From an uncultured Eubacteriales bacterium (GTDB taxonomy: Bacteria > Bacillota > Clostridia > Christensenellales > UBA1242): a DNA stretch of 64,000 nucleotides. Shown piece by piece: positions 1 through 64,000 of this stretch. Position 1 is the first letter of the stretch; the number at the start of each line of letters is the position of its first letter. Made by a program: the position numbers and the translations under genes. The notes below the pieces were generated by a model that worked only from the letters and a program-made list of their open reading frames with translations, did not search any database and was not told the origin of the DNA. The stretch covers positions 2,522-66,521 of the forward strand of contig CAPERS010000001.1 of the NCBI GenBank assembly GCA_948607205.1, written 5' to 3'.

Positions 1-60
1 CTTTAAGTTTCTATCAAGTCTTAATTCTTTCAGTCTTTCGCCGAACTTAATGCTTAACAT
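1..60 (-). CDS. XRE/Cro-CI type HTH regulator, N-terminal 20 codons only (runs off left edge)
   Basis: Reverse strand from ATG at 60 reads MLSIKFGERLKELRLDRNLK, a typical opening of Cro/CI HTH proteins. There is no SD. A minus-strand TATAAT at 67-72 lies 6 nt upstream of the ATG, so the mRNA may be leaderless. Confidence 0.35.
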   Translation of the reverse strand, partial: MLSIKFGERLKELRLDRNLK

Positions 61-93
61 AGATATATTATATACGTAAAGCGCAAAAAATAC

Positions 94-123
94 TTGACAA
101 TTGCGTAACACGTATGTTATATA
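94..123 (+). promoter_or_regulatory. putative sigma-A promoter for the 192..416 HTH gene, divergent from the left-edge HTH gene
   Basis: TTGACA at 94-99, about 17 nt spacer, then TTATAT/TATATA at 117-123. Confidence 0.4.
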
Positions 124-191
124 TAAAATTATTAAAAAAAGTAACTCAAAACTTAAAAAAACTCAAAAAACTATACACAAAGGAAAAAATT

Positions 192-416
192 ATGAAGATT
201 CAGAAAAGTGCGCCAATAAGAATTGATATTGAAAAACTTTCCAAATTTATGCAAAAACAACATTTAAGTAAGACTAAATTAATAAAAAATGCCAAAATAA
301 GTTCAACAACTCTATCTAACATATTTAAAAATAAGCAAACAACCAGATATACAACTTTATACAAAATTGTAACTGCCCTTAACATAAACATTCAAGACAT
401 TCTTGTAAAAAAATAA
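192..416 (+). CDS. XRE-family helix-turn-helix transcriptional regulator (74 aa)
   Basis: Internal ATG at 192 preceded by AAGGAAAA. MKIQKSAPIRIDIEKLSKFMQKQHLSKTKLIKNAKISSTTLSNIFKNKQTTRYTTLYKIVTALNINIQDIL follows the HTH_3 pattern, like the two XRE genes at 62968 and 63300. Confidence 0.6.
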   Translation: MKIQKSAPIRIDIEKLSKFMQKQHLSKTKLIKNAKISSTTLSNIFKNKQTTRYTTLYKIVTALNINIQDILVKK

Positions 417-452
417 GAAATATAATTTCATCCGCAGTGTTATAGCATAAAC

Positions 453-486
453 AAAAAAGCACCGAATTTTGTCGGTGCTTTTTTTA
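453..486. terminator. bidirectional rho-independent terminator
   Basis: AGCACCGA (458-465) / TCGGTGCT (472-479) stem flanked by an A-run and a T-run, between convergent genes. Confidence 0.6.
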
Positions 487-1143
487 TCATGATAAGTATG
501 GCATTTTATCTTTAAAAATATTTTCCGTAAATATCTTTTCACCTCTCTCACGAGCCTCATTGTATAATTTGTTATACTCTTCTTCTGTAAGTTTATTAAG
601 ATTTAAATATTCTGGTTTTAATCTATATAAAGGAATGGCATATTCTGGATAAACAAAACTTTTATAATTTCTCTTATACTCCCCATAACCCTTATATTTC
701 AGTGCAATTTTATCAGGAATGTTAACTGCCATTAATTTATAATTTTCATAACAAAATTTTTTCGTAATATATGGAACTTTCCAAAAAGTATCAAAAAATC
801 CCGCAACCTTGATTGAATTTAAAAACACATATTTGCCTGGATAAGCCTTATACTGATTGTATGGAACAAATTTATTTTTAATTTCTCTTTGCTTTCTATC
901 TTCATTTTCAAAAAGTGGTAATTCTTTTGGAAGATATGGAAACATCTTTAAAATTGGTTTTATTTGATCATCATCACCTTCCAAATTCTCCACTTCAATC
1001 ATCAAGGCTCTAAACTGAGGATAATAATTTATACCAAAACTAAAAACATATTTCCATAAAGGCGAGCCAAAAGTCAATTTTTCAAAATCATTTTTAAGAA
1101 TTGCTTGTTCTTCTTTTATATCACATAATCTCCATAAAAGCAT
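487..1143 (-). CDS. hypothetical protein, 218 aa, no recognisable motif (Tyr/Lys/Pro/Phe-rich)
   Basis: Long ORF in the track, bounded by terminators on both sides. I recognise no family. Confidence 0.5.
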   Translation of the reverse strand: MLLWRLCDIKEEQAILKNDFEKLTFGSPLWKYVFSFGINYYPQFRALMIEVENLEGDDDQIKPILKMFPYLPKELPLFENEDRKQREIKNKFVPYNQYKAYPGKYVFLNSIKVAGFFDTFWKVPYITKKFCYENYKLMAVNIPDKIALKYKGYGEYKRNYKSFVYPEYAIPLYRLKPEYLNLNKLTEEEYNKLYNEARERGEKIFTENIFKDKMPYLS

Positions 1144-1299
1144 ATTTTACACCTCGTGAGAAGATTGTAACACACTCCTTGTGCCTTGTCAATAGTCAAA
1201 TAACTTTAAATGCCTAATTTAAAACAAAAAAAGGCATGCGCAAATGTGCATGTCTTTTTTTTGTTTAATAACACGTATAAATTTTTAAATTGAATTAAA

Positions 1300-2499
1300 T
1301 TATTCAATAATTGTTGAAACAACACCTGAACCAACTGTTCTTCCGCCTTCACGAATAGCGAAACGAAGACCAGCTTCGATAGCGATTGGGTTGATAAGAG
1401 AGATAGTCATGTTGATGTGGTCACCAGGCATAACCATTTCTACGCCCTTTTCAAGTTCGATAACACCAGTGATGTCTGTTGTTCTGAAATAGAATTGTGG
1501 TCTGTAACCATTGAAGAATGGAGTGTGACGTCCGCCTTCTTCTTTCTTAAGAACGTAAACTTCAGCAGTGAATTTTGTGTGAGGTTTGATTGTTCCTGGT
1601 TTGCAGATAACTTGTCCTCTTTGGATATCAGTTCTTTGGATACCACGAAGAAGAACACCAGCATTGTCACCAGCCATTGCAGCGTCAAGTGACTTGTGGA
1701 ACATTTCGATACCAGTTACAACAGTTGTTCTTGGAGCGTCAGTAATACCAACGATTTCAACAGTTTCACCAACTTTGATTTGTCCTCTTTCTACTCTACC
1801 AGTTGCAACAGTTCCACGACCAGTGATTGTGAAAACGTCTTCAACAGGCATAAGGAAAGGCTTATCAGTGTCTCTTTCAGGAGCTGGGATGTAAGAATCA
1901 AGAGCGTCAAGAAGTTCACCGATGCAAGCGCATGCTGGGTCAGAAGCGTTTCCAGCTTGTGCAGCTTCGAGAGCTTTGAGAGCTGATCCTTTGATTACAG
2001 GAGTCTTGTCCCCTGGGAAACCATACTCAGTGAGAAGGTCACGGATTTCAAGTTCAACGAGTTCAAGAAGTTCTGGATCGTCAACTTGATCAGTTTTGTT
2101 CATGAAAACAACGATGTAAGGAACACCAACTTGACGAGCAAGAAGGATGTGTTCTCTTGTTTGAGGCATAGGACCGTCAGTTGAAGCAACAACGAGGATA
2201 GCGCCATCCATTTGAGCGGCACCAGTAATCATGTTTTTAACATAGTCAGCGTGGCCTGGGCAGTCTACGTGTGCGTAGTGACGAGAATCAGTTTGATATT
2301 CAACGTGAGAAGTGTTGATTGTGATTCCTCTTGCCTTTTCTTCTGGGGCTTTATCGATTTGGTCATATCTCATTTTTTCTGCGAAACCCTTTGCAGCTGA
2401 ATACATTGTGATAGCTGCAGTAAGAGTTGTCTTACCATGGTCTACGTGGCCGATAGTTCCAACGTTAACGTGTGGTTTTGTTCTTTCAAAATTTGCCAT
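1300..2499 (-). CDS. tuf: translation elongation factor Tu
   Basis: [18 protein letters not shown] and NKTD GTPase motifs, 399 aa, AGGAG RBS, downstream of fusA in str operon order. Confidence 0.97.
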
Positions 2500-2649
2500 T
2501 TTAAAAATTCTCCTTTTTATTTTTTACTAATGCTATTCTAGCACACTTTTAAATTATCTCAAAATGATTTTATCAATTTTTTTGAAATATTTAAAAGATT
2601 TTTAGGTCTTAATAAGACTTTTAGCGCCTATTATGCAATCAAAGGCAAA

Positions 2650-4725
2650 TTAAGCCTTCTTTGCACGCTCGCCCATGATTGTTTGAGCGATTGAGCGAGG
2701 AACTTCTTGGTATTTAAGAGGTTCCATAACGTAGTTACCACGTCCTTGTGTTTGAGAACGAAGGTCAGTTGCATATCCGAACATGTTTGCAAGTGGAACT
2801 TCGGCATTAACGATTTGGATTCCGTTTGAGCTTTCTGTTCCTGTGAGCATACCACGACGTGAAGTAAGGTTACCCATAACTGTTCCAAGATATTCATCAG
2901 GCACTTCAACAGTAACTTTCATGATAGGTTCAAGAAGAACTGGGTCAGCCTTCTTTGCACCATCTTGGAATGCAAGAGAACCTGCAATCTTGAATGCCAT
3001 TTCAGAAGAGTCAACTTCGTGGAAAGAGCCGTCAACAACTGTAACTTTAAAGTCGATTGTTTCGTATCCAGCAAGCACACCATTCATACGGGCTTCTGCA
3101 ATACCATTGTTGATTGGCTGGATGTATTCCTTAGGAATTGATCCACCAACAGTTTTATCGAAGAATTGGTATCCTTCGCCTGGTTCGAGTGGTTCCATCT
3201 CAATAACGCAGTGTCCGTATTGACCTTTACCACCTGACTGACGGATGAATTTTCCTTCAGCTTTAACCGCTTTCTTGATTGCTTCACGGTAAGAAACTTG
3301 TGGGTCACCAACCGTTGCTTCAACTTTGAATTCACGAAGAAGACGGTCAACGATGATTTCAAGGTGAAGTTCACCCATACCAGCGATAAGAGTTTGACCT
3401 GTTTCAGTGTTTGTTGTCACTCTGAATGATGGGTCTTCTCTCATAAGTTTGGCAAGAGCGAGTGCCATTTTTTCTTGCATATCTTTTGTTTTAGGTTCAA
3501 TAGCAAGTTGGATAACTGGCTCTGGGAATTCCATACTTTCAAGTTGAATTGGGTGTTTTTCGTCACAAAGAGTGTGACCTGTGATTGTGTCTTTAAGACC
3601 AACGATAGCAGCGATGTCACCAGCGCCAACTTCGCTGATTTCTTGACGGTTATTTGCGTGCATACGGATAAGACGACCAACGCGCTCTTGTTTTCCAGTG
3701 TTTGAGTTGTAAACATAAGAGCCAGCAGTGAGTTTTCCTGAATATACACGGAAGAATGTAAGCCCGCCAACATATGGGTCAGTCATAATTTTGAACGCAA
3801 GACCTGAGAATGGAGCGCTTTCGTCTGCTGGACGCTCTTCCTCTTCGTTAGTGTCTGGGTTCATACCCTTCATTGCAGGAATGTCGAGTGGTGATGGAAG
3901 GTATTCAACCATTGCATCAAGAAGCATTTGAACGCCTTTATTCTTATAAGAAGAACCGCAAAGAACAGGTGTCAAAGTCTTGGCAATAGTTGCCTTTCTG
4001 ATTGCTTTTTTGATTTCGTCAAGAGAGATTTCATCCCCTTCGAAATATCTTTCAAGAAGCGCGTCGTCTGTTTCAACAACCTTCTCGATAAGTTCGTCAT
4101 GCATTGCTTGTGCTTTCGCTTGAAGCTCTGCTGGAACATCAGTGATTTCAATTTGTGTTCCCATATCATCCTTGTAGATTTCGGCTTTCATTGTGAGAAG
4201 GTCGATAATTCCACTGAATGTGTCAGCCTCACCAATAGGCATTTGGATTGGCAATGGGTTTGTTTTAAGTCTGTTTTTGATTGACTCAACGCAAGCGAAA
4301 AAGTCAGCAGCATCACGGTCCATCTTGTTCACGTAAATGATTGCTGGAACTCTATATTTTGTTGCTTGACGCCAAACAGTTTCAGTTTGTGGCTGAACTT
4401 TGTCACGAGCAGAAAGAACCAAAACTGTTCCATCAAGAACTTTAAGTGAACGTTCAACTTCGATTGTGAAGTCAACGTGACCTGGTGTGTCAATGATGTT
4501 GATTTTGTGATTCTTCCATGTGCAAGTTGTGCAGGCAGAAGTGATAGTGATACCACGCTCTTGCTCCTGAGCCATCCAGTCCATTGTAGCAGCGCCGTCA
4601 TGCACTTCACCGATTTTGTGGCTCTTTCCGGTGTAGAAAAGAATACGCTCAGTTGTGGTAGTCTTACCAGCATCGATGTGCGCCATGATTCCGACGTTTC
4701 TGGTCATATGAAGATCATTTGCCAT
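2650..4725 (-). CDS. fusA: translation elongation factor G
   Basis: [27 protein letters not shown], 691 aa, str operon position. Confidence 0.97.
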
Positions 4726-4760
4726 AATTTTAATTCCCTTTTTGTAAATTTATAACTTTT

Positions 4761-5198
4761 TTAAGTGCGGTTATAAGGCACTGTAATAGCATTTTTTAAA
4801 TAGTCAGCAATTTCATCCAGCGTTTCAAACACAAGACCGCCATTATTCATTACGATATCTTTTACAACTTTCATGCTTTCCCATTGATGAGCTGAGAACT
4901 TTTTATTATTAAAACTTTCAACCGCACAGAAAAGCAACTTCTTTGGATATTTATTTGAATAATCAACTGCACTTGCAATTGAAGAAAAGCCTTCAATTTC
5001 AGGAGTGATAAAGTAAACTAGAAAATCACAAGATTTTATTCTGTTCTCCTTTTCCTTTTTCGCTTCATTAGACCATTTCCAATTGACTTTTAAAGGATTG
5101 AAAAACAAAATATTATCATTATCGAATTTTCTAACAAAATCATCTCTCCAATCTTTTCCTTTGCAAACGCCACCTAAATTTACTTTCATTTTTACCAT
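4761..5198 (-). CDS. nucleoside 2-deoxyribosyltransferase-like (Nuc_deoxyri_tr2-type) small Rossmann-like protein inserted in the str operon
   Basis: M(VKM)[71 protein letters not shown] matches, from memory, the xYLGGtC..WR..FNP..cD..lyviTp...G.ySIaEvvd pattern of that family. Its ATG overlaps the rpsG TGG-TAA (ATGGTAA), and it ends 35 nt before the fusA start. Confidence 0.55.
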
Positions 5199-5665
5199 TT
5201 ATAATGTGCAAACGCCTTGTTAGCCTCAGCCATTCTGTGCATTTCATCTCTTCTTTTGATTGAAGCGCCAGTTGAATTGAATGCATCCATGATTTCGCCA
5301 GCAAGTTTTGCATCCATTCCTCTTTCGCCAGAACGTTTTCTAGCAAAAGATACCATCCATCTGATTGCAAGAGTTTGTCTTCTTTCAGGTCTGATTTCCA
5401 TTGGAACTTGGTAAGTTGCACCACCTACTCTTCTTGATTTTGTTTCAAGAACAGGCTTAACGTTTTCAAGTGCAGCTAAAAAAACTTCAAGTGGCTCTTG
5501 TCCCATTTTGTTTTGAATGATGTCAAATGCACCATAAACGATTCTTTGAGCAAGTCCTTTCTTTCCATCTTGCATAACTTGGTTAACAAGTTTAGTAACA
5601 ACTTTGCTCTTATAAATTGGATCAGGAAGAACGTCTTTCTTTTCAGGTCTATTTCTTCTTGGCAT
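5192..5665 (-). CDS. rpsG: 30S ribosomal protein S7
   Basis: [21 protein letters not shown]... Start moved to the ATG at 5665, which is preceded by AAAGGGGA. 157 aa. Confidence 0.95.
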
Positions 5666-5741
5666 AATATTTCCCCTTTTAAGCAAATTTTTTCAAAAAA
5701 TCTGCGAATAAATTTAAATTTAATTTGTCCCTAGCAAAGTT

Positions 5742-6122
5742 TTACTTTGATTTCTTAGGACGCTTAGCACCGTATTTAGAACGAGATTGCTTTCTGTTCT
5801 GAACACCAGCAGTATCAAGACTTCCACGAACGATGTGATATCTCACACCAGGAAGGTCCTTAACTCTGCCTCCACGAACAAGAACTACGCTATGCTCTTG
5901 AAGGTTGTGTCCAACACCTGGAATGTAGCAAGTTCCTTCTTGTCCGTTTGAAAGTTTAACTCTGGCAATCTTACGAAGAGCTGAGTTAGGCTTCTTTGGA
6001 GTTGCAGTTCTCACAGAAAGGCAAACACCTCTTTTTTGAGGACATTCGTCAAGGAGTGGTGATTTTGACTTCTTTTCAAATGTTTCACGGCCTTTTCTTA
6101 CAAGTTGGTTTATTGTTGGCAT
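5742..6122 (-). CDS. rpsL: 30S ribosomal protein S12
   Basis: [12 protein letters not shown]...[10 protein letters not shown]...[14 protein letters not shown], 126 aa. Confidence 0.97.
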
Positions 6123-6371
6123 ACTTTTCCCCTTTTAACTCAGAATTTTCTGAGAGATTTTTGTCTTTAAAAAAGACAACAGCCATGCTGTTGCCCAACA
6201 AAAATGCTTAACCTAAGTAAAACATGAACAACACGATTGCCTTTTATTCAAGGTCAACTCCGCAAAGTATTTCAGCGAATCAGCGATAAAAATATCACTT
6301 GTTGTTTGTTTATGCTTAAAGCTTTTTATAAAGCCCAGTTTTAAGCATTGCTTCCGACAACGAAGCATACG
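6123..6371 (-). promoter_or_regulatory. long (about 250 nt) structured 5' leader of rpsL, containing a terminator-like hairpin
   Basis: The distance from the predicted promoter to the rpsL ATG sets the length. Several hairpins are present, including CAACAGC-ATG-GCTGTTG followed by TCTTTTTT (6168-6194, minus strand). Confidence 0.4.
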
Positions 6372-6377
6372 TTGGTT

Positions 6378-6406
6378 ATTATATATAATATGAAAAGAAA
6401 AGTCAA
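6378..6406 (-). promoter_or_regulatory. sigma-A type promoter of the str operon
   Basis: Minus strand TTGACT (6401-6406), 17 nt spacer, TATAAT (6378-6383). Confidence 0.6.
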
Positions 6407-6550
6407 GGATTTTTAATAACTTTTCTTTATTATTTTTAGCATTATTTTATCCAATTTAATTTAACAAAAAAAAGCTAAATTTGAAATAAAAAATAAAAAA
6501 CTATCTTTAAAACAAAAAATCACTGATTTTTCAGTGTCTTTTAGTTATTT

Positions 6551-6880
6551 TTAAATTTCATTAGATTCATCTTCGTCTTCATCATCAGAATAATTAAACT
6601 TTTCGCGTCCTATTCTTTTCAAAATTTTCATAGCTTTGTCACAATCTTTATCTGATTTTTGAATATGTTTGTTCATCCAAATCATTGCACCGGTTGCCAC
6701 CAAGCCAAGTCCGCTCAATGCACAAGTGAAAATTGTTAAAGCTTTATCTTTCAAAACGCCTGCGCTTATTCCCACCAAAATAAAACCGCTTAAAGTTGTT
6801 AAAGAAAAAGCATTTCTAAAACCTTTTGCAAGTTTCAAATGATTTTTATTTTCTTCTTTCAATTCCTTTATATTGTTCAT
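6551..6880 (-). CDS. small membrane protein (two predicted TM helices, acidic C-terminal tail)
   Basis: 109 aa. Hydrophobic segments FSLTTLSGFILVGISAGVL and IFTCALSGLGLVATGAMIW. C-terminus DDEDEDESNEI. Confidence 0.5.
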   Translation of the reverse strand: MNNIKELKEENKNHLKLAKGFRNAFSLTTLSGFILVGISAGVLKDKALTIFTCALSGLGLVATGAMIWMNKHIQKSDKDCDKAMKILKRIGREKFNYSDDEDEDESNEI

Positions 6881-6943
6881 TGCTTTTATAAGCTTAAAAT
6901 AATCAATCTATTCTTTATTTTCCATTTTTATCCTCTGACAAAA

Positions 6944-7075
6944 TTAATAACCAAACTCATCGCATCTATCCCAGTCGACATTTGCAAGAGTTTCATTATC
7001 TTTATCTGATTGATAGCAGTCAGCGTCATCACAAACTGGGCTTTCTTTTTCAATAATTTCTACTTCTTCATCCAT
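6944..7075 (-). CDS. candidate 43-aa acidic micro-protein (not in ORF track)
   Basis: AAGGAGA RBS 7 nt upstream of the ATG at 7075. Hand translation: MDEEVEIIEKESPVCDDADCYQSDKDNETLANVDWDRCDEFGY. Confidence 0.35.
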   Translation of the reverse strand: MDEEVEIIEKESPVCDDADCYQSDKDNETLANVDWDRCDEFGY

Positions 7076-7142
7076 CTTAATTTCTCCTTACTAAAAAATA
7101 TATCACACAACTGAACATTTGTCAATATGTGTGATATAAATT

Positions 7143-11368
<4,226 letters not shown>

Positions 11369-11395
11369 ACATTAATAATAGCAAAATAAAAGCAA

Positions 11396-11740
11396 TTAGT
11401 AAACTAAATTCGCCTTATTTTCATCTTCAATCTTTTTTCTGTATTTTAAATATTTTTCGATAGTGTCAAGCAGATATTTTTCTTGCCCACGATTGTCAAG
11501 TGAATTAAATATTTTTTCATTCATCAGACGCTTAATAGGATTATTCACACCTTCATCAGAATTTAAAAGTCGTTGAACATTCTCATAAAAATCATCATCT
11601 TTTTCATCGATAAGTTTAACTTCGCATGCTGGCGAAACTTCATCATAGCCATATGCTTTTCCAATTGTATTCCTATGTATCATTCTGTTTTTTGCTTTAA
11701 GTGCAAGTGCTTTAAGTAAATCACTTCTCTCGCTTTTCAT
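11396..11740 (-). CDS. hypothetical protein, 114 aa
   Basis: ORF with AGGAGGA RBS upstream of the ATG at 11740. No family recognised. Confidence 0.55.
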   Translation of the reverse strand: MKSERSDLLKALALKAKNRMIHRNTIGKAYGYDEVSPACEVKLIDEKDDDFYENVQRLLNSDEGVNNPIKRLMNEKIFNSLDNRGQEKYLLDTIEKYLKYRKKIEDENKANLVY

Positions 11741-11944
11741 ATTAAGTCCTCCTTTTTGTTTTCAAGCATCATAATGAAAAATGCAAGGAAATTATAACAA
11801 AATATTTTCGATATACAAAAGCATATTTTGCCGTTAAAAGAGGAGTTTTGTCGATAAATAGTAGCGTTTTTAACTATCATAAATTTCGACAATTTTGGCG
11901 CTGATAATTTTGAAAAAATCAACAAAAAAGCACCATGAAAGGTG

Positions 11945-12889
11945 CTAAATATAAAGTATCGAAAAGACAAGAAGATAAAGTGCATTTTCACTGAGAATTG
12001 CTCCACTTTTTATCTTGAAATCAATCTCTTCCAAAAGTGCATAGATTTTTTTAAGTTGCATTTTTGAGAAGTTTTTCACTTGCGCTCTCTGTTTTGAAAT
12101 TGCATATTCTTTAACGCCCAAAAGATTTGCAAGCCCTGCATTGTCAAGGTCTGAAATTGAGATAAAGAAAAGGCGTCTGAAATGATTTGTGATAAGGCTT
12201 AGAGTTCCCACATCCTTAACAAGAGAGGAAAGCAACATCAAACTTTTGTCAGCATCGCGCTTTCCAAGCGCTTCTGTAAGTTCAAAAACCACAAAATCAT
12301 TTTCTTTTTTAACAAGTTTTTCAACAAGGTTTTTTGTGATAAGTTCTTCACTCATGTCATAAAAGCAAAGTTTATCAAGCTCGTTCATAATGCGCGTTAA
12401 ATAGCCATCGCAAAAATCTATAAGTGTTTCAAGCGCTTCACTGCTGATTGTTTTTCCACGTTTTGAAATTTCGCTGACAACAATACCTGAAAGCAACTTG
12501 TTTTCCATACGTTTGGCGTCAACAAATTCAACATTTGGCTTTATCGAAGCAAACTTATCGGCAAAGTCAAGAATAATCAAAACGGTGGTTTCAACTGGAT
12601 TTTTGAGATATTCAAGAAGTGCTTTTTTGTCAGATTCATTAACTTTTGACAGGTTTTTCAAGACTATAACTCTTTTCTCACTGCCAAGAGGCATAACTTC
12701 GCAAGCGTCAAGCACAGCCTTCATTGAAAAATTGTCATCATCGAAAGAAATCAAGTTGAAATCGGGATTTTCGAGATTTGACGCTTTTTTAATCATTGAA
12801 AAAGCCTTTTCGAAGAGATAATAATCATCTCCCAAAACAAGATAACAACTTTTTATATGTTCTTTAAGTCGATTTTTAAGCGTTCTCAT
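11945..12889 (-). CDS. holA: DNA polymerase III delta subunit
   Basis: 314 aa, N-terminal pattern YLVLGDDYYL, position immediately downstream of comEC as in Bacillus. Confidence 0.8.
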   Translation of the reverse strand: MRTLKNRLKEHIKSCYLVLGDDYYLFEKAFSMIKKASNLENPDFNLISFDDDNFSMKAVLDACEVMPLGSEKRVIVLKNLSKVNESDKKALLEYLKNPVETTVLIILDFADKFASIKPNVEFVDAKRMENKLLSGIVVSEISKRGKTISSEALETLIDFCDGYLTRIMNELDKLCFYDMSEELITKNLVEKLVKKENDFVVFELTEALGKRDADKSLMLLSSLVKDVGTLSLITNHFRRLFFISISDLDNAGLANLLGVKEYAISKQRAQVKNFSKMQLKKIYALLEEIDFKIKSGAILSENALYLLVFSILYI

Positions 12890-12901
12890 TTCAATCCTTT
12901 T

Positions 12902-15022
12902 TTAGTCTAAACTTTTCATTTTCCAAGAGTTGTCCTGCCAATAGAATCGCATATTGCCATCTTTTTGATAACTATGCTCGGTGTCACCTTTCTTGGAAAT
13001 GATTGTGTTGCAGTCAAAGCAGTCAGAGAGGTCATCGTTATCGCCAAGCACAGCCATTTGATAATCCTGACCAGCGAGATACTCCTTTGCAATCACACTG
13101 TTATTATAACTCAATCTGCTTGAAGAGGCAAAGAAAATTGCGTGATTTGAATAATTTATTTCAATCCCAAGCACCTTTTCACTTGCCATGATGTATTTAA
13201 CCTTGAAATCACCAAGAGTATACTCCTTGTCCGCCACCACTTCCACAATGTCAACTCTTGATGACTTTGCCTTGTCAGGCACCATGGCAACTTGAAAGGT
13301 CAAACTGTCGAGATACTTTATCGCTTTGCTTGAAAGAGTTGTGTCTGTGACGAAATAGTCAATCCCGTGCTTTCTGACGCAGTCGAAATATGCGTCAAGC
13401 ATATAGTCCTGATTTTTGTTGAGATTCCCCAGCATTAGCCTCTGTCCGCTGTCGGAGGTTATAATCATCGTTTGGCAAGAGTTGTCAGACACAATGTCAA
13501 CGCCTTCAAACTTTGGCGGAATTGCACTCAAAACAATGCCTAGCGTCAGCGAAAACAAACCACACGCAACAACTGCACCTTTGACAAGTTTGCTTGAAAG
13601 AAGATATCGACTGCAAGCAAACAAAACGATGAAAAATGAAGCAACCACTTCCACTCCAAAAGATTTGAGAGGAACGCGAAGAGAAGAGGACGCAAAAACT
13701 TTGGCAACGCCTGCAATAAAATCGATAAAATATTTAAAAGGCACAAAAAGAAAGGACATAAACGGCATTATCGAGCAAATTATCATCACAAGAAGAAGCA
13801 AAGGAAACATCACACTGAAAAGCGGAATAACAACAAAATTGGCAAACACTGAAAGCAGATTGTATGACTCGGTAAACAGTGCCAAAAATGGCAATATGCC
13901 CAACTGTGCAGATATGCTCATCGCCAAAACCTCACTGCATTTGCGTGGAATTATTTTTGAAATGAGGTCAGTCAAAACTGGAAAGATGAAAAAGATTGTC
14001 GCAACGCAAAAGAAACTCATAAGAAAGCCAACATCAAGCGCCGACAAAGGATTTGGCAGAACGATGATAAATCCTGCTATGCCAAGACTTGTCAGCCTGT
14101 CATATCGCCTGCCCAAAAGCCTCGCAAGCAAAACCACCAAGCCCATAACCGATGCTCTGACAACCGAAGGCGAAAAACTGCAGAGAAAACAATAGGTCAA
14201 AAGCAAAATAAAAGCAATAATGAACTTGACATACTTGTTCGCTTTGAGTTTGTCGAGCAGAAAATATAAACACGCAACCAAAAACCCAATGTGCAGTCCT
14301 GAAACAACAAGAATATGCACAATGCCAGCATCACGAAAGTTATTCTTGACCATTTCGTCAATCTCCTGCTTGTCACCAAACAGCATGGCATAGCACACAC
14401 TGGCGCTTGACTCATCCATTCGCTCATTCAGCATGCTTTTGATATACAATCGATATTTCTCGTCAAGTTTGAGATAGCCTTTTGTCGCCACCACCTTGTC
14501 AATGCTCACTGTCGCATTGTAGCCAATGTTGTTTCGAAATGAATAGGTGTTAAAGCCGTCAAGAATTATCAGCCTCGACTGCGTCACATTAGTTACGAAA
14601 GAAAGTATATCTCCACTCTTGACACCCTCTAGACCGTTGTTATAAATTCTTAACTGAACATTTCTCACACTCTGCCCATTGATTGTCACGTCTTTAAGTA
14701 TGGCAACCTGATTTGAGCCATAGTCATAAAGTTGGTCGTCAACTCGTCCAACAACGGCGACTGGCTCAGCATAGTCCTTTCCGCCCCAAACAGCAGTTCC
14801 TGCAAAAAACAGCCCATTGCCAGCAAAAAAGAAGGCAAATATGATGAGAAGAAATTTCCACTTCTTCTTCCAAATCAAAAAGGCAGACAAAAGCACAAAA
14901 CAAACAAGAGCAATCACAAGCGCCTTGACCTCACCGCTGTAAATTCCCCTTGCAAGCGTTATTCCAAAAAGGAGTGCCAAGAAAAAATAAAACACTCTGT
15001 GAACAAACTTTCCGCCTTTCAT
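12902..15022 (-). CDS. comEC: ComEC/Rec2 DNA internalisation channel protein with degenerate C-terminal metallo-beta-lactamase-like domain
   Basis: 706 aa with many TM helices. Competence-domain pattern GIVHILVVSGLHIGF. The C-terminal 198 aa lack an HxHxDH motif. Confidence 0.85.
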   Translation of the reverse strand: MKGGKFVHRVFYFFLALLFGITLARGIYSGEVKALVIALVCFVLLSAFLIWKKKWKFLLIIFAFFFAGNGLFFAGTAVWGGKDYAEPVAVVGRVDDQLYDYGSNQVAILKDVTINGQSVRNVQLRIYNNGLEGVKSGDILSFVTNVTQSRLIILDGFNTYSFRNNIGYNATVSIDKVVATKGYLKLDEKYRLYIKSMLNERMDESSASVCYAMLFGDKQEIDEMVKNNFRDAGIVHILVVSGLHIGFLVACLYFLLDKLKANKYVKFIIAFILLLTYCFLCSFSPSVVRASVMGLVVLLARLLGRRYDRLTSLGIAGFIIVLPNPLSALDVGFLMSFFCVATIFFIFPVLTDLISKIIPRKCSEVLAMSISAQLGILPFLALFTESYNLLSVFANFVVIPLFSVMFPLLLLVMIICSIMPFMSFLFVPFKYFIDFIAGVAKVFASSSLRVPLKSFGVEVVASFFIVLFACSRYLLSSKLVKGAVVACGLFSLTLGIVLSAIPPKFEGVDIVSDNSCQTMIITSDSGQRLMLGNLNKNQDYMLDAYFDCVRKHGIDYFVTDTTLSSKAIKYLDSLTFQVAMVPDKAKSSRVDIVEVVADKEYTLGDFKVKYIMASEKVLGIEINYSNHAIFFASSSRLSYNNSVIAKEYLAGQDYQMAVLGDNDDLSDCFDCNTIISKKGDTEHSYQKDGNMRFYWQDNSWKMKSLD

Positions 15023-15183
15023 TTTATCTATAATATAACAAATTTTGCCGAAAAAAGAAAGTTATTGGCTTATTTTCGAAAATTTTTTCACTTTTTTATA
15101 ACTATTTCACATTGTTTTTTTGAAAAGTATTGCACAAATCACCTTTTTGTGATAGAATATATTTAAACAAGGAGTGAATAATC

Positions 15184-16350
15184 ATGAAAAATAAAAAAAC
15201 TTTGAAAGCAAAAATTTCAGATATGGTCAAAACAATCAAGGCTTGGACATTGGTGACTTTCACAAGAGATAAAAGCCTTAACAATTTCACAAAAGCTGGT
15301 GTTGTTATCGGTCTTACAACAACTCCAATCGTTTTCGTTGCCTGCCTTCCAACTGAAAAACCAAATGATAACGAACAAAATTCAAGCGGTGACCAAATTC
15401 AAAGTGGTGACAAAAACCCAAGTGGCGACACAAATAAAGACCCAGAAAATCCATCAAATCCAGACAAACCAACTGACCCTACAAAACCAACTGAACCAGA
15501 AAAGCCAACCAATCCAACTGACCCAGAAAAACCAGCAATCCCTGGCGATGAGAACTATGACTACCCAACCACAATGGCAGAACTCGAAGCCTCACCAGAC
15601 AAAATCAAACTCCAACAACTCCTCACAAACTATATTGATGAGAATTTGAAGGAAATGATTGCAGGAATTGGATTTAACTTTTCTACACTTAAAAATACTA
15701 AAACAATTGCTTACGATATTGATGTTGAAAATAATAAAATTACAGGGTTTTTCAATACCGTTCGTGAAGAAAAAAATCATCAGTATTATATAACCGAAAG
15801 TTATATGAAAGAAGATACAAAAATAAATTTAGTAGAAATCTTGAAATATCAAGCACAAATTGATAATGACGAACTAGATGTTACCGCTCCAAAACCAGCA
15901 ATTCAAATCAATATCCCAAAAACAAAAAATTTATTTTCAATTGCAATAACAAAAAATCAAAATGAATTTCAACCTTATGCAAAAGATGTTCTTGAAAGTT
16001 TAACAGGTGAAAAACATGAAAATGCAGAATATTTTGCTGAAAACATGGGCTCAGCTCCTGCTTTTGGTAGCGGAAACCACCCTATTGTTAGAACAACAAA
16101 ATTATATAGAGAAGGTAATAAATTTACGATAAATTATATAACAATTATTGCAAAGGACTATAGTTCAATTGGAACAGAAAATGAAAAAGAGTATATTGAA
16201 AATAAGAAAGAAAAAATAACTTTTGGCACTGAAAACACATTTTATATTGAAGACATAAAAGAAAAAGAAGATGAAATTATAATGGTTTCAGTAGATAATA
16301 AGGAATACGCAATCATAAAAGACAATCAAACATATTTTATTGAACAGTAA
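15184..16350 (+). CDS. putative lipoprotein with Pro/Thr/Glu/Lys-rich linker, function unknown
   Basis: Hydrophobic segment ending IVFVAC (lipobox-like), then KPTDPTKPTEPEKPTNPTDPEKP low-complexity linker. 388 aa. Confidence 0.6.
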   Translation: MKNKKTLKAKISDMVKTIKAWTLVTFTRDKSLNNFTKAGVVIGLTTTPIVFVACLPTEKPNDNEQNSSGDQIQSGDKNPSGDTNKDPENPSNPDKPTDPTKPTEPEKPTNPTDPEKPAIPGDENYDYPTTMAELEASPDKIKLQQLLTNYIDENLKEMIAGIGFNFSTLKNTKTIAYDIDVENNKITGFFNTVREEKNHQYYITESYMKEDTKINLVEILKYQAQIDNDELDVTAPKPAIQINIPKTKNLFSIAITKNQNEFQPYAKDVLESLTGEKHENAEYFAENMGSAPAFGSGNHPIVRTTKLYREGNKFTINYITIIAKDYSSIGTENEKEYIENKKEKITFGTENTFYIEDIKEKEDEIIMVSVDNKEYAIIKDNQTYFIEQ

Positions 16351-16390
16351 GAATGCATTCACTTTGTTAATTCTTGCGTTCCTAAAAATA

Positions 16391-16416
16391 AAAAGAGCAG
16401 AAATGCTCTTTTTTGT
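16391..16416 (+). terminator. rho-independent terminator
   Basis: AAGAGCA-GAAA-TGCTCTT followed by TTTT. Confidence 0.6.
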
Positions 16417-16450
16417 TGATTTATTTTGAAAAATAGAGTAAAATAAAGTT

Positions 16451-18556
16451 ATGAGAAAGAAATTTGTCAAACTTTTCAGTTTTTTGATGATATTTTGTTT
16501 ATCATTCCTCTTTGTCGGTTGTTCTGGGCCGGGAGGAAGTTCTTTCGGTGATGACCTGTTTGAAAAACTTGAAAATGGTGAAATAACAGAAGATGAATTT
16601 GCTGACCAAATGAAAGAAAACCTTGACATCCCACTCTATGGCACAAAACTCCTCTACCGCAGTTCTTCTTCCAATATGGGCGATATGGGAACTGACTATC
16701 AAGATTATTATTCCAAATTTTCATTATGGCTTTCATATTATTTAATAGCCGAATATGGTTACTATAACTATGGTGCGTTTAACGGACAAAATGTAGTAGA
16801 CCCTGCCAAATTTATACTTGATGACTCTGAATATATTTATGACACAATTCGATATCAAATTTCTGATGTATCAAAGATTTCTAAAACTCAAAAATTTATT
16901 ATTGGAGATAACACCGCTCCAAAAGAAACTATTGATGACAAAGATTATACAACAAGTGTATCCACAAACATTAACAACAATTGGAATTGGAGTTTTGATA
17001 TAAATTCTGCCCCTATATCATATATCAACACAAACCTAGAAGTAGAGCAACCTCATGTTCAATTTATCAATCCAAATACAACTGAGATTTTTTACAATTA
17101 TAGAAACTACGATATTCCACAATTTAAAACAAATTATCCGGATTATTATAATAATAATCAAATACTCTATAATAACTACCTCACCCAAATGCTTATAAAT
17201 GAAGATACAAAATATATGACTGATGAGTATGGAAATGAAAAATTAAGAGAAGACATTTTTGAAAATAATATTGAAAAAGCTATAGATGATATAGCAAAAA
17301 ACAAACTCCAATCTGACATGGTCAAGGCAATTGAATATCTGTTATACTGCTATTCACTTAACTACAAGCCAAACGGAATCACTGTTGATGGGCAAACTGT
17401 CAAAATCTATGGTTATAACGAAGTTGATGATGCACTGGAATTTATCAAAGAACGTTTTGACAAGCATGGTGCATATATTGGTTTCTCAGAAGAAAACAAA
17501 ACACAACTTGTTCAAGATATTCTTAACATTGTGATTGGCGAGAATGCGCAAAAGACAAATGTTGTGGAAGAGAAAACTGACATGATTGCAAATATATACT
17601 TTGCTGACCAAACTGCCCTCGACGATAACAAACCTTCTTACATTGAACTTGTTGAAAGTGACACAACACAAACAACAAAAGTTGAAGTTATCCGAAAATA
17701 CAAAGACACAATCGCAAACATCATTGACATTGCCTACACTTACGTTTCAATCGGTGAAAACACTGAAACTGAGACGCGCGAAGGAAATTCGCTCAACATC
17801 AATCAGCGTTATCTCAACTCACAAATGCAAGACCTTTGGGGAAACAATTTCTTCCTCAGCATGAGATTTGACGGTGGCGACGAGTTTGACCCAAAATACA
17901 TTCCAGCGCGCGAATATCAAAGTGCCCTTCTCATGTTCAGCGAGGAGTTCAGTTTTGACAACATCTATGTTGCTGTGCGCTATGCTGGCAACAACAACTT
18001 AACTGAGGGCTATGATTTCAATCAATACATCGAACTTAACGTCAACCTAAATCTCTACATCAACGGAGAATGGAGGCGCTGGGGAAGCGAGCGGTTGAAA
18101 GTTCCTGCTGGTGAATTTGATGCAATGGAGTTTGAAATGCAAGAAGGGTTCTCGCAAGTTGCCAAATTCAGCGAGATTGAAACCAAGTATCGCGATGAAA
18201 AGTATTCCGACTGGGGATTTTCTGCCGAAGAAGGAATCAAGGTTGGCGCGTTCAAGCCACACGTTGGTGGCGGAATTTTAAGTCAAGGCATGAGTAACTA
18301 TTCAGGCAAAGTTCAGGTTGGAAAGCCAATTAAACTTCTCGGAACGACTGCTGTTAAGGACTATTTCAAGATTGTCGAGCCAGAAGAGAACGAACTTGAA
18401 GCCAATCAGTTCTATTCATCCGCAAGGTTTGCACACGAGAAAATGGTTGGGGCAAACTTATGCGACTATGTTGAGATAACCTACGATGTCATCAAGACAT
18501 CAGGCGATTTCAACACCAACTATTCCTTCCAAACAGGCATATACATGTTCATGTAA
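16451..18556 (+). CDS. large putative lipoprotein, function unknown
   Basis: MRKKFVKLFSFLMIFCLSFLFVGCSG is a signal peptide with an FVGC lipobox. 701 aa, Asn/Tyr/Asp-rich, no recognised domain. Confidence 0.7.
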   Translation: MRKKFVKLFSFLMIFCLSFLFVGCSGPGGSSFGDDLFEKLENGEITEDEFADQMKENLDIPLYGTKLLYRSSSSNMGDMGTDYQDYYSKFSLWLSYYLIAEYGYYNYGAFNGQNVVDPAKFILDDSEYIYDTIRYQISDVSKISKTQKFIIGDNTAPKETIDDKDYTTSVSTNINNNWNWSFDINSAPISYINTNLEVEQPHVQFINPNTTEIFYNYRNYDIPQFKTNYPDYYNNNQILYNNYLTQMLINEDTKYMTDEYGNEKLREDIFENNIEKAIDDIAKNKLQSDMVKAIEYLLYCYSLNYKPNGITVDGQTVKIYGYNEVDDALEFIKERFDKHGAYIGFSEENKTQLVQDILNIVIGENAQKTNVVEEKTDMIANIYFADQTALDDNKPSYIELVESDTTQTTKVEVIRKYKDTIANIIDIAYTYVSIGENTETETREGNSLNINQRYLNSQMQDLWGNNFFLSMRFDGGDEFDPKYIPAREYQSALLMFSEEFSFDNIYVAVRYAGNNNLTEGYDFNQYIELNVNLNLYINGEWRRWGSERLKVPAGEFDAMEFEMQEGFSQVAKFSEIETKYRDEKYSDWGFSAEEGIKVGAFKPHVGGGILSQGMSNYSGKVQVGKPIKLLGTTAVKDYFKIVEPEENELEANQFYSSARFAHEKMVGANLCDYVEITYDVIKTSGDFNTNYSFQTGIYMFM

Positions 18557-18611
18557 GCGTGCCTTAAGCAAATATTATCAATAGGTTTTAATTAAAATCA
18601 ATCTTAAAAAC

Positions 18612-18645
18612 ACAAAAACCACGGAAAAATTCCGTGGTTTTTTAT
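18612..18645. terminator. bidirectional rho-independent terminator (left boundary of the phage-like island)
   Basis: AACCACGGA (18617-18625) / TCCGTGGTT (18631-18639) flanked by an A-run and a T-run. Confidence 0.7.
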
Positions 18646-18663
18646 CTTTATTGCTCTTAATTT

Positions 18664-18981
18664 TTACTCTTTTGTTTCTTCCTTTATATCTTCTTTTAAT
18701 TCCTCTTGCTCAATTTTTTCGTTCTCTGTTTTCTCATCAAGTTGTTCTTGGTCCTCACTTGTTTCGGTGTTGTCTGTTTTTGAATCCTCCTCTTTTTTTG
18801 GCATTGCAACCACTCCAAAAACAACGAGGATTCCGGCAAGTGCCATAACTATGTTTGACACAAGTTCTTCTTGAACAGAAAAACCAAAACATTTGCCAAT
18901 TGCATTGATAAGCACAACAAGAGCGCCTGCAAGTGCAGTCCAAAAGCCATATGAACGAATTTTATTCTTCATATCTCTCAC
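18664..18981 (-). CDS. phage holin-like membrane protein (phi LC3-type pattern) with long acidic tail
   Basis: KIRSYGFWTALAGALVVLINAIGKCFGF plus a second TM (IVMALAGILVVFGVVAM), then an E/D/K-rich tail. Distal end of the phage island. Confidence 0.55.
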   Translation of the reverse strand: MRDMKNKIRSYGFWTALAGALVVLINAIGKCFGFSVQEELVSNIVMALAGILVVFGVVAMPKKEEDSKTDNTETSEDQEQLDEKTENEKIEQEELKEDIKEETKE

Positions 18982-19189
18982 CCTCTTTTATATATTCTTT
19001 CAACTCACCCACCTCTTCTTTAACATCTTCGATAACTTTCAAATGCTCGGTGAGTTCGCCTATCGTTTTTTGATATTCCTTTTCACGTCTTGCACTATCT
19101 TTCAGTTGATAAAAAAACAAAAAGACAAAAAGCACTGCAAAAACGCCATAACTTATCACTATTTTGATAAGTTCATCCCAAAAGTTCAC
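18962..19189 (-). CDS. BhlA/UviB-family holin-like peptide
   Basis: 75 aa, GTG start. Single TM, with YGVFAVLFVFLFFYQLKDSARREKEYQ resembling the BhlA core, followed by a coiled acidic tail. Confidence 0.55.
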   Translation of the reverse strand: MNFWDELIKIVISYGVFAVLFVFLFFYQLKDSARREKEYQKTIGELTEHLKVIEDVKEEVGELKEYIKEGERYEE

Positions 19190-19301
19190 CTTTGTTTCCT
19201 TTAAATTTCTTCTCTTTCAAAAACTTTTCCATTTCAGCCTCCTCTATTTGCTGTTGAATTTTCTTTTCAAAACAAACATGTCCAAAATCGAAAACTATCA
19301 C

Positions 19302-20783
19302 TTAACTCTCCAAGTATTCAATTTGAAAACTGGTTATTTTTGCTTCGCCGTCGGCACAGATATTCAATTCAAAAACCTCGCCAAGCACGCTTGTTAAGAT
19401 TGTTTGAGGTTGACTTTTGCCAACAACTGAAATGCTTTTCTTTTGTCTTTCACTTGAGAAAGAAATTGTGCAGTCGTTTTCAGATATCAAATGAATTTTG
19501 TTTATCTTTTTAAGTTTTCCTGCTTTGCCAAAGTTTGTTTTAACGCTCCTCCACTCTTTTGGCAAACTTTCATCAAAAAGTTTTCCATTTTTTTCAATTT
19601 GTCCAATTTTGTTTTTGCTCTCATCATTAAAACACGCAACCAATTTGCTTTTAAGTGGATTATTTAAAACTGTGAGCGTGCGAACATCCATTCCGCGTGA
19701 AATTTCAACCTCGCCACTTGTTTGGTCGTAAACCAAAAGTGCATTATTGACAAAATCTTGATTGTTTTCACATCCGACTTTTTTGCCATCATCAAAGTTT
19801 AATCTGCATGCAAGATAATACTTTCCTTCAAAGCAAACGCCAGAAGAATGCTGGTTATCGTCACGCGTTAAAAGGTCATCACATTCAAGTGGCAAACTTT
19901 TTGTTGACGTGCCATTGAAAACCTTCAAGCCACTTCTTTCCAAGAAATATATTTTGTCACCTCCTGAAGCAATTGAACCCGGATAAATATATCCGTCCGC
20001 TTGATAAAGGTGACTTATTGAAAAGTCCTCTTTTGTGCTGTAAGTTGAAATTTTTGTTATGCCAAAATCGCGAAAAAGGTAAAGATAGTCATTGAAAGAT
20101 AGGATTTTGTTGAGATTTCCTCGCTCGTCGTTAAATTCAATGTGCTTAGTTTGTTCGTCATTCCATTCCAAAATATTGGTATTGTCCGTGTATACCAAAC
20201 TTCCTCTTGCACCTTTAGTTATTGCAAAAAGCTTATCATAATGAGTGCATATTGAAATAAGTTTTGGCGCAGACTCAACAGTGAAGTCAAAATTTGCACC
20301 AATAACTTTAAGCGGGCTTCCTTCGCCAGAAAAAACCATAACATCTTGCCCCTGATAACGATAAGGACAGCCTATCGGCGTGGAAGTGAAGTCGCAAGGG
20401 ATTGTCAAAGACAGCAATCTTTCACCAAAAAGATTGTCAAAATGAAAATTATCACTGCAGTTATAATACATCATATAATACTGATTGCTGTCATCAGTTT
20501 CATTATGCCATTTGAATGACCAAATGCTGGAAATGTTATCGCCGACCAATTCAACAACTTCTTCTTGTGCCAGGTTTTGTGGCGACTTTGGGCTTTTAAA
20601 CGCTGTGAAGCCATAGCCATTTTCAAGCCTGCCATTATTGATGCGAAAGTTATAGCAACGCTTGGCCTTTCTTCCGTTTTGAACAAAATCGTCTTTTTCA
20701 TCATTTGGACAATCTGCAAAAAGGTCATATATAAAAGTTTTTCTCTTTGTTTTAAGTGTGGGCACTTGATTTCTATAAAACAT
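19302..20783 (-). CDS. phage structural protein, repeat-rich (beta-propeller-like impression), in the position and size class of P22 gp10
   Basis: ATG at 20783 after AGGAGGAGG, overlapping the upstream stop as TGATG. 493 aa. Function inferred from gene order only. Confidence 0.5.
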   Translation of the reverse strand: MFYRNQVPTLKTKRKTFIYDLFADCPNDEKDDFVQNGRKAKRCYNFRINNGRLENGYGFTAFKSPKSPQNLAQEEVVELVGDNISSIWSFKWHNETDDSNQYYMMYYNCSDNFHFDNLFGERLLSLTIPCDFTSTPIGCPYRYQGQDVMVFSGEGSPLKVIGANFDFTVESAPKLISICTHYDKLFAITKGARGSLVYTDNTNILEWNDEQTKHIEFNDERGNLNKILSFNDYLYLFRDFGITKISTYSTKEDFSISHLYQADGYIYPGSIASGGDKIYFLERSGLKVFNGTSTKSLPLECDDLLTRDDNQHSSGVCFEGKYYLACRLNFDDGKKVGCENNQDFVNNALLVYDQTSGEVEISRGMDVRTLTVLNNPLKSKLVACFNDESKNKIGQIEKNGKLFDESLPKEWRSVKTNFGKAGKLKKINKIHLISENDCTISFSSERQKKSISVVGKSQPQTILTSVLGEVFELNICADGEAKITSFQIEYLES

Positions 20784-21319
20784 CACACCCACCTCCTCCT
20801 TGCAAGAATGGTTGAAGAATTTTTTCTCAATAAAACTTGAAGGCTGTTTTTGAATCTAACTTCAAAAATTTCAGCGTCTTCAAACATTCCTTCGCGCATA
20901 AGATATTCTCTTGCAACGCCATAAGCATAAACGCGTTCTGGCAAGTTGTCATAAATTTCATCTTCAAGGTTGACCTCTGCTGGCTGGTATGAATAAGTCA
21001 CTTTTGCTCTGTTAGCCTGAACCATGAGATAGTCTGGAAAAGCCCTGAATTTCAGTTTTCGACCAAATCTATCTTTGACCATATTGATTTTAAGTGGTTT
21101 GAACTTGAATGCTGAGAATGGCAATTTGAAATCTTTTATGTCAAGTTCTTCACTTTCAAGAACTGGCAAAAATTCACTTGCAACTTCGTTTCTGACAAGA
21201 TTGAAAATTTTTAAAAGTTTTGCAATCCTTTCGTCATCTGGCATTGTTTCAATAAGGTCTGCAATCTCCTCTTCTCCGATAAAACTGCAAGCGAGAGATA
21301 AAATATTTTTTACTTTCAT
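20783..21319 (-). CDS. putative head-tail connector/adaptor protein
   Basis: 178 aa, AGAGGAGG RBS, ATGA overlap with the upstream gene. The N-terminal acidic helix and C-terminal YAYGVAREYLMREGMFEDAEIFEVRFKNSL resemble gp6-like head-tail connector proteins. Position equals P22 gp4. Confidence 0.45.
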   Translation of the reverse strand: MKVKNILSLACSFIGEEEIADLIETMPDDERIAKLLKIFNLVRNEVASEFLPVLESEELDIKDFKLPFSAFKFKPLKINMVKDRFGRKLKFRAFPDYLMVQANRAKVTYSYQPAEVNLEDEIYDNLPERVYAYGVAREYLMREGMFEDAEIFEVRFKNSLQVLLRKNSSTILARRRWV

Positions 21320-21624
21320 GAAAGCGCCTCCTCTAATTTATTTACTTCCTCTTTCAAAACTTTTTTCATCATCATTTCATTTTCTTTGTCAAGTTCGGCG
21401 ATGATTTTGTCTTTATTTTCAACTCTGGTCCTCAAAGCGTGGTCAATCGTTCGGCAATCCAAAAGCTCAAACGGAACTGTGAAACAATAACTTGAGCCAC
21501 GCTGTTCACTGCTGTGAACTTCAAACTTTTGTGAATCTGTGTTGTATAAAACAAAATATGACCGGTCTATTTCTTTCAATCTTTCACAGATAAACAAGGC
21601 ATCAGTCAAAATTTTTAATTTCAT
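21316..21624 (-). CDS. phage hypothetical protein (102 aa)
   Basis: Start moved to the ATG at 21624 behind AGGAGGAG. Lies between the capsid and connector genes. Confidence 0.55.
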   Translation of the reverse strand: MKLKILTDALFICERLKEIDRSYFVLYNTDSQKFEVHSSEQRGSSYCFTVPFELLDCRTIDHALRTRVENKDKIIAELDKENEMMMKKVLKEEVNKLEEALS

Positions 21625-21707
21625 AAATCTCCTCCTAAATTGACAAAAAAGGCAAAAATTTGCTTCAAATAGCAAAAAATTTGCCTTTTTGTAATGAAAA
21701 AATTTTA

Positions 21708-22934
21708 TTAAGCGTTTTCAGAACCACTGTTTGAAACGTTTACAGTTGTTGAAAATGGATTTGTTACTGTTGATTTGATTCCGCTGATGAGCGCTTGTCC
21801 ACAAGGCTTATCGCAGATAAGTTCAGCATATTTAACAAGAGTTGCGCTGTAAGTTGGATAGTTTTGATTTTGTTTTAAAATGCGTCCATCTTCGCCTTCA
21901 AGCCATTTCCAGTCGCAAAGTTCATGAAGTGTGAAGTCATTTGTGTTTAAGAGATACATTTTGTCGTCATCAACAAATCTGTCAGCAACAACAGGAATGC
22001 CGTTGTGAGTGATTGTTTTGTATCCGCCTTCAAGTTCAGTGACATCAACGTTTCTTCTGTAAGCGCCAAGATATTCTTGATATGCTCTTCTAACTGCACT
22101 TGATGTTGCAATAAAGTTAATGTTTGAATCGTTATTCATATCAAGGAAGTCAATCGCTTGTTGGATAAGAATGTCAGAGATTTCAGTTGCAGTTGTGCTA
22201 ACATAAGGGTTAAGCCATTGATAGTCTGACTTTTTAACGCCATAAATCTCAGTTGCTGATGTGTCAAAAATTTTGCCAAGACCAGAAATTTCATAGCCTT
22301 TTGAACCTTGAACATAAAGTTTGTGTCCTTGTGCAATTGTTCCAGTGAAAAGTGATGCGTCAAAGTGGAAAGTTTTGTTCACTCTGTCAACATATGTGAT
22401 TTTAACAATTTGATTTGCGTTAACTTTTGTTTCACCATTATAGATGTCAACAAGCATACCTTCGATAAGGTTGTTAACTTTGTCGCAAACAACTTTGTTT
22501 CCGTCAACGGAAGCAACAGTTGCAAGAAGACCACTACCATCGCCATAAAGCATTCTTCCAAGGTTGAAAGCACTTGCCTTAACAAGACCTTCCATTTCGT
22601 CTGAAAGAAGGTTTACGAATGCACCAATATTGCTTGCAGATGCTCTTACTGATTTGTCAGAAAGTTCAATCTTGCCATAAAGGTTTTTGAGTTCTGCAAC
22701 AAATTGAACATATCCGTTTCCAGAAGATGCAGGAAGTTCGCCTGCTTCAGAACCTGCACCAATTCCGCCATTGATTCCGAAAGGTGCAAGTTTTCTTATT
22801 TCTTTGCCCCAAACATCTTTGCTTGATCGCTTTATCTTTGCCATGAGTGGATTTGCTTTAACATTAAGTTGATTTGCCACAACATCAAGATAAACATTCT
22901 TCAAAGCGTTTTCGGCTGTTTGTAATGTTACCAT
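21708..22934 (-). CDS. phage major capsid protein (HK97-fold family)
   Basis: 408 aa. RMLYGDGSGLL matches the conserved flxGDGsG motif of HK97-family capsid proteins. Follows the scaffold gene. TAGGAGAA RBS. Confidence 0.78.
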   Translation of the reverse strand: MVTLQTAENALKNVYLDVVANQLNVKANPLMAKIKRSSKDVWGKEIRKLAPFGINGGIGAGSEAGELPASSGNGYVQFVAELKNLYGKIELSDKSVRASASNIGAFVNLLSDEMEGLVKASAFNLGRMLYGDGSGLLATVASVDGNKVVCDKVNNLIEGMLVDIYNGETKVNANQIVKITYVDRVNKTFHFDASLFTGTIAQGHKLYVQGSKGYEISGLGKIFDTSATEIYGVKKSDYQWLNPYVSTTATEISDILIQQAIDFLDMNNDSNINFIATSSAVRRAYQEYLGAYRRNVDVTELEGGYKTITHNGIPVVADRFVDDDKMYLLNTNDFTLHELCDWKWLEGEDGRILKQNQNYPTYSATLVKYAELICDKPCGQALISGIKSTVTNPFSTTVNVSNSGSENA

Positions 22935-23107
22935 AATTTTCTCCTATTTTGTGCTTTAAGCACCTTTATTTTTGTTTAATTTTTTCTTTAGAAATGCAAC
23001 TATTGCACCTAAAGTCTTTTATTTTTTAATTATTTTTTTTCTTTTTTTTGGTGCTTTAAGCACCTTTATTTTTTAATTTGTTTTTTTCGATAGGCAATAA
23101 TTGCCCA
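22935..23107. repeat. 173-nt A/T-rich intergenic spacer with four short hairpins, including an exact 23-nt direct repeat 100 bp apart
   Basis: GTGCTTTAAGCACCTTTATTTTT at 22951-22973 and 23051-23073. Also TGCAA-CTA-TTGCA (about 23005-23017) and GGCAA-TAA-TTGCC (23093-23105). Confidence 0.85.
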
Positions 23108-23731
23108 CTAACTGAACATTTTGTTCACCAAAACCTTTGCTTCTTGCAGGGTTTTCGGAGCGTCAGGCATAACGCCCGACACTCTTTCCCCTCTTTGAGA
23201 AGAAATAACAATTGGTGGTTTTTGTTCTTTTAAAGTTTGCAAATAGTTCTCGATGATGACTTTTTTGATTTCGTCATCAGAAAGGACATATTTGTTTAAG
23301 ATTGGGTCGTTTGGCTTGATGTCAGACAAGTGATTTGTCACAACACTATTCCAAGCAACTTCGATTGGGTTTGGCAAAGTTTTTAAAGACTGGTCAGAAT
23401 TGACCTTTTCTTTGATTTCGTCAACAGCCCAAGACGCATCGGAATGCTCTGAAAGGAACTTATTTATTTCCACATCCAAATCAAGTTCAGTTTTTATTTC
23501 AGATGTGGAATTTTCAGTTTTATCTTTTTCAAGTTCGCTTATGCGTTGACATTTGCGAGTGAACTCTTTTTCAAGCGTGTTATATGCATCTAACAACGCT
23601 TTGGCAGATTTAAATTTGCCAAGTTCACTCATGTCTTTTTGAGAGCCGACCTCGCCACCGGCTCTTTCTTCAATCTCCGTGCCCACGGAATCTGCCTGCA
23701 TTATGGTCGGTTGTTCTCTGTTTTCTTCCAT
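23108..23731 (-). CDS. putative capsid scaffolding protein
   Basis: 207 aa, acidic and helical (ELEKDKTENSTSEIKTELDLDVEINKF), located between portal and capsid. AAGGAGG RBS. Confidence 0.6.
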   Translation of the reverse strand: MEENREQPTIMQADSVGTEIEERAGGEVGSQKDMSELGKFKSAKALLDAYNTLEKEFTRKCQRISELEKDKTENSTSEIKTELDLDVEINKFLSEHSDASWAVDEIKEKVNSDQSLKTLPNPIEVAWNSVVTNHLSDIKPNDPILNKYVLSDDEIKKVIIENYLQTLKEQKPPIVISSQRGERVSGVMPDAPKTLQEAKVLVNKMFS

Positions 23732-23733
23732 TA

Positions 23734-25614
23734 CTATACCTCCTTAGCCTTTTTATGCTCTCGCACATGGCTTAAAAATTTTTCTTCCAAGTTTTTATCT
23801 TTTGAAACTGCTTTTTCATAGTCATTTCCAAGCATAAATGCAATATGCTCATTGATATGAAGTTCGTGGTCATCAATCTCACTGATGGCAACGCTTTCGC
23901 CACCAAGAAGTCTGATGTTTTCATTGTCAGCCTTTTTGATGTGAAGTTCGTTGAGGTCTTGCGCATTTTCCCAGACGCCCAGTCCAAGACTTTCGAGAAC
24001 TTTATATTTCATTCGCTTTGACAATTTGCCATTTTCATCGCTAAGCACACCAGAGTTTAACAATGCAAACACCATTTCTCTTTTTTGAGTGAGGGTTTGA
24101 GTTGAATCATTCATTGTTTCAATTTCAACATCGTCACTTGAAATGTCATTTGAATTGAAATAGAAAAGTTCAATCTGACCATTATCGCCAGCAATACGTG
24201 CAATTCTTGGGAAAAGTGCATATTGTTTATATAACCTCAAAATTCTTTTTGAAATTTCTTTATAGCATGACTTAATGCTTTCAATGGTTGAATTAAGCCT
24301 TATTTCATCTTGACCAATCAAAAGTTCAAGCGTGACACCTGAAAGGTTTGATGAAACATATTCTGAGCCCAAAGTTTCGCTTATGCCACCAATTTTATAA
24401 AACTCTTCATTCAGTCTTTTCTCTTCTTCATTGAAATCTGCCGGAAGTGTTTGAGTTTGAAGATACTTTGGTTCGCTTGAACCCTGTCTATAAACCAAAA
24501 CCTTGCCTGGACACAAACCTTCATCTTCAAGATTATCAAGGTCAACTGAACCATCTTCAACTGAAAGCACTCCCAGTGAAAGCCTGTTGATGAACTCATG
24601 CTTGCGATTTTTTACCGCGTTATATGCACGCTGAACAGGAATGATTCTTTCAATCACGCTTGCTCCCCAGAAACATGCAGGCTGTTCAATGCTGATTTGC
24701 TTGACAAAAGGCAGGTCGCGCTTGCCATCTTCACCACAGAAATATGGGAGCGAGCCATCATAGACAACTCTTTTTCCGGCAATAATTATCAATCTGCCTT
24801 CTGGAAAATCTTTGTTTGGTCTTATGTATTTCTCAATCACGAGCGCACTGTCTTCTCTCACACTTTCAATAACCTTAGTTGCCATGCCATTGAATCCAAG
24901 ACCTGCCATGCCTGCTGTCACACTGTCAAGTGCGAATGTGTTCAAACGTTCACTTTCAACTTCGATGCCATACATATCTTTTATTTCAGCAAGAGTGTAT
25001 GCTCTGGCATGGATTATGCTTTGGCAATCATCAATTGTTTCGCACGTGTTTGAATCGGGATAAATTTCAAAAGGACTGCAAACTGAAATGTCAATTTCGC
25101 CACCACGAATTTCAAGTCCGTCTTCATCCAAACCAACAAGTTGTCCGGCATTTGGATTCCAGTTGACTTTATAGAAACTTGTTCCACAGACTTCACTCCA
25201 CTTTATTGCTTGGTTTATCTTTGCAGGAAGGCCAAGTTTGTTTCCAACTGAATTTAAAATCTTGTTTGAAATCTTTGCTGTTTGCTTGTCGCGCTCATCA
25301 TTCGTTGCTGGCAAAACATGAACCTGTTGTTTTATTTTTGATAACTTTGCAAAACGAATATCAAATATCGGTGCAATATGGTTAAAAACTTCTCTCTCCT
25401 GCCAAAAAAACTGTTTGTCTGTTTCTTCAACCAGTCCGCCATATCCAACATCGCAATATTGATTTCCCATAAGATAGTTCATATTTAATTGCCAAATTGT
25501 GTCAAAACTGCGTCTTGCATCGGCACGAGCATGAAAATCTCTCATAACCTCTTCAACGATTTTTCTGTTTTCTTTGCTGTCTTCTCTTTTTGCTTTAATG
25601 TTTTCTCTTATCAT
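23734..25614 (-). CDS. phage portal protein
   Basis: 626 aa. N-terminal RRSFDTIWQLNMNYLMGNQY resembles the W..n..fy.G.Q motif of portal proteins. Size and position upstream of scaffold and capsid fit. Confidence 0.75.
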   Translation of the reverse strand: MIRENIKAKREDSKENRKIVEEVMRDFHARADARRSFDTIWQLNMNYLMGNQYCDVGYGGLVEETDKQFFWQEREVFNHIAPIFDIRFAKLSKIKQQVHVLPATNDERDKQTAKISNKILNSVGNKLGLPAKINQAIKWSEVCGTSFYKVNWNPNAGQLVGLDEDGLEIRGGEIDISVCSPFEIYPDSNTCETIDDCQSIIHARAYTLAEIKDMYGIEVESERLNTFALDSVTAGMAGLGFNGMATKVIESVREDSALVIEKYIRPNKDFPEGRLIIIAGKRVVYDGSLPYFCGEDGKRDLPFVKQISIEQPACFWGASVIERIIPVQRAYNAVKNRKHEFINRLSLGVLSVEDGSVDLDNLEDEGLCPGKVLVYRQGSSEPKYLQTQTLPADFNEEEKRLNEEFYKIGGISETLGSEYVSSNLSGVTLELLIGQDEIRLNSTIESIKSCYKEISKRILRLYKQYALFPRIARIAGDNGQIELFYFNSNDISSDDVEIETMNDSTQTLTQKREMVFALLNSGVLSDENGKLSKRMKYKVLESLGLGVWENAQDLNELHIKKADNENIRLLGGESVAISEIDDHELHINEHIAFMLGNDYEKAVSKDKNLEEKFLSHVREHKKAKEV

Positions 25615-25829
25615 TTTTCTCTCCTCAACTTTTGTTTGGTTTTAAATGGGCTTTCAATACCCTTTGGTGTTTGCAATTTTGCAATTGACTCATACATTCC
25701 TTTCATGCAACTATCACAAAAAGACAGGTCACGCCTTATAATTCCCTTTGTTGAAAAGGAATACTTTGCCAAATTGTTGCAACCATAAAAGTCACACTTG
25801 GTCAAATATTTGCATTCTCTAATTTCCAC
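25611..25829 (-). CDS. small Cys-rich (zinc-ribbon-like) phage protein, 72 aa
   Basis: GTG at 25829 behind AAGGAGGAAGAAG. CKYLTKCDFYGC...FCDSC. ATGA overlap with the portal start. Occupies the slot where a large terminase is expected. Confidence 0.45.
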   Translation of the reverse strand: MEIRECKYLTKCDFYGCNNLAKYSFSTKGIIRRDLSFCDSCMKGMYESIAKLQTPKGIESPFKTKQKLRREK

Positions 25830-26106
25830 CTTCTTCCTCCTTAATAGTTTGTAAAAGTCGCTCTTTTTCCTTTTCAAGTTCTTGGTCAGACATGCCAGCA
25901 AGTTCATCAACGTAGGTTTTATAATACTTTTCAAAAAGGACCTTGATTGCCGAAATGTCAGGGCTGAAATGTTTTTTTGTCACCTTTTTCTTAATAAGTT
26001 TTGTCGACCCATCGTCGTCAGTGGCATATTCTTCAACAACTTCGTCAGCCGAATAACCCAACGCTTTTTTAAGAAGCGCTTTTCGAATTCTTTCTTCCTC
26101 CTCCAT
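25819..26106 (-). CDS. small phage protein, possibly terminase small-subunit-like
   Basis: 95 aa, first gene of the module. ALLKKALGYSADE and KKHFSPDISAIKVLFEKYY loosely resemble small-terminase segments. Weak. Confidence 0.3.
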   Translation of the reverse strand: MEEEERIRKALLKKALGYSADEVVEEYATDDDGSTKLIKKKVTKKHFSPDISAIKVLFEKYYKTYVDELAGMSDQELEKEKERLLQTIKEEEGGN

Positions 26107-26252
26107 AAACTTAAAAACTCCTGCTTTGCAACTTTTGACAATATATTAACCCACAAAAAACGCCAAAACAAGTTTGACTGCCATTTTTTTTGAAAAGTTT
26201 GCACACAAAATGAAAAGCAAACTAAACTGATATTGTAGAGGTCAAAAAAACA

Positions 26253-27008
26253 ATGGATAAATTCTTAGAGTTTAATGATGTAAGTTATTTCTATCAAACA
26301 AAAGAAAGTGAAATTCAGGCACTTAACCGTTTATCATTTGATATCGCAAGTTGTGAATTCGCATCTTTGGTTGGCCCTAGCGGTTGCGGAAAAACCACCA
26401 TCTTGTCACTTATAGCCGGACTTCTGTCTGCTTCAGAAGGCGAAATCCTTTTGGACGGAAAAAAGATTGAAAAAAATGATTCTCGAATTGGATATATGTT
26501 CCAACGCGACCATCTTTTCGAATGGCGAACAATTTGGCAAAATATAACTTTGGGACTTGAAATACAAAAGAAAAAGAAAGATGAAAAAATGCTCGCGCTT
26601 TGCGAAGAACTTTTAAAGAAATATGACCTTTACAACTTCAAAAACAAAAAACCTCGTCAACTTAGTGGCGGGATGCGTCAGCGCGTTGCTCTTATAAGAA
26701 CACTTGCTCTTCAGCCAAAACTTCTGTTGCTTGACGAACCCTTCTCTGCGCTTGACTTCCAAACAAGGCTTAAAGTCTGTGACGATGTTTTTGAGATAAT
26801 CAAAAATGAAAAAAAGACAGCACTTCTTGTCACACATGACATTTCAGAAGCACTGTCAATGTCAGATAAAGTGATAATTCTCACTTCCAGACCAGCATCT
26901 GTCAAAGAGGTTATGAAACTAAATTTCGCAGAGCCGACACCACTAAAAAGACGAGAAGATAAAGATTTTGGCAAAAATTTTGATAAGATTTGGAGAAATC
27001 TGACCTAA
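26253..27008 (+). CDS. ABC transporter ATP-binding protein (NitT/TauT nitrate/sulfonate/taurine-type importer family)
   Basis: GPSGCGKTT Walker A, LSGGMRQRV signature, LLLDEPFSALD Walker B, 251 aa. Confidence 0.9.
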   Translation: MDKFLEFNDVSYFYQTKESEIQALNRLSFDIASCEFASLVGPSGCGKTTILSLIAGLLSASEGEILLDGKKIEKNDSRIGYMFQRDHLFEWRTIWQNITLGLEIQKKKKDEKMLALCEELLKKYDLYNFKNKKPRQLSGGMRQRVALIRTLALQPKLLLLDEPFSALDFQTRLKVCDDVFEIIKNEKKTALLVTHDISEALSMSDKVIILTSRPASVKEVMKLNFAEPTPLKRREDKDFGKNFDKIWRNLT

Positions 27009-27805
27009 TGAAAAAAACAAACTACTCAAAAGCACATGCAAGATATATTAAAAAACTTAAAAAAGAAAAGGCTCTTGTTGCCTTTTGGCAAGTTTTCGTT
27101 TTTATTGCTTTTCTCGGAACATGGGAATTGTTCTCATCCGTCGGCGTCCTAGACCCCTTCTTCTTTTCCAGTCCTTCAAGGATAGCCACCACACTTGCAA
27201 GCCTTGCAACATCTGGCAATCTTTGGATTCATATTTGGACATCACTTTATGAAACCGTTCTCGGATTTATCATTGCCATAGTCCTTGGAACAATCATTGC
27301 AATCTTGCTTTGGTGGAGCGAGAGGTTAAGAAAGATTTTTGAACCTTATCTTATCATCCTCAACTCTCTGCCAAAAATCGCACTCGGCCCACTTATCGTT
27401 TTATGGGTAGGCTCGGGCACAGGTGCAACAATTGTTATGTGTGTGCTGATTTGCATAATTATCACCACAATGTCAATGCTTGGTGCATTCATCTCATGTG
27501 AGCAAGATAAAATAATGCTTATGAAATCAATGCACGCAAACAAATTTCAAATTCTTTTCAAACTTATTCTTCCTCACTCACTGCCCGAGTTCATTTCAGT
27601 TCTCAAAATAAATGTGGGACTGAGTTGGGTGGGCACAATCATGGGTGAATACCTTTCAAGCAAGGCAGGACTTGGCTATCTGATAAACTACGGAAGCCAA
27701 ATGCTTCAACTCGACATCGTCATGACCAGCATTGTCTTACTTTGTGTCCTTGCGGGCGGAATGTATCTTTGTGTAAGCCCTCTTGAAAAACGGTATAAAA
27801 AATAA
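27008..27805 (+). CDS. ABC transporter permease (NitT/TauT family)
   Basis: ATG at 27008 overlaps the ATPase stop (TAATG). Six hydrophobic segments. No adjacent substrate-binding protein gene. Confidence 0.85.
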   Translation: MKKTNYSKAHARYIKKLKKEKALVAFWQVFVFIAFLGTWELFSSVGVLDPFFFSSPSRIATTLASLATSGNLWIHIWTSLYETVLGFIIAIVLGTIIAILLWWSERLRKIFEPYLIILNSLPKIALGPLIVLWVGSGTGATIVMCVLICIIITTMSMLGAFISCEQDKIMLMKSMHANKFQILFKLILPHSLPEFISVLKINVGLSWVGTIMGEYLSSKAGLGYLINYGSQMLQLDIVMTSIVLLCVLAGGMYLCVSPLEKRYKK

Positions 27806-28738
27806 ATCACACAGAAGAAAAACCGCCAAAACACTGGTCAGTGGATAAAGAAGGGAAACAATGTTTCCAAATCCACCAGCGCTTATTACAAGCGGAAGAA
27901 TAACACTTGTGACGCCCACAAAATTATTTCTGCACAGCCCTCTCACAGAACCAGATGAGGCGAACACAAGTGAGAAAAGCGTTGTTACACAGCCAAGCAA
28001 AATCATTGCTTGCATCACGATAGACCAAGGTCTATCAAACAGCGACAAAAGTGGCATATCTTGTGAAAAAACATCTTTGTTTTGAAGTAACACCAGATTT
28101 GCAAAAAGCAAAATCACAAAAAGCGCGAGAGCTGATAAAAAAGATACTCGTGCTTTTTGGCTTTTATTTAATCCTTTCCCAAGTTTTGCAAGCACAATAC
28201 ATGAGTTTGACGTGTTCAAAAGCACATAAAGCAAACAATAAAAAACGCCCCAAGATGAAAAACTTGTCGACATCGAGATTTGCATGTTTGAAAAATTTGT
28301 TGCACATATGAGTCCGATAATAAGCACAATCACCATGACTGGCACAAGCAAAAAATTGGCTTTTTCAAGTCCGCCTAAACCTTTTTTAATGATAAAAAAG
28401 CAGAAGAATAATATAACGCCCAAAACAAAAAATCTGATTAAGGCTGGAAGAGGCGACAACAATTCTGTACAACCTGCAATCATGGCTGACGACAAAATCG
28501 TGCATATGAGAAAATTGATAACATTTGAAAATTTTGAATTTTTCAATTTCTCATCGGCTTTATCCCCGTTTTTTAAGAAAAAATTAAAAAGAAGCCAAAA
28601 CAAAAAAAATGCTATCACGATGCACGGAAAAGAAAACACACCAAAGCGCGAAAAGAAAACAACAATCTCCTTTCCGCTCATAAAGCCTGAGCCAATTACT
28701 GTGCCAATAATCACAAGTATCGCTGAAAAAACTTTCAT
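27737..28738 (-). CDS. YkvI-like polytopic membrane protein (transporter-like)
   Basis: MKVFSAILVIIGTVIGSGFMSGKEIVVFF matches the YkvI N-terminal GxGFxSGxEI pattern. About 10 TM segments. The 3' end overlaps the convergent permease gene by 69 nt. Confidence 0.6.
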   Translation of the reverse strand: MKVFSAILVIIGTVIGSGFMSGKEIVVFFSRFGVFSFPCIVIAFFLFWLLFNFFLKNGDKADEKLKNSKFSNVINFLICTILSSAMIAGCTELLSPLPALIRFFVLGVILFFCFFIIKKGLGGLEKANFLLVPVMVIVLIIGLICATNFSNMQISMSTSFSSWGVFYCLLYVLLNTSNSCIVLAKLGKGLNKSQKARVSFLSALALFVILLFANLVLLQNKDVFSQDMPLLSLFDRPWSIVMQAMILLGCVTTLFSLVFASSGSVRGLCRNNFVGVTSVILPLVISAGGFGNIVSLLYPLTSVLAVFLLCDLFFIPFFKRAYTKIHSARKDTK

Positions 28739-28819
28739 CTGTTTTATTTTATTAACGCGCAAAACAAAAAAGAAATAAAAAAGAAAAAATAAATTCAATT
28801 CAACAAAAAGAGGAAGAAA

Positions 28820-29179
28820 ATGATATATAATTCATCAACCTATCGCGCCGGCAATTATATCGACCTTCATGGCTGTTGCGGATGGTCAAATTGCAACTGT
28901 TCTCACTCACCTTGCTGTTGTCCACCAGAGTTTAATTGCTCTTGCCCAAACTGTCAACAAAATTGTGGTTTCCCGCCTTGCCAATCCCCTTGCTTCTGTC
29001 CGCCACCATATAATCACTGCCAACCAAATTGCAATTGCCCATCTTGCTTACCATGTATGCAGTGCCCACCAATGCATTGCCATTCAAACTATGGCGGATG
29101 TGGATGCGTGAACTTTTCAATTCCCTGCGGAGCAATCTACTTTCTCGCTGGCTATATGCTAAACAGACGATGTGACTAA
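28820..29179 (+). CDS. extremely Cys/Pro-rich small protein (25 Cys in 119 aa) with hydrophobic C-terminal segment
   Basis: AAGAGGAAG RBS, monocistronic, own terminator. CCGWSNCNCSHSPCCCPPEFNCSCPNCQQNC... Confidence 0.7.
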   Translation: MIYNSSTYRAGNYIDLHGCCGWSNCNCSHSPCCCPPEFNCSCPNCQQNCGFPPCQSPCFCPPPYNHCQPNCNCPSCLPCMQCPPMHCHSNYGGCGCVNFSIPCGAIYFLAGYMLNRRCD

Positions 29180-29182
29180 ATA

Positions 29183-29214
29183 AAAAACACCTAAAATTTA
29201 GGTGTTTTTTTTAT
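29183..29214. terminator. bidirectional terminator
   Basis: AAAACACCTAAA / TTTAGGTGTTTT palindrome flanked by A- and T-runs, between convergent genes. Confidence 0.6.
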
Positions 29215-29215
29215 T

Positions 29216-30050
29216 TTACTTTCTCTCATCTTCTTCTTCAAGTTTTGCTAGGTTTTCTGCAATTCGCGCGAGTCTGTTTTTCGCCTCAATGAAAAACTCC
29301 AATGGGGTTATATGTTGATAACTTTCTTTATAAACCGACTCACTTGTTATATCGCCTTGATAGCAAGAATCTTTTAAGTCACAAATCAATTTGCCCCAAT
29401 CAATATTGCCATCATATGGCAACAAGTGTTGGTCAGCAGTTCCGTCATTATCGTGCAAATGCACACATGCAATCTTGTTTTTGAATTTGTCAAAATTAAA
29501 AGAATCTTTAAAATAAACGTGATTATGACCACTATCTAGACAAACTTTCAAATTCGGACTTTTGATATGGTCGCAAATAAACTCAATATACCCTGGCCAA
29601 ACAGTGTTTTCAAGTGCAACCTCAATTCCAAGTTTTTCCGCATGGTCAAGAAGTTTTCTCATTCTCGCGATTGCTATATCTGACATTGGCGATTGACGAT
29701 TGCTTTTGGTGATGTGCATACACACCATCTTTATTCCGTCTGATGCAACAATGTCAAGGTCTTTGATATAGTCATTTATAAGCTCGTCACCTGCTTCGCC
29801 CTCTTCCCAAAGCGTTGCAATGCCTTGATTAACACGATAAACCTAGATGAACAAAAGAAACTTCCAAGTTGTTTTCTCGGATTAGGTTTAGATACTTTCG
29901 ATACCCCACACCACTCAGATGTTCATTTTGAAAAGACATAAAAACTTTTTTAAAACCCGCCTCAGCGATAAGTTTGACACTTTCCTCATTTGAAAAGCCG
30001 TGATTCATTGGTTTTTCTTCGCACCTTACGCCTATTGCTAAATCTCTCAA
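29216..30050 (-). pseudogene. xylose-isomerase-like TIM-barrel (sugar phosphate isomerase/epimerase or AP endonuclease 2 family) gene interrupted by a frameshift
   Basis: The N-terminal fragment (29829..30050) and C-terminal fragment share one family (EVALENTVWPGY, CLDSGHNHV, VHLHDNDG). The C-terminal frame stays open upstream to about 29845. Total span is 835 nt, which is 3n+1. Confidence 0.55.
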
Positions 30051-30101
30051 TTTTCTCCTCCTCGTGACAATAAAATTTAAAATTAAAAAACTATATTTTT
30101 C

Positions 30102-31865
30102 TTACAATTCTTTTAAAAGTGATTTTAAATACTCAAAACTGCTTTCAAAAGTTTTTGGGTCTTCAACGTCACAGCCAGCCTCTTTCAAAATGTTGATTGG
30201 CGTATCTTTTCCGCCAGAAGATAGGAAGCCAAGATAGCGCTCAACAGCACCTTCCTCGCCTTTCAAAATGCTGTTTGTGAAATACATTGCACACAAAAGT
30301 CCAACCGCATATTTGTAAACATAGAATGATGTGAAGAAGTGAGGAATCCTAGCCCATTCATATTGAATTTCTTTGACAAGTTTGACTCTCTTGCCAAAAT
30401 ATGTCTTATTTAGGTCAAAATAAAGTTCATTGAGTGTGTCTTTTGTGACAGGCTTATTCTCTTCAATAAGCGCGTGCGCTCTCTCTTCAAACTCAGCAAA
30501 CATAGTCTGGCGGAAAATTGTTGCTTTTGCGTCATCAAAAATGATATTTGCAAGCGCGCTACGCTCCTTCTTGTCTGTTGTGTTGTTTAATAAATGGTGA
30601 ATGAGAAGCATTTCATTTGTGGTGCTTGCAATTTCTGCGACAAAAATCATTATGTCAGTTTTTGGCTCTGGTTGATTTTTGTTTGAAAAATATGAGTGCA
30701 TAGCGTGACCAAGTTCATGCGCGAGTGTTGTAACTGAGTCATAAGTTCCATTAAAATTTGTCAGAACGAGTGGATGACGCAGATAGCCACAAATTTCATA
30801 TGCACCACTACGCTTGTTCTCATTTGGCATAGCATCAATCCAACGTTCATCATAAGCACGTTGTATTAGCGAAACATATTCTTCGCCAAGAGGCGCAACT
30901 GCATTTTTTATAAGTTCAATTGCCTCTTCAAAAGTATATTTCTTTGAAAAAGCTTTGTTCATTGGCGCAGAAGCGTCATAGATGTAAAAATCTTTCAATC
31001 CCAATTTCTTTTTCTTGATTTCAAAATATTTGAATAGAATTGGCAGGTTTTCACGAACTGCTTTGATAAGACTTGAATACACCTGCTTTGTTACATCCTC
31101 TTCGTCAAGCGCACAAGCAAGTGCCGAATCAAACTTTCTCGCACGAGCCATATAGCAGTCTTTTTTAAGATAGCCAACATAATTGTTTGCAAGAAAGTCA
31201 ATGTTGTCGCCATACTTTTTGTGTGTTTCAATAATGCAGTTTTTGCGAAGTTCTCTGTCTTTGTCACGAAGATAAAGTCCATAAAGTGAATTGTCAAGTT
31301 TGTGCATTTTGCCCTTGCTGTCTTTAATGTCATCAAACTTCAAATTCACATCTGTGAATTTTTTCATGTTTGAATAAAAAGTGCCAAAGAAATTCACACC
31401 TGACAAAAAATTTTCGACCTCTGGATGAAGAATGTGCTTTTTATATGACTTTATGTCCTTGAAATATTTGTCATAATCCTTGAAAGCTTTGTCAGCAATG
31501 ATGTCATCAAGAAGTTCATCGCTGAGTGCATATATTTCATTATCCACAAAAACAGTTCGCTCGCTTAGTTTTTGACCAAGAAAGGAAAGATGCTCGTTCA
31601 TCTCATTGGCTTTGCGATCGGACAAGTCTGTGTTCAGCCTTGAATTGCAATATATTCCGGCGTCACTTCCGAGTTGGTCGAGAGTTTTTGACTCTTTCAG
31701 ATACGCCAAAATATCCTTTTTGTTGTTGAGTTTTCCTTTAAATTTTTCAATTTTTGGAATCAAACTTTCAATTTTTTTGCATTTTTCATAGAAATCTTCA
31801 TCGCTTGTGCAGTATTCTGATAAATCCCATTTATATTTTTCAGCAATATCTTTTCTCTTTTTCAT
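30102..31865 (-). CDS. pepF: oligoendopeptidase F (M3B metallopeptidase)
   Basis: 587 aa, HELGH zinc motif (TLAHELGHAMH), typical PepF length and layout. Confidence 0.9.
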   Translation of the reverse strand: MKKRKDIAEKYKWDLSEYCTSDEDFYEKCKKIESLIPKIEKFKGKLNNKKDILAYLKESKTLDQLGSDAGIYCNSRLNTDLSDRKANEMNEHLSFLGQKLSERTVFVDNEIYALSDELLDDIIADKAFKDYDKYFKDIKSYKKHILHPEVENFLSGVNFFGTFYSNMKKFTDVNLKFDDIKDSKGKMHKLDNSLYGLYLRDKDRELRKNCIIETHKKYGDNIDFLANNYVGYLKKDCYMARARKFDSALACALDEEDVTKQVYSSLIKAVRENLPILFKYFEIKKKKLGLKDFYIYDASAPMNKAFSKKYTFEEAIELIKNAVAPLGEEYVSLIQRAYDERWIDAMPNENKRSGAYEICGYLRHPLVLTNFNGTYDSVTTLAHELGHAMHSYFSNKNQPEPKTDIMIFVAEIASTTNEMLLIHHLLNNTTDKKERSALANIIFDDAKATIFRQTMFAEFEERAHALIEENKPVTKDTLNELYFDLNKTYFGKRVKLVKEIQYEWARIPHFFTSFYVYKYAVGLLCAMYFTNSILKGEEGAVERYLGFLSSGGKDTPINILKEAGCDVEDPKTFESSFEYLKSLLKEL

Positions 31866-31939
31866 ACTCTCTCCCTTTGCTATTTAATTATTAACACCAT
31901 TTTGCAAAATCAGTCAATTAATAAAGTGCCTAAAACATA

Positions 31940-32641
31940 TTATCGTCCACAGTGCTTACGGATATTAAACCTGCTCCAAGGCTCGCTTTCCTCATCAGGC
32001 GGACATGCGAACACCATTTTTTCTTTTGTGGTTGGATGGATAAATTCCAGTCTTCCCGCCCAAAGCCCAATGTTTTTGCTTGGAATGAATTTACTGCGAG
32101 CATATCTGTGGTCTGCAACAAGAGGATTTCCAATTCCAGCAAACTGAACACGAATTTGATGACTTCTTCCAGTTATTATATTAACAGAAAGCAGGCTTGT
32201 TTCACCATCTGTTTCAAGGACTTTGTAATTAAGTTCCGCCCTCTTTGCCCCCTCTTCACCTTGTGGCACAATGCGAACCATATTTTGCTTTTCGTCCTTT
32301 TTGAGATAATGAACAAGCGTTCCGCTCTTCATCTGTGGCACGCCAGCGCAAACGGCATAATATGTCTTTTTCATTTGTCCGTTTTTTATTTCTTCACAAA
32401 GCCTTGATGCCGACTTTGAATTTCGAGCAAACACCATAAGCCCGCCAGTCACTCTGTCCAGCCTATGAACAAGCCCAATGAATGCCTCACCTGGCTTATT
32501 ATATTTTTCCTTGATAAAAGCCTTAACCTCACTTAAAAGGTCAACATCTCCGCTTTCGTCTGCCTGTGATGGCATGTTGTGAGGCTTAATCACCACCACA
32601 ACTTGATTGTCGTCATAAATTATGTTTAATTTTTCGTTCAT
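31940..32641 (-). CDS. RluA-family RNA pseudouridine synthase (no S4 domain)
   Basis: HRLDRVTGGLMVFARN catalytic Asp motif, TGRSHQIRVQ, 233 aa. Confidence 0.85.
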   Translation of the reverse strand: MNEKLNIIYDDNQVVVVIKPHNMPSQADESGDVDLLSEVKAFIKEKYNKPGEAFIGLVHRLDRVTGGLMVFARNSKSASRLCEEIKNGQMKKTYYAVCAGVPQMKSGTLVHYLKKDEKQNMVRIVPQGEEGAKRAELNYKVLETDGETSLLSVNIITGRSHQIRVQFAGIGNPLVADHRYARSKFIPSKNIGLWAGRLEFIHPTTKEKMVFACPPDEESEPWSRFNIRKHCGR

Positions 32642-32652
32642 ATTTTCGTCCT

Positions 32653-33309
32653 TTATAATTTTTTACTTGCAGTTATAATCATGAGTCCAAATGCATAGAT
32701 AGTAGCATTTTTATTTTCTTTTACTATTTCATTGTCGTCAATTTTAAAACCTGCATTTTTCAACAAACTTTCAACTTTATCTGACGTTAAATAGTTATAA
32801 TAAACTTTCAAGTTTTCATCGAATTCTTCTGTCAAAATCTGCTCACCCTCTTCTCTTGGAATTTCCAAAAGTATGCAAATTTTTCCGTCATCTTCAAGAT
32901 ATTTTAAAAAATTTTTAAATATATGTATTATATCTTCATCTGGTAAATGAAAAAGCACATTTTTTAGAAAAATCCCATTAAATTTTTCTTTTGATTTAAA
33001 ATCGCAAATATCTTCTTCTATAAAATGAATTTTAGGATAATTTTTCTTTGCAATGTTTAATAATTTTTTTGAAAAGTCCACTCCTGTCACTTCAAATGCA
33101 CTTTGATAAAAATAGTTTGAAAAAATTCCGTGTCCGCAACCAACATCCAAAACTTTTTTGCCAGTTAAAGAACTTATAAATTTATCAATATATGGTTTAT
33201 AAAAATCAAGTTCAGAGCAATTTCTCACATATGTTTCAGCAATTGCATTATAATCTTCTTTTACAAGTTGTCGCTTTTGCCTGTTTGTATATTTCATAAA
33301 TACCACCAT
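32653..33309 (-). CDS. class I SAM-dependent methyltransferase
   Basis: VLDVGCGHGIFS motif I. About 214-218 aa (an alternative ATG lies at 33297). Confidence 0.75.
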   Translation of the reverse strand: MVVFMKYTNRQKRQLVKEDYNAIAETYVRNCSELDFYKPYIDKFISSLTGKKVLDVGCGHGIFSNYFYQSAFEVTGVDFSKKLLNIAKKNYPKIHFIEEDICDFKSKEKFNGIFLKNVLFHLPDEDIIHIFKNFLKYLEDDGKICILLEIPREEGEQILTEEFDENLKVYYNYLTSDKVESLLKNAGFKIDDNEIVKENKNATIYAFGLMIITASKKL

Positions 33310-33413
33310 TTTAAAATAATAAAAGAAGTTTTTTGCGATGCGAAGATAAGCTCACTTACTGAGTATCGCAAAACAATTTTCTTTTGCGGACTTTTCTTTA
33401 AAAGAAAAGTCAG

Positions 33414-34259
33414 TTAAAACACCTTCAAGCCTCTTGCTCCGCATGGCAAGATGATTCCTTCTTCTGTTTCCAGTCCAATTTCATCACTGTCAATGTTGCC
33501 TTTGCCGAAAACCAGTGACAAAATGTTTGTTAGAACGCCTGGTTGCAAGCCTGTTGTGTATGAAGAAATAAGCACAAAGAGAGGATTGTCTGACAAAACC
33601 TTTTTAGATAATTCCACAAAGTCATGAAGGCTGTTTTCAATCTTCCACATCTCGCCATTTGTGCCACGTCCATAACTTGGAGGATCCATAATAATGGCGT
33701 CATAGCGATTGCCACGGCGAATCTCCCTTTCAATAAACTTTTGGCAATCGTCAACAATATATCGAATGCTCGTGATTCCATTGAGCCCTGCATTTTCTTT
33801 TGCCCGCTCAACCATACCTTTGCTTGCATCCACATGCGTCACTTGTGCGCCCGCTTTTGCGCACACAACCGACGCACCGCCAGTGTAAGCAAAAAGGTTT
33901 AAAACTTTGATTGGTCTGTTTGCCTTTTCAATCAGTTTTGTCAAATCTGCCCAGTTGACTGCTTGTTCTGGAAAAAGACCGGTGTGCTTAAAGCCCATGG
34001 GCTTGATAGAAAACTTGATACCTTTCCAAGAAATCACCCATTCCTCTTTCATTGGTTTTAAGTATTCCCACCTTCCGCCACCTGTGCTTTCACGCTTATA
34101 ATGTGCATAAAGCTGTTTGCAGTCTTTTAATGGCTTTTTTGCATGCCAAATAACTTGTGGGTCAGGTCTTAACAAAATATACTCTCCCCACCTTTCAAGT
34201 TTTTCGCCGTCACCTGTTGCCAAAACAACATAATCTTTCCAGTCTTTTGCAGTTTTCAA
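33414..34259 (-). CDS. class I SAM-dependent RNA methyltransferase (RlmI/YwbD-like catalytic domain, no PUA)
   Basis: VLNLFAYTGGASV, THVDASKGMV, IIMDPPSYGRG motifs. Confidence 0.65.
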   Translation of the reverse strand: MKTAKDWKDYVVLATGDGEKLERWGEYILLRPDPQVIWHAKKPLKDCKQLYAHYKRESTGGGRWEYLKPMKEEWVISWKGIKFSIKPMGFKHTGLFPEQAVNWADLTKLIEKANRPIKVLNLFAYTGGASVVCAKAGAQVTHVDASKGMVERAKENAGLNGITSIRYIVDDCQKFIEREIRRGNRYDAIIMDPPSYGRGTNGEMWKIENSLHDFVELSKKVLSDNPLFVLISSYTTGLQPGVLTNILSLVFGKGNIDSDEIGLETEEGIILPCGARGLKVF

Positions 34260-34397
34260 TGTTCACTCCTAAAATCTCTTAATTTCATTTTAACAAAAAA
34301 CTAAACAAAAAGCAATTTAATTGCAAAAATATAATTATTTTTTTACACAACAAAAAAAAGGCGAACAATTCACCTTTTTGATTTATTAGTCTATTTT

Positions 34398-36179
34398 TTA
34401 AAGCATTTTTTCTTTACTTTCCGCATTCTGATAAAGCGTGCGATAAAAATCATTATTTTCAAGAAGTTCTTCATGCTTGCCTTGACCGATAATTTTGCCT
34501 TTGTCAAGCAGGTATATGCAGTCTGCATACGTTATGGTTGAAAGCCTGTGTGCAATCAAAATGATTGTCACTTTGTTTTTAAGTTTTTCAATCACTTTCA
34601 TGATTTCTTTTTGAGAAGAATTGTCAAGAGCGCTTGTTGCCTCATCAAAAATCATTATTTTAACATCACGTGCAAGCGCTCTTGCAATGCAAATCTTCTG
34701 CCTCTGCCCACCAGAAAACTGACAGCCATTTTCACCGATAATACTATCAAGACCGAGTGGTAACTTTTTCACATGATTCAAAATGTCAGTTTGCTTGCAA
34801 AGTTCATATATTTCTTCGTCAGTGATATCAGGCTTAATCAACTTAAAATTATCACGAATTGAAATATTAAAGATATATGGGAACTGATTGACAACTGCAA
34901 TATTTTCTTTAACAAACTCTTTGCTAAGCTCTTCAATCGGCACATCATCAAAAAGAATTTGGCCTGAATTTTTGTAATATAAATGTGCAATGAGGCTGAT
35001 GATTGTTGACTTTCCGCACCCACTTTCTCCAACAAAAGCAACTGTCTGCTTTGGCAAAATTTCAAAACTTGCATTCTTTAAAACTTTCTTATCTTTACCA
35101 TAATTGAAAGTAACATTTTTAAAGGTGATTTTTCCTGAAAAATTTTCAATAGTTTTATCGCCATAATAATCTTCTTCATAGATGCTTGGGTCGGCTATTT
35201 TAAAAATTCGCATTGCATGGACTTCGGCTGTTCCAATATTGATTTGAAGGTCACCAAAAATCTGTGCAAAGTCAAGCATATGGTCTTTATACAAAAAGCA
35301 GGTGTAGAAAATTAGTGGCGTCAAACTTTCCATGCGAAGAAAATACACGCAAAGGAAGATGAAAAAGAAATTGCACACGAACTGAATAATTTTTGAAATT
35401 TCAACAAGAGTTATTCCGACATACCACTCGTGATTGTCTTTTTTAACAAAATCTCTTTGGTCTTTTTCTATTGTTTGAAGAGTTGAATCAGTGCAATTGA
35501 GTGTTTTGATATCTTTAACTCCTCGAATAATTTCAATAATTTTCGAATTGACCTTTTCAATTGAACGTCTAACATCTGGTTTTAGTTTAGTTAAATAATG
35601 AACGCGAACTGAATAAGCAATTATTGTGAGTAAAATAGTTCCAACCAAAAATAGTCCAAGATAATAGTTTAAGAAGAAAATGTAAATCACATATGCAAAC
35701 TTGCTTATAAGATTAACAACTTTGGTTGTGAACGCTTGAAATTCTTTTGAAATGTGGTCAATATCAGATGTCAGGCGAGTGACAATAACGCCACTGCCCA
35801 TAACGTCATAACTTTTCATTTGAATGTCGAGTGATTTTCTTAAGATATACTGCTGAATGTCAATTTTTGAGCGGTTTTCTACTTGCTTATAGAAATATGT
35901 GTTAAGAATTGATAAAAGAGCGCTGAAAGTGGTTATACCAAGCGAAATTCCAGCATTGATAAGCGCGCCTTTAAAATCACCGCTTTCCATAATGCATGCG
36001 ATTGTCTTTGCAATAAACATTGCATCAAAAAAGCTTATGCATGCTTTGATCAAAAGCACAATAACATACAACCCAAGAAAGACCCAGTGCTTTTTATAAA
36101 ACTTTAAAAGCGTTCTGAGCCCGATATACTTTTTTTCTTTCTTCTTTCCGAACTTTTGCTTTTGTGAAACTATTTCCAT
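34398..36179 (-). CDS. ABC exporter, fused permease-ATPase half transporter (MsbA/multidrug type)
   Basis: 593 aa with six N-terminal TM helices. GESGCGKST Walker A, FSGGQRQKICIARAL signature, MIFDEATSALD Walker B. Confidence 0.9.
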   Translation of the reverse strand: MEIVSQKQKFGKKKEKKYIGLRTLLKFYKKHWVFLGLYVIVLLIKACISFFDAMFIAKTIACIMESGDFKGALINAGISLGITTFSALLSILNTYFYKQVENRSKIDIQQYILRKSLDIQMKSYDVMGSGVIVTRLTSDIDHISKEFQAFTTKVVNLISKFAYVIYIFFLNYYLGLFLVGTILLTIIAYSVRVHYLTKLKPDVRRSIEKVNSKIIEIIRGVKDIKTLNCTDSTLQTIEKDQRDFVKKDNHEWYVGITLVEISKIIQFVCNFFFIFLCVYFLRMESLTPLIFYTCFLYKDHMLDFAQIFGDLQINIGTAEVHAMRIFKIADPSIYEEDYYGDKTIENFSGKITFKNVTFNYGKDKKVLKNASFEILPKQTVAFVGESGCGKSTIISLIAHLYYKNSGQILFDDVPIEELSKEFVKENIAVVNQFPYIFNISIRDNFKLIKPDITDEEIYELCKQTDILNHVKKLPLGLDSIIGENGCQFSGGQRQKICIARALARDVKIMIFDEATSALDNSSQKEIMKVIEKLKNKVTIILIAHRLSTITYADCIYLLDKGKIIGQGKHEELLENNDFYRTLYQNAESKEKML

Positions 36180-36346
36180 TTTTTCCTCTTTGTTATATAT
36201 TTTTCCTTTGCGCTCGGAAGTTTCAAGTTTTGGCAGTTAAGCCAAAACTTGACCAACAAATTTCGAATGCAATTTGTTGGAGCGGAAAGCGCGACGGTCG
36301 CAAGCGAAACCGCTTGCACCTTGCACTTTCCGCCGCTTCCGAGCTC
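36180..36346 (-). promoter_or_regulatory. GC-rich, highly structured 5' leader (candidate cis-regulatory RNA of unknown class) of the ABC exporter
   Basis: Closing helix GCTCGGAAG (36336-36344) / CTTCCGAGC (36212-36220) encloses three hairpins: a long imperfect GC-rich one (36281-36335), a 10-bp one (36253-36280) and an 11-bp one (36224-36251). Confidence 0.4.
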
Positions 36347-36352
36347 ACACAT

Positions 36353-36381
36353 ATTCTACCAAATCCCCCCCCCCGCGTCAA
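36353..36381 (-). promoter_or_regulatory. near-consensus sigma-A promoter with extended -10, spacer built from a G10 tract
   Basis: Minus strand TTGACG (36376-36381), 17-nt spacer CGGGGGGGGGGATTTGG, TAGAAT (36353-36358) with a TGn upstream. Confidence 0.6.
36365..36374. repeat. C10/G10 homopolymeric tract
   Basis: Ten consecutive C on the plus strand, read directly. The only long G/C homopolymer I noticed in this AT-rich window. Confidence 0.95.
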
Positions 36382-36400
36382 GTGAAAACCTATGAAATTT

Positions 36401-38227
36401 TTATTTTTCAACTTCAAAACTCCAATCAATATCTTTTTCATAAAATCCATTATCAAACAATTCTTTATAGAACTTAATTTTCTTAACATCACTTTTTTTA
36501 ATTGCCATTCGTTTGGCATGATTAAGAAAACAGCATAACATCACAAATTTAATTTGTCCGTCAAGGCGCTTAGGAAGCTTTTCTCCATAAACACCTTGTA
36601 AATAACCTTTTAAAAATCCTTTATTTATAGGTGTAGTATTAGAAAAGAATTTGTCTGAGATATTGTATCTGAAATTCACAATTTCGTAACCAATGCAATA
36701 ACTCTCATTGTCGGCTATGTAAAAATCTTCACCTGTTTTTGATAAGACGTTAGCAAACTTTAAATCTGCATGAGTCAAATGCATAGGTTCATCTTTAAAA
36801 TGCTTTTTAAATTTATTAAGAAGTTTTATAATTTCTTTTTTATCGCAAGGAATTTGATTTTTAATATTGCTTGAATATGCTATCTCGATATTTTCATAAT
36901 TTTTCTTCATAATATCTTCAATAGTAACAATATGGTAAAGACTTTCATCTTTCAATTCCCAAATTGGTTTAAAAGCTTCCGCAACTTTTATTCCACATTT
37001 CACGCCACTTTCAAAATCGTTTTCATCAAAAAATTTATCCCATTCTTTGCCGTCAATAAATTCAAATAGAACAAACATTTTTTCACAAGATGCTTTTCCA
37101 CTGCAATATATTTTTGGAGTTGGAATTTTTGATTTTGCGAGAATATTATATTTTTTTAAACGTAAGCCTAGTTTTTCTTCACTTCCTTCCATAATTTTAA
37201 GAAAATATTTTTTATGTCCTTTTGTGCATTTAAAAACTAAATTATGGTCGTCATAACTTCCGTCAACGACTTCAAACTTTGCACCTTTTATAAGCCTGCA
37301 AACGTTTGGTTTAAAATTAATTAACCTCTCAGTTATATCAACTTGTCCATTTTTTACATATTTTTCAATGATTTCAATATATTTTTCTGCTTTTTCAAAG
37401 TTATCTTTTTCTATATACTTTTTAATTTCTCTAAAAGCCATCATTGCAAACATGCAATTAATTGCACTTAGAACTCGCTCTGGAACATTGAACTGAAAAT
37501 ATCCTTCCATGTATCCACTTGAAAAAGATAGATACTTTTCAATTAAATCCGCATCACCTGAAACCAGTCCCCATCTTAAAGCGGTTGAAAATTCAAAATG
37601 TTTAATTTGTTCAAAATCAACTGCAACAAGTTTGTTTTCATTTGTTATCATAAAATTTTTAGGCTTTATATCTGTGCAACCAAAGCACATCAAACTGTTT
37701 TTGATGTCTGATAAATTGTTTTCAAAATAATCTTTCAAATCAAGAAAAGTTTTTTTACTTTTTGAAGTGAGTTTATCAAGACCTTTGCACCTTTCGTCAA
37801 ATTCTCTTTCAACTCTTTCATGCTTTTCATTAAAAATTTCAAGAGCTTTTTTATCAACTTTTTTATCTTTAAAGTCCTTTCTGAAATTGCTATATTTCTC
37901 GCCAAGCTTGAATCCATATTCATATATACCCTTTGTTGATTTTACAAAAAATTGGTCGAATAAATCTTTTCCCTCAACAAATTCTTCAATGATAAAACTA
38001 AACCCATCAAGATTTTGTCCAACCTCAATGACTTTTGCGTGAGGAATTGAATAGCTTGTTAAAAACTCTTCAATATCACTTCTGATATTGCTATCTTTAA
38101 TTTTTATAAAATATCTTTTGCCGTCTTTTGTGAAAAAGTATTTTTTAGCAGAAGAATACCCTCCTGTGCACTCTTCAAAATCAGTCGCACCTTCGAGAAA
38201 ATGTATTCCTTCAAAATCTTTCATCAT
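36401..38227 (-). CDS. tandem double kinase-like protein (two APH/choline-kinase-type phosphotransferase domains)
   Basis: 608 aa. Domain 1 catalytic loop CTDIKPKNFMI...VAVDFEQ. Domain 2 LTHADLKFANVL...IADNES. Each domain starts with a K(K/R)YF(I/L)KI lysine strand. Confidence 0.65.
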   Translation of the reverse strand: MMKDFEGIHFLEGATDFEECTGGYSSAKKYFFTKDGKRYFIKIKDSNIRSDIEEFLTSYSIPHAKVIEVGQNLDGFSFIIEEFVEGKDLFDQFFVKSTKGIYEYGFKLGEKYSNFRKDFKDKKVDKKALEIFNEKHERVEREFDERCKGLDKLTSKSKKTFLDLKDYFENNLSDIKNSLMCFGCTDIKPKNFMITNENKLVAVDFEQIKHFEFSTALRWGLVSGDADLIEKYLSFSSGYMEGYFQFNVPERVLSAINCMFAMMAFREIKKYIEKDNFEKAEKYIEIIEKYVKNGQVDITERLINFKPNVCRLIKGAKFEVVDGSYDDHNLVFKCTKGHKKYFLKIMEGSEEKLGLRLKKYNILAKSKIPTPKIYCSGKASCEKMFVLFEFIDGKEWDKFFDENDFESGVKCGIKVAEAFKPIWELKDESLYHIVTIEDIMKKNYENIEIAYSSNIKNQIPCDKKEIIKLLNKFKKHFKDEPMHLTHADLKFANVLSKTGEDFYIADNESYCIGYEIVNFRYNISDKFFSNTTPINKGFLKGYLQGVYGEKLPKRLDGQIKFVMLCCFLNHAKRMAIKKSDVKKIKFYKELFDNGFYEKDIDWSFEVEK

Positions 38228-38316
38228 TTGCCTCCAAAATTTCTGTAATCATTATATCATGTCAAGAAGCAATCTACTATTATAAATTTCTTATAATAAT
38301 ATAAAAAAAACTTATA

Positions 38317-39183
38317 TCAAATTTTAATAAATTTTGCAATTTGTTTTGCAAGTTTATCAGAACTATTATAGCAAGCCATAAGGTTTCTTTCAACCTTTGG
38401 GAAGTCTATCACTTCAACAGTTTTTAAATGAAATTTGTTTGCAATTTCTTGCGGAAGTAGACCAATTCCAACACCTTCTTTGATAAGTGAAAGAACTGTT
38501 GAATCATCACCGCAAGTCATTGTGCTGGCAAACGAATATTGCATCCAAGAGCTATCTCTTCGACCATCTCTTCTTTTTATCAAAATGATAAACTTGTTAA
38601 GCTCTTCAATGGTCATCTTGTCCTTTAAATTAAAAAACTGTGGATTATATGCCATTTTATAATGCAACTTTTTTATCAATTTATTTTCAATTTCCTTTGA
38701 GTAAAAATCGGTTGAAGTTTTCAAAACTGCAAGGTTTGCTTGATTGTTTTGCAAACCTTTAACTATTTCAGGTTCTCTTATTCTTTCCACAAATTCAAAA
38801 TTTATTTGAGGAAAGTTTTTAACAATTTCGTTAATATTTTCTGTTATACAAAAATTAAAACAGGATTTTGAGATTGCAATTTTAAAAGTTGAGTTTGCCT
38901 CCAATAGAGCATTCTTTTTTGTTTCTATAACTGCTTGTTTCAAAGCATTGACCCCTTGCAAAGCTTTTTCATAGAGAATCTTCCCTTCCTCTGTAAGCAC
39001 AATTCCCCTTGTGTTACGATTAAACAGTTTCACTTCAAGTTCCTCTTCAAGATTTTTCATTGCTTGACTTAAAGCTGATTGACTTATCTGCAAAGAACGA
39101 GCCGATTTTGAAATGCTTCCATGCTTTGCCACATTGACAAAATATTTTATATAATTTAGATTGTAATTATTTATATTTTCCAT
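38317..39183 (-). CDS. LysR-family transcriptional regulator
   Basis: Start at the ATG at 39183. NLNYIKYFVNVAKHGSISKSARSLQISQSALSQAMKNLEEELEVKLFNRNTRG is a canonical LysR HTH, followed by a substrate-binding domain. Confidence 0.85.
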   Translation of the reverse strand: MENINNYNLNYIKYFVNVAKHGSISKSARSLQISQSALSQAMKNLEEELEVKLFNRNTRGIVLTEEGKILYEKALQGVNALKQAVIETKKNALLEANSTFKIAISKSCFNFCITENINEIVKNFPQINFEFVERIREPEIVKGLQNNQANLAVLKTSTDFYSKEIENKLIKKLHYKMAYNPQFFNLKDKMTIEELNKFIILIKRRDGRRDSSWMQYSFASTMTCGDDSTVLSLIKEGVGIGLLPQEIANKFHLKTVEVIDFPKVERNLMACYNSSDKLAKQIAKFIKI

Positions 39184-39215
39184 GTTTGAATTTCCTTTTT
39201 TCAATTTTATCAAAA

Positions 39216-39245
39216 AAAGGTGGAATTTTCACCTTTTTTTGTGAG
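39216..39245 (-). terminator. rho-independent terminator after ileS
   Basis: AAAGGTG-AAAATTC-CACCTTT followed by a T-run on the minus strand. Confidence 0.6.
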
Positions 39246-39249
39246 TTTT

Positions 39250-42200
39250 TCACCTTTTTTTAATGTAAATTGTGATATTTTCGCCATTAACAGAAAGTTG
39301 AGCGCTGTTTGTGCCATTTGTGCCAACAGAAAAACTGTCTGCAAGAAGGGTCTTTTTGAAAGAAGTTTGATTTTTGTTTAGAATTTCAATAAATTCTTTA
39401 TCACCCTCAACTTGAATTTCTATATGGTTGACAACTTCAAAGCCACTATCTTTTCTGAGGTTTTGCACCTTGCTGACAAACTCATTGATCATACCTTTTT
39501 CAATAAGGTCATCACTAAGTGTTGTGTCAAGTACAACAGTGAAAACGCCATCGCTCTCTGATGAATAGCCTTCTTTGTTTTTAAGAGAAATTAGAAGGTC
39601 ATCTTGATAGATTTCAACCTTTTCTCCATTTGTTTCAAAAGTCAAAGCCTCACCTTTTTTAACTTTGGCAACCGCTTCATTTGGATTAACTTTGCCGAGA
39701 TATTCTCTTATAGCACCCAAAAGTTTGCCATATTTTGGCCCAAGCGTTTTGAGTTGAGGTTTGAGTTCATATGAAACATACTCATCAGCGTCATGCAAGA
39801 TTTCAACGCTCTCAACATTGAGTTCGTCTTCAATCAGCATAACAAGGCCTTTGTCAAGAGTCAACTTATCAGTTGAACAAATGATAACCTTTGAAAGTGG
39901 CTGACGGTTTTTAACTCCACTTGCTGAACGGCAAGCTCTTCCTAGAAGAACAATTCTAAGAACTTTTTCCATACCCTCGTTAAGTTTAGTATCAATCATA
40001 CTCTCATCACAAACTGGATATGAGCAGAAATGCACACTCTCTGGCGCATTTTTGTCGAGCGAACGAACAAGATTTTGATAAATCTCTTCTGCAATGAAAG
40101 GCACAAAAGGAGCGATAAGTTTAGATAGCCCAACAAGCACTTCATAGAGCGTCTTGTAAGCAGAAATTTTATCCTCACTTTCCTCACTACCCCAAAATCT
40201 TTCACGCGAACGGCGAACATACCAGTTGGAAAGGTTATCCACAAACTCAGTGATTGCACGAGAAGGCGTGACAGTGTCATACCTTTCAAGACTTTCGTCA
40301 ACGAGCTTTACAAGTGCGTTATATTCCGACAAAAGCCACTTATCAAGGAAAGAAAGCTTGCATTTTTTGAGGTCATATTTGGTCGGATCAATCTTATCAA
40401 TCTCAGCATACAGCACGTAGAACGCATACACATTCCAAAGTGTGCCCATAAATTTGCGTTGAAGCTCAATGAGGTTATTTTCATTAAACGCAATGCCTTG
40501 ACCTGCCAAACAGTTATTGTAGAAATACCATCTTAATCCGTCAGCGCCTTCATTGTCCAAAATCTTCCAAGGATCAATACCATTGCCAAGAGATTTGCTC
40601 ATTTTCAGACCATGTTCGTCGAGAACAAGACCCAAAAGGTTGCAAGCTTTATATGAAGGCTTGTCAAAAACAGCAGTGTTAACCGCTTGAAGAGTGTAGA
40701 ACCAGCCACGAGTTTGGTCAATCGCCTCACTAATATAGTCTGCAGGGAAAGATTTTTCAAAAACTTCCTTGTTTTCAAATGGATAGTGATATTGTGCAAA
40801 AGGCATTGAACCACTGTCGAACCAGCAGTCCATAACCTCAGGTGTTCTTTTCATGGTCTTATGACAAACTGGGCAAGGGAAAGTTATCTTATCAAGGCTT
40901 GGCTTGTGTAGGTCATCTGGTCGAACGCCAGAAAGTTTTTCAAGTTCATCCACACTTCCAACAACGTGAATGTGACCATCTTCACAGGTCCAGAATGGAA
41001 GAGGTGTTCCCCAATATCTGCTTCTTGAAATTCCCCAATCGATGTTATTTGCAAGGAAATTGCCCATTCTGCCCGCTTTGATGTGGTCAGGACGCCAATA
41101 AACTGAATTGTTGTTCTCAATCATTTTGTCCTTGATTGCAGTGGTCTTCACAAACCAAGTGTCCTTCGCGTAGTATAAAAGTGGCGATTTGCATCTCCAA
41201 CAATGTGGATAAGAGTGTTCGATAGGCGCAACTTTAAAAAGCTGGTCTCTTTCTTCAAGCGTTTTGATAACGTGTTTGTCTGCATCTTTCACAAAAAGTC
41301 CAGCAAATTCAGTTTCCTTGCTCATCTTTCCTGCTTCGTCAACAAGTTGAACAAAATCGATATCATATTTTTTGCAAACGTTATAGTCATCTTCACCAAA
41401 GGCTGGCGCGATGTGAACTATGCCTGTTCCGTCTTCGGTTGTGACATAGTCATCATTAACAACAAAGTATCCCTTTTTAACTTTATCTTTTGCATAGTCA
41501 AAAAGTGGTGCATAGCGGTGACCTTCAAACTCTTTACCCTTCTTTTTTGATACAATGTTATAACTTCCCTCTTCAAAAAGAGTTGGAACAAGTTTTGTGA
41601 GCATGATATATTTCTTGCCTTCACTTTCAAGTGTGCAATATTCCTCTTTTGGATTCATGCAAAGTGCAACATTTGATGGCAATGTCCATGGCGTTGTTGT
41701 CCAAACAAGAAAATATGTGTTTTCTTCTTCAAGACTTTTGAATTTGACAAATACTGAGTTTTCTTTGAGAATTTTATAGTTATCGCCGTTTTCAAGTTCC
41801 ATTTTAGAAAGCGTTGTTCCACAGCGTGGGCAGTATGGCATAATTTTATGGCCTTTGTATATAAGACCTTTTTTGTCCATTTCCTTGAGCGCCCAAAAAA
41901 CGCTTTCGATATAGTTATTTTCATATGTGATGTATGGACTTTCCATATCAACCCAATATCCAATTCGGTCAGTGAATTTTTCCCACATACCTTTGTATTT
42001 CCAAACAGATTCGCGGCAAAGTTTTATGAAGTTTTCAACTCCATACTTTTCAATGTCTTGCTTGCCGTTAAGCCCAAGTTCTTTCTCAATTTCAACCTCG
42101 ACAGGAAGGCCGTGAGTATCCCAGCCTGCTTTTCGGAAAATATAGTATCCCTTCATTGATTTGAAACGTGGGATAATGTCTTTCATGGCACGAGTCAAAA

Positions 42201-42378
42201 GGTGACCAATGTGTGGCTTGCCGTTTGCTGTTGGTGGGCCATCATAAAGTGTGAAAGTTTTGTCACTGTTTTCGTGAAGGTGAAGTCCTTTTTTAACAAT
42301 GCCATTTTCTTCCCAAAATTTTAAGATATTGTCCTCGTTTTTTAAGAAATCAAGTTTGGTTTCAACTTTTTTATACAT
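39250..42378 (-). CDS. ileS: isoleucyl-tRNA synthetase (long type-2 form)
   Basis: 1042 aa. PPTANGKPHIGH (HIGH) and KMSKS motifs. Preceded by a T-box leader with an AUC specifier. Confidence 0.97.
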   Translation of the reverse strand: MYKKVETKLDFLKNEDNILKFWEENGIVKKGLHLHENSDKTFTLYDGPPTANGKPHIGHLLTRAMKDIIPRFKSMKGYYIFRKAGWDTHGLPVEVEIEKELGLNGKQDIEKYGVENFIKLCRESVWKYKGMWEKFTDRIGYWVDMESPYITYENNYIESVFWALKEMDKKGLIYKGHKIMPYCPRCGTTLSKMELENGDNYKILKENSVFVKFKSLEEENTYFLVWTTTPWTLPSNVALCMNPKEEYCTLESEGKKYIMLTKLVPTLFEEGSYNIVSKKKGKEFEGHRYAPLFDYAKDKVKKGYFVVNDDYVTTEDGTGIVHIAPAFGEDDYNVCKKYDIDFVQLVDEAGKMSKETEFAGLFVKDADKHVIKTLEERDQLFKVAPIEHSYPHCWRCKSPLLYYAKDTWFVKTTAIKDKMIENNNSVYWRPDHIKAGRMGNFLANNIDWGISRSRYWGTPLPFWTCEDGHIHVVGSVDELEKLSGVRPDDLHKPSLDKITFPCPVCHKTMKRTPEVMDCWFDSGSMPFAQYHYPFENKEVFEKSFPADYISEAIDQTRGWFYTLQAVNTAVFDKPSYKACNLLGLVLDEHGLKMSKSLGNGIDPWKILDNEGADGLRWYFYNNCLAGQGIAFNENNLIELQRKFMGTLWNVYAFYVLYAEIDKIDPTKYDLKKCKLSFLDKWLLSEYNALVKLVDESLERYDTVTPSRAITEFVDNLSNWYVRRSRERFWGSEESEDKISAYKTLYEVLVGLSKLIAPFVPFIAEEIYQNLVRSLDKNAPESVHFCSYPVCDESMIDTKLNEGMEKVLRIVLLGRACRSASGVKNRQPLSKVIICSTDKLTLDKGLVMLIEDELNVESVEILHDADEYVSYELKPQLKTLGPKYGKLLGAIREYLGKVNPNEAVAKVKKGEALTFETNGEKVEIYQDDLLISLKNKEGYSSESDGVFTVVLDTTLSDDLIEKGMINEFVSKVQNLRKDSGFEVVNHIEIQVEGDKEFIEILNKNQTSFKKTLLADSFSVGTNGTNSAQLSVNGENITIYIKKR

Positions 42379-42757
42379 TTCTTATCTCCTTTTCTTTCCA
42401 AAAATTGTTTATGTTTAAAAAGCGACACGCCGTGCATAATGCACACGCAAAAGCACGAGGAGTTACAAGACCTCGTGCTTAAAAAAGGTTATACCACTTG
42501 TAAACTTATAGCAGGCAATCACCCACCTCTTCTGTTACGGGAAGACCCGACTTTTCCTACTTGGAACACGACCTGTTTTTTTGAGTATATCGAATTTGTA
42601 ACCAAATTCGAATCCCCTAAAAGCAGATGAAGTCTGTTGGGAGAAGCAACTCCGAAAGTGATAACTTCAAAAGTTCGACTGCCATTTCACACCAACCAAT
42701 GACTCTCTGAAAATCTCGCTTTTGCGTCTTGTCTTTCATCAACGCATTTATAAATCA
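42379..42757 (-). promoter_or_regulatory. T-box riboswitch leader, Ile (AUC) specifier
   Basis: Minus strand shows the stem I elements AGAGAG and GGTGTGAAA. Candidate specifier GTT-ATC-A at 42660-42662. T-box-like AAGTGGTATAACC at 42487-42500. Terminator AAGCACGAGG/CCTCGTGCTT plus TTTT at 42446-42482. Confidence 0.75.
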
Positions 42758-42762
42758 CAAAT

Positions 42763-42791
42763 ATTATATTTAATTGTAAAAAATTTGTCAA
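42763..42791 (-). promoter_or_regulatory. consensus sigma-A promoter of the ileS T-box leader
   Basis: Minus strand TTGACA (42786-42791), 17 nt spacer, TATAAT (42763-42768). Confidence 0.65.
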
Positions 42792-42813
42792 GCGTTTTTG
42801 AAACATGAAAATT

Positions 42814-43533
42814 TTAGTATTTTTCAAGTATTGCATTTGCTTCAATTACGTCTTTACCTGTCATGATTCCAAGTGGCTTTTCTTTCATTTTGCCAGTTTT
42901 GGTGATGAGTATTGCAAGAAGTTTGGCATTGCCATGAAATGCATTGAGCGCATCTTCAAGACTGAGTTTTGAATTTGCAACAAGATAATAGTCATTATTG
43001 TCAATTGAAGAAAGCATATCTTCAATTTTAACACTTGACAGAAAAACATCTGCTTTTCCGCCCGCTAATATAAACTGACCAAATGAGTCAAGAATCTTTT
43101 GCCCATTTGCTATTCCGATAAGATTTTCGCCGTCATAGACTGGAATGTTTGAATATTTTGATTTTGTCATCATGATTATAACATCTTTCATCTTGGCATT
43201 TGCTTCACAAATCAAAACATCTTTGCGAGCAACAGTGTCAAGCACAAGTGGTGGCTTATTGATAAGCTTTTCGATATGCTCAATGTTTTCAACAACCGAC
43301 TCGTGTGGTTCAGCAATCACTATGTCTTCATTGTTGTTATGGATAATTGCATTCCTAAGCCTGCCATAATCCACAAGGTCATCTTCATATTTTCTGACAA
43401 CATAGTTAAGACTGACAGTCTTTCTGATAAGTTCAGAAAAACCCATTGCACGATTAAAACTATATCGCGTTTTAAGTGAATATTCAATATTATTAAAAGC
43501 CTTTAAAAATCTTTTTGCGTTTGAAACAGACAT
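42814..43533 (-). CDS. CBS-pair protein with N-terminal HEPN-like (RNxxxH) domain
   Basis: 239 aa. N-terminal about 100 aa helical region with DYGRLRNAIIH (Rx4H). C-terminal CBS-like repeats (VLICEANAKMKDVIIMMTKSKYSNIPVYD; LGIMTGKDVI). Confidence 0.7.
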   Translation of the reverse strand: MSVSNAKRFLKAFNNIEYSLKTRYSFNRAMGFSELIRKTVSLNYVVRKYEDDLVDYGRLRNAIIHNNNEDIVIAEPHESVVENIEHIEKLINKPPLVLDTVARKDVLICEANAKMKDVIIMMTKSKYSNIPVYDGENLIGIANGQKILDSFGQFILAGGKADVFLSSVKIEDMLSSIDNNDYYLVANSKLSLEDALNAFHGNAKLLAILITKTGKMKEKPLGIMTGKDVIEANAILEKY

Positions 43534-43672
43534 TTTTTTCTCCTATGAGCAATTCGCCCTCTCATATTATCATTATAGACAAATTTTTGTTTTTTTGAAA
43601 ATGATTTTGACCGGAATGCTGAAAATTTGCCATTTTTTGCAAAAAAAGAAGGTAAAACGCAAAAACAATCGC

Positions 43673-43701
43673 TTGCAAAAAGGCAAAAAGCATGCTATAA
43701 T
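43673..43701 (+). promoter_or_regulatory. sigma-A promoter of SRP RNA
   Basis: TTGCAA (43673-43678), 17 nt spacer, TATAAT (43696-43701). Confidence 0.6.
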
Positions 43702-43706
43702 AATTC

Positions 43707-43979
43707 AGTCGAGCTAGATGGAGAGTTAGCGGTGCTCTGTAACCTACAATCCGCTATATGTAGGGTTGAATGCTTGCCTCGGTTTAGTTAAGTCAAATAT
43801 GTGTATAAATTTTTGATGTTGAAATCAAGGTCCTATGCAAAAGGAATCTTCGAACCATGTCAGGCCCTGACGGGAGCATCATTAAGAGGACACTCCTTTG
43901 TGCCATAGGGAAACTTTGGTGGAGTCAAAAATTTATAAGGCAGTTGGTTTAACTCTATCAAAGCAAGTTGCTCGGCTTT
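43707..43979 (+). ncRNA. ffs: signal recognition particle RNA, large Bacillus-type (scRNA with Alu domain)
   Basis: GTTAGCGGTGCTCTGTAACCTACAATCCGCTATATGTAGGGTTGAAT parallels the B. subtilis scRNA Alu domain. GTCAGGCCCTGACGGGAGCATC parallels the conserved domain IV GUCAGGUCCGGAAGGAAGCAGC. The 5' CGAGC pairs with the 3' GCTCG. Ends are approximate. Confidence 0.85.
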
Positions 43980-43987
43980 AAAAAATC

Positions 43988-44008
43988 AAGCACCTTAGGT
44001 GCTTTTTA
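43988..44008 (+). terminator. rho-independent terminator after SRP RNA
   Basis: AAGCACC-TTA-GGTGCTT followed by TTTT. Confidence 0.7.
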
Positions 44009-44084
44009 ATAAGAATACACTCATTCCATTTGTGTATTCTTGCATACTTAAAAAATACTGAACACTAATTGTTCAGCATTTTTT

Positions 44085-44474
44085 TTATTTCTTAGGCTCT
44101 GTTTCTTTGATTTTTTGCTCGGCTTTTTTGATGCCTTTTTTCATTTTTGATTTGGCGTCTTTAACAACCTTCTCTGCTTTCTCGGCACCCATCTTGATTT
44201 CTTTTTCAATCATGTCAGCGTTTTTTTCTGTCTTTTTCTTGGCATTCGCTTCCATTTTTTGAACGTTTTTTTGAGCCTTTTGTGCGCCTTTTTGAATTTT
44301 GCTTTCAAGTTCGCCCATTCCAGCCTCGGCTTTCTTTTCAAGTGTTTTTGCACTTTTTATAAGCTTTTGCTCACCTTGCTTAACAAGTTCTTGTGCATTT
44401 TGGTTGTATTTATATAAAAGTGCACCAGTCACAAGCCCAAATCCAAAACCAAGCATTAACATAACGTCTTTCAT
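44085..44474 (-). CDS. YtxH-like membrane-anchored coiled-coil stress protein
   Basis: Start moved to the ATG at 44474 behind AGGGAGGG. N-terminal TM LMLGFGFGLVTGALLY followed by K/E/A-rich helical repeats. 129 aa. Confidence 0.6.
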   Translation of the reverse strand: MKDVMLMLGFGFGLVTGALLYKYNQNAQELVKQGEQKLIKSAKTLEKKAEAGMGELESKIQKGAQKAQKNVQKMEANAKKKTEKNADMIEKEIKMGAEKAEKVVKDAKSKMKKGIKKAEQKIKETEPKK

Positions 44475-44559
44475 TTTGCCCTCCCTATGCCTATTATCTG
44501 CACCTTTCGACAAAATATACATAAGGCTAAAATAAAAAATCGGAAACTTATTCCGACTT

Positions 44560-44778
44560 TTAACAATTATATGGATGAAATTCTTCATCATTCGCTTTTT
44601 CACAAACTGCATCAGTGTTTGTAAAACCAACTTCTTTTTTTTCATTTATAGCGATACTTTTATCAAAATGATGTTTAACTGGCTGTTTTTTCCAACGATA
44701 CACTTGGTTGACAACAACTATTGTCACCATTGTTCCGACCATCGTTGCAAGCACAAATGGTAATAGCAGTTTTATCAT
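44560..44778 (-). CDS. small single-pass membrane protein, 72 aa
   Basis: AAGGAGAAAAA RBS. TM segment LLLPFVLATMVGTMVTIVVV. Confidence 0.55.
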   Translation of the reverse strand: MIKLLLPFVLATMVGTMVTIVVVNQVYRWKKQPVKHHFDKSIAINEKKEVGFTNTDAVCEKANDEEFHPYNC

Positions 44779-44796
44779 AATTTTTTCTCCTTATAT

Positions 44797-45186
44797 TTAT
44801 TTTGCCTTGTTTGCTTTTTCTCTGCGTTTATAGTAATCCTCAATCGCGTCACGGATTGTTTCCTCTGCGAGAACTGAGCAGTGAATTTTGTGCGCTGGCA
44901 TTGTGCCAAGAATATTGAAAACATCTTTGTTTGTCACTTTGAGTGCTTCATCGATTGTTTTGCCTTTGATAAGGTCGCAAGCAACATCAGTTGAAGCGAT
45001 TGCTGCACAACATCCAAAAGTTTTGAATTTTGCGTCTTCAATGATTCCTTCATCGCTGATTTTAAGATACATTTTCATAATATCACCGCAAGCAGCATTG
45101 CCAACCTTGCCAACCCCGTTTGCGCCACGAAGAGAACCAGCATTTTTCGGATTTTTAAATCTATCAATGATTTGTTGACTATACAT
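44797..45186 (-). CDS. nifU: Fe-S cluster assembly scaffold protein (NifU/IscU type)
   Basis: GNAACGD, FKTFGCCAAIAS, HCS conserved Cys motifs, 129 aa, downstream of nifS. Confidence 0.9.
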   Translation of the reverse strand: MYSQQIIDRFKNPKNAGSLRGANGVGKVGNAACGDIMKMYLKISDEGIIEDAKFKTFGCCAAIASTDVACDLIKGKTIDEALKVTNKDVFNILGTMPAHKIHCSVLAEETIRDAIEDYYKRREKANKAK

Positions 45187-45188
45187 CT

Positions 45189-46361
45189 TTATTTCCTCCC
45201 TGCTTTTGTAATAGGCGAAATGCCTCTAAGTTTTGCAACCGCTTTTTCGAGTACGTCGATTGTGTAATCAACGTCGCTCTTTGAAATGTTTTTACCGAAT
45301 GAGAAGCGAATTGAACCTTGTGCGATTTCGTCTGGCACGCCAATTGCTCTCAAAACGTGTGATGGTTCAAGTGAATTTGAAGTGCAAGCAGATGCTGTTG
45401 AAACAGCCACACCTTCGAGGTCAAGAAGCATCAAAATTGACTCACCTTCAATCATATCAAATGAAATGTTGACAGTGCCATTGATTTTTTGATGTGGATG
45501 ACCATTAACTTGAATATAATGAATTCTTTCTTTCACTTTTGTAATGAAATATTCGCGGACTGTTTTAAGTTTTTGCTGATTAATTGAAAGGTCACGAACA
45601 GCGATTTCAATCGCCTTACCAAAGCCAGCAATTGCAGGAACATTTGTTGTTCCGCCACGCTTAGCCCTTTCTTGATTTCCGCCTGAGAAAAGATTTTCAA
45701 TTCTCACGCCGTTTTTAAGATAAAGTGCACCAGCGCCTTTTGGTCCATAAATTTTGTGAGCAGACATACTCATTGCGTCAATTTCCATGTCTTGAACATC
45801 AATCTTGACAGCACCGATTGCTTGAACAGCGTCAGTGTGGAAAATGATACCATATTCATGCGCAGTCTTTGCAATTGCTTTAATATTTTGGATTGTTCCA
45901 ATCTCGTTGTTAACAGTCATGATTGAAACAAGAGTTGTTGTCTTTTTGATTGCATGAAGAAGGTCAGCAATGTTGACAAGACCATGCTTGTCCACTGGCA
46001 AATATGTCACTTCAAAGCCTTCCTTTTCAAGTTGCTTGCATGAATCAAGCACCGCGTGATGTTCAATTGAACTCACAATAATATGTTTTCCCTTGTTTGC
46101 ATAAGCGTGAGCAATGCCTTTGATTGCCCAGTTGTCCGCTTCAGTTCCGCCAGAAGTGAAGTAAATCTCATTAGATTTTTGTGCATTGATTGCATGAGCG
46201 ACGCGGTCTCTTGCCCTATCAACTATGGCAGACGCTTCACGACCAAAGCCATGAAGAGAACTTGAATTGCCATAGATAGTGTTAAAGCAAGGAAGCATTT
46301 CTGCAAGAACTTCGCTTGAAACATAGGTGGTAGATGCGTTATCTAGATAAACTTTTCTCAT
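45189..46361 (-). CDS. nifS: cysteine desulfurase NifS
   Basis: 390 aa. MSAHKIYGPKG PLP-lysine motif and SASACTS active-site Cys loop. Confidence 0.92.
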   Translation of the reverse strand: MRKVYLDNASTTYVSSEVLAEMLPCFNTIYGNSSSLHGFGREASAIVDRARDRVAHAINAQKSNEIYFTSGGTEADNWAIKGIAHAYANKGKHIIVSSIEHHAVLDSCKQLEKEGFEVTYLPVDKHGLVNIADLLHAIKKTTTLVSIMTVNNEIGTIQNIKAIAKTAHEYGIIFHTDAVQAIGAVKIDVQDMEIDAMSMSAHKIYGPKGAGALYLKNGVRIENLFSGGNQERAKRGGTTNVPAIAGFGKAIEIAVRDLSINQQKLKTVREYFITKVKERIHYIQVNGHPHQKINGTVNISFDMIEGESILMLLDLEGVAVSTASACTSNSLEPSHVLRAIGVPDEIAQGSIRFSFGKNISKSDVDYTIDVLEKAVAKLRGISPITKAGRK

Positions 46362-46469
46362 AATTTCTCCCTTTTATATGTCAATTTTATCACTAGCACG
46401 AGCCAAAGTCAATATCTAGAAAAAAATTATTTAATAAAAACGACATATTTTTTGCAAAAAAAGCTATTT

Positions 46470-46781
46470 TTACTTCAAATAACTGTTAATAGTGTCAATC
46501 AAGTCCTCTTTTTGCCAAAGTCCAATATGCTTTTCAACCTCTTTGCCATTTTCAAATAGTATGAGAGTTGGAATTGACATAATGCCAAAACTTCTTGCAA
46601 GTTTTTCGTCATTGTCAACGTCAACTTTATATATTTCAACTTTGCCTTCAAGTTCCTTTTGAACATCTTCCAAAATGACTGCCATCATTCTGCATGGTCC
46701 GCACCAAGATGCAAAAAAGTCAACAAGAACAAGTCCTTCTTTTGTTGCAGACTCAAACTCTTTTTCATTTATAACTTTCAT
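46470..46781 (-). CDS. trxA: thioredoxin
   Basis: WCGPC active site, 103 aa. Confidence 0.92.
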   Translation of the reverse strand: MKVINEKEFESATKEGLVLVDFFASWCGPCRMMAVILEDVQKELEGKVEIYKVDVDNDEKLARSFGIMSIPTLILFENGKEVEKHIGLWQKEDLIDTINSYLK

Positions 46782-47485
46782 AAATCCTCCATTTTTTCAT
46801 TTAAAATTTTGTTTATAACAATCGCGCCAATTGTGATTCCGCACATGGCAGGAACATAACTTATGCTTCCAACAGTTGTGCCAACGCTGACTGCTTTGTC
46901 TTCGCTGGTGACAACTTCAAGGCTGTCAATACCCTCTGCGCGAAGACGCTTTCTCATAACCTTTGCAAGACCATCGTCATGAGTTTTATAGATATCAGTC
47001 AGATAAAATCTTGGCACGCCCGTGCGATTGCCTGCGCCCATGGCAGAAATAATTTTTATATTCTTTTTCTTGCAATGGCATATAAGTGAAACTTTGTCAC
47101 TGACACTGTCGATTGCGTCAATAACATAGTCAAAACTCTCATCAATCAAACTCGCAACATTTTCAGCGTTAAGTTTTGTGTCAATTGCTTGAATGAGCAT
47201 ATTATCATTGATTTCCAAAAGTTGATTTTTTAAAACTTCCACCTTGGATTTGCCTATTGTTCCCAAAAGTGCAACAACTTGACGATTGATGTTTGAAGAT
47301 GTGACTTTGTCAAAGTCTATCAGTGTCATTTTTTCAACGCCTGAACGCGCAAGAATGGTTGCCACATAGCCACCGACACCGCCGACACCAACAACAGCAA
47401 TATTTTTGCTTTTGATTTTTTCTTGTCCTGATTTTCCTATCAAGATTTCATTTCGAGATGTGTCCATAATATTATTATAACTCAT
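46778..47485 (-). CDS. tcdA: tRNA threonylcarbamoyladenosine dehydratase (ThiF/E1-like, TcdA/CsdL)
   Basis: VVGVGGVGGY Rossmann motif, 235 aa, ATGA overlap with trxA. Confidence 0.75.
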   Translation of the reverse strand: MSYNNIMDTSRNEILIGKSGQEKIKSKNIAVVGVGGVGGYVATILARSGVEKMTLIDFDKVTSSNINRQVVALLGTIGKSKVEVLKNQLLEINDNMLIQAIDTKLNAENVASLIDESFDYVIDAIDSVSDKVSLICHCKKKNIKIISAMGAGNRTGVPRFYLTDIYKTHDDGLAKVMRKRLRAEGIDSLEVVTSEDKAVSVGTTVGSISYVPAMCGITIGAIVINKILNEKMEDL

Positions 47486-47510
47486 TATTCACTTTTCACA
47501 AAATGATTGG

Positions 47511-48806
47511 TTATAAAACATACTTTTTAAGGTCAAATTTTTTCTTTGTTTCAGAGAATGCTTTTTGAACATATGCTCTGTCAATTTTGACTTCCATCAT
47601 TGGATGCTGTCCGTTTGCGTTGAAAGAGATGTCTTCAAGAAGACTTTCCATAATTGTGTGCAGTCTGCGCGCACCGATATTTTCACTTGTTTCATTTTCA
47701 GCCACTGTCATTTCAGAAATTTCGTCAATGGCATCATCTGTGAAGACGAGGTCGATATTGTCAACTTTCAATATGCTTGCATACTGCAAAATGATAGAGT
47801 TTTTGGTTTCAGATAAAATCTTTTTAAAATCATCCTTAGTGAGATTGTCAAGGTCAACTCTGATTGGAAAACGGCCTTGAAGTTCTGGTATCATATCCGT
47901 TATGTTTGAAACGTGAAAAGCGCCCGATGCGATAAAAAGAATGAAATCTGTTTTAACGTTGCCATACTTGGTTGCAACTGTTGAGCCTTCAACGATTGGC
48001 AAAATATCTCTTTGCACGCCTTCTCTTGAAACGTCTTGATTTGATGAGCCACCGTTCTTGCCAATAATCTTGTCAATTTCGTCAATGAAGATAATTCCTT
48101 CTTCTTCAGTCCTTCTTATTGCCTCTGCATACACATTGTCTTGGTCAATGATTTTGTCGCATTCTTCACTCGCCAACATTTCGCGAGCGCGAGAAACAGT
48201 CATTTTCCTCTTTTTGTGCCTTGGTGGCATAAGATTATCAAACATAGAACCAAGATTGATTTCTGGTCCACCGATTGCAAGCATAGGTTTTGGATTGTCA
48301 ACGACGCTTATTTCAATATGCTCATTTTCAAGTTTGCCACTTTTGAGTTCATTTTCAACAATTGTTCTGTCAACTTCCAAATTTTCAGCACGCCTTGTGT
48401 CACAGATTGCATCAACAAGTTTTTTCTCAACAATCGGATTGACTTTTGCCTGACTTTCATGCATTTGCTCGTCTTTAACCATTCGAACAGCAACTTCAAC
48501 AAGGTCGCGCACCATGCTTTCGACATCACGACCAACATAGCCAACTTCGGTATATTTTGTTGCTTCAATTTTGATAAATGGTGCTTTGACAAGTTTTGCA
48601 AGACGTCTTGCAATTTCAGTTTTGCCCACACCTGTTGGGCCTTTCATGATAATATTTTTTGGAGTTATTTCTTCGCGAAGTTCTTTTGAAAGCTTGCTTC
48701 TTCTGTATCTATTTCGAAGTGCAATTGCAACTGCTCTTTTTGCTTTGGCTTGACCGATGATATATTTGTCAAGTTCTTCAACAATTTCTCTTGGTGTAAA
48801 GTTCAT
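47511..48806 (-). CDS. hslU: ATP-dependent protease ATPase subunit HslU
   Basis: Start at the ATG at 48806 behind GAGGAGG. MNFTPREIVEELDKYIIGQ, GPTGVGKTEIARRLA Walker A, IFIDEIDK Walker B. Confidence 0.93.
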   Translation of the reverse strand: MNFTPREIVEELDKYIIGQAKAKRAVAIALRNRYRRSKLSKELREEITPKNIIMKGPTGVGKTEIARRLAKLVKAPFIKIEATKYTEVGYVGRDVESMVRDLVEVAVRMVKDEQMHESQAKVNPIVEKKLVDAICDTRRAENLEVDRTIVENELKSGKLENEHIEISVVDNPKPMLAIGGPEINLGSMFDNLMPPRHKKRKMTVSRAREMLASEECDKIIDQDNVYAEAIRRTEEEGIIFIDEIDKIIGKNGGSSNQDVSREGVQRDILPIVEGSTVATKYGNVKTDFILFIASGAFHVSNITDMIPELQGRFPIRVDLDNLTKDDFKKILSETKNSIILQYASILKVDNIDLVFTDDAIDEISEMTVAENETSENIGARRLHTIMESLLEDISFNANGQHPMMEVKIDRAYVQKAFSETKKKFDLKKYVL

Positions 48807-48807
48807 A

Positions 48808-49347
48808 TTAAACCTCCTCAACTATAATATGGTCATTTGTGAACACACAAATTTGGCTTGCAATTTCAAGAGATTTATATGCAATCTCCTTTGCGGACAG
48901 GTTTGTGTTTTGATAAAGTGCTTTTGCTGATGCATAAGCGTAGTTTCCGCCTGAGCCAATCGCACAAATGCCTTCATCTGGCTCAATAACTTCACCATTG
49001 CCAGAAATAACAAGAAGTTGATTTTTGTCTGCAACAATCATAAGTGCATCAAGTTGCCTTGACGCCTTGTCTTCGCGCCAAGTTTGAGCAAGTTCGACAG
49101 CACTTCTCATAAGATTGCCTGAAAACTTATTGAGCATACCTTCAAAGCGCTCGCAGAGTGAAAAAGCATCACTCACACCACCTGCAAAGCCTATAACGAC
49201 GCTGTCATTGAAAATTCTTCTCACTTTTTTTGCGTTACTTTTGAAGATAACGCTTTGTGACATAGTCACTTGACCATCTCCTGCAATGGCAATCTTACCA
49301 TCACGCACAACTCCACATATTGTTGTTCCTCTAAACATGCTTTCCAT
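48808..49347 (-). CDS. hslV: ATP-dependent protease subunit HslV (CodW-like)
   Basis: MESMFRGTTICGV parallels B. subtilis CodW MSSFHATTIFAV. GSGGNYA motif. 179 aa. Confidence 0.93.
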   Translation of the reverse strand: MESMFRGTTICGVVRDGKIAIAGDGQVTMSQSVIFKSNAKKVRRIFNDSVVIGFAGGVSDAFSLCERFEGMLNKFSGNLMRSAVELAQTWREDKASRQLDALMIVADKNQLLVISGNGEVIEPDEGICAIGSGGNYAYASAKALYQNTNLSAKEIAYKSLEIASQICVFTNDHIIVEEV

Positions 49348-50617
49348 TAAAAATCTCCTCCTTAAATTTATTTAAACTTTTTTCACAGTTTTCAAAAAGA
49401 TACTTTTTCTTATCTTCAAACGAATTGAATTTTATCGTTGTTTTTATTATGTCATAATCGGCTATGACAGGCCTGTTTCTTATTATTGTGCTTGAAATGA
49501 CCTTGTCATTCAAAGCGCCAATTGCACTCTCTTTTGGAAAGGCTTTCATTTCACGGTTTTGCATGAGGTTTATCACGTTATATGCCACACTTAGTCCGCT
49601 TGCCATGCTTTCGATATGACCATAAACACCAGAAATGTTGCCTGCATAGAAAATATTTGGATGTTTTATCGACTGCCCAAATTCGTTTATTACAAATGGC
49701 GCATTAATATAATGATTCTCAATCGCCTTTCCTGCCTGCAAAATGATGGCATTACGTAACCCTCTTATTGAGTTGATAATCTTATATTGACTCTCTGGTG
49801 GAAAAGATGAAGAAAAACCTTCGATTTCAAACCCTCTTGCAAGTCTGACAAGTTTCAAGCATGCGTAAGGCTTTTCTTCAAGATTTTCAATAAAGATTGG
49901 GCGCATAATATTGTTTTTCAGCCCATCCTTTTCCTTTCTTGCCATTTCTTCGATAAGACAAAGGTCATTTTTGACAGGATAATTTTTCTTGATAAGGCAA
50001 TTTCTTTCAGACAAAATGAGATTGCAAAGTGAAATATATTCTTGATAAGATAATGGCAAATATAACTCATCACCCCTCACATAAAATTCACTTTCGTCTA
50101 TGCCTTGAACAATTGGATATATGCTGAAAGACTCAAACATGCGCATTGAGCCATGCAAATCTTTCAAAAAGGACAAAAGTCCATAAGATGTATGCGGTCC
50201 ACTTGCAATAATATTGATTTCTTCCAAATTTAGTTCGCTGACGCAGATATTAAAAAATTCAATCTTTGGATGATTTTTAACTCGCGCCACTCCATATTCA
50301 AGAAGTTTATCAGCAACACAGGAAGAATATTTTTCACCGTCACGAAGAAAATTCTCTTTCTCTGCCAATCTTGAACCAAGAATTTTCAATTCTTTTCTCA
50401 AAAGGTCACGCGCAAAAGTTTTGTTTTCTTCTGTTTCTCCATATATTTCACAATTATGGCAATCGCAACGATATCTGTTTGTGCCAGTTGCACAGTCAAA
50501 AACATGCACATTTATGCCGTGGTCAGCCAAAAATAAAGCACACTCAATGCCTGCAAATCCGCAACCTATAACATTAACACAAAAACTTTTAAGCGTTGCC
50601 TTCCTCCTTATAGTCAC
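49331..50617 (-). CDS. trmFO: divergent TrmFO/Gid-like FAD-dependent tRNA (m5U54) methyltransferase
   Basis: VNVIGCGFAGIECALFLA dinucleotide-binding motif. FYAGNISGVYGHIESMASGL parallels [20 protein letters not shown]. topA-trmFO-hslVU synteny. Start uncertain (29-nt overlap with topA). Confidence 0.72.
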   Translation of the reverse strand: MTIRRKATLKSFCVNVIGCGFAGIECALFLADHGINVHVFDCATGTNRYRCDCHNCEIYGETEENKTFARDLLRKELKILGSRLAEKENFLRDGEKYSSCVADKLLEYGVARVKNHPKIEFFNICVSELNLEEINIIASGPHTSYGLLSFLKDLHGSMRMFESFSIYPIVQGIDESEFYVRGDELYLPLSYQEYISLCNLILSERNCLIKKNYPVKNDLCLIEEMARKEKDGLKNNIMRPIFIENLEEKPYACLKLVRLARGFEIEGFSSSFPPESQYKIINSIRGLRNAIILQAGKAIENHYINAPFVINEFGQSIKHPNIFYAGNISGVYGHIESMASGLSVAYNVINLMQNREMKAFPKESAIGALNDKVISSTIIRNRPVIADYDIIKTTIKFNSFEDKKKYLFENCEKSLNKFKEEIFNGKHV

Positions 50618-52658
50618 AACTTGATGAACTGCATTTGATAACCTTGCCTTTCTTTATAATAGGGCTTTGGCATTTTGGACATTTTTCGCCAGTTGTGATA
50701 TCCCAACTCATAAATTTGCAGTCAGGATAATTTTCACACGCATAATAAAGTTTACCTTTCTTGCTTTTTCTGGCAATAAGACCACTTTTACATTCTGGAC
50801 AAACACCAACAACTTCATGTTGTTGTTCAAGAGGTTGTGTGTTTCTGCATTTTGGAAAGTTCGAGCATGCCAAAAATTTGCCAAATCTGCCTTCACGAAT
50901 AAGCATTTTGTGACCACATTTTTCACACTCAATATCAGTTTCTTCTGGTGGCGCTTTCATGCTCACGCTTGACGCATCAGCCTTTTCAAGCAATCCACTG
51001 AAACCATTCCAAAAAGAAGAAACAACGTTATGCCAATCTTCTCCAGTTTCAACAATATCGTCAAGTCGCTGTTCCATATGCGCTGTGAACTTGACATTGA
51101 TGACTGAACTGAAAAATTGTTCAAGATATTCGGTTATATTTTTGCCAAGTTGAGTTGGAACAAGACTCTTTCCATCTTTTTCAGCATATTTTCTTGCAGT
51201 CAAAACAGAAATTGTTGACGCATAAGTTGCAGGTCTTCCAATTCCCTTTTCTTCCATTGCTTTAACGATTGTTGCATCAGTATAGCGTGCTGGTGGCTTT
51301 GTGAACTTTTGTTCGCTTTTGATTTCCTTGCACGGCAAAACTTCCCCCTCTTCCATAAGAGGAAGTTTGCCAGCCATGCCTTCTTTCTTTTCTTCGTCAA
51401 CAAATTCCTTATAAACAGCGGTATAGCCAGGAAAATTCATTGTTTTTCCTGTCACTTTAAAGCCATAGCCTTCACAATCAAATGTTATTGTGCAGTTTGA
51501 ATATTGCGCTTCATTCATTTGGCTGGCCAAGAAACGTTCATAGATAAGTTTATAAAGTCTGTAATTGTCACTTGACAAACTGTCTTTGATGTTTTCAGGC
51601 CTAATTGCCATTGAAATAGGCCTGATAGCCTCGTGCGCATCTTGCGCTGAGGATTTTGTTTTGTATATGTTTGGTTTTTCTGGCAGGTATTCATCGCCAT
51701 AGTTTTCTTTAATAAATGCTAAGCAAGCCTGTTGAGCATCAGTTGACACACGAACAGAGTCTGTTCTTATATATGTAATAAGAGCCATTTTGCCTTCGCC
51801 CTTGATGTCAACCCCTTCATACAGTTGTTGCGCCGCCGAAGTTGTGCGGTTAAGGCTCATGCCAAGTTTGTTTGAAGCATCTTGTTGCATTGTGCTTGTT
51901 GTGAAAGGTGCTGGCGCATGTGACTTTGTTTTTGACTTTTTAAGTTCACTCAAAAGAAAATCTTTACCTTTGATTTCTTCCAAAACTTTGTCAACTTCAT
52001 CTTTTGAATGAAGTTCAAGTTTTTTCTTCTTGAATGAAGAAAGCAGTGCTTTAATTTCGCTTTGACCTTTCTTTAAGATTGCATTGACATGCCAGTATTC
52101 CTCTGGCTTAAAGTTTTCAATTTCCTTTTCGCGTTCAACCAAAAGTTTGAGTGCGACCGATTGAACCCTTCCTGCGCTGAGTTTTGGCGCAATCTTTTTG
52201 CATAAAACTGGCGAAAGTTTATAGCCAACAATACGGTCGAGAACTCGCCTTGCCTGCTGTGCGTCAACAAGTTTGAGGTCAATTTGACGTGGCTTTTCAA
52301 GTGCTTTTGAAACTGCATTTTTTGAAATTTCATTGAATTCAATTCTGCATTTTTTGTCTTGTGGATATTCAAGAATATGTGCAATATGCCAAGAAATTGC
52401 CTCTCCTTCACGGTCTGGGTCGGTTGCGATAAAAACTTCGTCGGCATTTTTTGCCTTTTTCTTGAGGTCTTCAATCATAGCCTTCTTGTCAGGCAAAATC
52501 TCATATCTTGGTTCAAAATTGTTTCGCATATCGATTGCAAAACTTTTTTGTGGCAAATCTCGAATGTGTCCTTTTGTTGCAAACACATCATAACCTTCTC
52601 CTAAATACTTCTTTAACGACTCACGCTTGAAAGGTGATTCGATAATAACAAGTTTCAA
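50589..52658 (-). CDS. topA: DNA topoisomerase I
   Basis: Toprim MKLVIIESP...ATDPDREGEAI, active-site ITYIRTDS, three C-terminal C4 zinc ribbons, 689 aa. Confidence 0.95.
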   Translation of the reverse strand: MKLVIIESPFKRESLKKYLGEGYDVFATKGHIRDLPQKSFAIDMRNNFEPRYEILPDKKAMIEDLKKKAKNADEVFIATDPDREGEAISWHIAHILEYPQDKKCRIEFNEISKNAVSKALEKPRQIDLKLVDAQQARRVLDRIVGYKLSPVLCKKIAPKLSAGRVQSVALKLLVEREKEIENFKPEEYWHVNAILKKGQSEIKALLSSFKKKKLELHSKDEVDKVLEEIKGKDFLLSELKKSKTKSHAPAPFTTSTMQQDASNKLGMSLNRTTSAAQQLYEGVDIKGEGKMALITYIRTDSVRVSTDAQQACLAFIKENYGDEYLPEKPNIYKTKSSAQDAHEAIRPISMAIRPENIKDSLSSDNYRLYKLIYERFLASQMNEAQYSNCTITFDCEGYGFKVTGKTMNFPGYTAVYKEFVDEEKKEGMAGKLPLMEEGEVLPCKEIKSEQKFTKPPARYTDATIVKAMEEKGIGRPATYASTISVLTARKYAEKDGKSLVPTQLGKNITEYLEQFFSSVINVKFTAHMEQRLDDIVETGEDWHNVVSSFWNGFSGLLEKADASSVSMKAPPEETDIECEKCGHKMLIREGRFGKFLACSNFPKCRNTQPLEQQHEVVGVCPECKSGLIARKSKKGKLYYACENYPDCKFMSWDITTGEKCPKCQSPIIKKGKVIKCSSSSCDYKEEGNA

Positions 52659-52710
52659 TTTTATCCTCCATGTTTGGCTTTCTCAGCCAAAATTTAACGA
52701 CTTTGTCTGC

Positions 52711-53793
52711 CTAGGCAAGAGAATAGACTCCACCCGGCATCCTTCTAATTATTCCACGAATTTCCAAAGTTGTCAAATAACTATTCAAAATATTTATGTT
52801 TAAAGTGGATTTTTCTGATAAAAATTCGATATTTTTGTCACCATCTGACAATAAATCCACTATTTCTTGCTCTTCAAGGCTCAATTGGAAGGATTTTTGC
52901 TTGTTTTGCGCTTTAAAGTTTTTTTCCATTCCCAAACCAGTCAAAATGTCCTCGGCCTCAGTCACGCATTGACCTTGACCACTTTTTATAAGTGCATTTG
53001 GAAGTTCAGATTTTTCGCTGTTTGCATTGCCCGGAAGTGCAAAAACCTCTTTACCATAGTCAAGTGCAAAATCTTTTGTGTGAACTGTTCCACTCTTGAT
53101 GCCAGCCTCTGTTATAAGCACGCCATCACTTAGCCCAGCAATAATGCGATTGCGTTGCGGAAATGTGTATCTTGTCGCTTTCATTGATGGGCAATATTCG
53201 CTTATAAGCAAACCCTTTTCGGCAATATCTTTTGCAAGATTTGAGTGCTCAGCAGGATAGATATTGTTGAATCCCGAGCCAAGCACGGCAATTGTTTTTC
53301 CACCCTCATCAAGCGCTTTTCTGTGCGCAATGCTGTCAACGCCATAAGCAAGACCGCTGACAATGCAAACGCCATTTTTTGCCAAGCCTTCACTCAATTT
53401 ATCAGTCATTATTCTGCCATAATTGCTTGGCGTTCTCGAGCCGACAATGGCAATAGATTTTGCCGATAAAAGTGAAATATCACCTTTGCAAAACAGAAAG
53501 TAAGGTGCATCTGGCAAATAAGCCAATTTTTCAGGATAATTATCTGAAAATTTTGTTATAAGTTCAATGCCTGAATTTTTAAGGTTTTCAAGATAAATTC
53601 TTATTCTAGCCTCGCTTGCACAAACTTGCATGTTTGCATAAAGTTCTTCACTTATCAATTTTTTGCACTCTTTGCTTTTAAAAAATTCGTCAATCGACTG
53701 CCTTTCTCCCAAACAATTGAGTATGTTATCAATCTTCTTTAATGGAAGTTCAAACTGTGACAAAAGCACCAAAAGTTTTTCTTCTTCTCTCAT
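52711..53793 (-). CDS. dprA: DNA processing protein DprA (Smf)
   Basis: IAIVGSRTPSNYG, SGLAYGVDSIAHRKAL, C-terminal winged-helix-like tail, 360 aa. Confidence 0.9.
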   Translation of the reverse strand: MREEEKLLVLLSQFELPLKKIDNILNCLGERQSIDEFFKSKECKKLISEELYANMQVCASEARIRIYLENLKNSGIELITKFSDNYPEKLAYLPDAPYFLFCKGDISLLSAKSIAIVGSRTPSNYGRIMTDKLSEGLAKNGVCIVSGLAYGVDSIAHRKALDEGGKTIAVLGSGFNNIYPAEHSNLAKDIAEKGLLISEYCPSMKATRYTFPQRNRIIAGLSDGVLITEAGIKSGTVHTKDFALDYGKEVFALPGNANSEKSELPNALIKSGQGQCVTEAEDILTGLGMEKNFKAQNKQKSFQLSLEEQEIVDLLSDGDKNIEFLSEKSTLNINILNSYLTTLEIRGIIRRMPGGVYSLA

Positions 53794-53904
53794 TTTTCCT
53801 CCAATCCGTCATCTAGTAGTTTTTTTTATCTTATCAACACGAAAACTTAATGACGCTTTTATTTTTTTGAATTTTACTAATTCTTTAAATTGCGTCTAAG
53901 ACGC

Positions 53905-55434
53905 TTAGCCCCAATATTTGCGGTCAAGACTGCGATAGCCTATCGCCTCGGCAATGTGCTGTGGCTGAATAAACTCCTGCCCTTCAAGGTCGGCAATAGT
54001 TCTTGCAACGCGCAATATTCTGTCATGCGCTCTTGCTGAAAGTTTGAGTTTGTCGAACGCCGTGCGAAGAATTTCTTCACTTGTCTTGTCAAGTTTGCAG
54101 TATTTTTTAGTTTGAGGCACACTCATTTTTGCATTTGAAAAGTTGGAAGAAGATTTAAATCTGTCAAGTTGAATCTGTCTTGCCCTATCAACGCGCTGTT
54201 TGATTGAAATTGAGCATTCTTCCTCGCGTTCACTTTTGAGGTCGTCGTAACTAACGCTGTCAACTTCAACATGAATGTCAATTCTATCCATGATTGGACC
54301 TGAAAGTTTTGCAAGATACTTATGAATCTGATTTGGCGAGCAATGGCATTCTCTATCCTTTGAACCAAAGTTACCACATGGGCAAGGATTCATGCTTGCA
54401 ATCAGGTTAAATGTCGCCGGATAAACAACGGTGGCATTCGCTCTTGCAACAGTTATAACTCCGTCTTCAAGAGGCTGACGAAGTGTTTCAATCGTGTGAC
54501 GTGTGTATTCTGGCAGTTCGTCAAGAAAGAGAACTCCATTGTGCGCAAGCGAAATCTCGCCCGGCTTTGAATTTGTTCCGCCACCAGTCAAGCTGACAGT
54601 CGATGCCGTATGGTGAGGACTTCTGAAAGGCCTTTTTGAAACAATACCTGCTTTAAGGTCGAGTTCGCCTGCAATTGAAGCAATTTTAGTCACTTCCAAA
54701 GCCTCTTCAAAAGTCAAGTCAGGCAAAATTGAAGGAAAGCATTTGGCAAGCATACTTTTTCCGCTCCCCGGTGGGCCAATCATCAAGAGATTATGTCCGC
54801 CTGCAGCAGCAATTTCAAGTGCCCTTTTTGCACGTTGCTGTCCTTTAACGCTTGAAAAATCAAGGATGCATTCACCTTCAGAAACAACCTCATCAAAATT
54901 GCCTACTTTAACTTTTTCAATAATGGTTTCACCCTTCAAAAAATTGACACATTCAGTAAGTGTTGAAACAGGATAAACTTCCACACCTTCAATAAAACCA
55001 GCCTCAGAAGCATTTTCCTTTGGCACTATAAATTTTTTATATCCATGTTTGCGAGCAGAAATAATCAATGGCAAAACACCTTTGACCCTTCTGACAAGGC
55101 CGTCAAAGGACAATTCGCCAACATAGACAAAGTTTTTTGGATTAATTTCAAGTTTGTCGCTTGTTGCAAGAATGGAAATCGCAATTGCAAGGTCATATAA
55201 CGAACCTTCTTTTTTGATATCCGCAGGCGCCAAGTTCAAAGTTATGCGCTTGTTTGGATATTCATATCCACTGTTTTTTATCGCTGTTCGAACGCGCTCT
55301 TTTGCCTCTTTAATTGCAGTGTCAGCAAGTCCAACTATCTCAAATTTAGGAAGTCCATTCGATACATCAGTTTCAACACTTATTGGAAAACCTTCAATAC
55401 CTCTCAGCCCAAAACTCACAACCTTTGATAACAT
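53905..55434 (-). CDS. comM: YifB/ComM family Mg-chelatase-like AAA+ ATPase
   Basis: Lon-like N-terminal domain, GPPGSGKSM Walker A, GVLFLDELPE Walker B, 509 aa. Confidence 0.9.
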   Translation of the reverse strand: MLSKVVSFGLRGIEGFPISVETDVSNGLPKFEIVGLADTAIKEAKERVRTAIKNSGYEYPNKRITLNLAPADIKKEGSLYDLAIAISILATSDKLEINPKNFVYVGELSFDGLVRRVKGVLPLIISARKHGYKKFIVPKENASEAGFIEGVEVYPVSTLTECVNFLKGETIIEKVKVGNFDEVVSEGECILDFSSVKGQQRAKRALEIAAAGGHNLLMIGPPGSGKSMLAKCFPSILPDLTFEEALEVTKIASIAGELDLKAGIVSKRPFRSPHHTASTVSLTGGGTNSKPGEISLAHNGVLFLDELPEYTRHTIETLRQPLEDGVITVARANATVVYPATFNLIASMNPCPCGNFGSKDRECHCSPNQIHKYLAKLSGPIMDRIDIHVEVDSVSYDDLKSEREEECSISIKQRVDRARQIQLDRFKSSSNFSNAKMSVPQTKKYCKLDKTSEEILRTAFDKLKLSARAHDRILRVARTIADLEGQEFIQPQHIAEAIGYRSLDRKYWG

Positions 55435-55560
55435 AATGACCTCTCTTAGAGAACATTATAACAAAAATCGACATATTAACAAAACAATTTTCTTCATTTT
55501 ACAATTTCGACAAATTTCGCAGATTTATTGAAGGTCTTTTTTTGCAATTAAATTTATAAG

Positions 55561-56235
55561 TCATAATTTTGCCAAATTTGTCACAATAGATTTTTGTTCA
55601 GGATTCAAACGAAAACTGTCACGACATTTTTGCGCGCACTTCTTTTTGACGTCTAAATTTTTGATTTTAATAAAAAATTTCTTCGTTTTTTCAAAGTTTT
55701 TGATGAAAAAGTCACAAAAAGCCCATGCAAGAGCCATGTTTATATAGTATTTATCACTTTCTTTTTTAGATAAAATTTCCAAAGTCTTTTCAAGATATTG
55801 CTCGTCTATGAAATGCCTCATAAGTCCAATTATGCCAGTTCGACACACAAACTCTTCATCACTTTGGCAAAGTTTTTTGAAAAAAGCAAATGCTTGTTCT
55901 TTGTTTTTGAGTTTTTTTAAGCTTGGAACAATCACGTCAACACTTGCCCAATTATCAAAGTATGGCAAAAGGCTTTCAAGACTGTCCAAAATCAAATCAA
56001 TGTCTTTTTCATAAGACAAAAGCAAGCCTTTAAGCACAATCTCTTCAAAAGAAATTGGTTGAATATCAACAAAGCGAACACCTTTATCGTAAAAATCTTT
56101 GCTTGCCTTTCTCAAAACAGGTATTTTTATGCCATACATTTTGTATTTGGTGAAAATAAGTTTTGCATTAAAAAGAGCGAGTTTTTCACTTGAATTTTCA
56201 TTTAAAAAGTTTTCAATTTCAATATAATTTTTCAT
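55561..56235 (-). CDS. DNA alkylation repair protein (AlkD-like HEAT-repeat)
   Basis: 224 aa, helical repeats. LFNAKLIFTKYKMYGIKIPVLRKASKDF resembles the AlkD-family N-terminus. Confidence 0.65.
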   Translation of the reverse strand: MKNYIEIENFLNENSSEKLALFNAKLIFTKYKMYGIKIPVLRKASKDFYDKGVRFVDIQPISFEEIVLKGLLLSYEKDIDLILDSLESLLPYFDNWASVDVIVPSLKKLKNKEQAFAFFKKLCQSDEEFVCRTGIIGLMRHFIDEQYLEKTLEILSKKESDKYYINMALAWAFCDFFIKNFEKTKKFFIKIKNLDVKKKCAQKCRDSFRLNPEQKSIVTNLAKL

Positions 56236-56342
56236 GGAAATATTTTATCATTTTTTAGTAAGTTTTTGCTAGTAAAATTAAAAACAATTGCAAAAATTAT
56301 TATTAAAAGAATAAATTTTATAAATTTTCACATAATAAAAAT

Positions 56343-56471
56343 ATGAAAAAGAAAAAATTTTTAAAGTCAAAAAAAGATAATTTTAAAAGCAAAAATGACC
56401 CGCTTGGGTCATACACTGGCACAGGACTGCTTGATGACGAAATGCCAGTTCAGGACGCTGATGATTTATAA
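56343..56471 (+). CDS. candidate 42-aa basic-N/acidic-C micro-protein (not in ORF track)
   Basis: Hand translation MKKKKFLKSKKDNFKSKNDPLGSYTGTGLLDDEMPVQDADDL, followed by a terminator. No clear SD. Confidence 0.3.
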   Translation: MKKKKFLKSKKDNFKSKNDPLGSYTGTGLLDDEMPVQDADDL

Positions 56472-56487
56472 AAAAAACTTAGAAACA

Positions 56488-56516
56488 AAAAAAAGACTTT
56501 CTAATAAGTCTTTTTA
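56488..56516. terminator. bidirectional rho-independent terminator
   Basis: AAAGACTT (56492-56499) / AAGTCTTT (56506-56513) flanked by A- and T-runs. Confidence 0.65.
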
Positions 56517-56517
56517 T

Positions 56518-57459
56518 TTAATGATTTTCATCTTCACAAGAAACTTCACAAGTGCTTTCATTTCCATTTTTTGCATATAGATTCTTTGGATAAACTCCTC
56601 TATCTTTCAAATTTTGAATGCCATTTTTAACTTTTGCCAAATCTTCCTTATAAGTCACGCCAAGCCATTTTGATGAAGTTTTTTGAATTTTTAATGTCGC
56701 TTCGCCATTTTTTATCATATCATTCAAAACGTCAACAAGCAAAAATTCACTTTTTGAGTGGTCAATGTTTTGCGCAAAGAATTTGTTTATATCCTTTTCA
56801 ATTTGGTCTAAAAAACTTTTTGTAAAACCAAACATAGTCATAGATGTCATAGTGTCAGGCGAAATTTCACGCCAAGAATTTTTGCCGAGGTCTGTTGCAT
56901 AGATTTTTCCATCCACATTTGCAACTTCGCTTTCAACAACACTTGTCGCATAATCGCCGTCCATGCTGAAAAGCCCACGCTTAACAGTCCCATTTTCTGT
57001 CAAAGTGTTAAAAGCCATAAAACCTGCGCTTATAAAATCTTTCTTGTTGTCACTTTTGCTTAAGAAATCTGCAACAATTTCAAATGGCTCACTTCCATAA
57101 AAATCGTCAGCATTAATAACTGCAAACCTATCAGCAATTTTGTTTCGGCAACAATAAAGGGCATGGGCAGTTCCCCAAGGCTTGCTTCTTCCCTCTGGAA
57201 TGCTTGCAAGCGGAATGTCACTCATATCTTGAAAAATATACTCAACAGGAATCTTGCTTTTAAGTCTTTTTCCAACACTTTCCTCAAAAATTTCTTGATG
57301 CTCTTTGCGGATGATAAGCACAACACGGTCAAAGCCAGCACGAACGGCATCAAAAGCCGAGTAATCAAGAATAAAATTTGCATCTTCGTCAATAGGCTCA
57401 ATCTGTTTTAGTCCGCCAAATCTGCTTCCCATTCCTGCCGCCAAAATAACCAAATCCAT
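56518..57459 (-). CDS. sugar-phosphate nucleotidyltransferase (NTP_transferase family)
   Basis: Start at the ATG at 57459 behind GGAGGG. MDLVILAAGMGSRFGGLKQ signature. 313 aa. Confidence 0.75.
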   Translation of the reverse strand: MDLVILAAGMGSRFGGLKQIEPIDEDANFILDYSAFDAVRAGFDRVVLIIRKEHQEIFEESVGKRLKSKIPVEYIFQDMSDIPLASIPEGRSKPWGTAHALYCCRNKIADRFAVINADDFYGSEPFEIVADFLSKSDNKKDFISAGFMAFNTLTENGTVKRGLFSMDGDYATSVVESEVANVDGKIYATDLGKNSWREISPDTMTSMTMFGFTKSFLDQIEKDINKFFAQNIDHSKSEFLLVDVLNDMIKNGEATLKIQKTSSKWLGVTYKEDLAKVKNGIQNLKDRGVYPKNLYAKNGNESTCEVSCEDENH

Positions 57460-57627
57460 AACATCCCTCCAAAAAAAATCTCTTACCTTCATTATATGTC
57501 AATTCAGACATAAAAGCAAGCGATAAAATGCAATAATAAATTATTTCCAAACAACCACACCTAACCTGAAATGCCAGCATAATGTGTTTAGTGTATATAG
57601 AAATATATACTTAAAAGGAAAAAACAA

Positions 57628-58017
57628 ATGATATCAAACAGAAATTGTAGTTGTTTTTTCTGCCGTTGCTGTTTCGGATGCAACAGATGCAGAAATTGCA
57701 ACTGTCACAATGACAACAACTGGAATAACTGTCAAAAATGTCCTTGCCGTTGTCATGAAAGTAAAAATGAATGCCCTAGAAGAGAATGCGATTGCTTCAA
57801 ACGCTCAAATGAACAATTTGAAGATTTCAGTTGGTGCAATAAGTGCGAGGAAAAACACAACTGTTGCCACAAAAATAACAACTGGAATAACTGCGACCGC
57901 AACAATTCTTGGAATAACAACTGGTCACGTTGCCAAAACAACTTTCCTCGCCCAATGAATATGCAAACAAGAAATGATTTCGACCAAAATTTTGACGAAT
58001 ATTATGATGAGTTTTAA
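57628..58017 (+). CDS. extremely Cys/Asn-rich small protein (22 Cys in 129 aa) with acidic aromatic tail
   Basis: AAAGGAAAA RBS, monocistronic, followed by two terminator hairpins. NCSCFFCRCCFGCNRCRNCNCH... Confidence 0.7.
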   Translation: MISNRNCSCFFCRCCFGCNRCRNCNCHNDNNWNNCQKCPCRCHESKNECPRRECDCFKRSNEQFEDFSWCNKCEEKHNCCHKNNNWNNCDRNNSWNNNWSRCQNNFPRPMNMQTRNDFDQNFDEYYDEF

Positions 58018-58068
58018 AAAATAACTACGAACCATTTTATTGATAAAAAAGCGTATAATACGCACCGC

Positions 58069-58135
58069 AAAGGTTATTTTTAACCTTTGCCTACATACTT
58101 TTTTCCTTTTAAGTCAACCGCAAAAAGCGGTTTTT
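58069..58135 (+). terminator. two successive terminator hairpins
   Basis: GCAAAGGTTA-TTT-TAACCTTTGC, then AACCGC-AAAAA-GCGGTT followed by TTTTG. Confidence 0.6.
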
Positions 58136-58173
58136 GTTTTGCTTTTTTGTTTATTGCATGCTAGAATGAATAT

Positions 58174-58728
58174 ATGAAACAAAACGAAAGAATCATTATT
58201 TTCCCAACAGACACAGTCTATGGAATGGGTTGCTCGATATTTGATAAAGAGAGCATTCAAAAAATCTACCAAATAAAATCTCGACCTCTTGACAAGCCTC
58301 TTGCCTGCCTTTGTGCAGATTTGCAGCAGATAAAGGATATCGCTTTTGTCAGCAAAAACGTAGAAAAAATTATTAATACTTTCATGCCCGGCGCACTGAC
58401 CGTTATCTTGAAAGCAAATGCAAAAATAAAGAAAGCAACTGGATTTGACACAATCGGCGTGAGAATCCCAAACTCAAAAACTGCGATTGAAATTTTAAAA
58501 ACTCATGGTGCAATGCTCACAACTTCGGTCAATGACTCAGGGAAATCACCCATTAACGAATATAACGAGATAGTGAAAAAATACTCGCATCTCGCGGACA
58601 AAATCTATCCGCCTTGCGAAAACTCATCAAATCACCCTTCCACAGTTGTTAGTTTGATTGATGGCAAAATAAAAATATTGCGCCAAGGCGACATAACCTT
58701 AACGCAAATAATTGAAACTTTAAAATAA
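58174..58728 (+). CDS. tsaC: L-threonylcarbamoyladenylate synthase (TsaC/YrdC type)
   Basis: IIFPTDTVYGMGC, GVRIPN, SVNDSG motifs, 184 aa. TAGAAT ends 6 nt before the ATG and there is no SD, so the mRNA may be leaderless. Confidence 0.85.
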   Translation: MKQNERIIIFPTDTVYGMGCSIFDKESIQKIYQIKSRPLDKPLACLCADLQQIKDIAFVSKNVEKIINTFMPGALTVILKANAKIKKATGFDTIGVRIPNSKTAIEILKTHGAMLTTSVNDSGKSPINEYNEIVKKYSHLADKIYPPCENSSNHPSTVVSLIDGKIKILRQGDITLTQIIETLK

Positions 58729-58729
58729 A

Positions 58730-59341
58730 TTAGTTTATTGAAATATTGTTTTCTTCAAACACGCAGTCCTTGCTGACAACTCTATATTTTTCTTTATCTC
58801 TCAACGCCTCGCGTTCTTCACGAGTTGTCAGTATAACTTTTTCTGCTCTATCCATATGTAAAATGCCATTTAGGTGATCATATTCATGGCAAAAAACAGT
58901 CACTTCAAAACCTTCCATGTCCTTAATATGCTTTTTGCCGTCTATGTCTTGATACATGATTGTTATCGAATAAGGTCTTTTGACAAGCCCAGTGTAAAGT
59001 CTTCCCTCTTCATCAATGCAACTCTGGCAAGCTTCCCAAAAGTATGTTTCGCCTTTTGCAGATAAAATTTTAGGATTGATAAAAACTTTACCTTCGTTAC
59101 TAAACCTGTCTTGATCTGTTTTGTTTTCTACTGTGCTTTTGATGTAAATAATTCGCTTTGGAATGCCCAGTTGCACACCAGCCATTGCATAGACGCGGTT
59201 GTCAAGGCAATAGTCTTCCAGAATGTCAATCTCTTCTTGAAGGATATCATCAAAAGAAGTAACAGGCTCTGAAACCTTTCTTAAAAATTTTTCATTATCT
59301 AAAATAGTTATTCTTTCCATAGGCTTATTATAAATCCTCAC
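58730..59341 (-). CDS. def: peptide deformylase (long, divergent form)
   Basis: GVQLGIP, EACQSC (EGCLS-like), HEYDHLNG metal motifs, 203 aa. Confidence 0.82.
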   Translation of the reverse strand: MRIYNKPMERITILDNEKFLRKVSEPVTSFDDILQEEIDILEDYCLDNRVYAMAGVQLGIPKRIIYIKSTVENKTDQDRFSNEGKVFINPKILSAKGETYFWEACQSCIDEEGRLYTGLVKRPYSITIMYQDIDGKKHIKDMEGFEVTVFCHEYDHLNGILHMDRAEKVILTTREEREALRDKEKYRVVSKDCVFEENNISIN

Positions 59342-59351
59342 TTCGTTTTTG

Positions 59352-60152
59352 TCAAGATAAAGATTGGCCTTTCAGCTTTTCAAATGCCTCTTCCACCACT
59401 TTTGAGATGTCAAAAGGTTTTTTATTGCCATTTATTGCAAACAAATATTCAATATTGCCAGCCTTGCCTTTTATTGAAGAATAAGTCAAATCGCAAACTT
59501 CATAGCCAAGACCGTTGAGATATAAAACAAAGTCCCTGAGCAATGAGATATGCACCTTTTTGTCTTTGATAACACCCTTAAAGCGTTTTGCAAGTTCCTT
59601 TCCGCACTCAAATTGAGGCTTGAAAAGCATATAAATCTCGGCTTTTTGACCAAAAAACTCCTTAATTTTAGGAAAAATATGCCTAAGCGAGATAAAAGAT
59701 ATGTCACCAATCACAATTTCAGCGTCGGATATGAGTTTTTTGTCTACTTCACGAAAATCGGTATTTTCAAGGTTGACTACATTTGGATTTTGCACCAAAC
59801 TTTCGTCAAGTTCACCACTTCCAACATCAAGTGAATACACCTTTTTTGCACCGCTAAGCAGTGCGATTTGGCTAAATCCACCAGTTGACGCACCAATATC
59901 CAGCACAATTTTGTCATAAAAGTCAATTCCAAAGGCATCTTTTGCCTTCAAAAGTTTATACGCACCACGCGAAACAAAGGCGTCGCCTTCTTTAATTTCA
60001 ATGTTATCATTTTCGCCAACTTTTGTTGAAACTTTTTGGCAAACTTTGCCATTGACAAAAACTTGCCCGCTTGATATCGCACTTTGAGCCTTCTCTCTCG
60101 ATGTAAATTTGTTAGTTTTAACCAAAAAACTGTCAATACGTATTTCTTCCAT
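59352..60152 (-). CDS. tlyA: TlyA-family rRNA 2'-O-methyltransferase with S4 domain
   Basis: MEEIRIDSFLV...S4-like N-terminus, RGAYKL, LDIGASTGGF SAM motif, 266 aa. Confidence 0.85.
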   Translation of the reverse strand: MEEIRIDSFLVKTNKFTSREKAQSAISSGQVFVNGKVCQKVSTKVGENDNIEIKEGDAFVSRGAYKLLKAKDAFGIDFYDKIVLDIGASTGGFSQIALLSGAKKVYSLDVGSGELDESLVQNPNVVNLENTDFREVDKKLISDAEIVIGDISFISLRHIFPKIKEFFGQKAEIYMLFKPQFECGKELAKRFKGVIKDKKVHISLLRDFVLYLNGLGYEVCDLTYSSIKGKAGNIEYLFAINGNKKPFDISKVVEEAFEKLKGQSLS

Positions 60153-60261
60153 ATAAAAATATTTTAATCCAAAAACAAAAAAGAACCAAGCAAAATCGCT
60201 CGATTCTTTGATTTTTACATATATTTAATAGTTTTTGCAATTGTTTTTAATTCTAAATTCT

Positions 60262-61896
60262 CTATTCAAGTGAAATGAGATAGTAATAAACTGGCTGACC
60301 GCCATACGCAGAAGTCACTTCGCAGTCAGGATACTTCTCGGCAAGTTTTTCGCAAAGTGCAGTCGCCTCTTCTTCGCGGATATCTTCGCCATAGAAAAGT
60401 GTGATGTTCATGGTATCTTCAGTGATAAGTTTTTCAACAAGGCGCTCAGTTGTGTCAGACACAAGTTTGCCTTTTGCAAGAATTGCCTTATCGTCAAGGC
60501 CGATGATTTCACCAACTGCAAGGTCAAAACCGTCAACATGAGTGTCACGAACGGCATAAGTCACAGATGCAGACTTCACGCCTTTGATTGCGTCGTTCAT
60601 TGCCTCAGTGTTCTCTTCAACGCTTCCATCTGGGTTGAAAGCAATGGCGCAAGTGATGCCCTCTGGCACACTCTTTGTGCCAATCACAATGAGGTTTTTG
60701 TTTGTGAGGTCGTTTGCTTGATTAGCAGCAAGGATGATGTTCTTGTTATTTGGGAAAACAAAGACATTTCTTGCAGGCACTTTATCAGCAGCGGCTGCAA
60801 TGTCAGCAGCACTTGGGTTCATTGTCTGTCCACCAACGATAATCTCATCAACGCTAAGGTCTTTGAAGATAGCGCTAAGTCCGTCGCCCGGAGCAACAGC
60901 AATCATGCCAATTTCCTTGGTTTCTTCCATGATATTGGCTTTTTTCTTGAGTTCTCTGTTCTGCTCACGCATGTTTTCAATCTTAATATTATAGATTTCA
61001 CCAAGTTCAAGCGCATAGCCAATGGCTTTGTTTGGCTCGTTGGAGTGAACGTGAACTTTGACAAGATTTAAGTCACCAATGCAGATAACAGAATCGCCAA
61101 TCGCCATAAGTTTCTCACGGAGTTTGTCGATGTCTGCCTCAGTTGTCTTTTTCTTCATGTGGATTATCATATACTCAGTGCAGTAACCAAATTCGATATC
61201 GCCAAGCGCATTGATGTCAGCAATAACGTCATCAACAGATTGAGGTGCTTTTTCGTCTTCGAATTGGAATTCAAAATCTTCCTCGCCCATGATGAGTTTA
61301 TAAAATCCAGTGAAAATAACAATAATTCCCCTTCCGCCAGCGTCAACAACGCCCGCTTTTTTGAGAACTGGAAGCATTTCAGGTGTCTGTTTGAGGATTT
61401 CTTCACCAGTGTCAAGAACTCGCTTGAAAAATTCTTCAAAGTTATCGCACTTCTTTGCAACATTGACAGCGTTTTCAGCCATAACACGAATGACAGTGAG
61501 GATTGTTCCCTCTTTTGGCTTGGTCACTGCCTTGTATGCAATGTTAGCACCTTCTTGCATAGCTTTGGCAAAAACTTTTGTAGTGATTTCATTTGCCTTT
61601 TTTATCTCACTGCAAAAACCTTTGAAAATTTGAGATGTGATAACACCACTGTTTCCTCTCGCACCTTTGAGAGCACCTTTGGCAAAAGCCTCGCTCAGCG
61701 CGTCTAAATCATTTGTGATACATTTTGAAACTTCACCAACAGCAGACTTCATCGTGAGGAACATGTTTGTTCCAGTGTCTCCATCAGGAACAGGGAACAC
61801 ATTGAGTGAGTCCACATATTTCTTATTTTGCTCTAAAAGCCCAGCACCAGCAACAATCATCTTGCGGAATGTTGCGCCGTTAATTGTCTTAATCAT
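60262..61896 (-). CDS. yloV: DAK2 domain fusion protein YloV
   Basis: FPVPDGDTGTNM DAK2 motif, 544 aa, downstream of the asp23-like gene as in Bacillus yloU-yloV. Confidence 0.85.
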   Translation of the reverse strand: MIKTINGATFRKMIVAGAGLLEQNKKYVDSLNVFPVPDGDTGTNMFLTMKSAVGEVSKCITNDLDALSEAFAKGALKGARGNSGVITSQIFKGFCSEIKKANEITTKVFAKAMQEGANIAYKAVTKPKEGTILTVIRVMAENAVNVAKKCDNFEEFFKRVLDTGEEILKQTPEMLPVLKKAGVVDAGGRGIIVIFTGFYKLIMGEEDFEFQFEDEKAPQSVDDVIADINALGDIEFGYCTEYMIIHMKKKTTEADIDKLREKLMAIGDSVICIGDLNLVKVHVHSNEPNKAIGYALELGEIYNIKIENMREQNRELKKKANIMEETKEIGMIAVAPGDGLSAIFKDLSVDEIIVGGQTMNPSAADIAAAADKVPARNVFVFPNNKNIILAANQANDLTNKNLIVIGTKSVPEGITCAIAFNPDGSVEENTEAMNDAIKGVKSASVTYAVRDTHVDGFDLAVGEIIGLDDKAILAKGKLVSDTTERLVEKLITEDTMNITLFYGEDIREEEATALCEKLAEKYPDCEVTSAYGGQPVYYYLISLE

Positions 61897-61905
61897 ATTT
61901 AACTC

Positions 61906-62256
61906 CTAAACCCTAACACCAACAACATGAACATTGACAGCGTCAACAAGCATGCCAGTGAAGTTCTCAACGCTATACTTCACCGCTTTGCGAAGTGACT
62001 CAGCCACCGCACTGATAGACACACCGTATTTTAAAATACAGTAAACATCAATGAAGATTCTGTTGTCGATATGACTTATCTTGATTCCTTTGGAATAAGA
62101 TTCTTTTTTCATTAATTCTTTGGCGCTGTCCACGAGGGACTTTGAAACAAGGTCAACAACGCCATAGCAGTCGAGAACGGTATAGCCAGCCACAACTCGA
62201 ATAGAATTGTCGCTGATTGAAATATTGCCATAGTAGTTATTGGTATCGACTGTCAA
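61906..62256 (-). CDS. Asp23/Gls24-family envelope stress protein (YloU-like)
   Basis: 116 aa. ISDNSIRVVAGYTVLDCYGVV and VNVHVVGVRV are typical of Asp23. Confidence 0.85.
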   Translation of the reverse strand: MTVDTNNYYGNISISDNSIRVVAGYTVLDCYGVVDLVSKSLVDSAKELMKKESYSKGIKISHIDNRIFIDVYCILKYGVSISAVAESLRKAVKYSVENFTGMLVDAVNVHVVGVRV

Positions 62257-62451
62257 ACTTTTGACCCCCTAAATATATTTCGCCTATATTAATATACAAT
62301 ACTTTTCCCAAAAACACAAACATTTTCGTTCAGTTGGAAAGAATTTTTTAAAAATTTATTGCGAGTTAAACATTTTTCTTCAAAAACAGTTGCTTTTTGC
62401 AAAAAAAAATGATATAGTTAAGTGCAATAGAAATGAATATGGAGGATTATT

Positions 62452-62634
62452 ATGAGCAGAACATGTGAAGTATGCGGAAGAGGAAAGGCATCAGGCAAAA
62501 ATGTTTCTTTCTCAAACCGTAAGTCAAACAGAACTTATGAACTTAACTTGCAAAAAACAACAATGGTTGTTGACGGCAAGGAAAAGAGCGTTAGAGCTTG
62601 CACAAAATGCATTAAATCAGCAAAGGCAAACTAA
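62452..62634 (+). CDS. rpmB: 50S ribosomal protein L28
   Basis: MSRTCEVCGRGKASGKNVSFSNRKSNRTYELNLQ, 60 aa, GGAGG RBS. Confidence 0.93.
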   Translation: MSRTCEVCGRGKASGKNVSFSNRKSNRTYELNLQKTTMVVDGKEKSVRACTKCIKSAKAN

Positions 62635-62660
62635 GGTCGTTATTTAACGATATCTTTTTT

Positions 62661-62684
62661 AAGGCAGTTTAAACTGCCTTTTTT
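62661..62684 (+). terminator. rho-independent terminator after rpmB
   Basis: AAGGCAG-TTTAAA-CTGCCTT followed by TTTT. Confidence 0.7.
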
Positions 62685-62779
62685 CATGCAAAAATTCTAT
62701 TTCAGACTGTCGTCCAAAATAGTATATGCCACCGCATAGAATGTTATGTAATTAAGTTAAATCAAACGAAGATAAGAAC

Positions 62780-62884
62780 TTACGCCTCATCTTCGCTCTT
62801 TTGTTTGTTAACTCTTCTTCTTAAAAGTCTTGAAAGCCACTTTGGCGCTTTGATACATATGATTGTGAATTTTTGCTTTTCCAT
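62780..62884 (-). CDS. spoVM: candidate SpoVM-like sporulation micro-protein (34 aa; not in ORF track)
   Basis: Hand translation MEKQKFTIICIKAPKWLSRLLRRRVNKQKSEDEA. IKAPKWLSRLLR parallels B. subtilis SpoVM IKLPKFLGGIVR. Adjacent to rpmB/yloU/yloV as spoVM is in B. subtilis. No SD. An alternative in-frame ATG lies at 62902. Confidence 0.45.
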   Translation of the reverse strand: MEKQKFTIICIKAPKWLSRLLRRRVNKQKSEDEA

Positions 62885-62916
62885 ACTATGATATATGACC
62901 ATATGCGAAAATGTGT

Positions 62917-62950
62917 TAAAAAATTCACCCTGTCAAGAGTGAATTTTTGT
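62917..62950 (-). terminator. rho-independent terminator after the 62968 XRE gene
   Basis: Minus strand AAAATTCAC-TCTTGACAGG-GTGAATTTT followed by TT. Confidence 0.6.
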
Positions 62951-62967
62951 ATTTAAGTTTTATGTAT

Positions 62968-63201
62968 TTAATCGTCAATATTATCAAATATCGAATCATT
63001 GAAAAATTCTTGTAGAGATATATTCAATGTAGCGCAAATTTGATATACGGTTTCAGTGCTAACTCTTTTCTTTTTATTATTTATCACATCTGAAATAGTA
63101 GAACGAGGAACCCCGCCATATTTAAATAATGCATACTGAGAAAGATGTCTTTCATCTAAAAGAAATTTGACTCTCTGTGCAATCGCCTCTGTTAATTTCA
63201 T
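62968..63201 (-). CDS. XRE-family HTH regulator, 77 aa (paralog 1)
   Basis: GGVPRSTISDVINNKKKRVSTETVYQICATLNISLQEFF. 49 of 77 residues identical to the neighbouring paralog by my count. Confidence 0.7.
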   Translation of the reverse strand: MKLTEAIAQRVKFLLDERHLSQYALFKYGGVPRSTISDVINNKKKRVSTETVYQICATLNISLQEFFNDSIFDNIDD

Positions 63202-63221
63202 TTTTCACTCCTTTCCTAACT

Positions 63222-63245
63222 TAGTTCGCTATTTTGAATTATAAT
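63222..63245. promoter_or_regulatory. operator-like repeat copy A overlapping the -10 of the paralog-1 promoter
   Basis: TAGTTCGCTATTTTGAATTATAAT. Minus-strand TATAAT at 63238-63243 abuts the CGCTATTTTGAA core. Confidence 0.5.
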
Positions 63246-63299
63246 GTCTTTCAAATATATAACCGTCCGCCAGTCAGAGCATAAAGGATTAATATATAA

Positions 63300-63533
63300 T
63301 TAGTCGTCCAAATCTTCAAAGAAATCGCTTGTATAAAAATCTGCTAATGATATCCCCAAAGTAGAACATATTTGATATATAGTGTCAGAACTTACTTTTT
63401 TCTTTTTGACATTTAAAACATCTGATATCGTAGAACGAGGAATTCCTCCCACTTTAAATAAATAATATGGTTTTAAACCTTTCTCATTTAATAATTCTTT
63501 AACTCTTTCCGCAATAGCTTCCGTTAATTTCAT
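63300..63533 (-). CDS. XRE-family HTH regulator, 77 aa (paralog 2)
   Basis: GGIPRSTISDVLNVKKKKVSSDTIYQICSTLGISLADFY, AAGGAGGAG RBS. Confidence 0.7.
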   Translation of the reverse strand: MKLTEAIAERVKELLNEKGLKPYYLFKVGGIPRSTISDVLNVKKKKVSSDTIYQICSTLGISLADFYTSDFFEDLDD

Positions 63534-63551
63534 AACTCCTCCTTACAACCA

Positions 63552-63574
63552 TAGTTCGCTATTTAGAATTATAA
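63552..63574. promoter_or_regulatory. operator-like repeat copy B overlapping the -10 of the paralog-2 promoter
   Basis: TAGTTCGCTATTTAGAATTATAA, differing from copy A at a single position over the 23 nt they share. Confidence 0.5.
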
Positions 63575-63597
63575 AATTTTTCAAAAAATATTCCGTA

Positions 63598-63668
63598 CGC
63601 TATTTAGAACGCTTTACATATTTTAATTTAAGTGCTATGATAATATAAAATAGCACGCTATTTAGAAC
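63598..63668. promoter_or_regulatory. two further CGCTATTTAGAAC copies (C, D) upstream of the plus-strand SLOG-like gene
   Basis: CGCTATTTAGAAC at 63598-63610 and 63656-63668. Copy D sits in the inverted repeat AAATAGC-AC-GCTATTT (63648-63663). Confidence 0.5.
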
Positions 63669-63683
63669 ATATGTGAGGTCATT

Positions 63684-64000
63684 ATGAACGGAAAAATTTG
63701 TTTTATCGGTCATCGGAACTTTTTACCAATAGATATCGAAGAAAGATTAATCAATGTAATAAAAAATGTAATTGATAGTGGTTATAATTCTTTTATAATC
63801 GGTTCGCATGGAGAATTTGACCGTATGGCTTTATTGGCTTGCAAATTTCTTAGAAGAACTTACAAAAACATTGACATTGAAGTTGCAATAACTAGTGTAA
63901 CCCAAATAAATCCTATAATTATTGAAGATGAATTAGGAGTATGGCGTTCTTATAACCATATTTTTGAGGATGTCAAAACAATCATGTATGATATAGAAGA
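63684..64000 (+). CDS. SLOG-superfamily DUF1273/YpsA-like protein, partial (runs off right edge)
   Basis: GTGAGG RBS. MNGKICFIGHRNF...SGYNSFIIGSHGEFDRMALLACKFLRRTYKNIDIEV follows the GxR...G..GxFD...lk..yp.i.l pattern of DUF1273. Confidence 0.5.
   Translation, partial: MNGKICFIGHRNFLPIDIEERLINVIKNVIDSGYNSFIIGSHGEFDRMALLACKFLRRTYKNIDIEVAITSVTQINPIIIEDELGVWRSYNHIFEDVKTIMYDIE

Follow-up and report, generated by a model that had tools for sequence, protein, structure and literature searches.

The ten-gene head operon in the 64-kb stretch of DNA analysed here (the window) is best explained as a domesticated operon that descends from a P22/GP4-like podovirus and has been inherited vertically. It probably forms one locus of a split GTA-like system in which the packaging ATPase (TerL) is encoded elsewhere, a reading to which a probability of about 0.65 is assigned. 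Because the operon is intact and vertically kept and its packaging motor is apparently at a distant locus, it is most likely half of a GTA-like system and not a dying prophage.

Organization of the head operon

The operon spans 18664-26106 on the minus strand and encodes head, neck, nozzle and holin proteins (Table 1). Its gene order is TerS-like, Cys4 ribbon, P22-type portal, scaffold-position gene, major capsid protein (MCP), 102-aa protein, 178-aa protein, nozzle and two holins, and by itself the head operon measures 7.4 kb. The first-pass annotation of this DNA had described ten open, co-directional reading frames joined by ATGA, TGATG and 2-nt junctions. All ten are open and lie on the minus strand, and the junctions are implied by their coordinates. 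It had also placed a terminator and an ABC importer at the two ends of the module, and both were found, the first as a hairpin with a 13-bp stem and the second as an ABC ATPase that starts at 26253 and bounds the head operon. At this site the ABC transporter is on one side of the operon and comEC is on the other.

Table 1. Features of the head operon and its borders in the window
Feature	Position	Strand	Evidence or remark
Bidirectional intrinsic terminator, operon end	18614..18642	.	13-bp stem, T runs on both strands
Phage_holin_1-family holin, ~105 aa	18664..18981	-	PF04531; phrog_297 1.2e-11
BhlA-family holin, 75 aa	18962..19189	-	PF10960 2e-17; phrog_2429 3e-15
Tail nozzle/hub (modelled), 493 aa	19302..20783	-	Beta-propeller plus beta-sandwich, P22 gp10 / T7 gp12 fold
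178-aa protein, P22 gp4 (head-to-tail adaptor) position	20783..21319	-	Position
102-aa protein	21316..21624	-	Intact in nearly all loci
Major capsid protein, podovirus family, 408 aa	21708..22934	-	NF033394 capsid_maj_Podo 2.4e-78
Scaffold-MCP intergenic region	22937..23073	-	37-nt unit, two copies (family D2)
Putative scaffolding protein, 207 aa	23108..23731	-	Position only
Portal, P22 type, 626 aa	23734..25614	-	PF16510 P22_portal 2e-18
Cys4 zinc-ribbon, 72 aa	25611..25829	-	GTG start at 25829, stop at 25611
TerS-like, 95 aa	25819..26106	-	phrog_309 2.7e-6
Conserved 5' leader element GTCAAAAGTTGCAAAG	26124..26139	-	Between -10 box and RBS
Head-operon promoter	26140..26183	-	Motif conserved upstream in orthologues

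The same annotation had reported that TerL, tail fibre, lysin, integrase and replication genes are missing, and within the 64-kb window this holds. No TerL was matched there when a related TerL was used as a tblastn query, and no tail fibre, lysin, integrase or replication genes, tRNA or att-like flanking repeat were found in the window. The remaining large ORFs scanned are housekeeping genes, and around the module only housekeeping or lipoprotein genes are carried. As candidate tail or receptor-binding protein genes, those for the lipoproteins at 15184-18556 were rejected: their products have lipoboxes and show no relationship to the proteins encoded next to TerL in other loci, and the genes lie on the opposite strand and in many relatives are missing or replaced. 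A blastn comparison of the whole module with 50,697 phage records gave no match.

Proteins of the head, neck and lysis genes

Most of the gene calls made at first pass, namely the portal, the HK97-type podovirus capsid, the gene in the gp10 position and the two holins, are essentially confirmed by PF16510, NF033394, AF2 with Foldseek, PF10960 and PF04531, respectively. The portal scores 66.7 bits against PF16510 (cutoff 26.1) and matches phrog_156 at 1e-32, and a profile of its orthologues matches the portal of phage GP4 (8jov_0) at 3.9e-6. The MCP scores 263 bits against the NCBIfam model NF033394 (cutoff 80) and matches phrog_14242 at 1.3e-51; no N4-gp56 match was obtained for it. Its family assignment suggests an HK97 fold. 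Direct phmmer searches of the PDB with the portal and the MCP gave no match, and an MCP profile gave insignificant matches only. The MCP has 5924 homologues, the best 120 of which are 76-100% identical to it. A 207-aa gene fills the slot between portal and MCP in every locus, and its product matched no family in the PHROG and Pfam scans.

The same scans returned no family for the 102-aa protein. The 178-aa gene is present in every locus that reaches its position, and the protein has 171-192 aa in nearly all of them. No PDB-profile or PHROG match was obtained with 36 orthologues scanned, and the AF2 model, made from a two-sequence input, has a pLDDT of 47, which is too low for a structure search. 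By its position this protein is a putative gp4-type adaptor.

The 493-aa protein models as a nozzle of the P22 gp10 / T7 gp12 type, as its place in the gene order had suggested at first pass. The AF2 model has a pLDDT of 85.4 and a pTM of 0.87, and in Foldseek searches of the PDB the best match is the Pa223 tail protein 9nwi_Y (1.2e-20, TM 0.71). Further matches are to tail proteins of VP1, GP4 and SU10, to the P22 tail chain 9jg6_a (2.7e-11) and to T7 gp12, and the BFVD matches include entries named 'P22 Gp10'. Of the two holins, the Phage_holin_1-family protein scores 24.1 bits against PF04531, for which the cutoff is 22.

The TerS-like protein is short, and its match to the TerS profiles is confined to an internal part of them; phrog_309 was matched by 35 of 38 orthologues and phrog_23444 by 16 of 38. 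The four cysteines of the Cys4 protein are invariant in 26 orthologues. At first pass it was thought that the slot for TerL is occupied only by this 72-aa ribbon gene. The relatives that carry TerL do not bear this out, as their TerL is located upstream of the TerS-like gene and the Cys4 gene still lies between the TerS-like gene and the portal gene.

Conservation and vertical inheritance

From 282 stretches encoding a relative in a collection of species-representative genomes, 80 loci were fetched, and each of the 80 has these ten genes in unchanged order. Where the contig reaches them, the genes are intact and of near-constant length in nearly every locus examined. The module lies beside the same ABC transporter genes in 48 distinct loci, and loci that extend far enough past the holins have comEC-holA beyond. 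No complete prophage was found at this site in relatives.

The divergence of the module follows that of its flanks (Mantel r = 0.90, with none of 2000 permutations as high). The dN/dS values, which are rough because dS is near saturation, are 0.04-0.43 across all ten genes and 0.05-0.30 for flanking genes; among the former they are ~0.04-0.07 for the Cys4 gene (against its closest relatives), ~0.10 for the MCP, ~0.15 for the TerS-like gene and ~0.25 for the scaffold-position gene. Neutral evolution, with dN/dS near 1, is thus not seen in any of the ten. MCP identity is 65-90%, whereas that of the flanking comEC is 32-61%. The operon is vertically inherited, and in many species of gut Christensenellales it occupies one and the same place in the chromosome.

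TerL at a probable second locus

Directly upstream of the TerS-like gene, most relatives encode a sigma-like regulator, an SH3b membrane protein and TerL. The commonest layout, of ~11-12 kb, consists of the sigma-like gene, the SH3b gene (opposite strand), TerL, TerS-like, Cys4, portal, scaffold, MCP, 102-aa, 178-aa and nozzle genes, sometimes a DUF7934 gene, and then the holins. The TerL of these relatives is intact, with conserved Walker A and B motifs and a mean column identity of 77%. Of the metagenome loci, 59 are long enough for a verdict; TerL and the head genes are contiguous in 53 of these, and 6 loci are TerL-only.

One TerL-only locus, P0207, contains the sigma-like gene, the SH3b protein gene, TerL, an LRR protein gene and b794, and is flanked by valS, lexA and lepA. 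Since LRR and b794 have signal peptides and membrane anchors, they resemble cell-surface proteins and not virion parts. A head-only MCP, P0019, belongs to the same species as the locus L013 and lies on a different contig from P0207. The two have at least three, and probably four, metagenome samples in common. In ERZ28614392 they are on scaffolds of 154,682 bp (P0207) and 107,744 bp (P0019), and the pair is also found together in ERZ28614065. Their coverage in BRZ_FL matches (4.41 for P0207 and 4.69 for P0019); in BRZ_CF the TerL contig has a coverage of 10.58, and L013 is placed in this sample by its own contig name. GC content is similar as well (30-32% vs 33.5%). The TerL link is thus one of sample co-occurrence, coverage and GC between separate contigs, in a relative with an MCP of 82% identity. 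Another partner for P0207, the head-only MAG BRZ_BE__bin67 (L078), was suggested by a common sample and similar coverage, but this pairing was ruled out because the GC contents are 45% and 30%. Matching of MCP and TerL accession numbers across annotated MAGs gave no genome in common. Many relatives have DUF7934, but in the head-only type neither locus carries it.

Promoter, leader and terminator

The promoter of the head operon consists of TGGCAGT (26183-26177), a -35-like TTGTTT (26171-26166), a 17-nt spacer and a -10-like TAATAT (26148-26143), and this architecture is kept in 59 distinct orthologous upstream regions. The motif is common to the head operon and the sigma-like gene, in the form TGGCA-N6-8-TTGA...TATAAT. 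It occurs before the head operon in 59 of 137 cases, and 30 of the 46 distinct TerL loci have it before the sigma-like gene, with a background of 0.014 per 290 nt; before the internal genes tested (portal, MCP, nozzle and BhlA holin) it was found 0 or 1 times each. Reading TGGCA-N-TTG as a sigma-54 promoter was rejected, as the spacing is too great by 1-2 bases and the TTGA element is followed by a well-placed TATAAT. The leader element is found again as GCAAA(A/G)GTTGC in most same-site loci. Each copy of the 37-nt unit between the scaffold-position and MCP genes bears a GGTGCTTAAAGCACC hairpin.

Proposed function and alternatives

The most common layout, a single cluster with regulator, TerL and head genes, would be the ancestral one. 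In the lineage of the window this cluster would have been severed just upstream of the TerS-like gene, with the regulator-TerL part now at a distant locus. A common regulator, possibly the sigma-like protein, may turn on both loci via their shared promoters. Procapsids would be built from portal, scaffold and MCP, and headful filling would be carried out by TerL in trans with the short TerS-like protein. The portal would then be closed by the 178-aa protein and the nozzle, and the particles would be released by the two holins with host autolysins. The predicted product is a small GTA-like particle with host DNA. This mechanism, with its particles and DNA transfer, is inferred.

A domesticated GTA-like module with its packaging functions elsewhere was one of three readings offered at first pass, and it is supported by the contiguous TerL of relatives and by the complementary TerL-only loci, one of which co-occurs with a head-only genome. 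The other two are contradicted. A recent deletion derivative, or a prophage remnant decaying neutrally, would account for the many missing phage functions, but it is hardly credible for ten intact genes of near-constant length that persist in 80 of 80 loci, have dN/dS values well below 1 (~0.04-0.4) and diverge together with their flanks. The identity of the MCP is also far above that of comEC, and the Mantel result argues against recent horizontal copies of one element. A helper-dependent satellite, similar to the capsid-forming PICIs, would have its own head genes and would borrow a terminase and a tail. Its head-only locus without TerL or tail fits, as do nine related IMG/VR contigs that are flagged viral. 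It is nevertheless very improbable, given that an integrase, an att site and replication or excision genes are missing and that the module keeps a fixed, syntenic position in many species and co-diverges with the flanks. The IMG/VR relatives that reach upstream of TerL (L089 and L091) show the sigma-like-TerL-head layout of chromosomal copies and no replication module. From established phage structure, a podovirus portal-nozzle neck would not be expected to dock on siphovirus or myovirus tails.

The alternative that deserves the most attention is that the capsid module is domesticated but has a role other than transfer. It could package DNA without delivery, as PBSX does, form capsids empty of DNA, or serve for lysis or killing, and the unlinked TerL would be irrelevant or part of a defective packaging process. 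Neither the head locus nor the TerL locus yielded a tail fibre, receptor-binding protein, needle or endolysin, DUF7934 has been lost from the head-only type, and the holins belong to the operon; it has also been pointed out that PBSX acts as a tailocin and that delivery by the GTA of Faecalibacterium prausnitzii (FpGTA) has yet to be proven (PMC12946183). Against such a role, purifying selection has retained the portal, the TerS-like protein, the nozzle and a TerL that is intact and highly conserved, a retention that is hard to explain without DNA packaging, and packaged Christensenellales host DNA has been seen in fractions of virus-like particles (PMC12946183). A role other than transfer is therefore regarded as unlikely, although it is the one rival with some weight.

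The split GTA-like system may also explain a published observation. For two Christensenellales MAGs, HGM11616 and QANA01, GTA-like packaging of the entire MAG has been described, with reads that peak at 4-7 kb, and no gene cluster was assigned to it (PMC12946183). It is tentatively proposed, at slightly less than an even chance, that the module is the genetic basis of this packaging in gut Christensenellales. It would be one of a large family of podovirus-derived, GTA-like clusters that occurs across gut Clostridia (GC 29-64%) and was domesticated independently of FpGTA. In the window lineage the system would be on two unlinked loci, tied to each other through a sigma-like regulator and a dedicated promoter, and the packaging ATPase would be encoded apart from TerS and portal.

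Significance

Only a few lineages have a characterised GTA. A podovirus-like one was first reported in 2026, and with it the first GTA of a human gut commensal. Bacteria of the Christensenellales occur widely in the gut, are heritable and associated with health, and are difficult to grow in culture. If the proposed function is correct, a conserved particle system in this clade would be a candidate route of gene flow, and a concrete gene set would be available for testing against the unexplained packaging of Christensenellales DNA in faecal virus-like particle fractions. Virus-detection pipelines label these loci as viral or prophage, as the nine IMG/VR contigs illustrate, and prophage counts for the clade are inflated as a result.

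Comparison with known systems

The closest parallel is the podovirus-like two-locus GTA of Faecalibacterium (PMC12946183, Nat Commun 2026). Both FpGTA and the element described here are chromosomal, consist of about ten genes, occur in gut Clostridia and are near-ubiquitous in the host clade. They share a short TerS, a portal, a gene in the scaffold slot, an MCP and short-tail podovirus-type proteins, neither has replication or integration genes, and holin-mediated lysis is implied for both. Functions divided between two loci, which in FpGTA are ~100 kb apart, would be a further common feature. Comparing FpGTA by its annotation, its MCP is of the N4-gp56 family, whereas the MCP here is NF033394 capsid_maj_Podo. 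In FpGTA, TerS, TerL and portal are together, and the fibre, receptor-binding protein, holin and endolysin are in locus II. In the present element, however, the holins stay with the heads, TerL and the regulator are apparently unlinked, and the order in relatives is TerL, TerS-like, portal. Particles, their DNA content and their proteome have been shown for FpGTA, while the element here is known from its genes. To our knowledge, no described GTA has the arrangement proposed here, with two unlinked loci under a common promoter type and regulator and the packaging ATPase away from TerS and portal.

The long-tailed RcGTA resembles a siphovirus and has TerL inside the head cluster. The element here differs in being podovirus-like, in its occurrence in Bacillota and in its apparently unlinked TerL. 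From what is generally known of the RcGTA type of Alphaproteobacteria, the two have in common a phage-derived structural cluster, vertical inheritance, purifying selection and lysis-dependent release. Further likenesses would be accessory loci elsewhere and a TerS that is said to be without a DNA-binding domain, both as summarised for RcGTA in PMC12946183.

With podoviruses of the P22/GP4/VP1 type the element shares the portal family, the nozzle fold, the order portal-scaffold-MCP-x-adaptor slot-nozzle and the lack of a head maturation protease. It differs from them in having no needle, ejection proteins, tailspike or fibre, lysin, replication or lysogeny genes. Compared with the P22 type, TerL is absent from this locus and precedes the TerS-like gene in relatives.

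PBSX of Bacillus subtilis resembles a myovirus; it is contiguous, and it has a full contractile tail and a terminase of its own. Like the element described here, it is a domesticated phage-like element of a Gram-positive host with holin-dependent release, and it packages host DNA (PMC12946183).

The head operon

Inspection of the window confirmed that the ten genes of the module are all open, closely packed and co-directional. Profile searches assigned five of them, and the matches support the portal, capsid, TerS-like and two holin genes proposed in the first-pass annotation. There is no large terminase (TerL) in the 64-kb window, and, as that annotation had also stated, the operon is bounded by a terminator. 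No tRNA was found in the window and no att-like flanking repeats around the module. The 207-, 102- and 178-aa proteins received no assignment from profile searches, and the predicted model of the 178-aa protein is of poor quality and unusable. The four cysteines of the 72-aa protein are invariant among orthologues.

The 493-aa protein has no family by profile search and a confident predicted fold (pLDDT 85.4, pTM 0.87; input alignment of 56 homologues). The best structural match of the model is the Pa223 tail nozzle/hub protein (E 1.2e-20, TM 0.71); further matches are VP1, GP4 and SU10, one chain (470 residues) from the P22 tail complex, and T7 gp12, and the model also resembles viral proteins annotated 'P22 Gp10'. 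A podovirus tail nozzle/hub protein is thus predicted from these matches, in keeping with the gp10 position given to this gene earlier.

The scaffold and capsid genes are separated by 173 nt, in which a 37-nt unit occurs twice, both times with a GGTGCTTAAAGCACC hairpin; these units may stabilise or process the transcript, favouring capsid expression. The dS of the capsid gene against the nearest relative (0.65) is below that of most neighbours; only scaffold and holin_1 have similar values, all remaining estimates being at least 1.0, and the low value suggests codon bias.

Features of the window and of related loci (positions in each stretch's own numbering)
Feature	Position	Strand	Basis or remark
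Head operon, ten genes	18664-26106	-	ORF inspection
Portal, P22-type		-	PF16510, 2e-18
Major capsid protein (MCP), podovirus		-	NCBIfam NF033394, 2.4e-78; phrog_14242, 1e-51
BhlA holin		-	profile match
Phage_holin_1 holin		-	profile match
TerS-like protein, short		-	phrog_309; same match in 35/38 orthologues
37-nt units	22937-22973, 23037-23073		scaffold-capsid gap
Bidirectional terminator	18614-18642		13-bp stem; closes operon
Head-operon promoter	26140-26183	-	conserved architecture
First lipoprotein gene	15184-16350	+	lipobox Cys
Pro/Thr-rich 9-nt tandem repeat	15439-15538		in first lipoprotein gene
Second lipoprotein gene	16451-18556	+	lipobox Cys
170-aa ORF	29216-29728	-	AP_endonuc_2 (xylose isomerase-like TIM barrel), positions 104-233/249 only
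Low-GC patch	~36000-39000		GC 29-30% vs ~37% elsewhere
608-aa gene	36401-38227		weak APH phosphotransferase match
Bacterial large SRP RNA	43709-43975	+	RF01854, 170 bits; sole Rfam match in window
Large post-TerL protein, locus L185	13836-16220		signal peptide, C-terminal membrane anchor
Large post-TerL protein, locus L063	3351-5852		weak M26_N and InlB-repeat matches
Large post-TerL protein, locus L176	11504-14884
DUF7934 (PF25588) gene, locus L063	13774-14664		between nozzle and holins
Short MCP ORF, locus L083	5850-6761		303 aa
Minimal cluster, locus L180	10001-18045		GCA_017399945.1, 302-kb contig

Conservation and inheritance

The capsid protein has 5924 homologues; identity is 76-100% for the best 120, and contigs of 100-370 kb carry many of them. 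A species-level scan, one genome per species, gave 282 stretches with a relative, and the 80 loci retrieved all belong to MAGs labelled Clostridia, Christensenella, Christensenellales, Catabacter or similar. All 80 share the ten genes and their order, as far as each contig extends. The ORFs are intact and near-constant in length; the only possibly damaged copies, the capsid ORF of L083 and a 552-aa portal ORF in L040, could be true pseudogenes or artefacts of MAG assembly. The module adjoins the same ABC transporter genes in 48 distinct loci, and on the far side the loci that extend far enough carry comEC-holA-der-plsY-spoIVA. The slot between the holins and comEC varies, holding lipoprotein genes, DUF285 genes or nothing.

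The first-pass annotation had proposed a recent deletion derivative, a helper-dependent satellite, or a domesticated module with packaging functions elsewhere, and had suggested that synteny and dN/dS be compared among relatives. The dN/dS values for the module are 0.04-0.29 against the two closest relatives, with medians of 0.16-0.36 over many pairs, and 0.09-0.30 for flanking genes, all rough upper estimates because dS is near saturation. Among relatives the capsid protein is 65-90% identical, the neighbouring comEC 32-61%. A decaying remnant or recent deletion is excluded by the intact ORFs, the low dN/dS and a capsid better conserved than comEC. A mobile satellite is excluded by the fixed synteny and by the pairwise divergence of capsid and portal, which rises and falls with the divergence of the adjoining ABC genes (Mantel r 0.90; 0 of 2000 permutations as high). 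It is close to certain that the module is domesticated.

The terminase in relatives

More distant relatives have three extra genes upstream of the TerS-like gene: a sigma-like regulator (faint Sigma70_r4/DUF1492 matches), a membrane protein in opposite orientation with SH3b-like repeats read from its sequence and no Pfam match, and an intact TerL (PF03237 and PF17289). The Walker A and B motifs of these TerLs are conserved (mean column identity 77%). TerL homologues gave 5167 matches at about 70% identity, numbers about equal to those of the capsid. Linkage could be judged in 59 metagenome loci of sufficient length: in 53 the TerS-like gene, portal and remaining genes follow TerL within 0.3-4 kb, and six have TerL only. 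The 72-aa ribbon protein had been placed in a vacated TerL slot; relatives with TerL upstream still carry this gene, so it is not the filler of a deleted slot. The cut in the window's lineage is upstream of the TerS-like gene.

Some clusters contain an insertion, a large surface protein (b8xx), that separates TerL from the TerS-like gene; in these a promoter of its own precedes the head operon. Mutually homologous proteins of 794-1126 aa follow TerL in both TerL-only and b8xx-containing contiguous clusters; judged by their sequences, they look like cell-surface proteins and not virion parts. Many relatives have a DUF7934 gene between the nozzle and the holins, whereas the head-only type has it neither in the head locus nor in the TerL locus; no mention of this family was found in the literature searched.

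Regulation

One architecture upstream of the head operon is common to 59 distinct loci: an A/T-rich tract, TGGCAGT, N5, TTGAAA, N17-18, TATAAT, a conserved GCAAAAGTTGC leader and an RBS. The motif lies upstream of the sigma-like gene in 30 of 46 distinct regions and of the TerS-like gene in 59 of 137 (background 0.014 per 290 nt). Counts for the other genes are 5/99 for TerL, 1/144 for portal, 0/131 for MCP, 1/111 for the nozzle gene (g493) and 1/83 for the BhlA holin. A sigma-54 promoter was rejected on spacing, and the motif resembles a promoter for the housekeeping sigma factor that has an operator or activator site next to it. We infer that the two loci are co-regulated, possibly through the sigma-like protein, which would act at the promoter of its own gene.

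Probable pairing of TerL-only and head-only loci

A TerL designated P0207 lies in a chromosomal locus without head genes (valS ... lexA ... sigma-like, SH3b protein, TerL, LRR protein, the large protein b794 ... lepA). The head-only module of MAG BRZ_CF__bin29 (L013) has a capsid protein, P0019, 82% identical to that of the window. The two proteins co-occur on different contigs in at least three, probably four, samples. In ERZ28614392 P0207 is on scaffold_111 (154,682 bp) and P0019 on scaffold_212 (107,744 bp), and from their positions the loci would be at least tens of kilobases apart; in ERZ28614065 they are on scaffold_1067 and scaffold_4262. Contig coverages in BRZ_FL are 4.41 and 4.69. 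In BRZ_CF the P0207 contig, also at NCBI, has coverage 10.58, and the capsid is on L013's own contig, BRZ_CF__NODE_2177, whose coverage label is incomplete ('cov_1'). The GC contents of the paired loci are alike (30-32% vs 33.5%). This is strong circumstantial evidence, not proof, that head-only genomes keep TerL at another locus, and it comes from a relative, L013, and not from the window's own genome.

The region is one locus of a particle system that derives from a podovirus and has been domesticated, and of the earlier proposals a domesticated module with its packaging function elsewhere is the one supported. As to mechanism, a gene transfer agent (GTA) with TerL supplied in trans is best supported, with a probability of about 0.65. 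Its chief competitor is a particle that is likewise domesticated but transfers no DNA; in favour of this, the analysis found neither a fibre nor a needle, and no receptor-binding protein or endolysin.

Other copies and the rest of the window

The same cluster occurs in nine loci of 56-64% GC (L150, L153, L169, L172, L149, L157, L118, L131 and L171), on contigs of up to 160 kb, with TerL, TerS-like, portal, MCP and 178-aa homologues and, in some, a weak nozzle match. The family therefore extends well beyond low-GC Christensenellales, perhaps into Oscillospirales. GTA-like packaging has been seen in Gemmiger, where no FpGTA (Faecalibacterium prausnitzii GTA) homologue was found (PMC12946183). 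A minimal eight-gene version, L180, lies between murJ and ispG/rimP/nusA and encodes TerL, 116 aa, portal, 144 aa, MCP, 189 aa, 414 aa and DUF7934, with neither holins nor the sigma-like gene. Nine IMG/VR contigs catalogued as viral (L087-L095) all carry the module. The two that extend upstream of TerL, L089 and L091, have the chromosomal arrangement of sigma-like gene, TerL and head genes and lack replication genes; they are therefore probably fragments of chromosomes that were wrongly classed as viral. After its nozzle gene L091 carries three additional genes (340, 485 and 282 aa).

Elsewhere the window carries housekeeping genes (comEC, holA, ligA, pcrA, ileS, topA, dprA, comM and an ABC transporter). 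Its slot between the holins and comEC holds two lipoprotein genes without a Pfam or PHROG family; the second has homologues in the same slot of many relatives, in both orientations. The 170-aa ORF may be a truncated gene, and the low-GC patch, which spans the 608-aa gene and its neighbours, may be horizontally acquired.

Comparison with known systems

FpGTA, termed the first podovirus-like GTA by its authors, is encoded by a 10.5-kb operon I of ten genes, including TerS, TerL, portal, a Prp-like gene and MCP, and by an operon II about 125 kb away with fibre, RBP, holin and endolysin genes; its particles are ~40 nm, tailless in appearance, and contain ~9 kb of DNA (PMC12946183, Nat Commun 2026). 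The annotation of the FpGTA capsid is N4-gp56 family, whereas that of the module is capsid_maj_Podo, and the gene order around TerL differs. Judged by these annotations and gene order, the module is apparently not orthologous to FpGTA. Its probable architecture is unusual, in that the genes of the packaging ATPase and the regulator lie apart from those of TerS, portal and the head, and no paper describing the cluster was found in the literature search. A cockroach-gut study noted that capsid genes are transcribed in a Christensenellales single-cell genome. GTA-like packaging has been observed in two MAGs of Christensenellales, with read peaks at 4.1 and 7.1 kb for HGM11616 and at 6.3 kb for QANA01, and with no gene cluster named (PMC12946183). 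The module is an obvious candidate for the source of packaging of this type.

Follow-up and report, generated by a model that had tools for sequence, protein, structure and literature searches.

A length-variable poly-G tract in the spacer of a promoter-like block upstream of the gene for an ABC exporter in an uncultured lineage of gut Clostridia

Genes and promoter-like block at the exporter locus

In this study, a stretch of 64,000 nucleotides from an uncultured Eubacteriales bacterium (36% G+C), hereafter the window, was analyzed. On its minus strand, positions 34398–36179 encode an ABC exporter of 593 aa, an ABCB/MsbA-type half-transporter in which TMD and NBD are fused (Pfam ABC_membrane and ABC_tran). 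The exporter matched no NCBIfam family at cut-off, and its nearest solved structures were P-glycoprotein, BSEP, and MsbA. Upstream on the same strand lies a gene for a 608-aa APH-type phosphotransferase-like protein (36401–38227), which was recognized by a weak domain match and had neither an NCBIfam match nor a solved relative. Next come genes for a LysR-family regulator (38317–39213, minus strand) and IleRS (39250–42378, minus strand), the latter followed by an intrinsic terminator; two methyltransferase genes are also on the minus strand and complete a LysR-APH-ABC-methyltransferase synteny. Exact-protein look-ups returned no recorded match for the APH-like or LysR protein of the window. 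The flanking genes were as originally described, an ABC exporter and a kinase-like gene, by their Pfam domains. No mismatch-repair gene (mutS or mutL) was found among the 38 ORFs of the window that were scanned. Elsewhere in the window, a patch of ORFs without Pfam matches (15184–25614) adjoins the gene for a P22-like portal protein (23734–25614); this region is probably a prophage remnant amid core genes (EF-Tu, S7, PcrA, LigA, ComEC, TopA, DprA, and HslV).

Between the APH-like and exporter genes, the minus strand reads TTGACG (36381–36376), C (36375), ten G residues (36374–36365), ATTTGG (36364–36359), and TAGAAT (36358–36353). The -35 box TTGACG (36376–36381) shares 5 of 6 positions with TTGACA, and the -10 box TAGAAT (36353–36358) is separated from it by a 17-nt spacer (C-G10-ATTTGG). 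The ATTTGG filler (36359–36364) completes the spacer and supplies the TGn of an extended -10 element (T36361-G36360), and the G10 homopolymer (36365–36374) forms its length-variable portion. This architecture, including the placement of the tract exactly between the two boxes, is the one claimed in the original prediction; it was confirmed both by reading the minus strand and by a separate mechanical promoter scan, which returned the identical site with 10 of 12 matches and the TG. The -35 box lies 20 nt from the end of the APH-like gene, and the A/T-rich, UP-element-like stretch 5′ of it (36382–36409, minus strand) includes the stop codon of that gene (36401–36403). From promoter geometry, the transcription start is predicted at 36345–36347, 6–8 nt past the -10 box and at the base of the closing stem of the leader described below. 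The exporter gene has a Shine-Dalgarno sequence, AAGAGGA (36184–36190, minus strand), which is kept in the lineage alignment, and its ATG (36179) lies 174 nt downstream of the -10 box, or about 167 nt from the predicted start near 36346, in line with the distance of about 165 nt given earlier.

The tract was the sole run of six or more G or C residues in the window, as had been noticed for long G/C homopolymers. From the base composition of the window, 4.4 runs of at least 6 and 0.006 runs of at least 10 would be expected. A random 10-mer would fall wholly within the spacer of a promoter-like site with at least 10 of 12 matches at P = 0.0033, or at P = 0.0007 when TGn was also required. The G10 tract is a real, non-chance feature of the sequence.

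Two other readings of the promoter region were considered and dropped. A sigma-H-type reading of the GAAT in the -10 box was ruled out by inspection, the spacing to the AGG motif being wrong, and an internal leader promoter (TTGAAA-16-AAAAAT, 36226–36199) was not kept in the related assembly L024.

Tract length and conservation of the block in related assemblies

Contigs encoding an identical or nearly identical exporter were compared, together with one species-representative genome. Twelve assemblies including the window, all of them short-read metagenome assemblies, had the LysR-APH-ABC-methyltransferase synteny, and the tract was kept in 12 of 12, as G8, G9, or G10. All of these reach the length of about 8 G or C residues from which a homopolymer is expected to be hypermutable. 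Length heterogeneity among strain variants was thus present. The window and L003 have TTGACG-C-G10-ATTTGG-TAGAAT with a 17-nt spacer, and L001 and L002 have the same block with G9 and a spacer of 16 nt. L024 and L062 carry TTGACG-C-G9-ATTTGG-TAAAAT (16 nt), with the filler unchanged and the -10 box altered throughout the L024 lineage. L004 has TTGCCG-C-G9-ATTGTG-TAGAAT (16 nt), in which TGn is lost and the -35 box differs from that of the other 11 assemblies. The filler is absent from the remaining five, which have TTGACG-C-G8-TAGAAT with a 9-nt spacer (L021, L022, L023, and L063) or TTGACG-C-G9-TAGAAT with a 10-nt spacer (L025), so that both G8 and G9 alleles occur in this deletion lineage. 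Of the expectation that slippage by one G would give 16- or 18-nt spacings, the first part was borne out, spacers of 16 and 17 nt both being found; an 18-nt spacer was absent among intact blocks.

Polymorphism on an otherwise identical background was observed directly. Alignment of the window with L001 over 7783 nt and with L002 over 5397 nt showed no mismatches and, in each case, a single gap, which corresponds to one G of the tract. As a control, nine runs of A7/T8 within the aligned stretch were invariant among the three sequences. Since the three differ by one G only while the A/T runs do not vary, the G tract changes far more readily than any other site of the locus, as far as short-read assemblies can tell.

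The same data might be read another way, in which the promoter is real and the tract a conserved spacer, with the differences among G8, G9, and G10 arising from errors of sequencing or assembly, or from rare neutral polymorphism, and no adaptive switching taking place. G homopolymers are prone to sequencing error; all lengths came from short-read metagenome assemblies, some at 4–5x (by contig name, coverage is low in L063, 3.9x, and L025, 5.0x); lengths differ by only one G in either direction within a sequence type; and L001 and L002 may derive from one sample. On the other hand, each tract length was present in at least two assemblies, no other difference was found over 5–8 kb, and the nine A/T runs of 7–8 were invariant. 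An unselected run of 9–10 G would also be expected to be broken by substitutions, neighboring intergenic DNA being only 44–64% identical, and the window is otherwise devoid of such G/C runs. In addition, the G9–G12 range seen in Faecalibacterium prausnitzii (see below) is too wide for errors of one residue. We therefore consider error or neutrality an unlikely explanation. The contig of L025 ends 7 nt before the tract, which fits a branch in the assembly graph and is weak evidence at 5x coverage.

Conservation of the block was examined between the window and L024, which represent the two deepest lineages. The block was identical at 27 of 29 positions, with a difference of one G in the tract and a G-to-A substitution within the -10 box. 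Identity in the surroundings was 64% in the 60 nt upstream, 44% in the 8 nt downstream, 53–59% in the leader core, and 56% in the remaining UTR. The positions kept were exactly the -35, TGn, and -10 elements, and the UP-like motif TAAAAATTT-N7-TTTT was retained in both. In both lineages, 8 nt separate the -10 box from the base of the closing stem, though these 8 nt are themselves only 44% identical; a start 6–8 nt past the -10 box is therefore predicted to fall exactly at the foot of the leader structure.

L004 has lost LysR and all but about 70 codons of the APH-like gene, a remnant that ends in an A12 run (L004 1288–1660). Here the IleRS terminator is followed after about 390 nt by the block, and block, leader, and intact exporter gene are all kept, although the -35 box is weaker (TTGCCG) and TGn is missing. 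Since the block was kept when the upstream genes were lost, it is probably the exporter's own promoter.

This retention bears on a further alternative, namely, that the block is not the exporter promoter but is kept as, for example, a protein-binding site or a border of the cassette described below, with the exporter being expressed by read-through from the APH promoter. No terminator was detected in the terminator scan between the APH-like gene and the block, so read-through into the exporter is possible, and strong promoter-like sites occur upstream of the APH-like gene, such as 38393–38365, with 11 of 12 matches and the TG. The block is always accompanied by the cassette and is missing from orthologues with 67–69% identity, and the lineage lacking ATTTGG retains an intact exporter behind a 9–10-nt spacer. 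However, L004 has neither APH nor LysR and stands behind a terminator, so that read-through from the APH promoter is not the source of its exporter expression. The match between conserved positions and promoter elements, the 8-nt distance fitting a start at the stem base, and the occurrence of the same design immediately upstream of genes in unrelated organisms also argue against this alternative, which we regard as quite improbable.

Comparison of the window with closer lineages gave the reverse of the pattern found with L024. The leader core was 94–99% identical, whereas the block was identical at only 25 of 29 positions in L004 and 21 of 29 in L021. The changes comprised G indels, the -35 mutation, loss of TGn, and deletion of ATTTGG. 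The window allele has the best geometry of all, and each of these changes is predicted to weaken the promoter by comparison. The ATTTGG deletion (L021 2800–2830, and likewise L022, L023, L063, and L025) occurred with GG microhomology at the tract edge and removed TGn; the exporter gene of this lineage is intact (598 aa). From its geometry, this allele is probably locked-low, the deletion having probably abolished promoter function. The same five assemblies argue against a simple tuning role of the tract, because they show that the exporter can be maintained without this promoter geometry and that a tract of G8–G9 persists where no spacer role is possible. In strains with a 9–10-nt spacer, either read-through suffices or high expression is dispensable. 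Taken together, the changes fit fluctuating selection on exporter level, acting via reversible slippage and occasional irreversible lesions.

Distant orthologues of the exporter in L005, L064, and L073 (67–69% identical) have other neighborhoods and short, plain intergenic regions. Because the block is missing there, it is, judging by these comparisons, a lineage-specific regulatory acquisition. In L005, TTGAAA-17-TAGAAT is found near the ATG.

The neighborhoods of the other two orthologues were also recorded. In L064 (2062–4761), the exporter gene directly follows a gene for a nucleotidyltransferase of PF04439 (streptomycin adenylyltransferase type), and in L073 (979–7710), it is located between uvrB and uvrA; in the lineage of the window, its upstream neighbor is the APH-like gene. 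The recurrent pairing of the exporter with enzymes of antibiotic-modifying type hints at a drug-related role.

Structured leader and hairpin cassette

The original prediction did not include the structured leader, the ATTTGG-deletion alleles with their 9–10-nt spacers, or the inverted cassette, all of which were found here. Downstream of the block, a leader at 36344–36212 (minus strand) is predicted to fold into a four-way junction with about 53 base pairs in total, in which a 9-bp closing stem surrounds three hairpins with no linker bases. The 5′ arm of the stem, also the left inverted repeat (GCTCGGAAG, 36336–36344), is identical at 9 of 9 positions in all lineages, and the 3′ arm, the right inverted repeat (CTTCCGAGC, 36212–36220), is kept at 9 of 9 in L024 and L062; in L024 the closing stem is a perfect inverted repeat of 13 bp. 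Between the arms lies a 115-nt internal cassette (36221–36335) of three near-perfect hairpins, H1 (36281–36334), H2 (36253–36280), and H3 (36223–36252), all on the minus strand. The fold energy was -93 kcal/mol for a 224-nt region (z = -7.6 versus shuffles) and -81 kcal/mol for the 133-nt core alone. The G+C content of the leader region is 44–54% in 100-nt windows, compared with 36% in the genome.

Several functions were considered for the leader. Rfam searches at gathering and permissive thresholds gave nothing beyond chance level for the leader of the window or that of L024, and neither leader type thus matched a known RNA family; the only Rfam family at gathering score in the window was the bacterial large SRP RNA (43709–43975, plus strand; 170 bits). 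A riboswitch was rejected, loop and junction bases not being conserved between leader types. A leader peptide or attenuator was rejected as well: the 60-aa ORF at 36170–36352 begins upstream of the predicted start and is missing from L024, and the leader contains no terminator. A MITE or other mobile element was dismissed, since no second copy of the leader was found in the 64-kb window, and a scan of viral contigs with the inverted-repeat pair gave only 7 matches, which were attributable to chance, lay in coding sequence, and had no hairpins. The structure begins at the predicted +1, and none of its unpaired bases is conserved; with low confidence, we propose that the leader might be a 5′-end stabilizer or processing element. 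Stabilizing stem-loops are known from the 5′ termini of Firmicute mRNAs, for example, those of aprE and ermC in Bacillus subtilis. The present leader resembles them in that strong structure begins only a few nucleotides from where the 5′ end is predicted, and it differs from these single hairpins in being a four-way junction of the kind described above.

In L024 (2835–2967) and L062, the core is also exactly 115 nt long and consists of three hairpins, but of different sequence and in mirror order. The core of the window aligned with that of L024 at z = 5.0 as reverse complement, compared with z = 1.3 directly. After inversion in silico, L024 has GCTCGGAAGTGGCG at the boundary, in common with L004 and L021, and shows compensatory double changes at 15 of 53 pairs, with about 59% identity overall. 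Five stem positions of L024/L062 deviate from Watson-Crick pairing, and every one of them reads C.A in the sense direction but G.U in the antisense direction. Folding of the antisense strand there is favored by about 10 kcal/mol, whereas in the window type the sense strand folds slightly better. From this strand bias and the better antisense fold, the cassette of L024/L062 appears to have taken shape as RNA while oriented as in the window, with its inversion following later in the L024 lineage. Single loops were flipped too, namely, that of H2 between the window (GCATTCG) and L021/L025/L063 (CGAATGC) and that of H1 between L024 (TAT) and L062 (ATA). Small loop inversions bounded by stem arms are known for chloroplast hairpins. 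The flipped loops point to palindrome dynamics at the DNA level, and template switching or similar dynamics could explain the lasting perfection of the arms. The palindromes may thus be kept perfect at the DNA level or, alternatively, at that of the RNA.

These inversions raise the possibility that the leader is the main control, with the 115-nt cassette between its 9–13-bp inverted repeats acting as an invertible DNA switch and the G tract being secondary. The opposite orientation in L024/L062, the better reverse-complement alignment, the shared GCTCGGAAGTGGCG boundary, the C.A/G.U pattern with its more stable antisense fold, and the two hairpin loops flipped between close strains would agree with such a switch. 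However, no pair of assemblies had one sequence in both orientations; the two forms are about 59% identical and are fixed lineage differences rather than two states of one strain. The hairpins being palindromic, inversion hardly alters the RNA structure, and no terminator is formed in either orientation. A scan of 38 ORFs of the window revealed no recombinase, though one elsewhere in the genome is possible. An inversion switch as the main control is therefore highly improbable in our view.

Phase variation in Clostridia has been described as site-specific DNA inversion (PMC11868660), including the invertible 5′-UTR switches of Clostridioides difficile at cwpV, flgB, cmrRST, and pdcB (PMC11868660). 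The present locus resembles these switches in its Clostridia host, in the position of the element between promoter and start codon, in the flanking inverted repeats, and in the occurrence of both orientations across lineages. It differs from them in its inverted repeats of 9–13 bp, in its palindromic hairpins, in the slight effect of orientation on the RNA, and in that no recombinase gene was found among the scanned ORFs of the window.

Predicted spacer tuning and similar promoters elsewhere

The reading we favor, to which we assign a probability of about 0.55 on the sequence evidence, is that the G tract is the hypermutable part of the spacer in a sigma-A-type promoter that belongs to the exporter itself and is tuned by slippage. 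During replication, slipped-strand mispairing would add a G to the tract or remove one, by which the distance from TTGACG to TGn-TAGAAT would shift from 17 nt (G10, the optimum) to 16 nt (G9) or to 15 or 18 nt. The change in spacing would alter the frequency of initiation by RNA polymerase, and the population would come to consist of heritable, reversible subpopulations with more or less exporter. Transcription would start near 36346, where the very stable four-way-junction leader begins, and this leader would most plausibly shield the 5′ end of the mRNA.

Spacers of 16 and 17 nt are both normally functional, with 17 nt being optimal. Since both lengths work and read-through is possible, the predicted outcome is most likely graded, like a dial, and not strictly on or off, and the step between a 16- and a 17-nt spacer may change expression only modestly when TGn is present. 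Promoter-spacer phase variation, as originally predicted, was thus supported in part, at the level of sequence, by the length polymorphism, the conservation of the block, and its retention in L004, and was modified in that control of volume rather than on/off switching is expected.

Slippage-based promoter switching is textbook knowledge in Neisseria, Haemophilus, Campylobacter, and mycoplasmas. Simple sequence repeats (SSRs) in or near promoters are found at hifA/hifB of H. influenzae (TA), opc and fetA of N. meningitidis (poly-C), vlp of Mycoplasma hyorhinis (poly-A), and fim of Bordetella pertussis (poly-C). As at the present locus, a repeat in or beside the core promoter shifts the spacing of elements in these cases, where expression is graded or on/off; the type of repeat, the host group, and the class of target are different here. 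To our knowledge, the classic cases all control surface structures of host-adapted pathogens. Length variation of promoter SSRs has also been treated as a general principle (PMC5084427). The closest parallel is porA of N. meningitidis, in which, according to van der Ende et al. (1995, J Bacteriol 177:2475; cited in PMC5084427), a poly-G spacer alters the distance between -35 and -10. Common to porA and the present locus are a poly-G tract of about 9–11 within the spacer of a promoter of sigma-70 type, which is a predicted one here, a spacing that slippage by one G would move around 17 nt, and length differences among strains. Unlike porA, which encodes an outer-membrane antigen of a proteobacterial pathogen, the target here is a cytoplasmic-membrane ABC exporter, and the host belongs to an AT-rich uncultured gut Clostridia lineage. 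The present, predicted promoter further differs in its TGn extended -10 and the 133-nt structured leader. A full-text literature search found no report of SSR promoter switching for Faecalibacterium, Clostridia, or ABC exporters, although absence is not provable in this way.

Metagenome loci were searched with the pattern TTGACGC-G8+-N0-14-TARAAT; as the architecture is demanded by the pattern, the number of matches proves nothing in itself. A stricter pattern with exact flanks gave no matches. The relaxed pattern yielded 36 loci in about 8 unrelated families, most of them directly upstream of a Shine-Dalgarno sequence and ATG, and two families varied in tract length among near-identical contigs.

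In F. prausnitzii, named by the source of the homologue P0169, the design precedes a gene for a 174-aa hypothetical lipoprotein (contigs L026, L028, L030, L041, L043, L045, L048, L052–L054, L056, and L060). The promoter reads TTGACG-C-Gn-(ATGCTG, AAAACTG, or AACTG)-TAAAAT, with tracts of G9–G12 and spacers of 16–20 nt, and the gene is situated within a cluster of paralogous small lipoproteins. By its promoter sequence, this lipoprotein is a candidate for phase variation in a culturable gut species. Another family encodes small Cys-rich secreted proteins in multiple copies in organisms of 50–60% G+C (contigs L027, L029, L032–L034, L038, L039, L044, L047, L050, and L058). Its upstream region consists of a conserved 30-nt box (attggtcacaaaaatggcaaaaattgggta), TTGACG-C-G8-11-ACGGTG-TAGAAT, and a Shine-Dalgarno sequence. 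One contig carries two copies at a distance of about 2.3 kb, and the tract of each has a length of its own. From these sequences, poly-G spacers beside TTGACG are recurrent and extend to a second Clostridia lineage.

A broader and more doubtful proposal is that TTGACG-C-Gn-(5–7 nt)-TA(G/A)AAT represents a widespread, unrecognized class of contingency promoters in gut Clostridia (a Christensenellales-like lineage and F. prausnitzii), coupled at the present locus to a flippable 5′ UTR cassette flanked by inverted repeats. If such a class exists, slippage promoters would stand alongside the known inversion switches of Clostridia. If spacer tuning holds for the exporter, abundant uncultured gut Firmicutes would also use homopolymer contingency promoters, in this case to control an efflux-type function in place of a surface antigen, and the cells of a clonal population would differ in export or drug tolerance.

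The scaffold of L017 showed an apparent 17-nt indel, which proved to be a gap of Ns and was disregarded. In a further family of the metagenome search, labeled TnpB-like (IS200/IS605 OrfB) from its N-terminal sequence alone (L031, L036, L042, and L059), the tract was fixed at G8 within a 17-nt spacer with TGn, and the promoter design was located 117 nt upstream of the gene.
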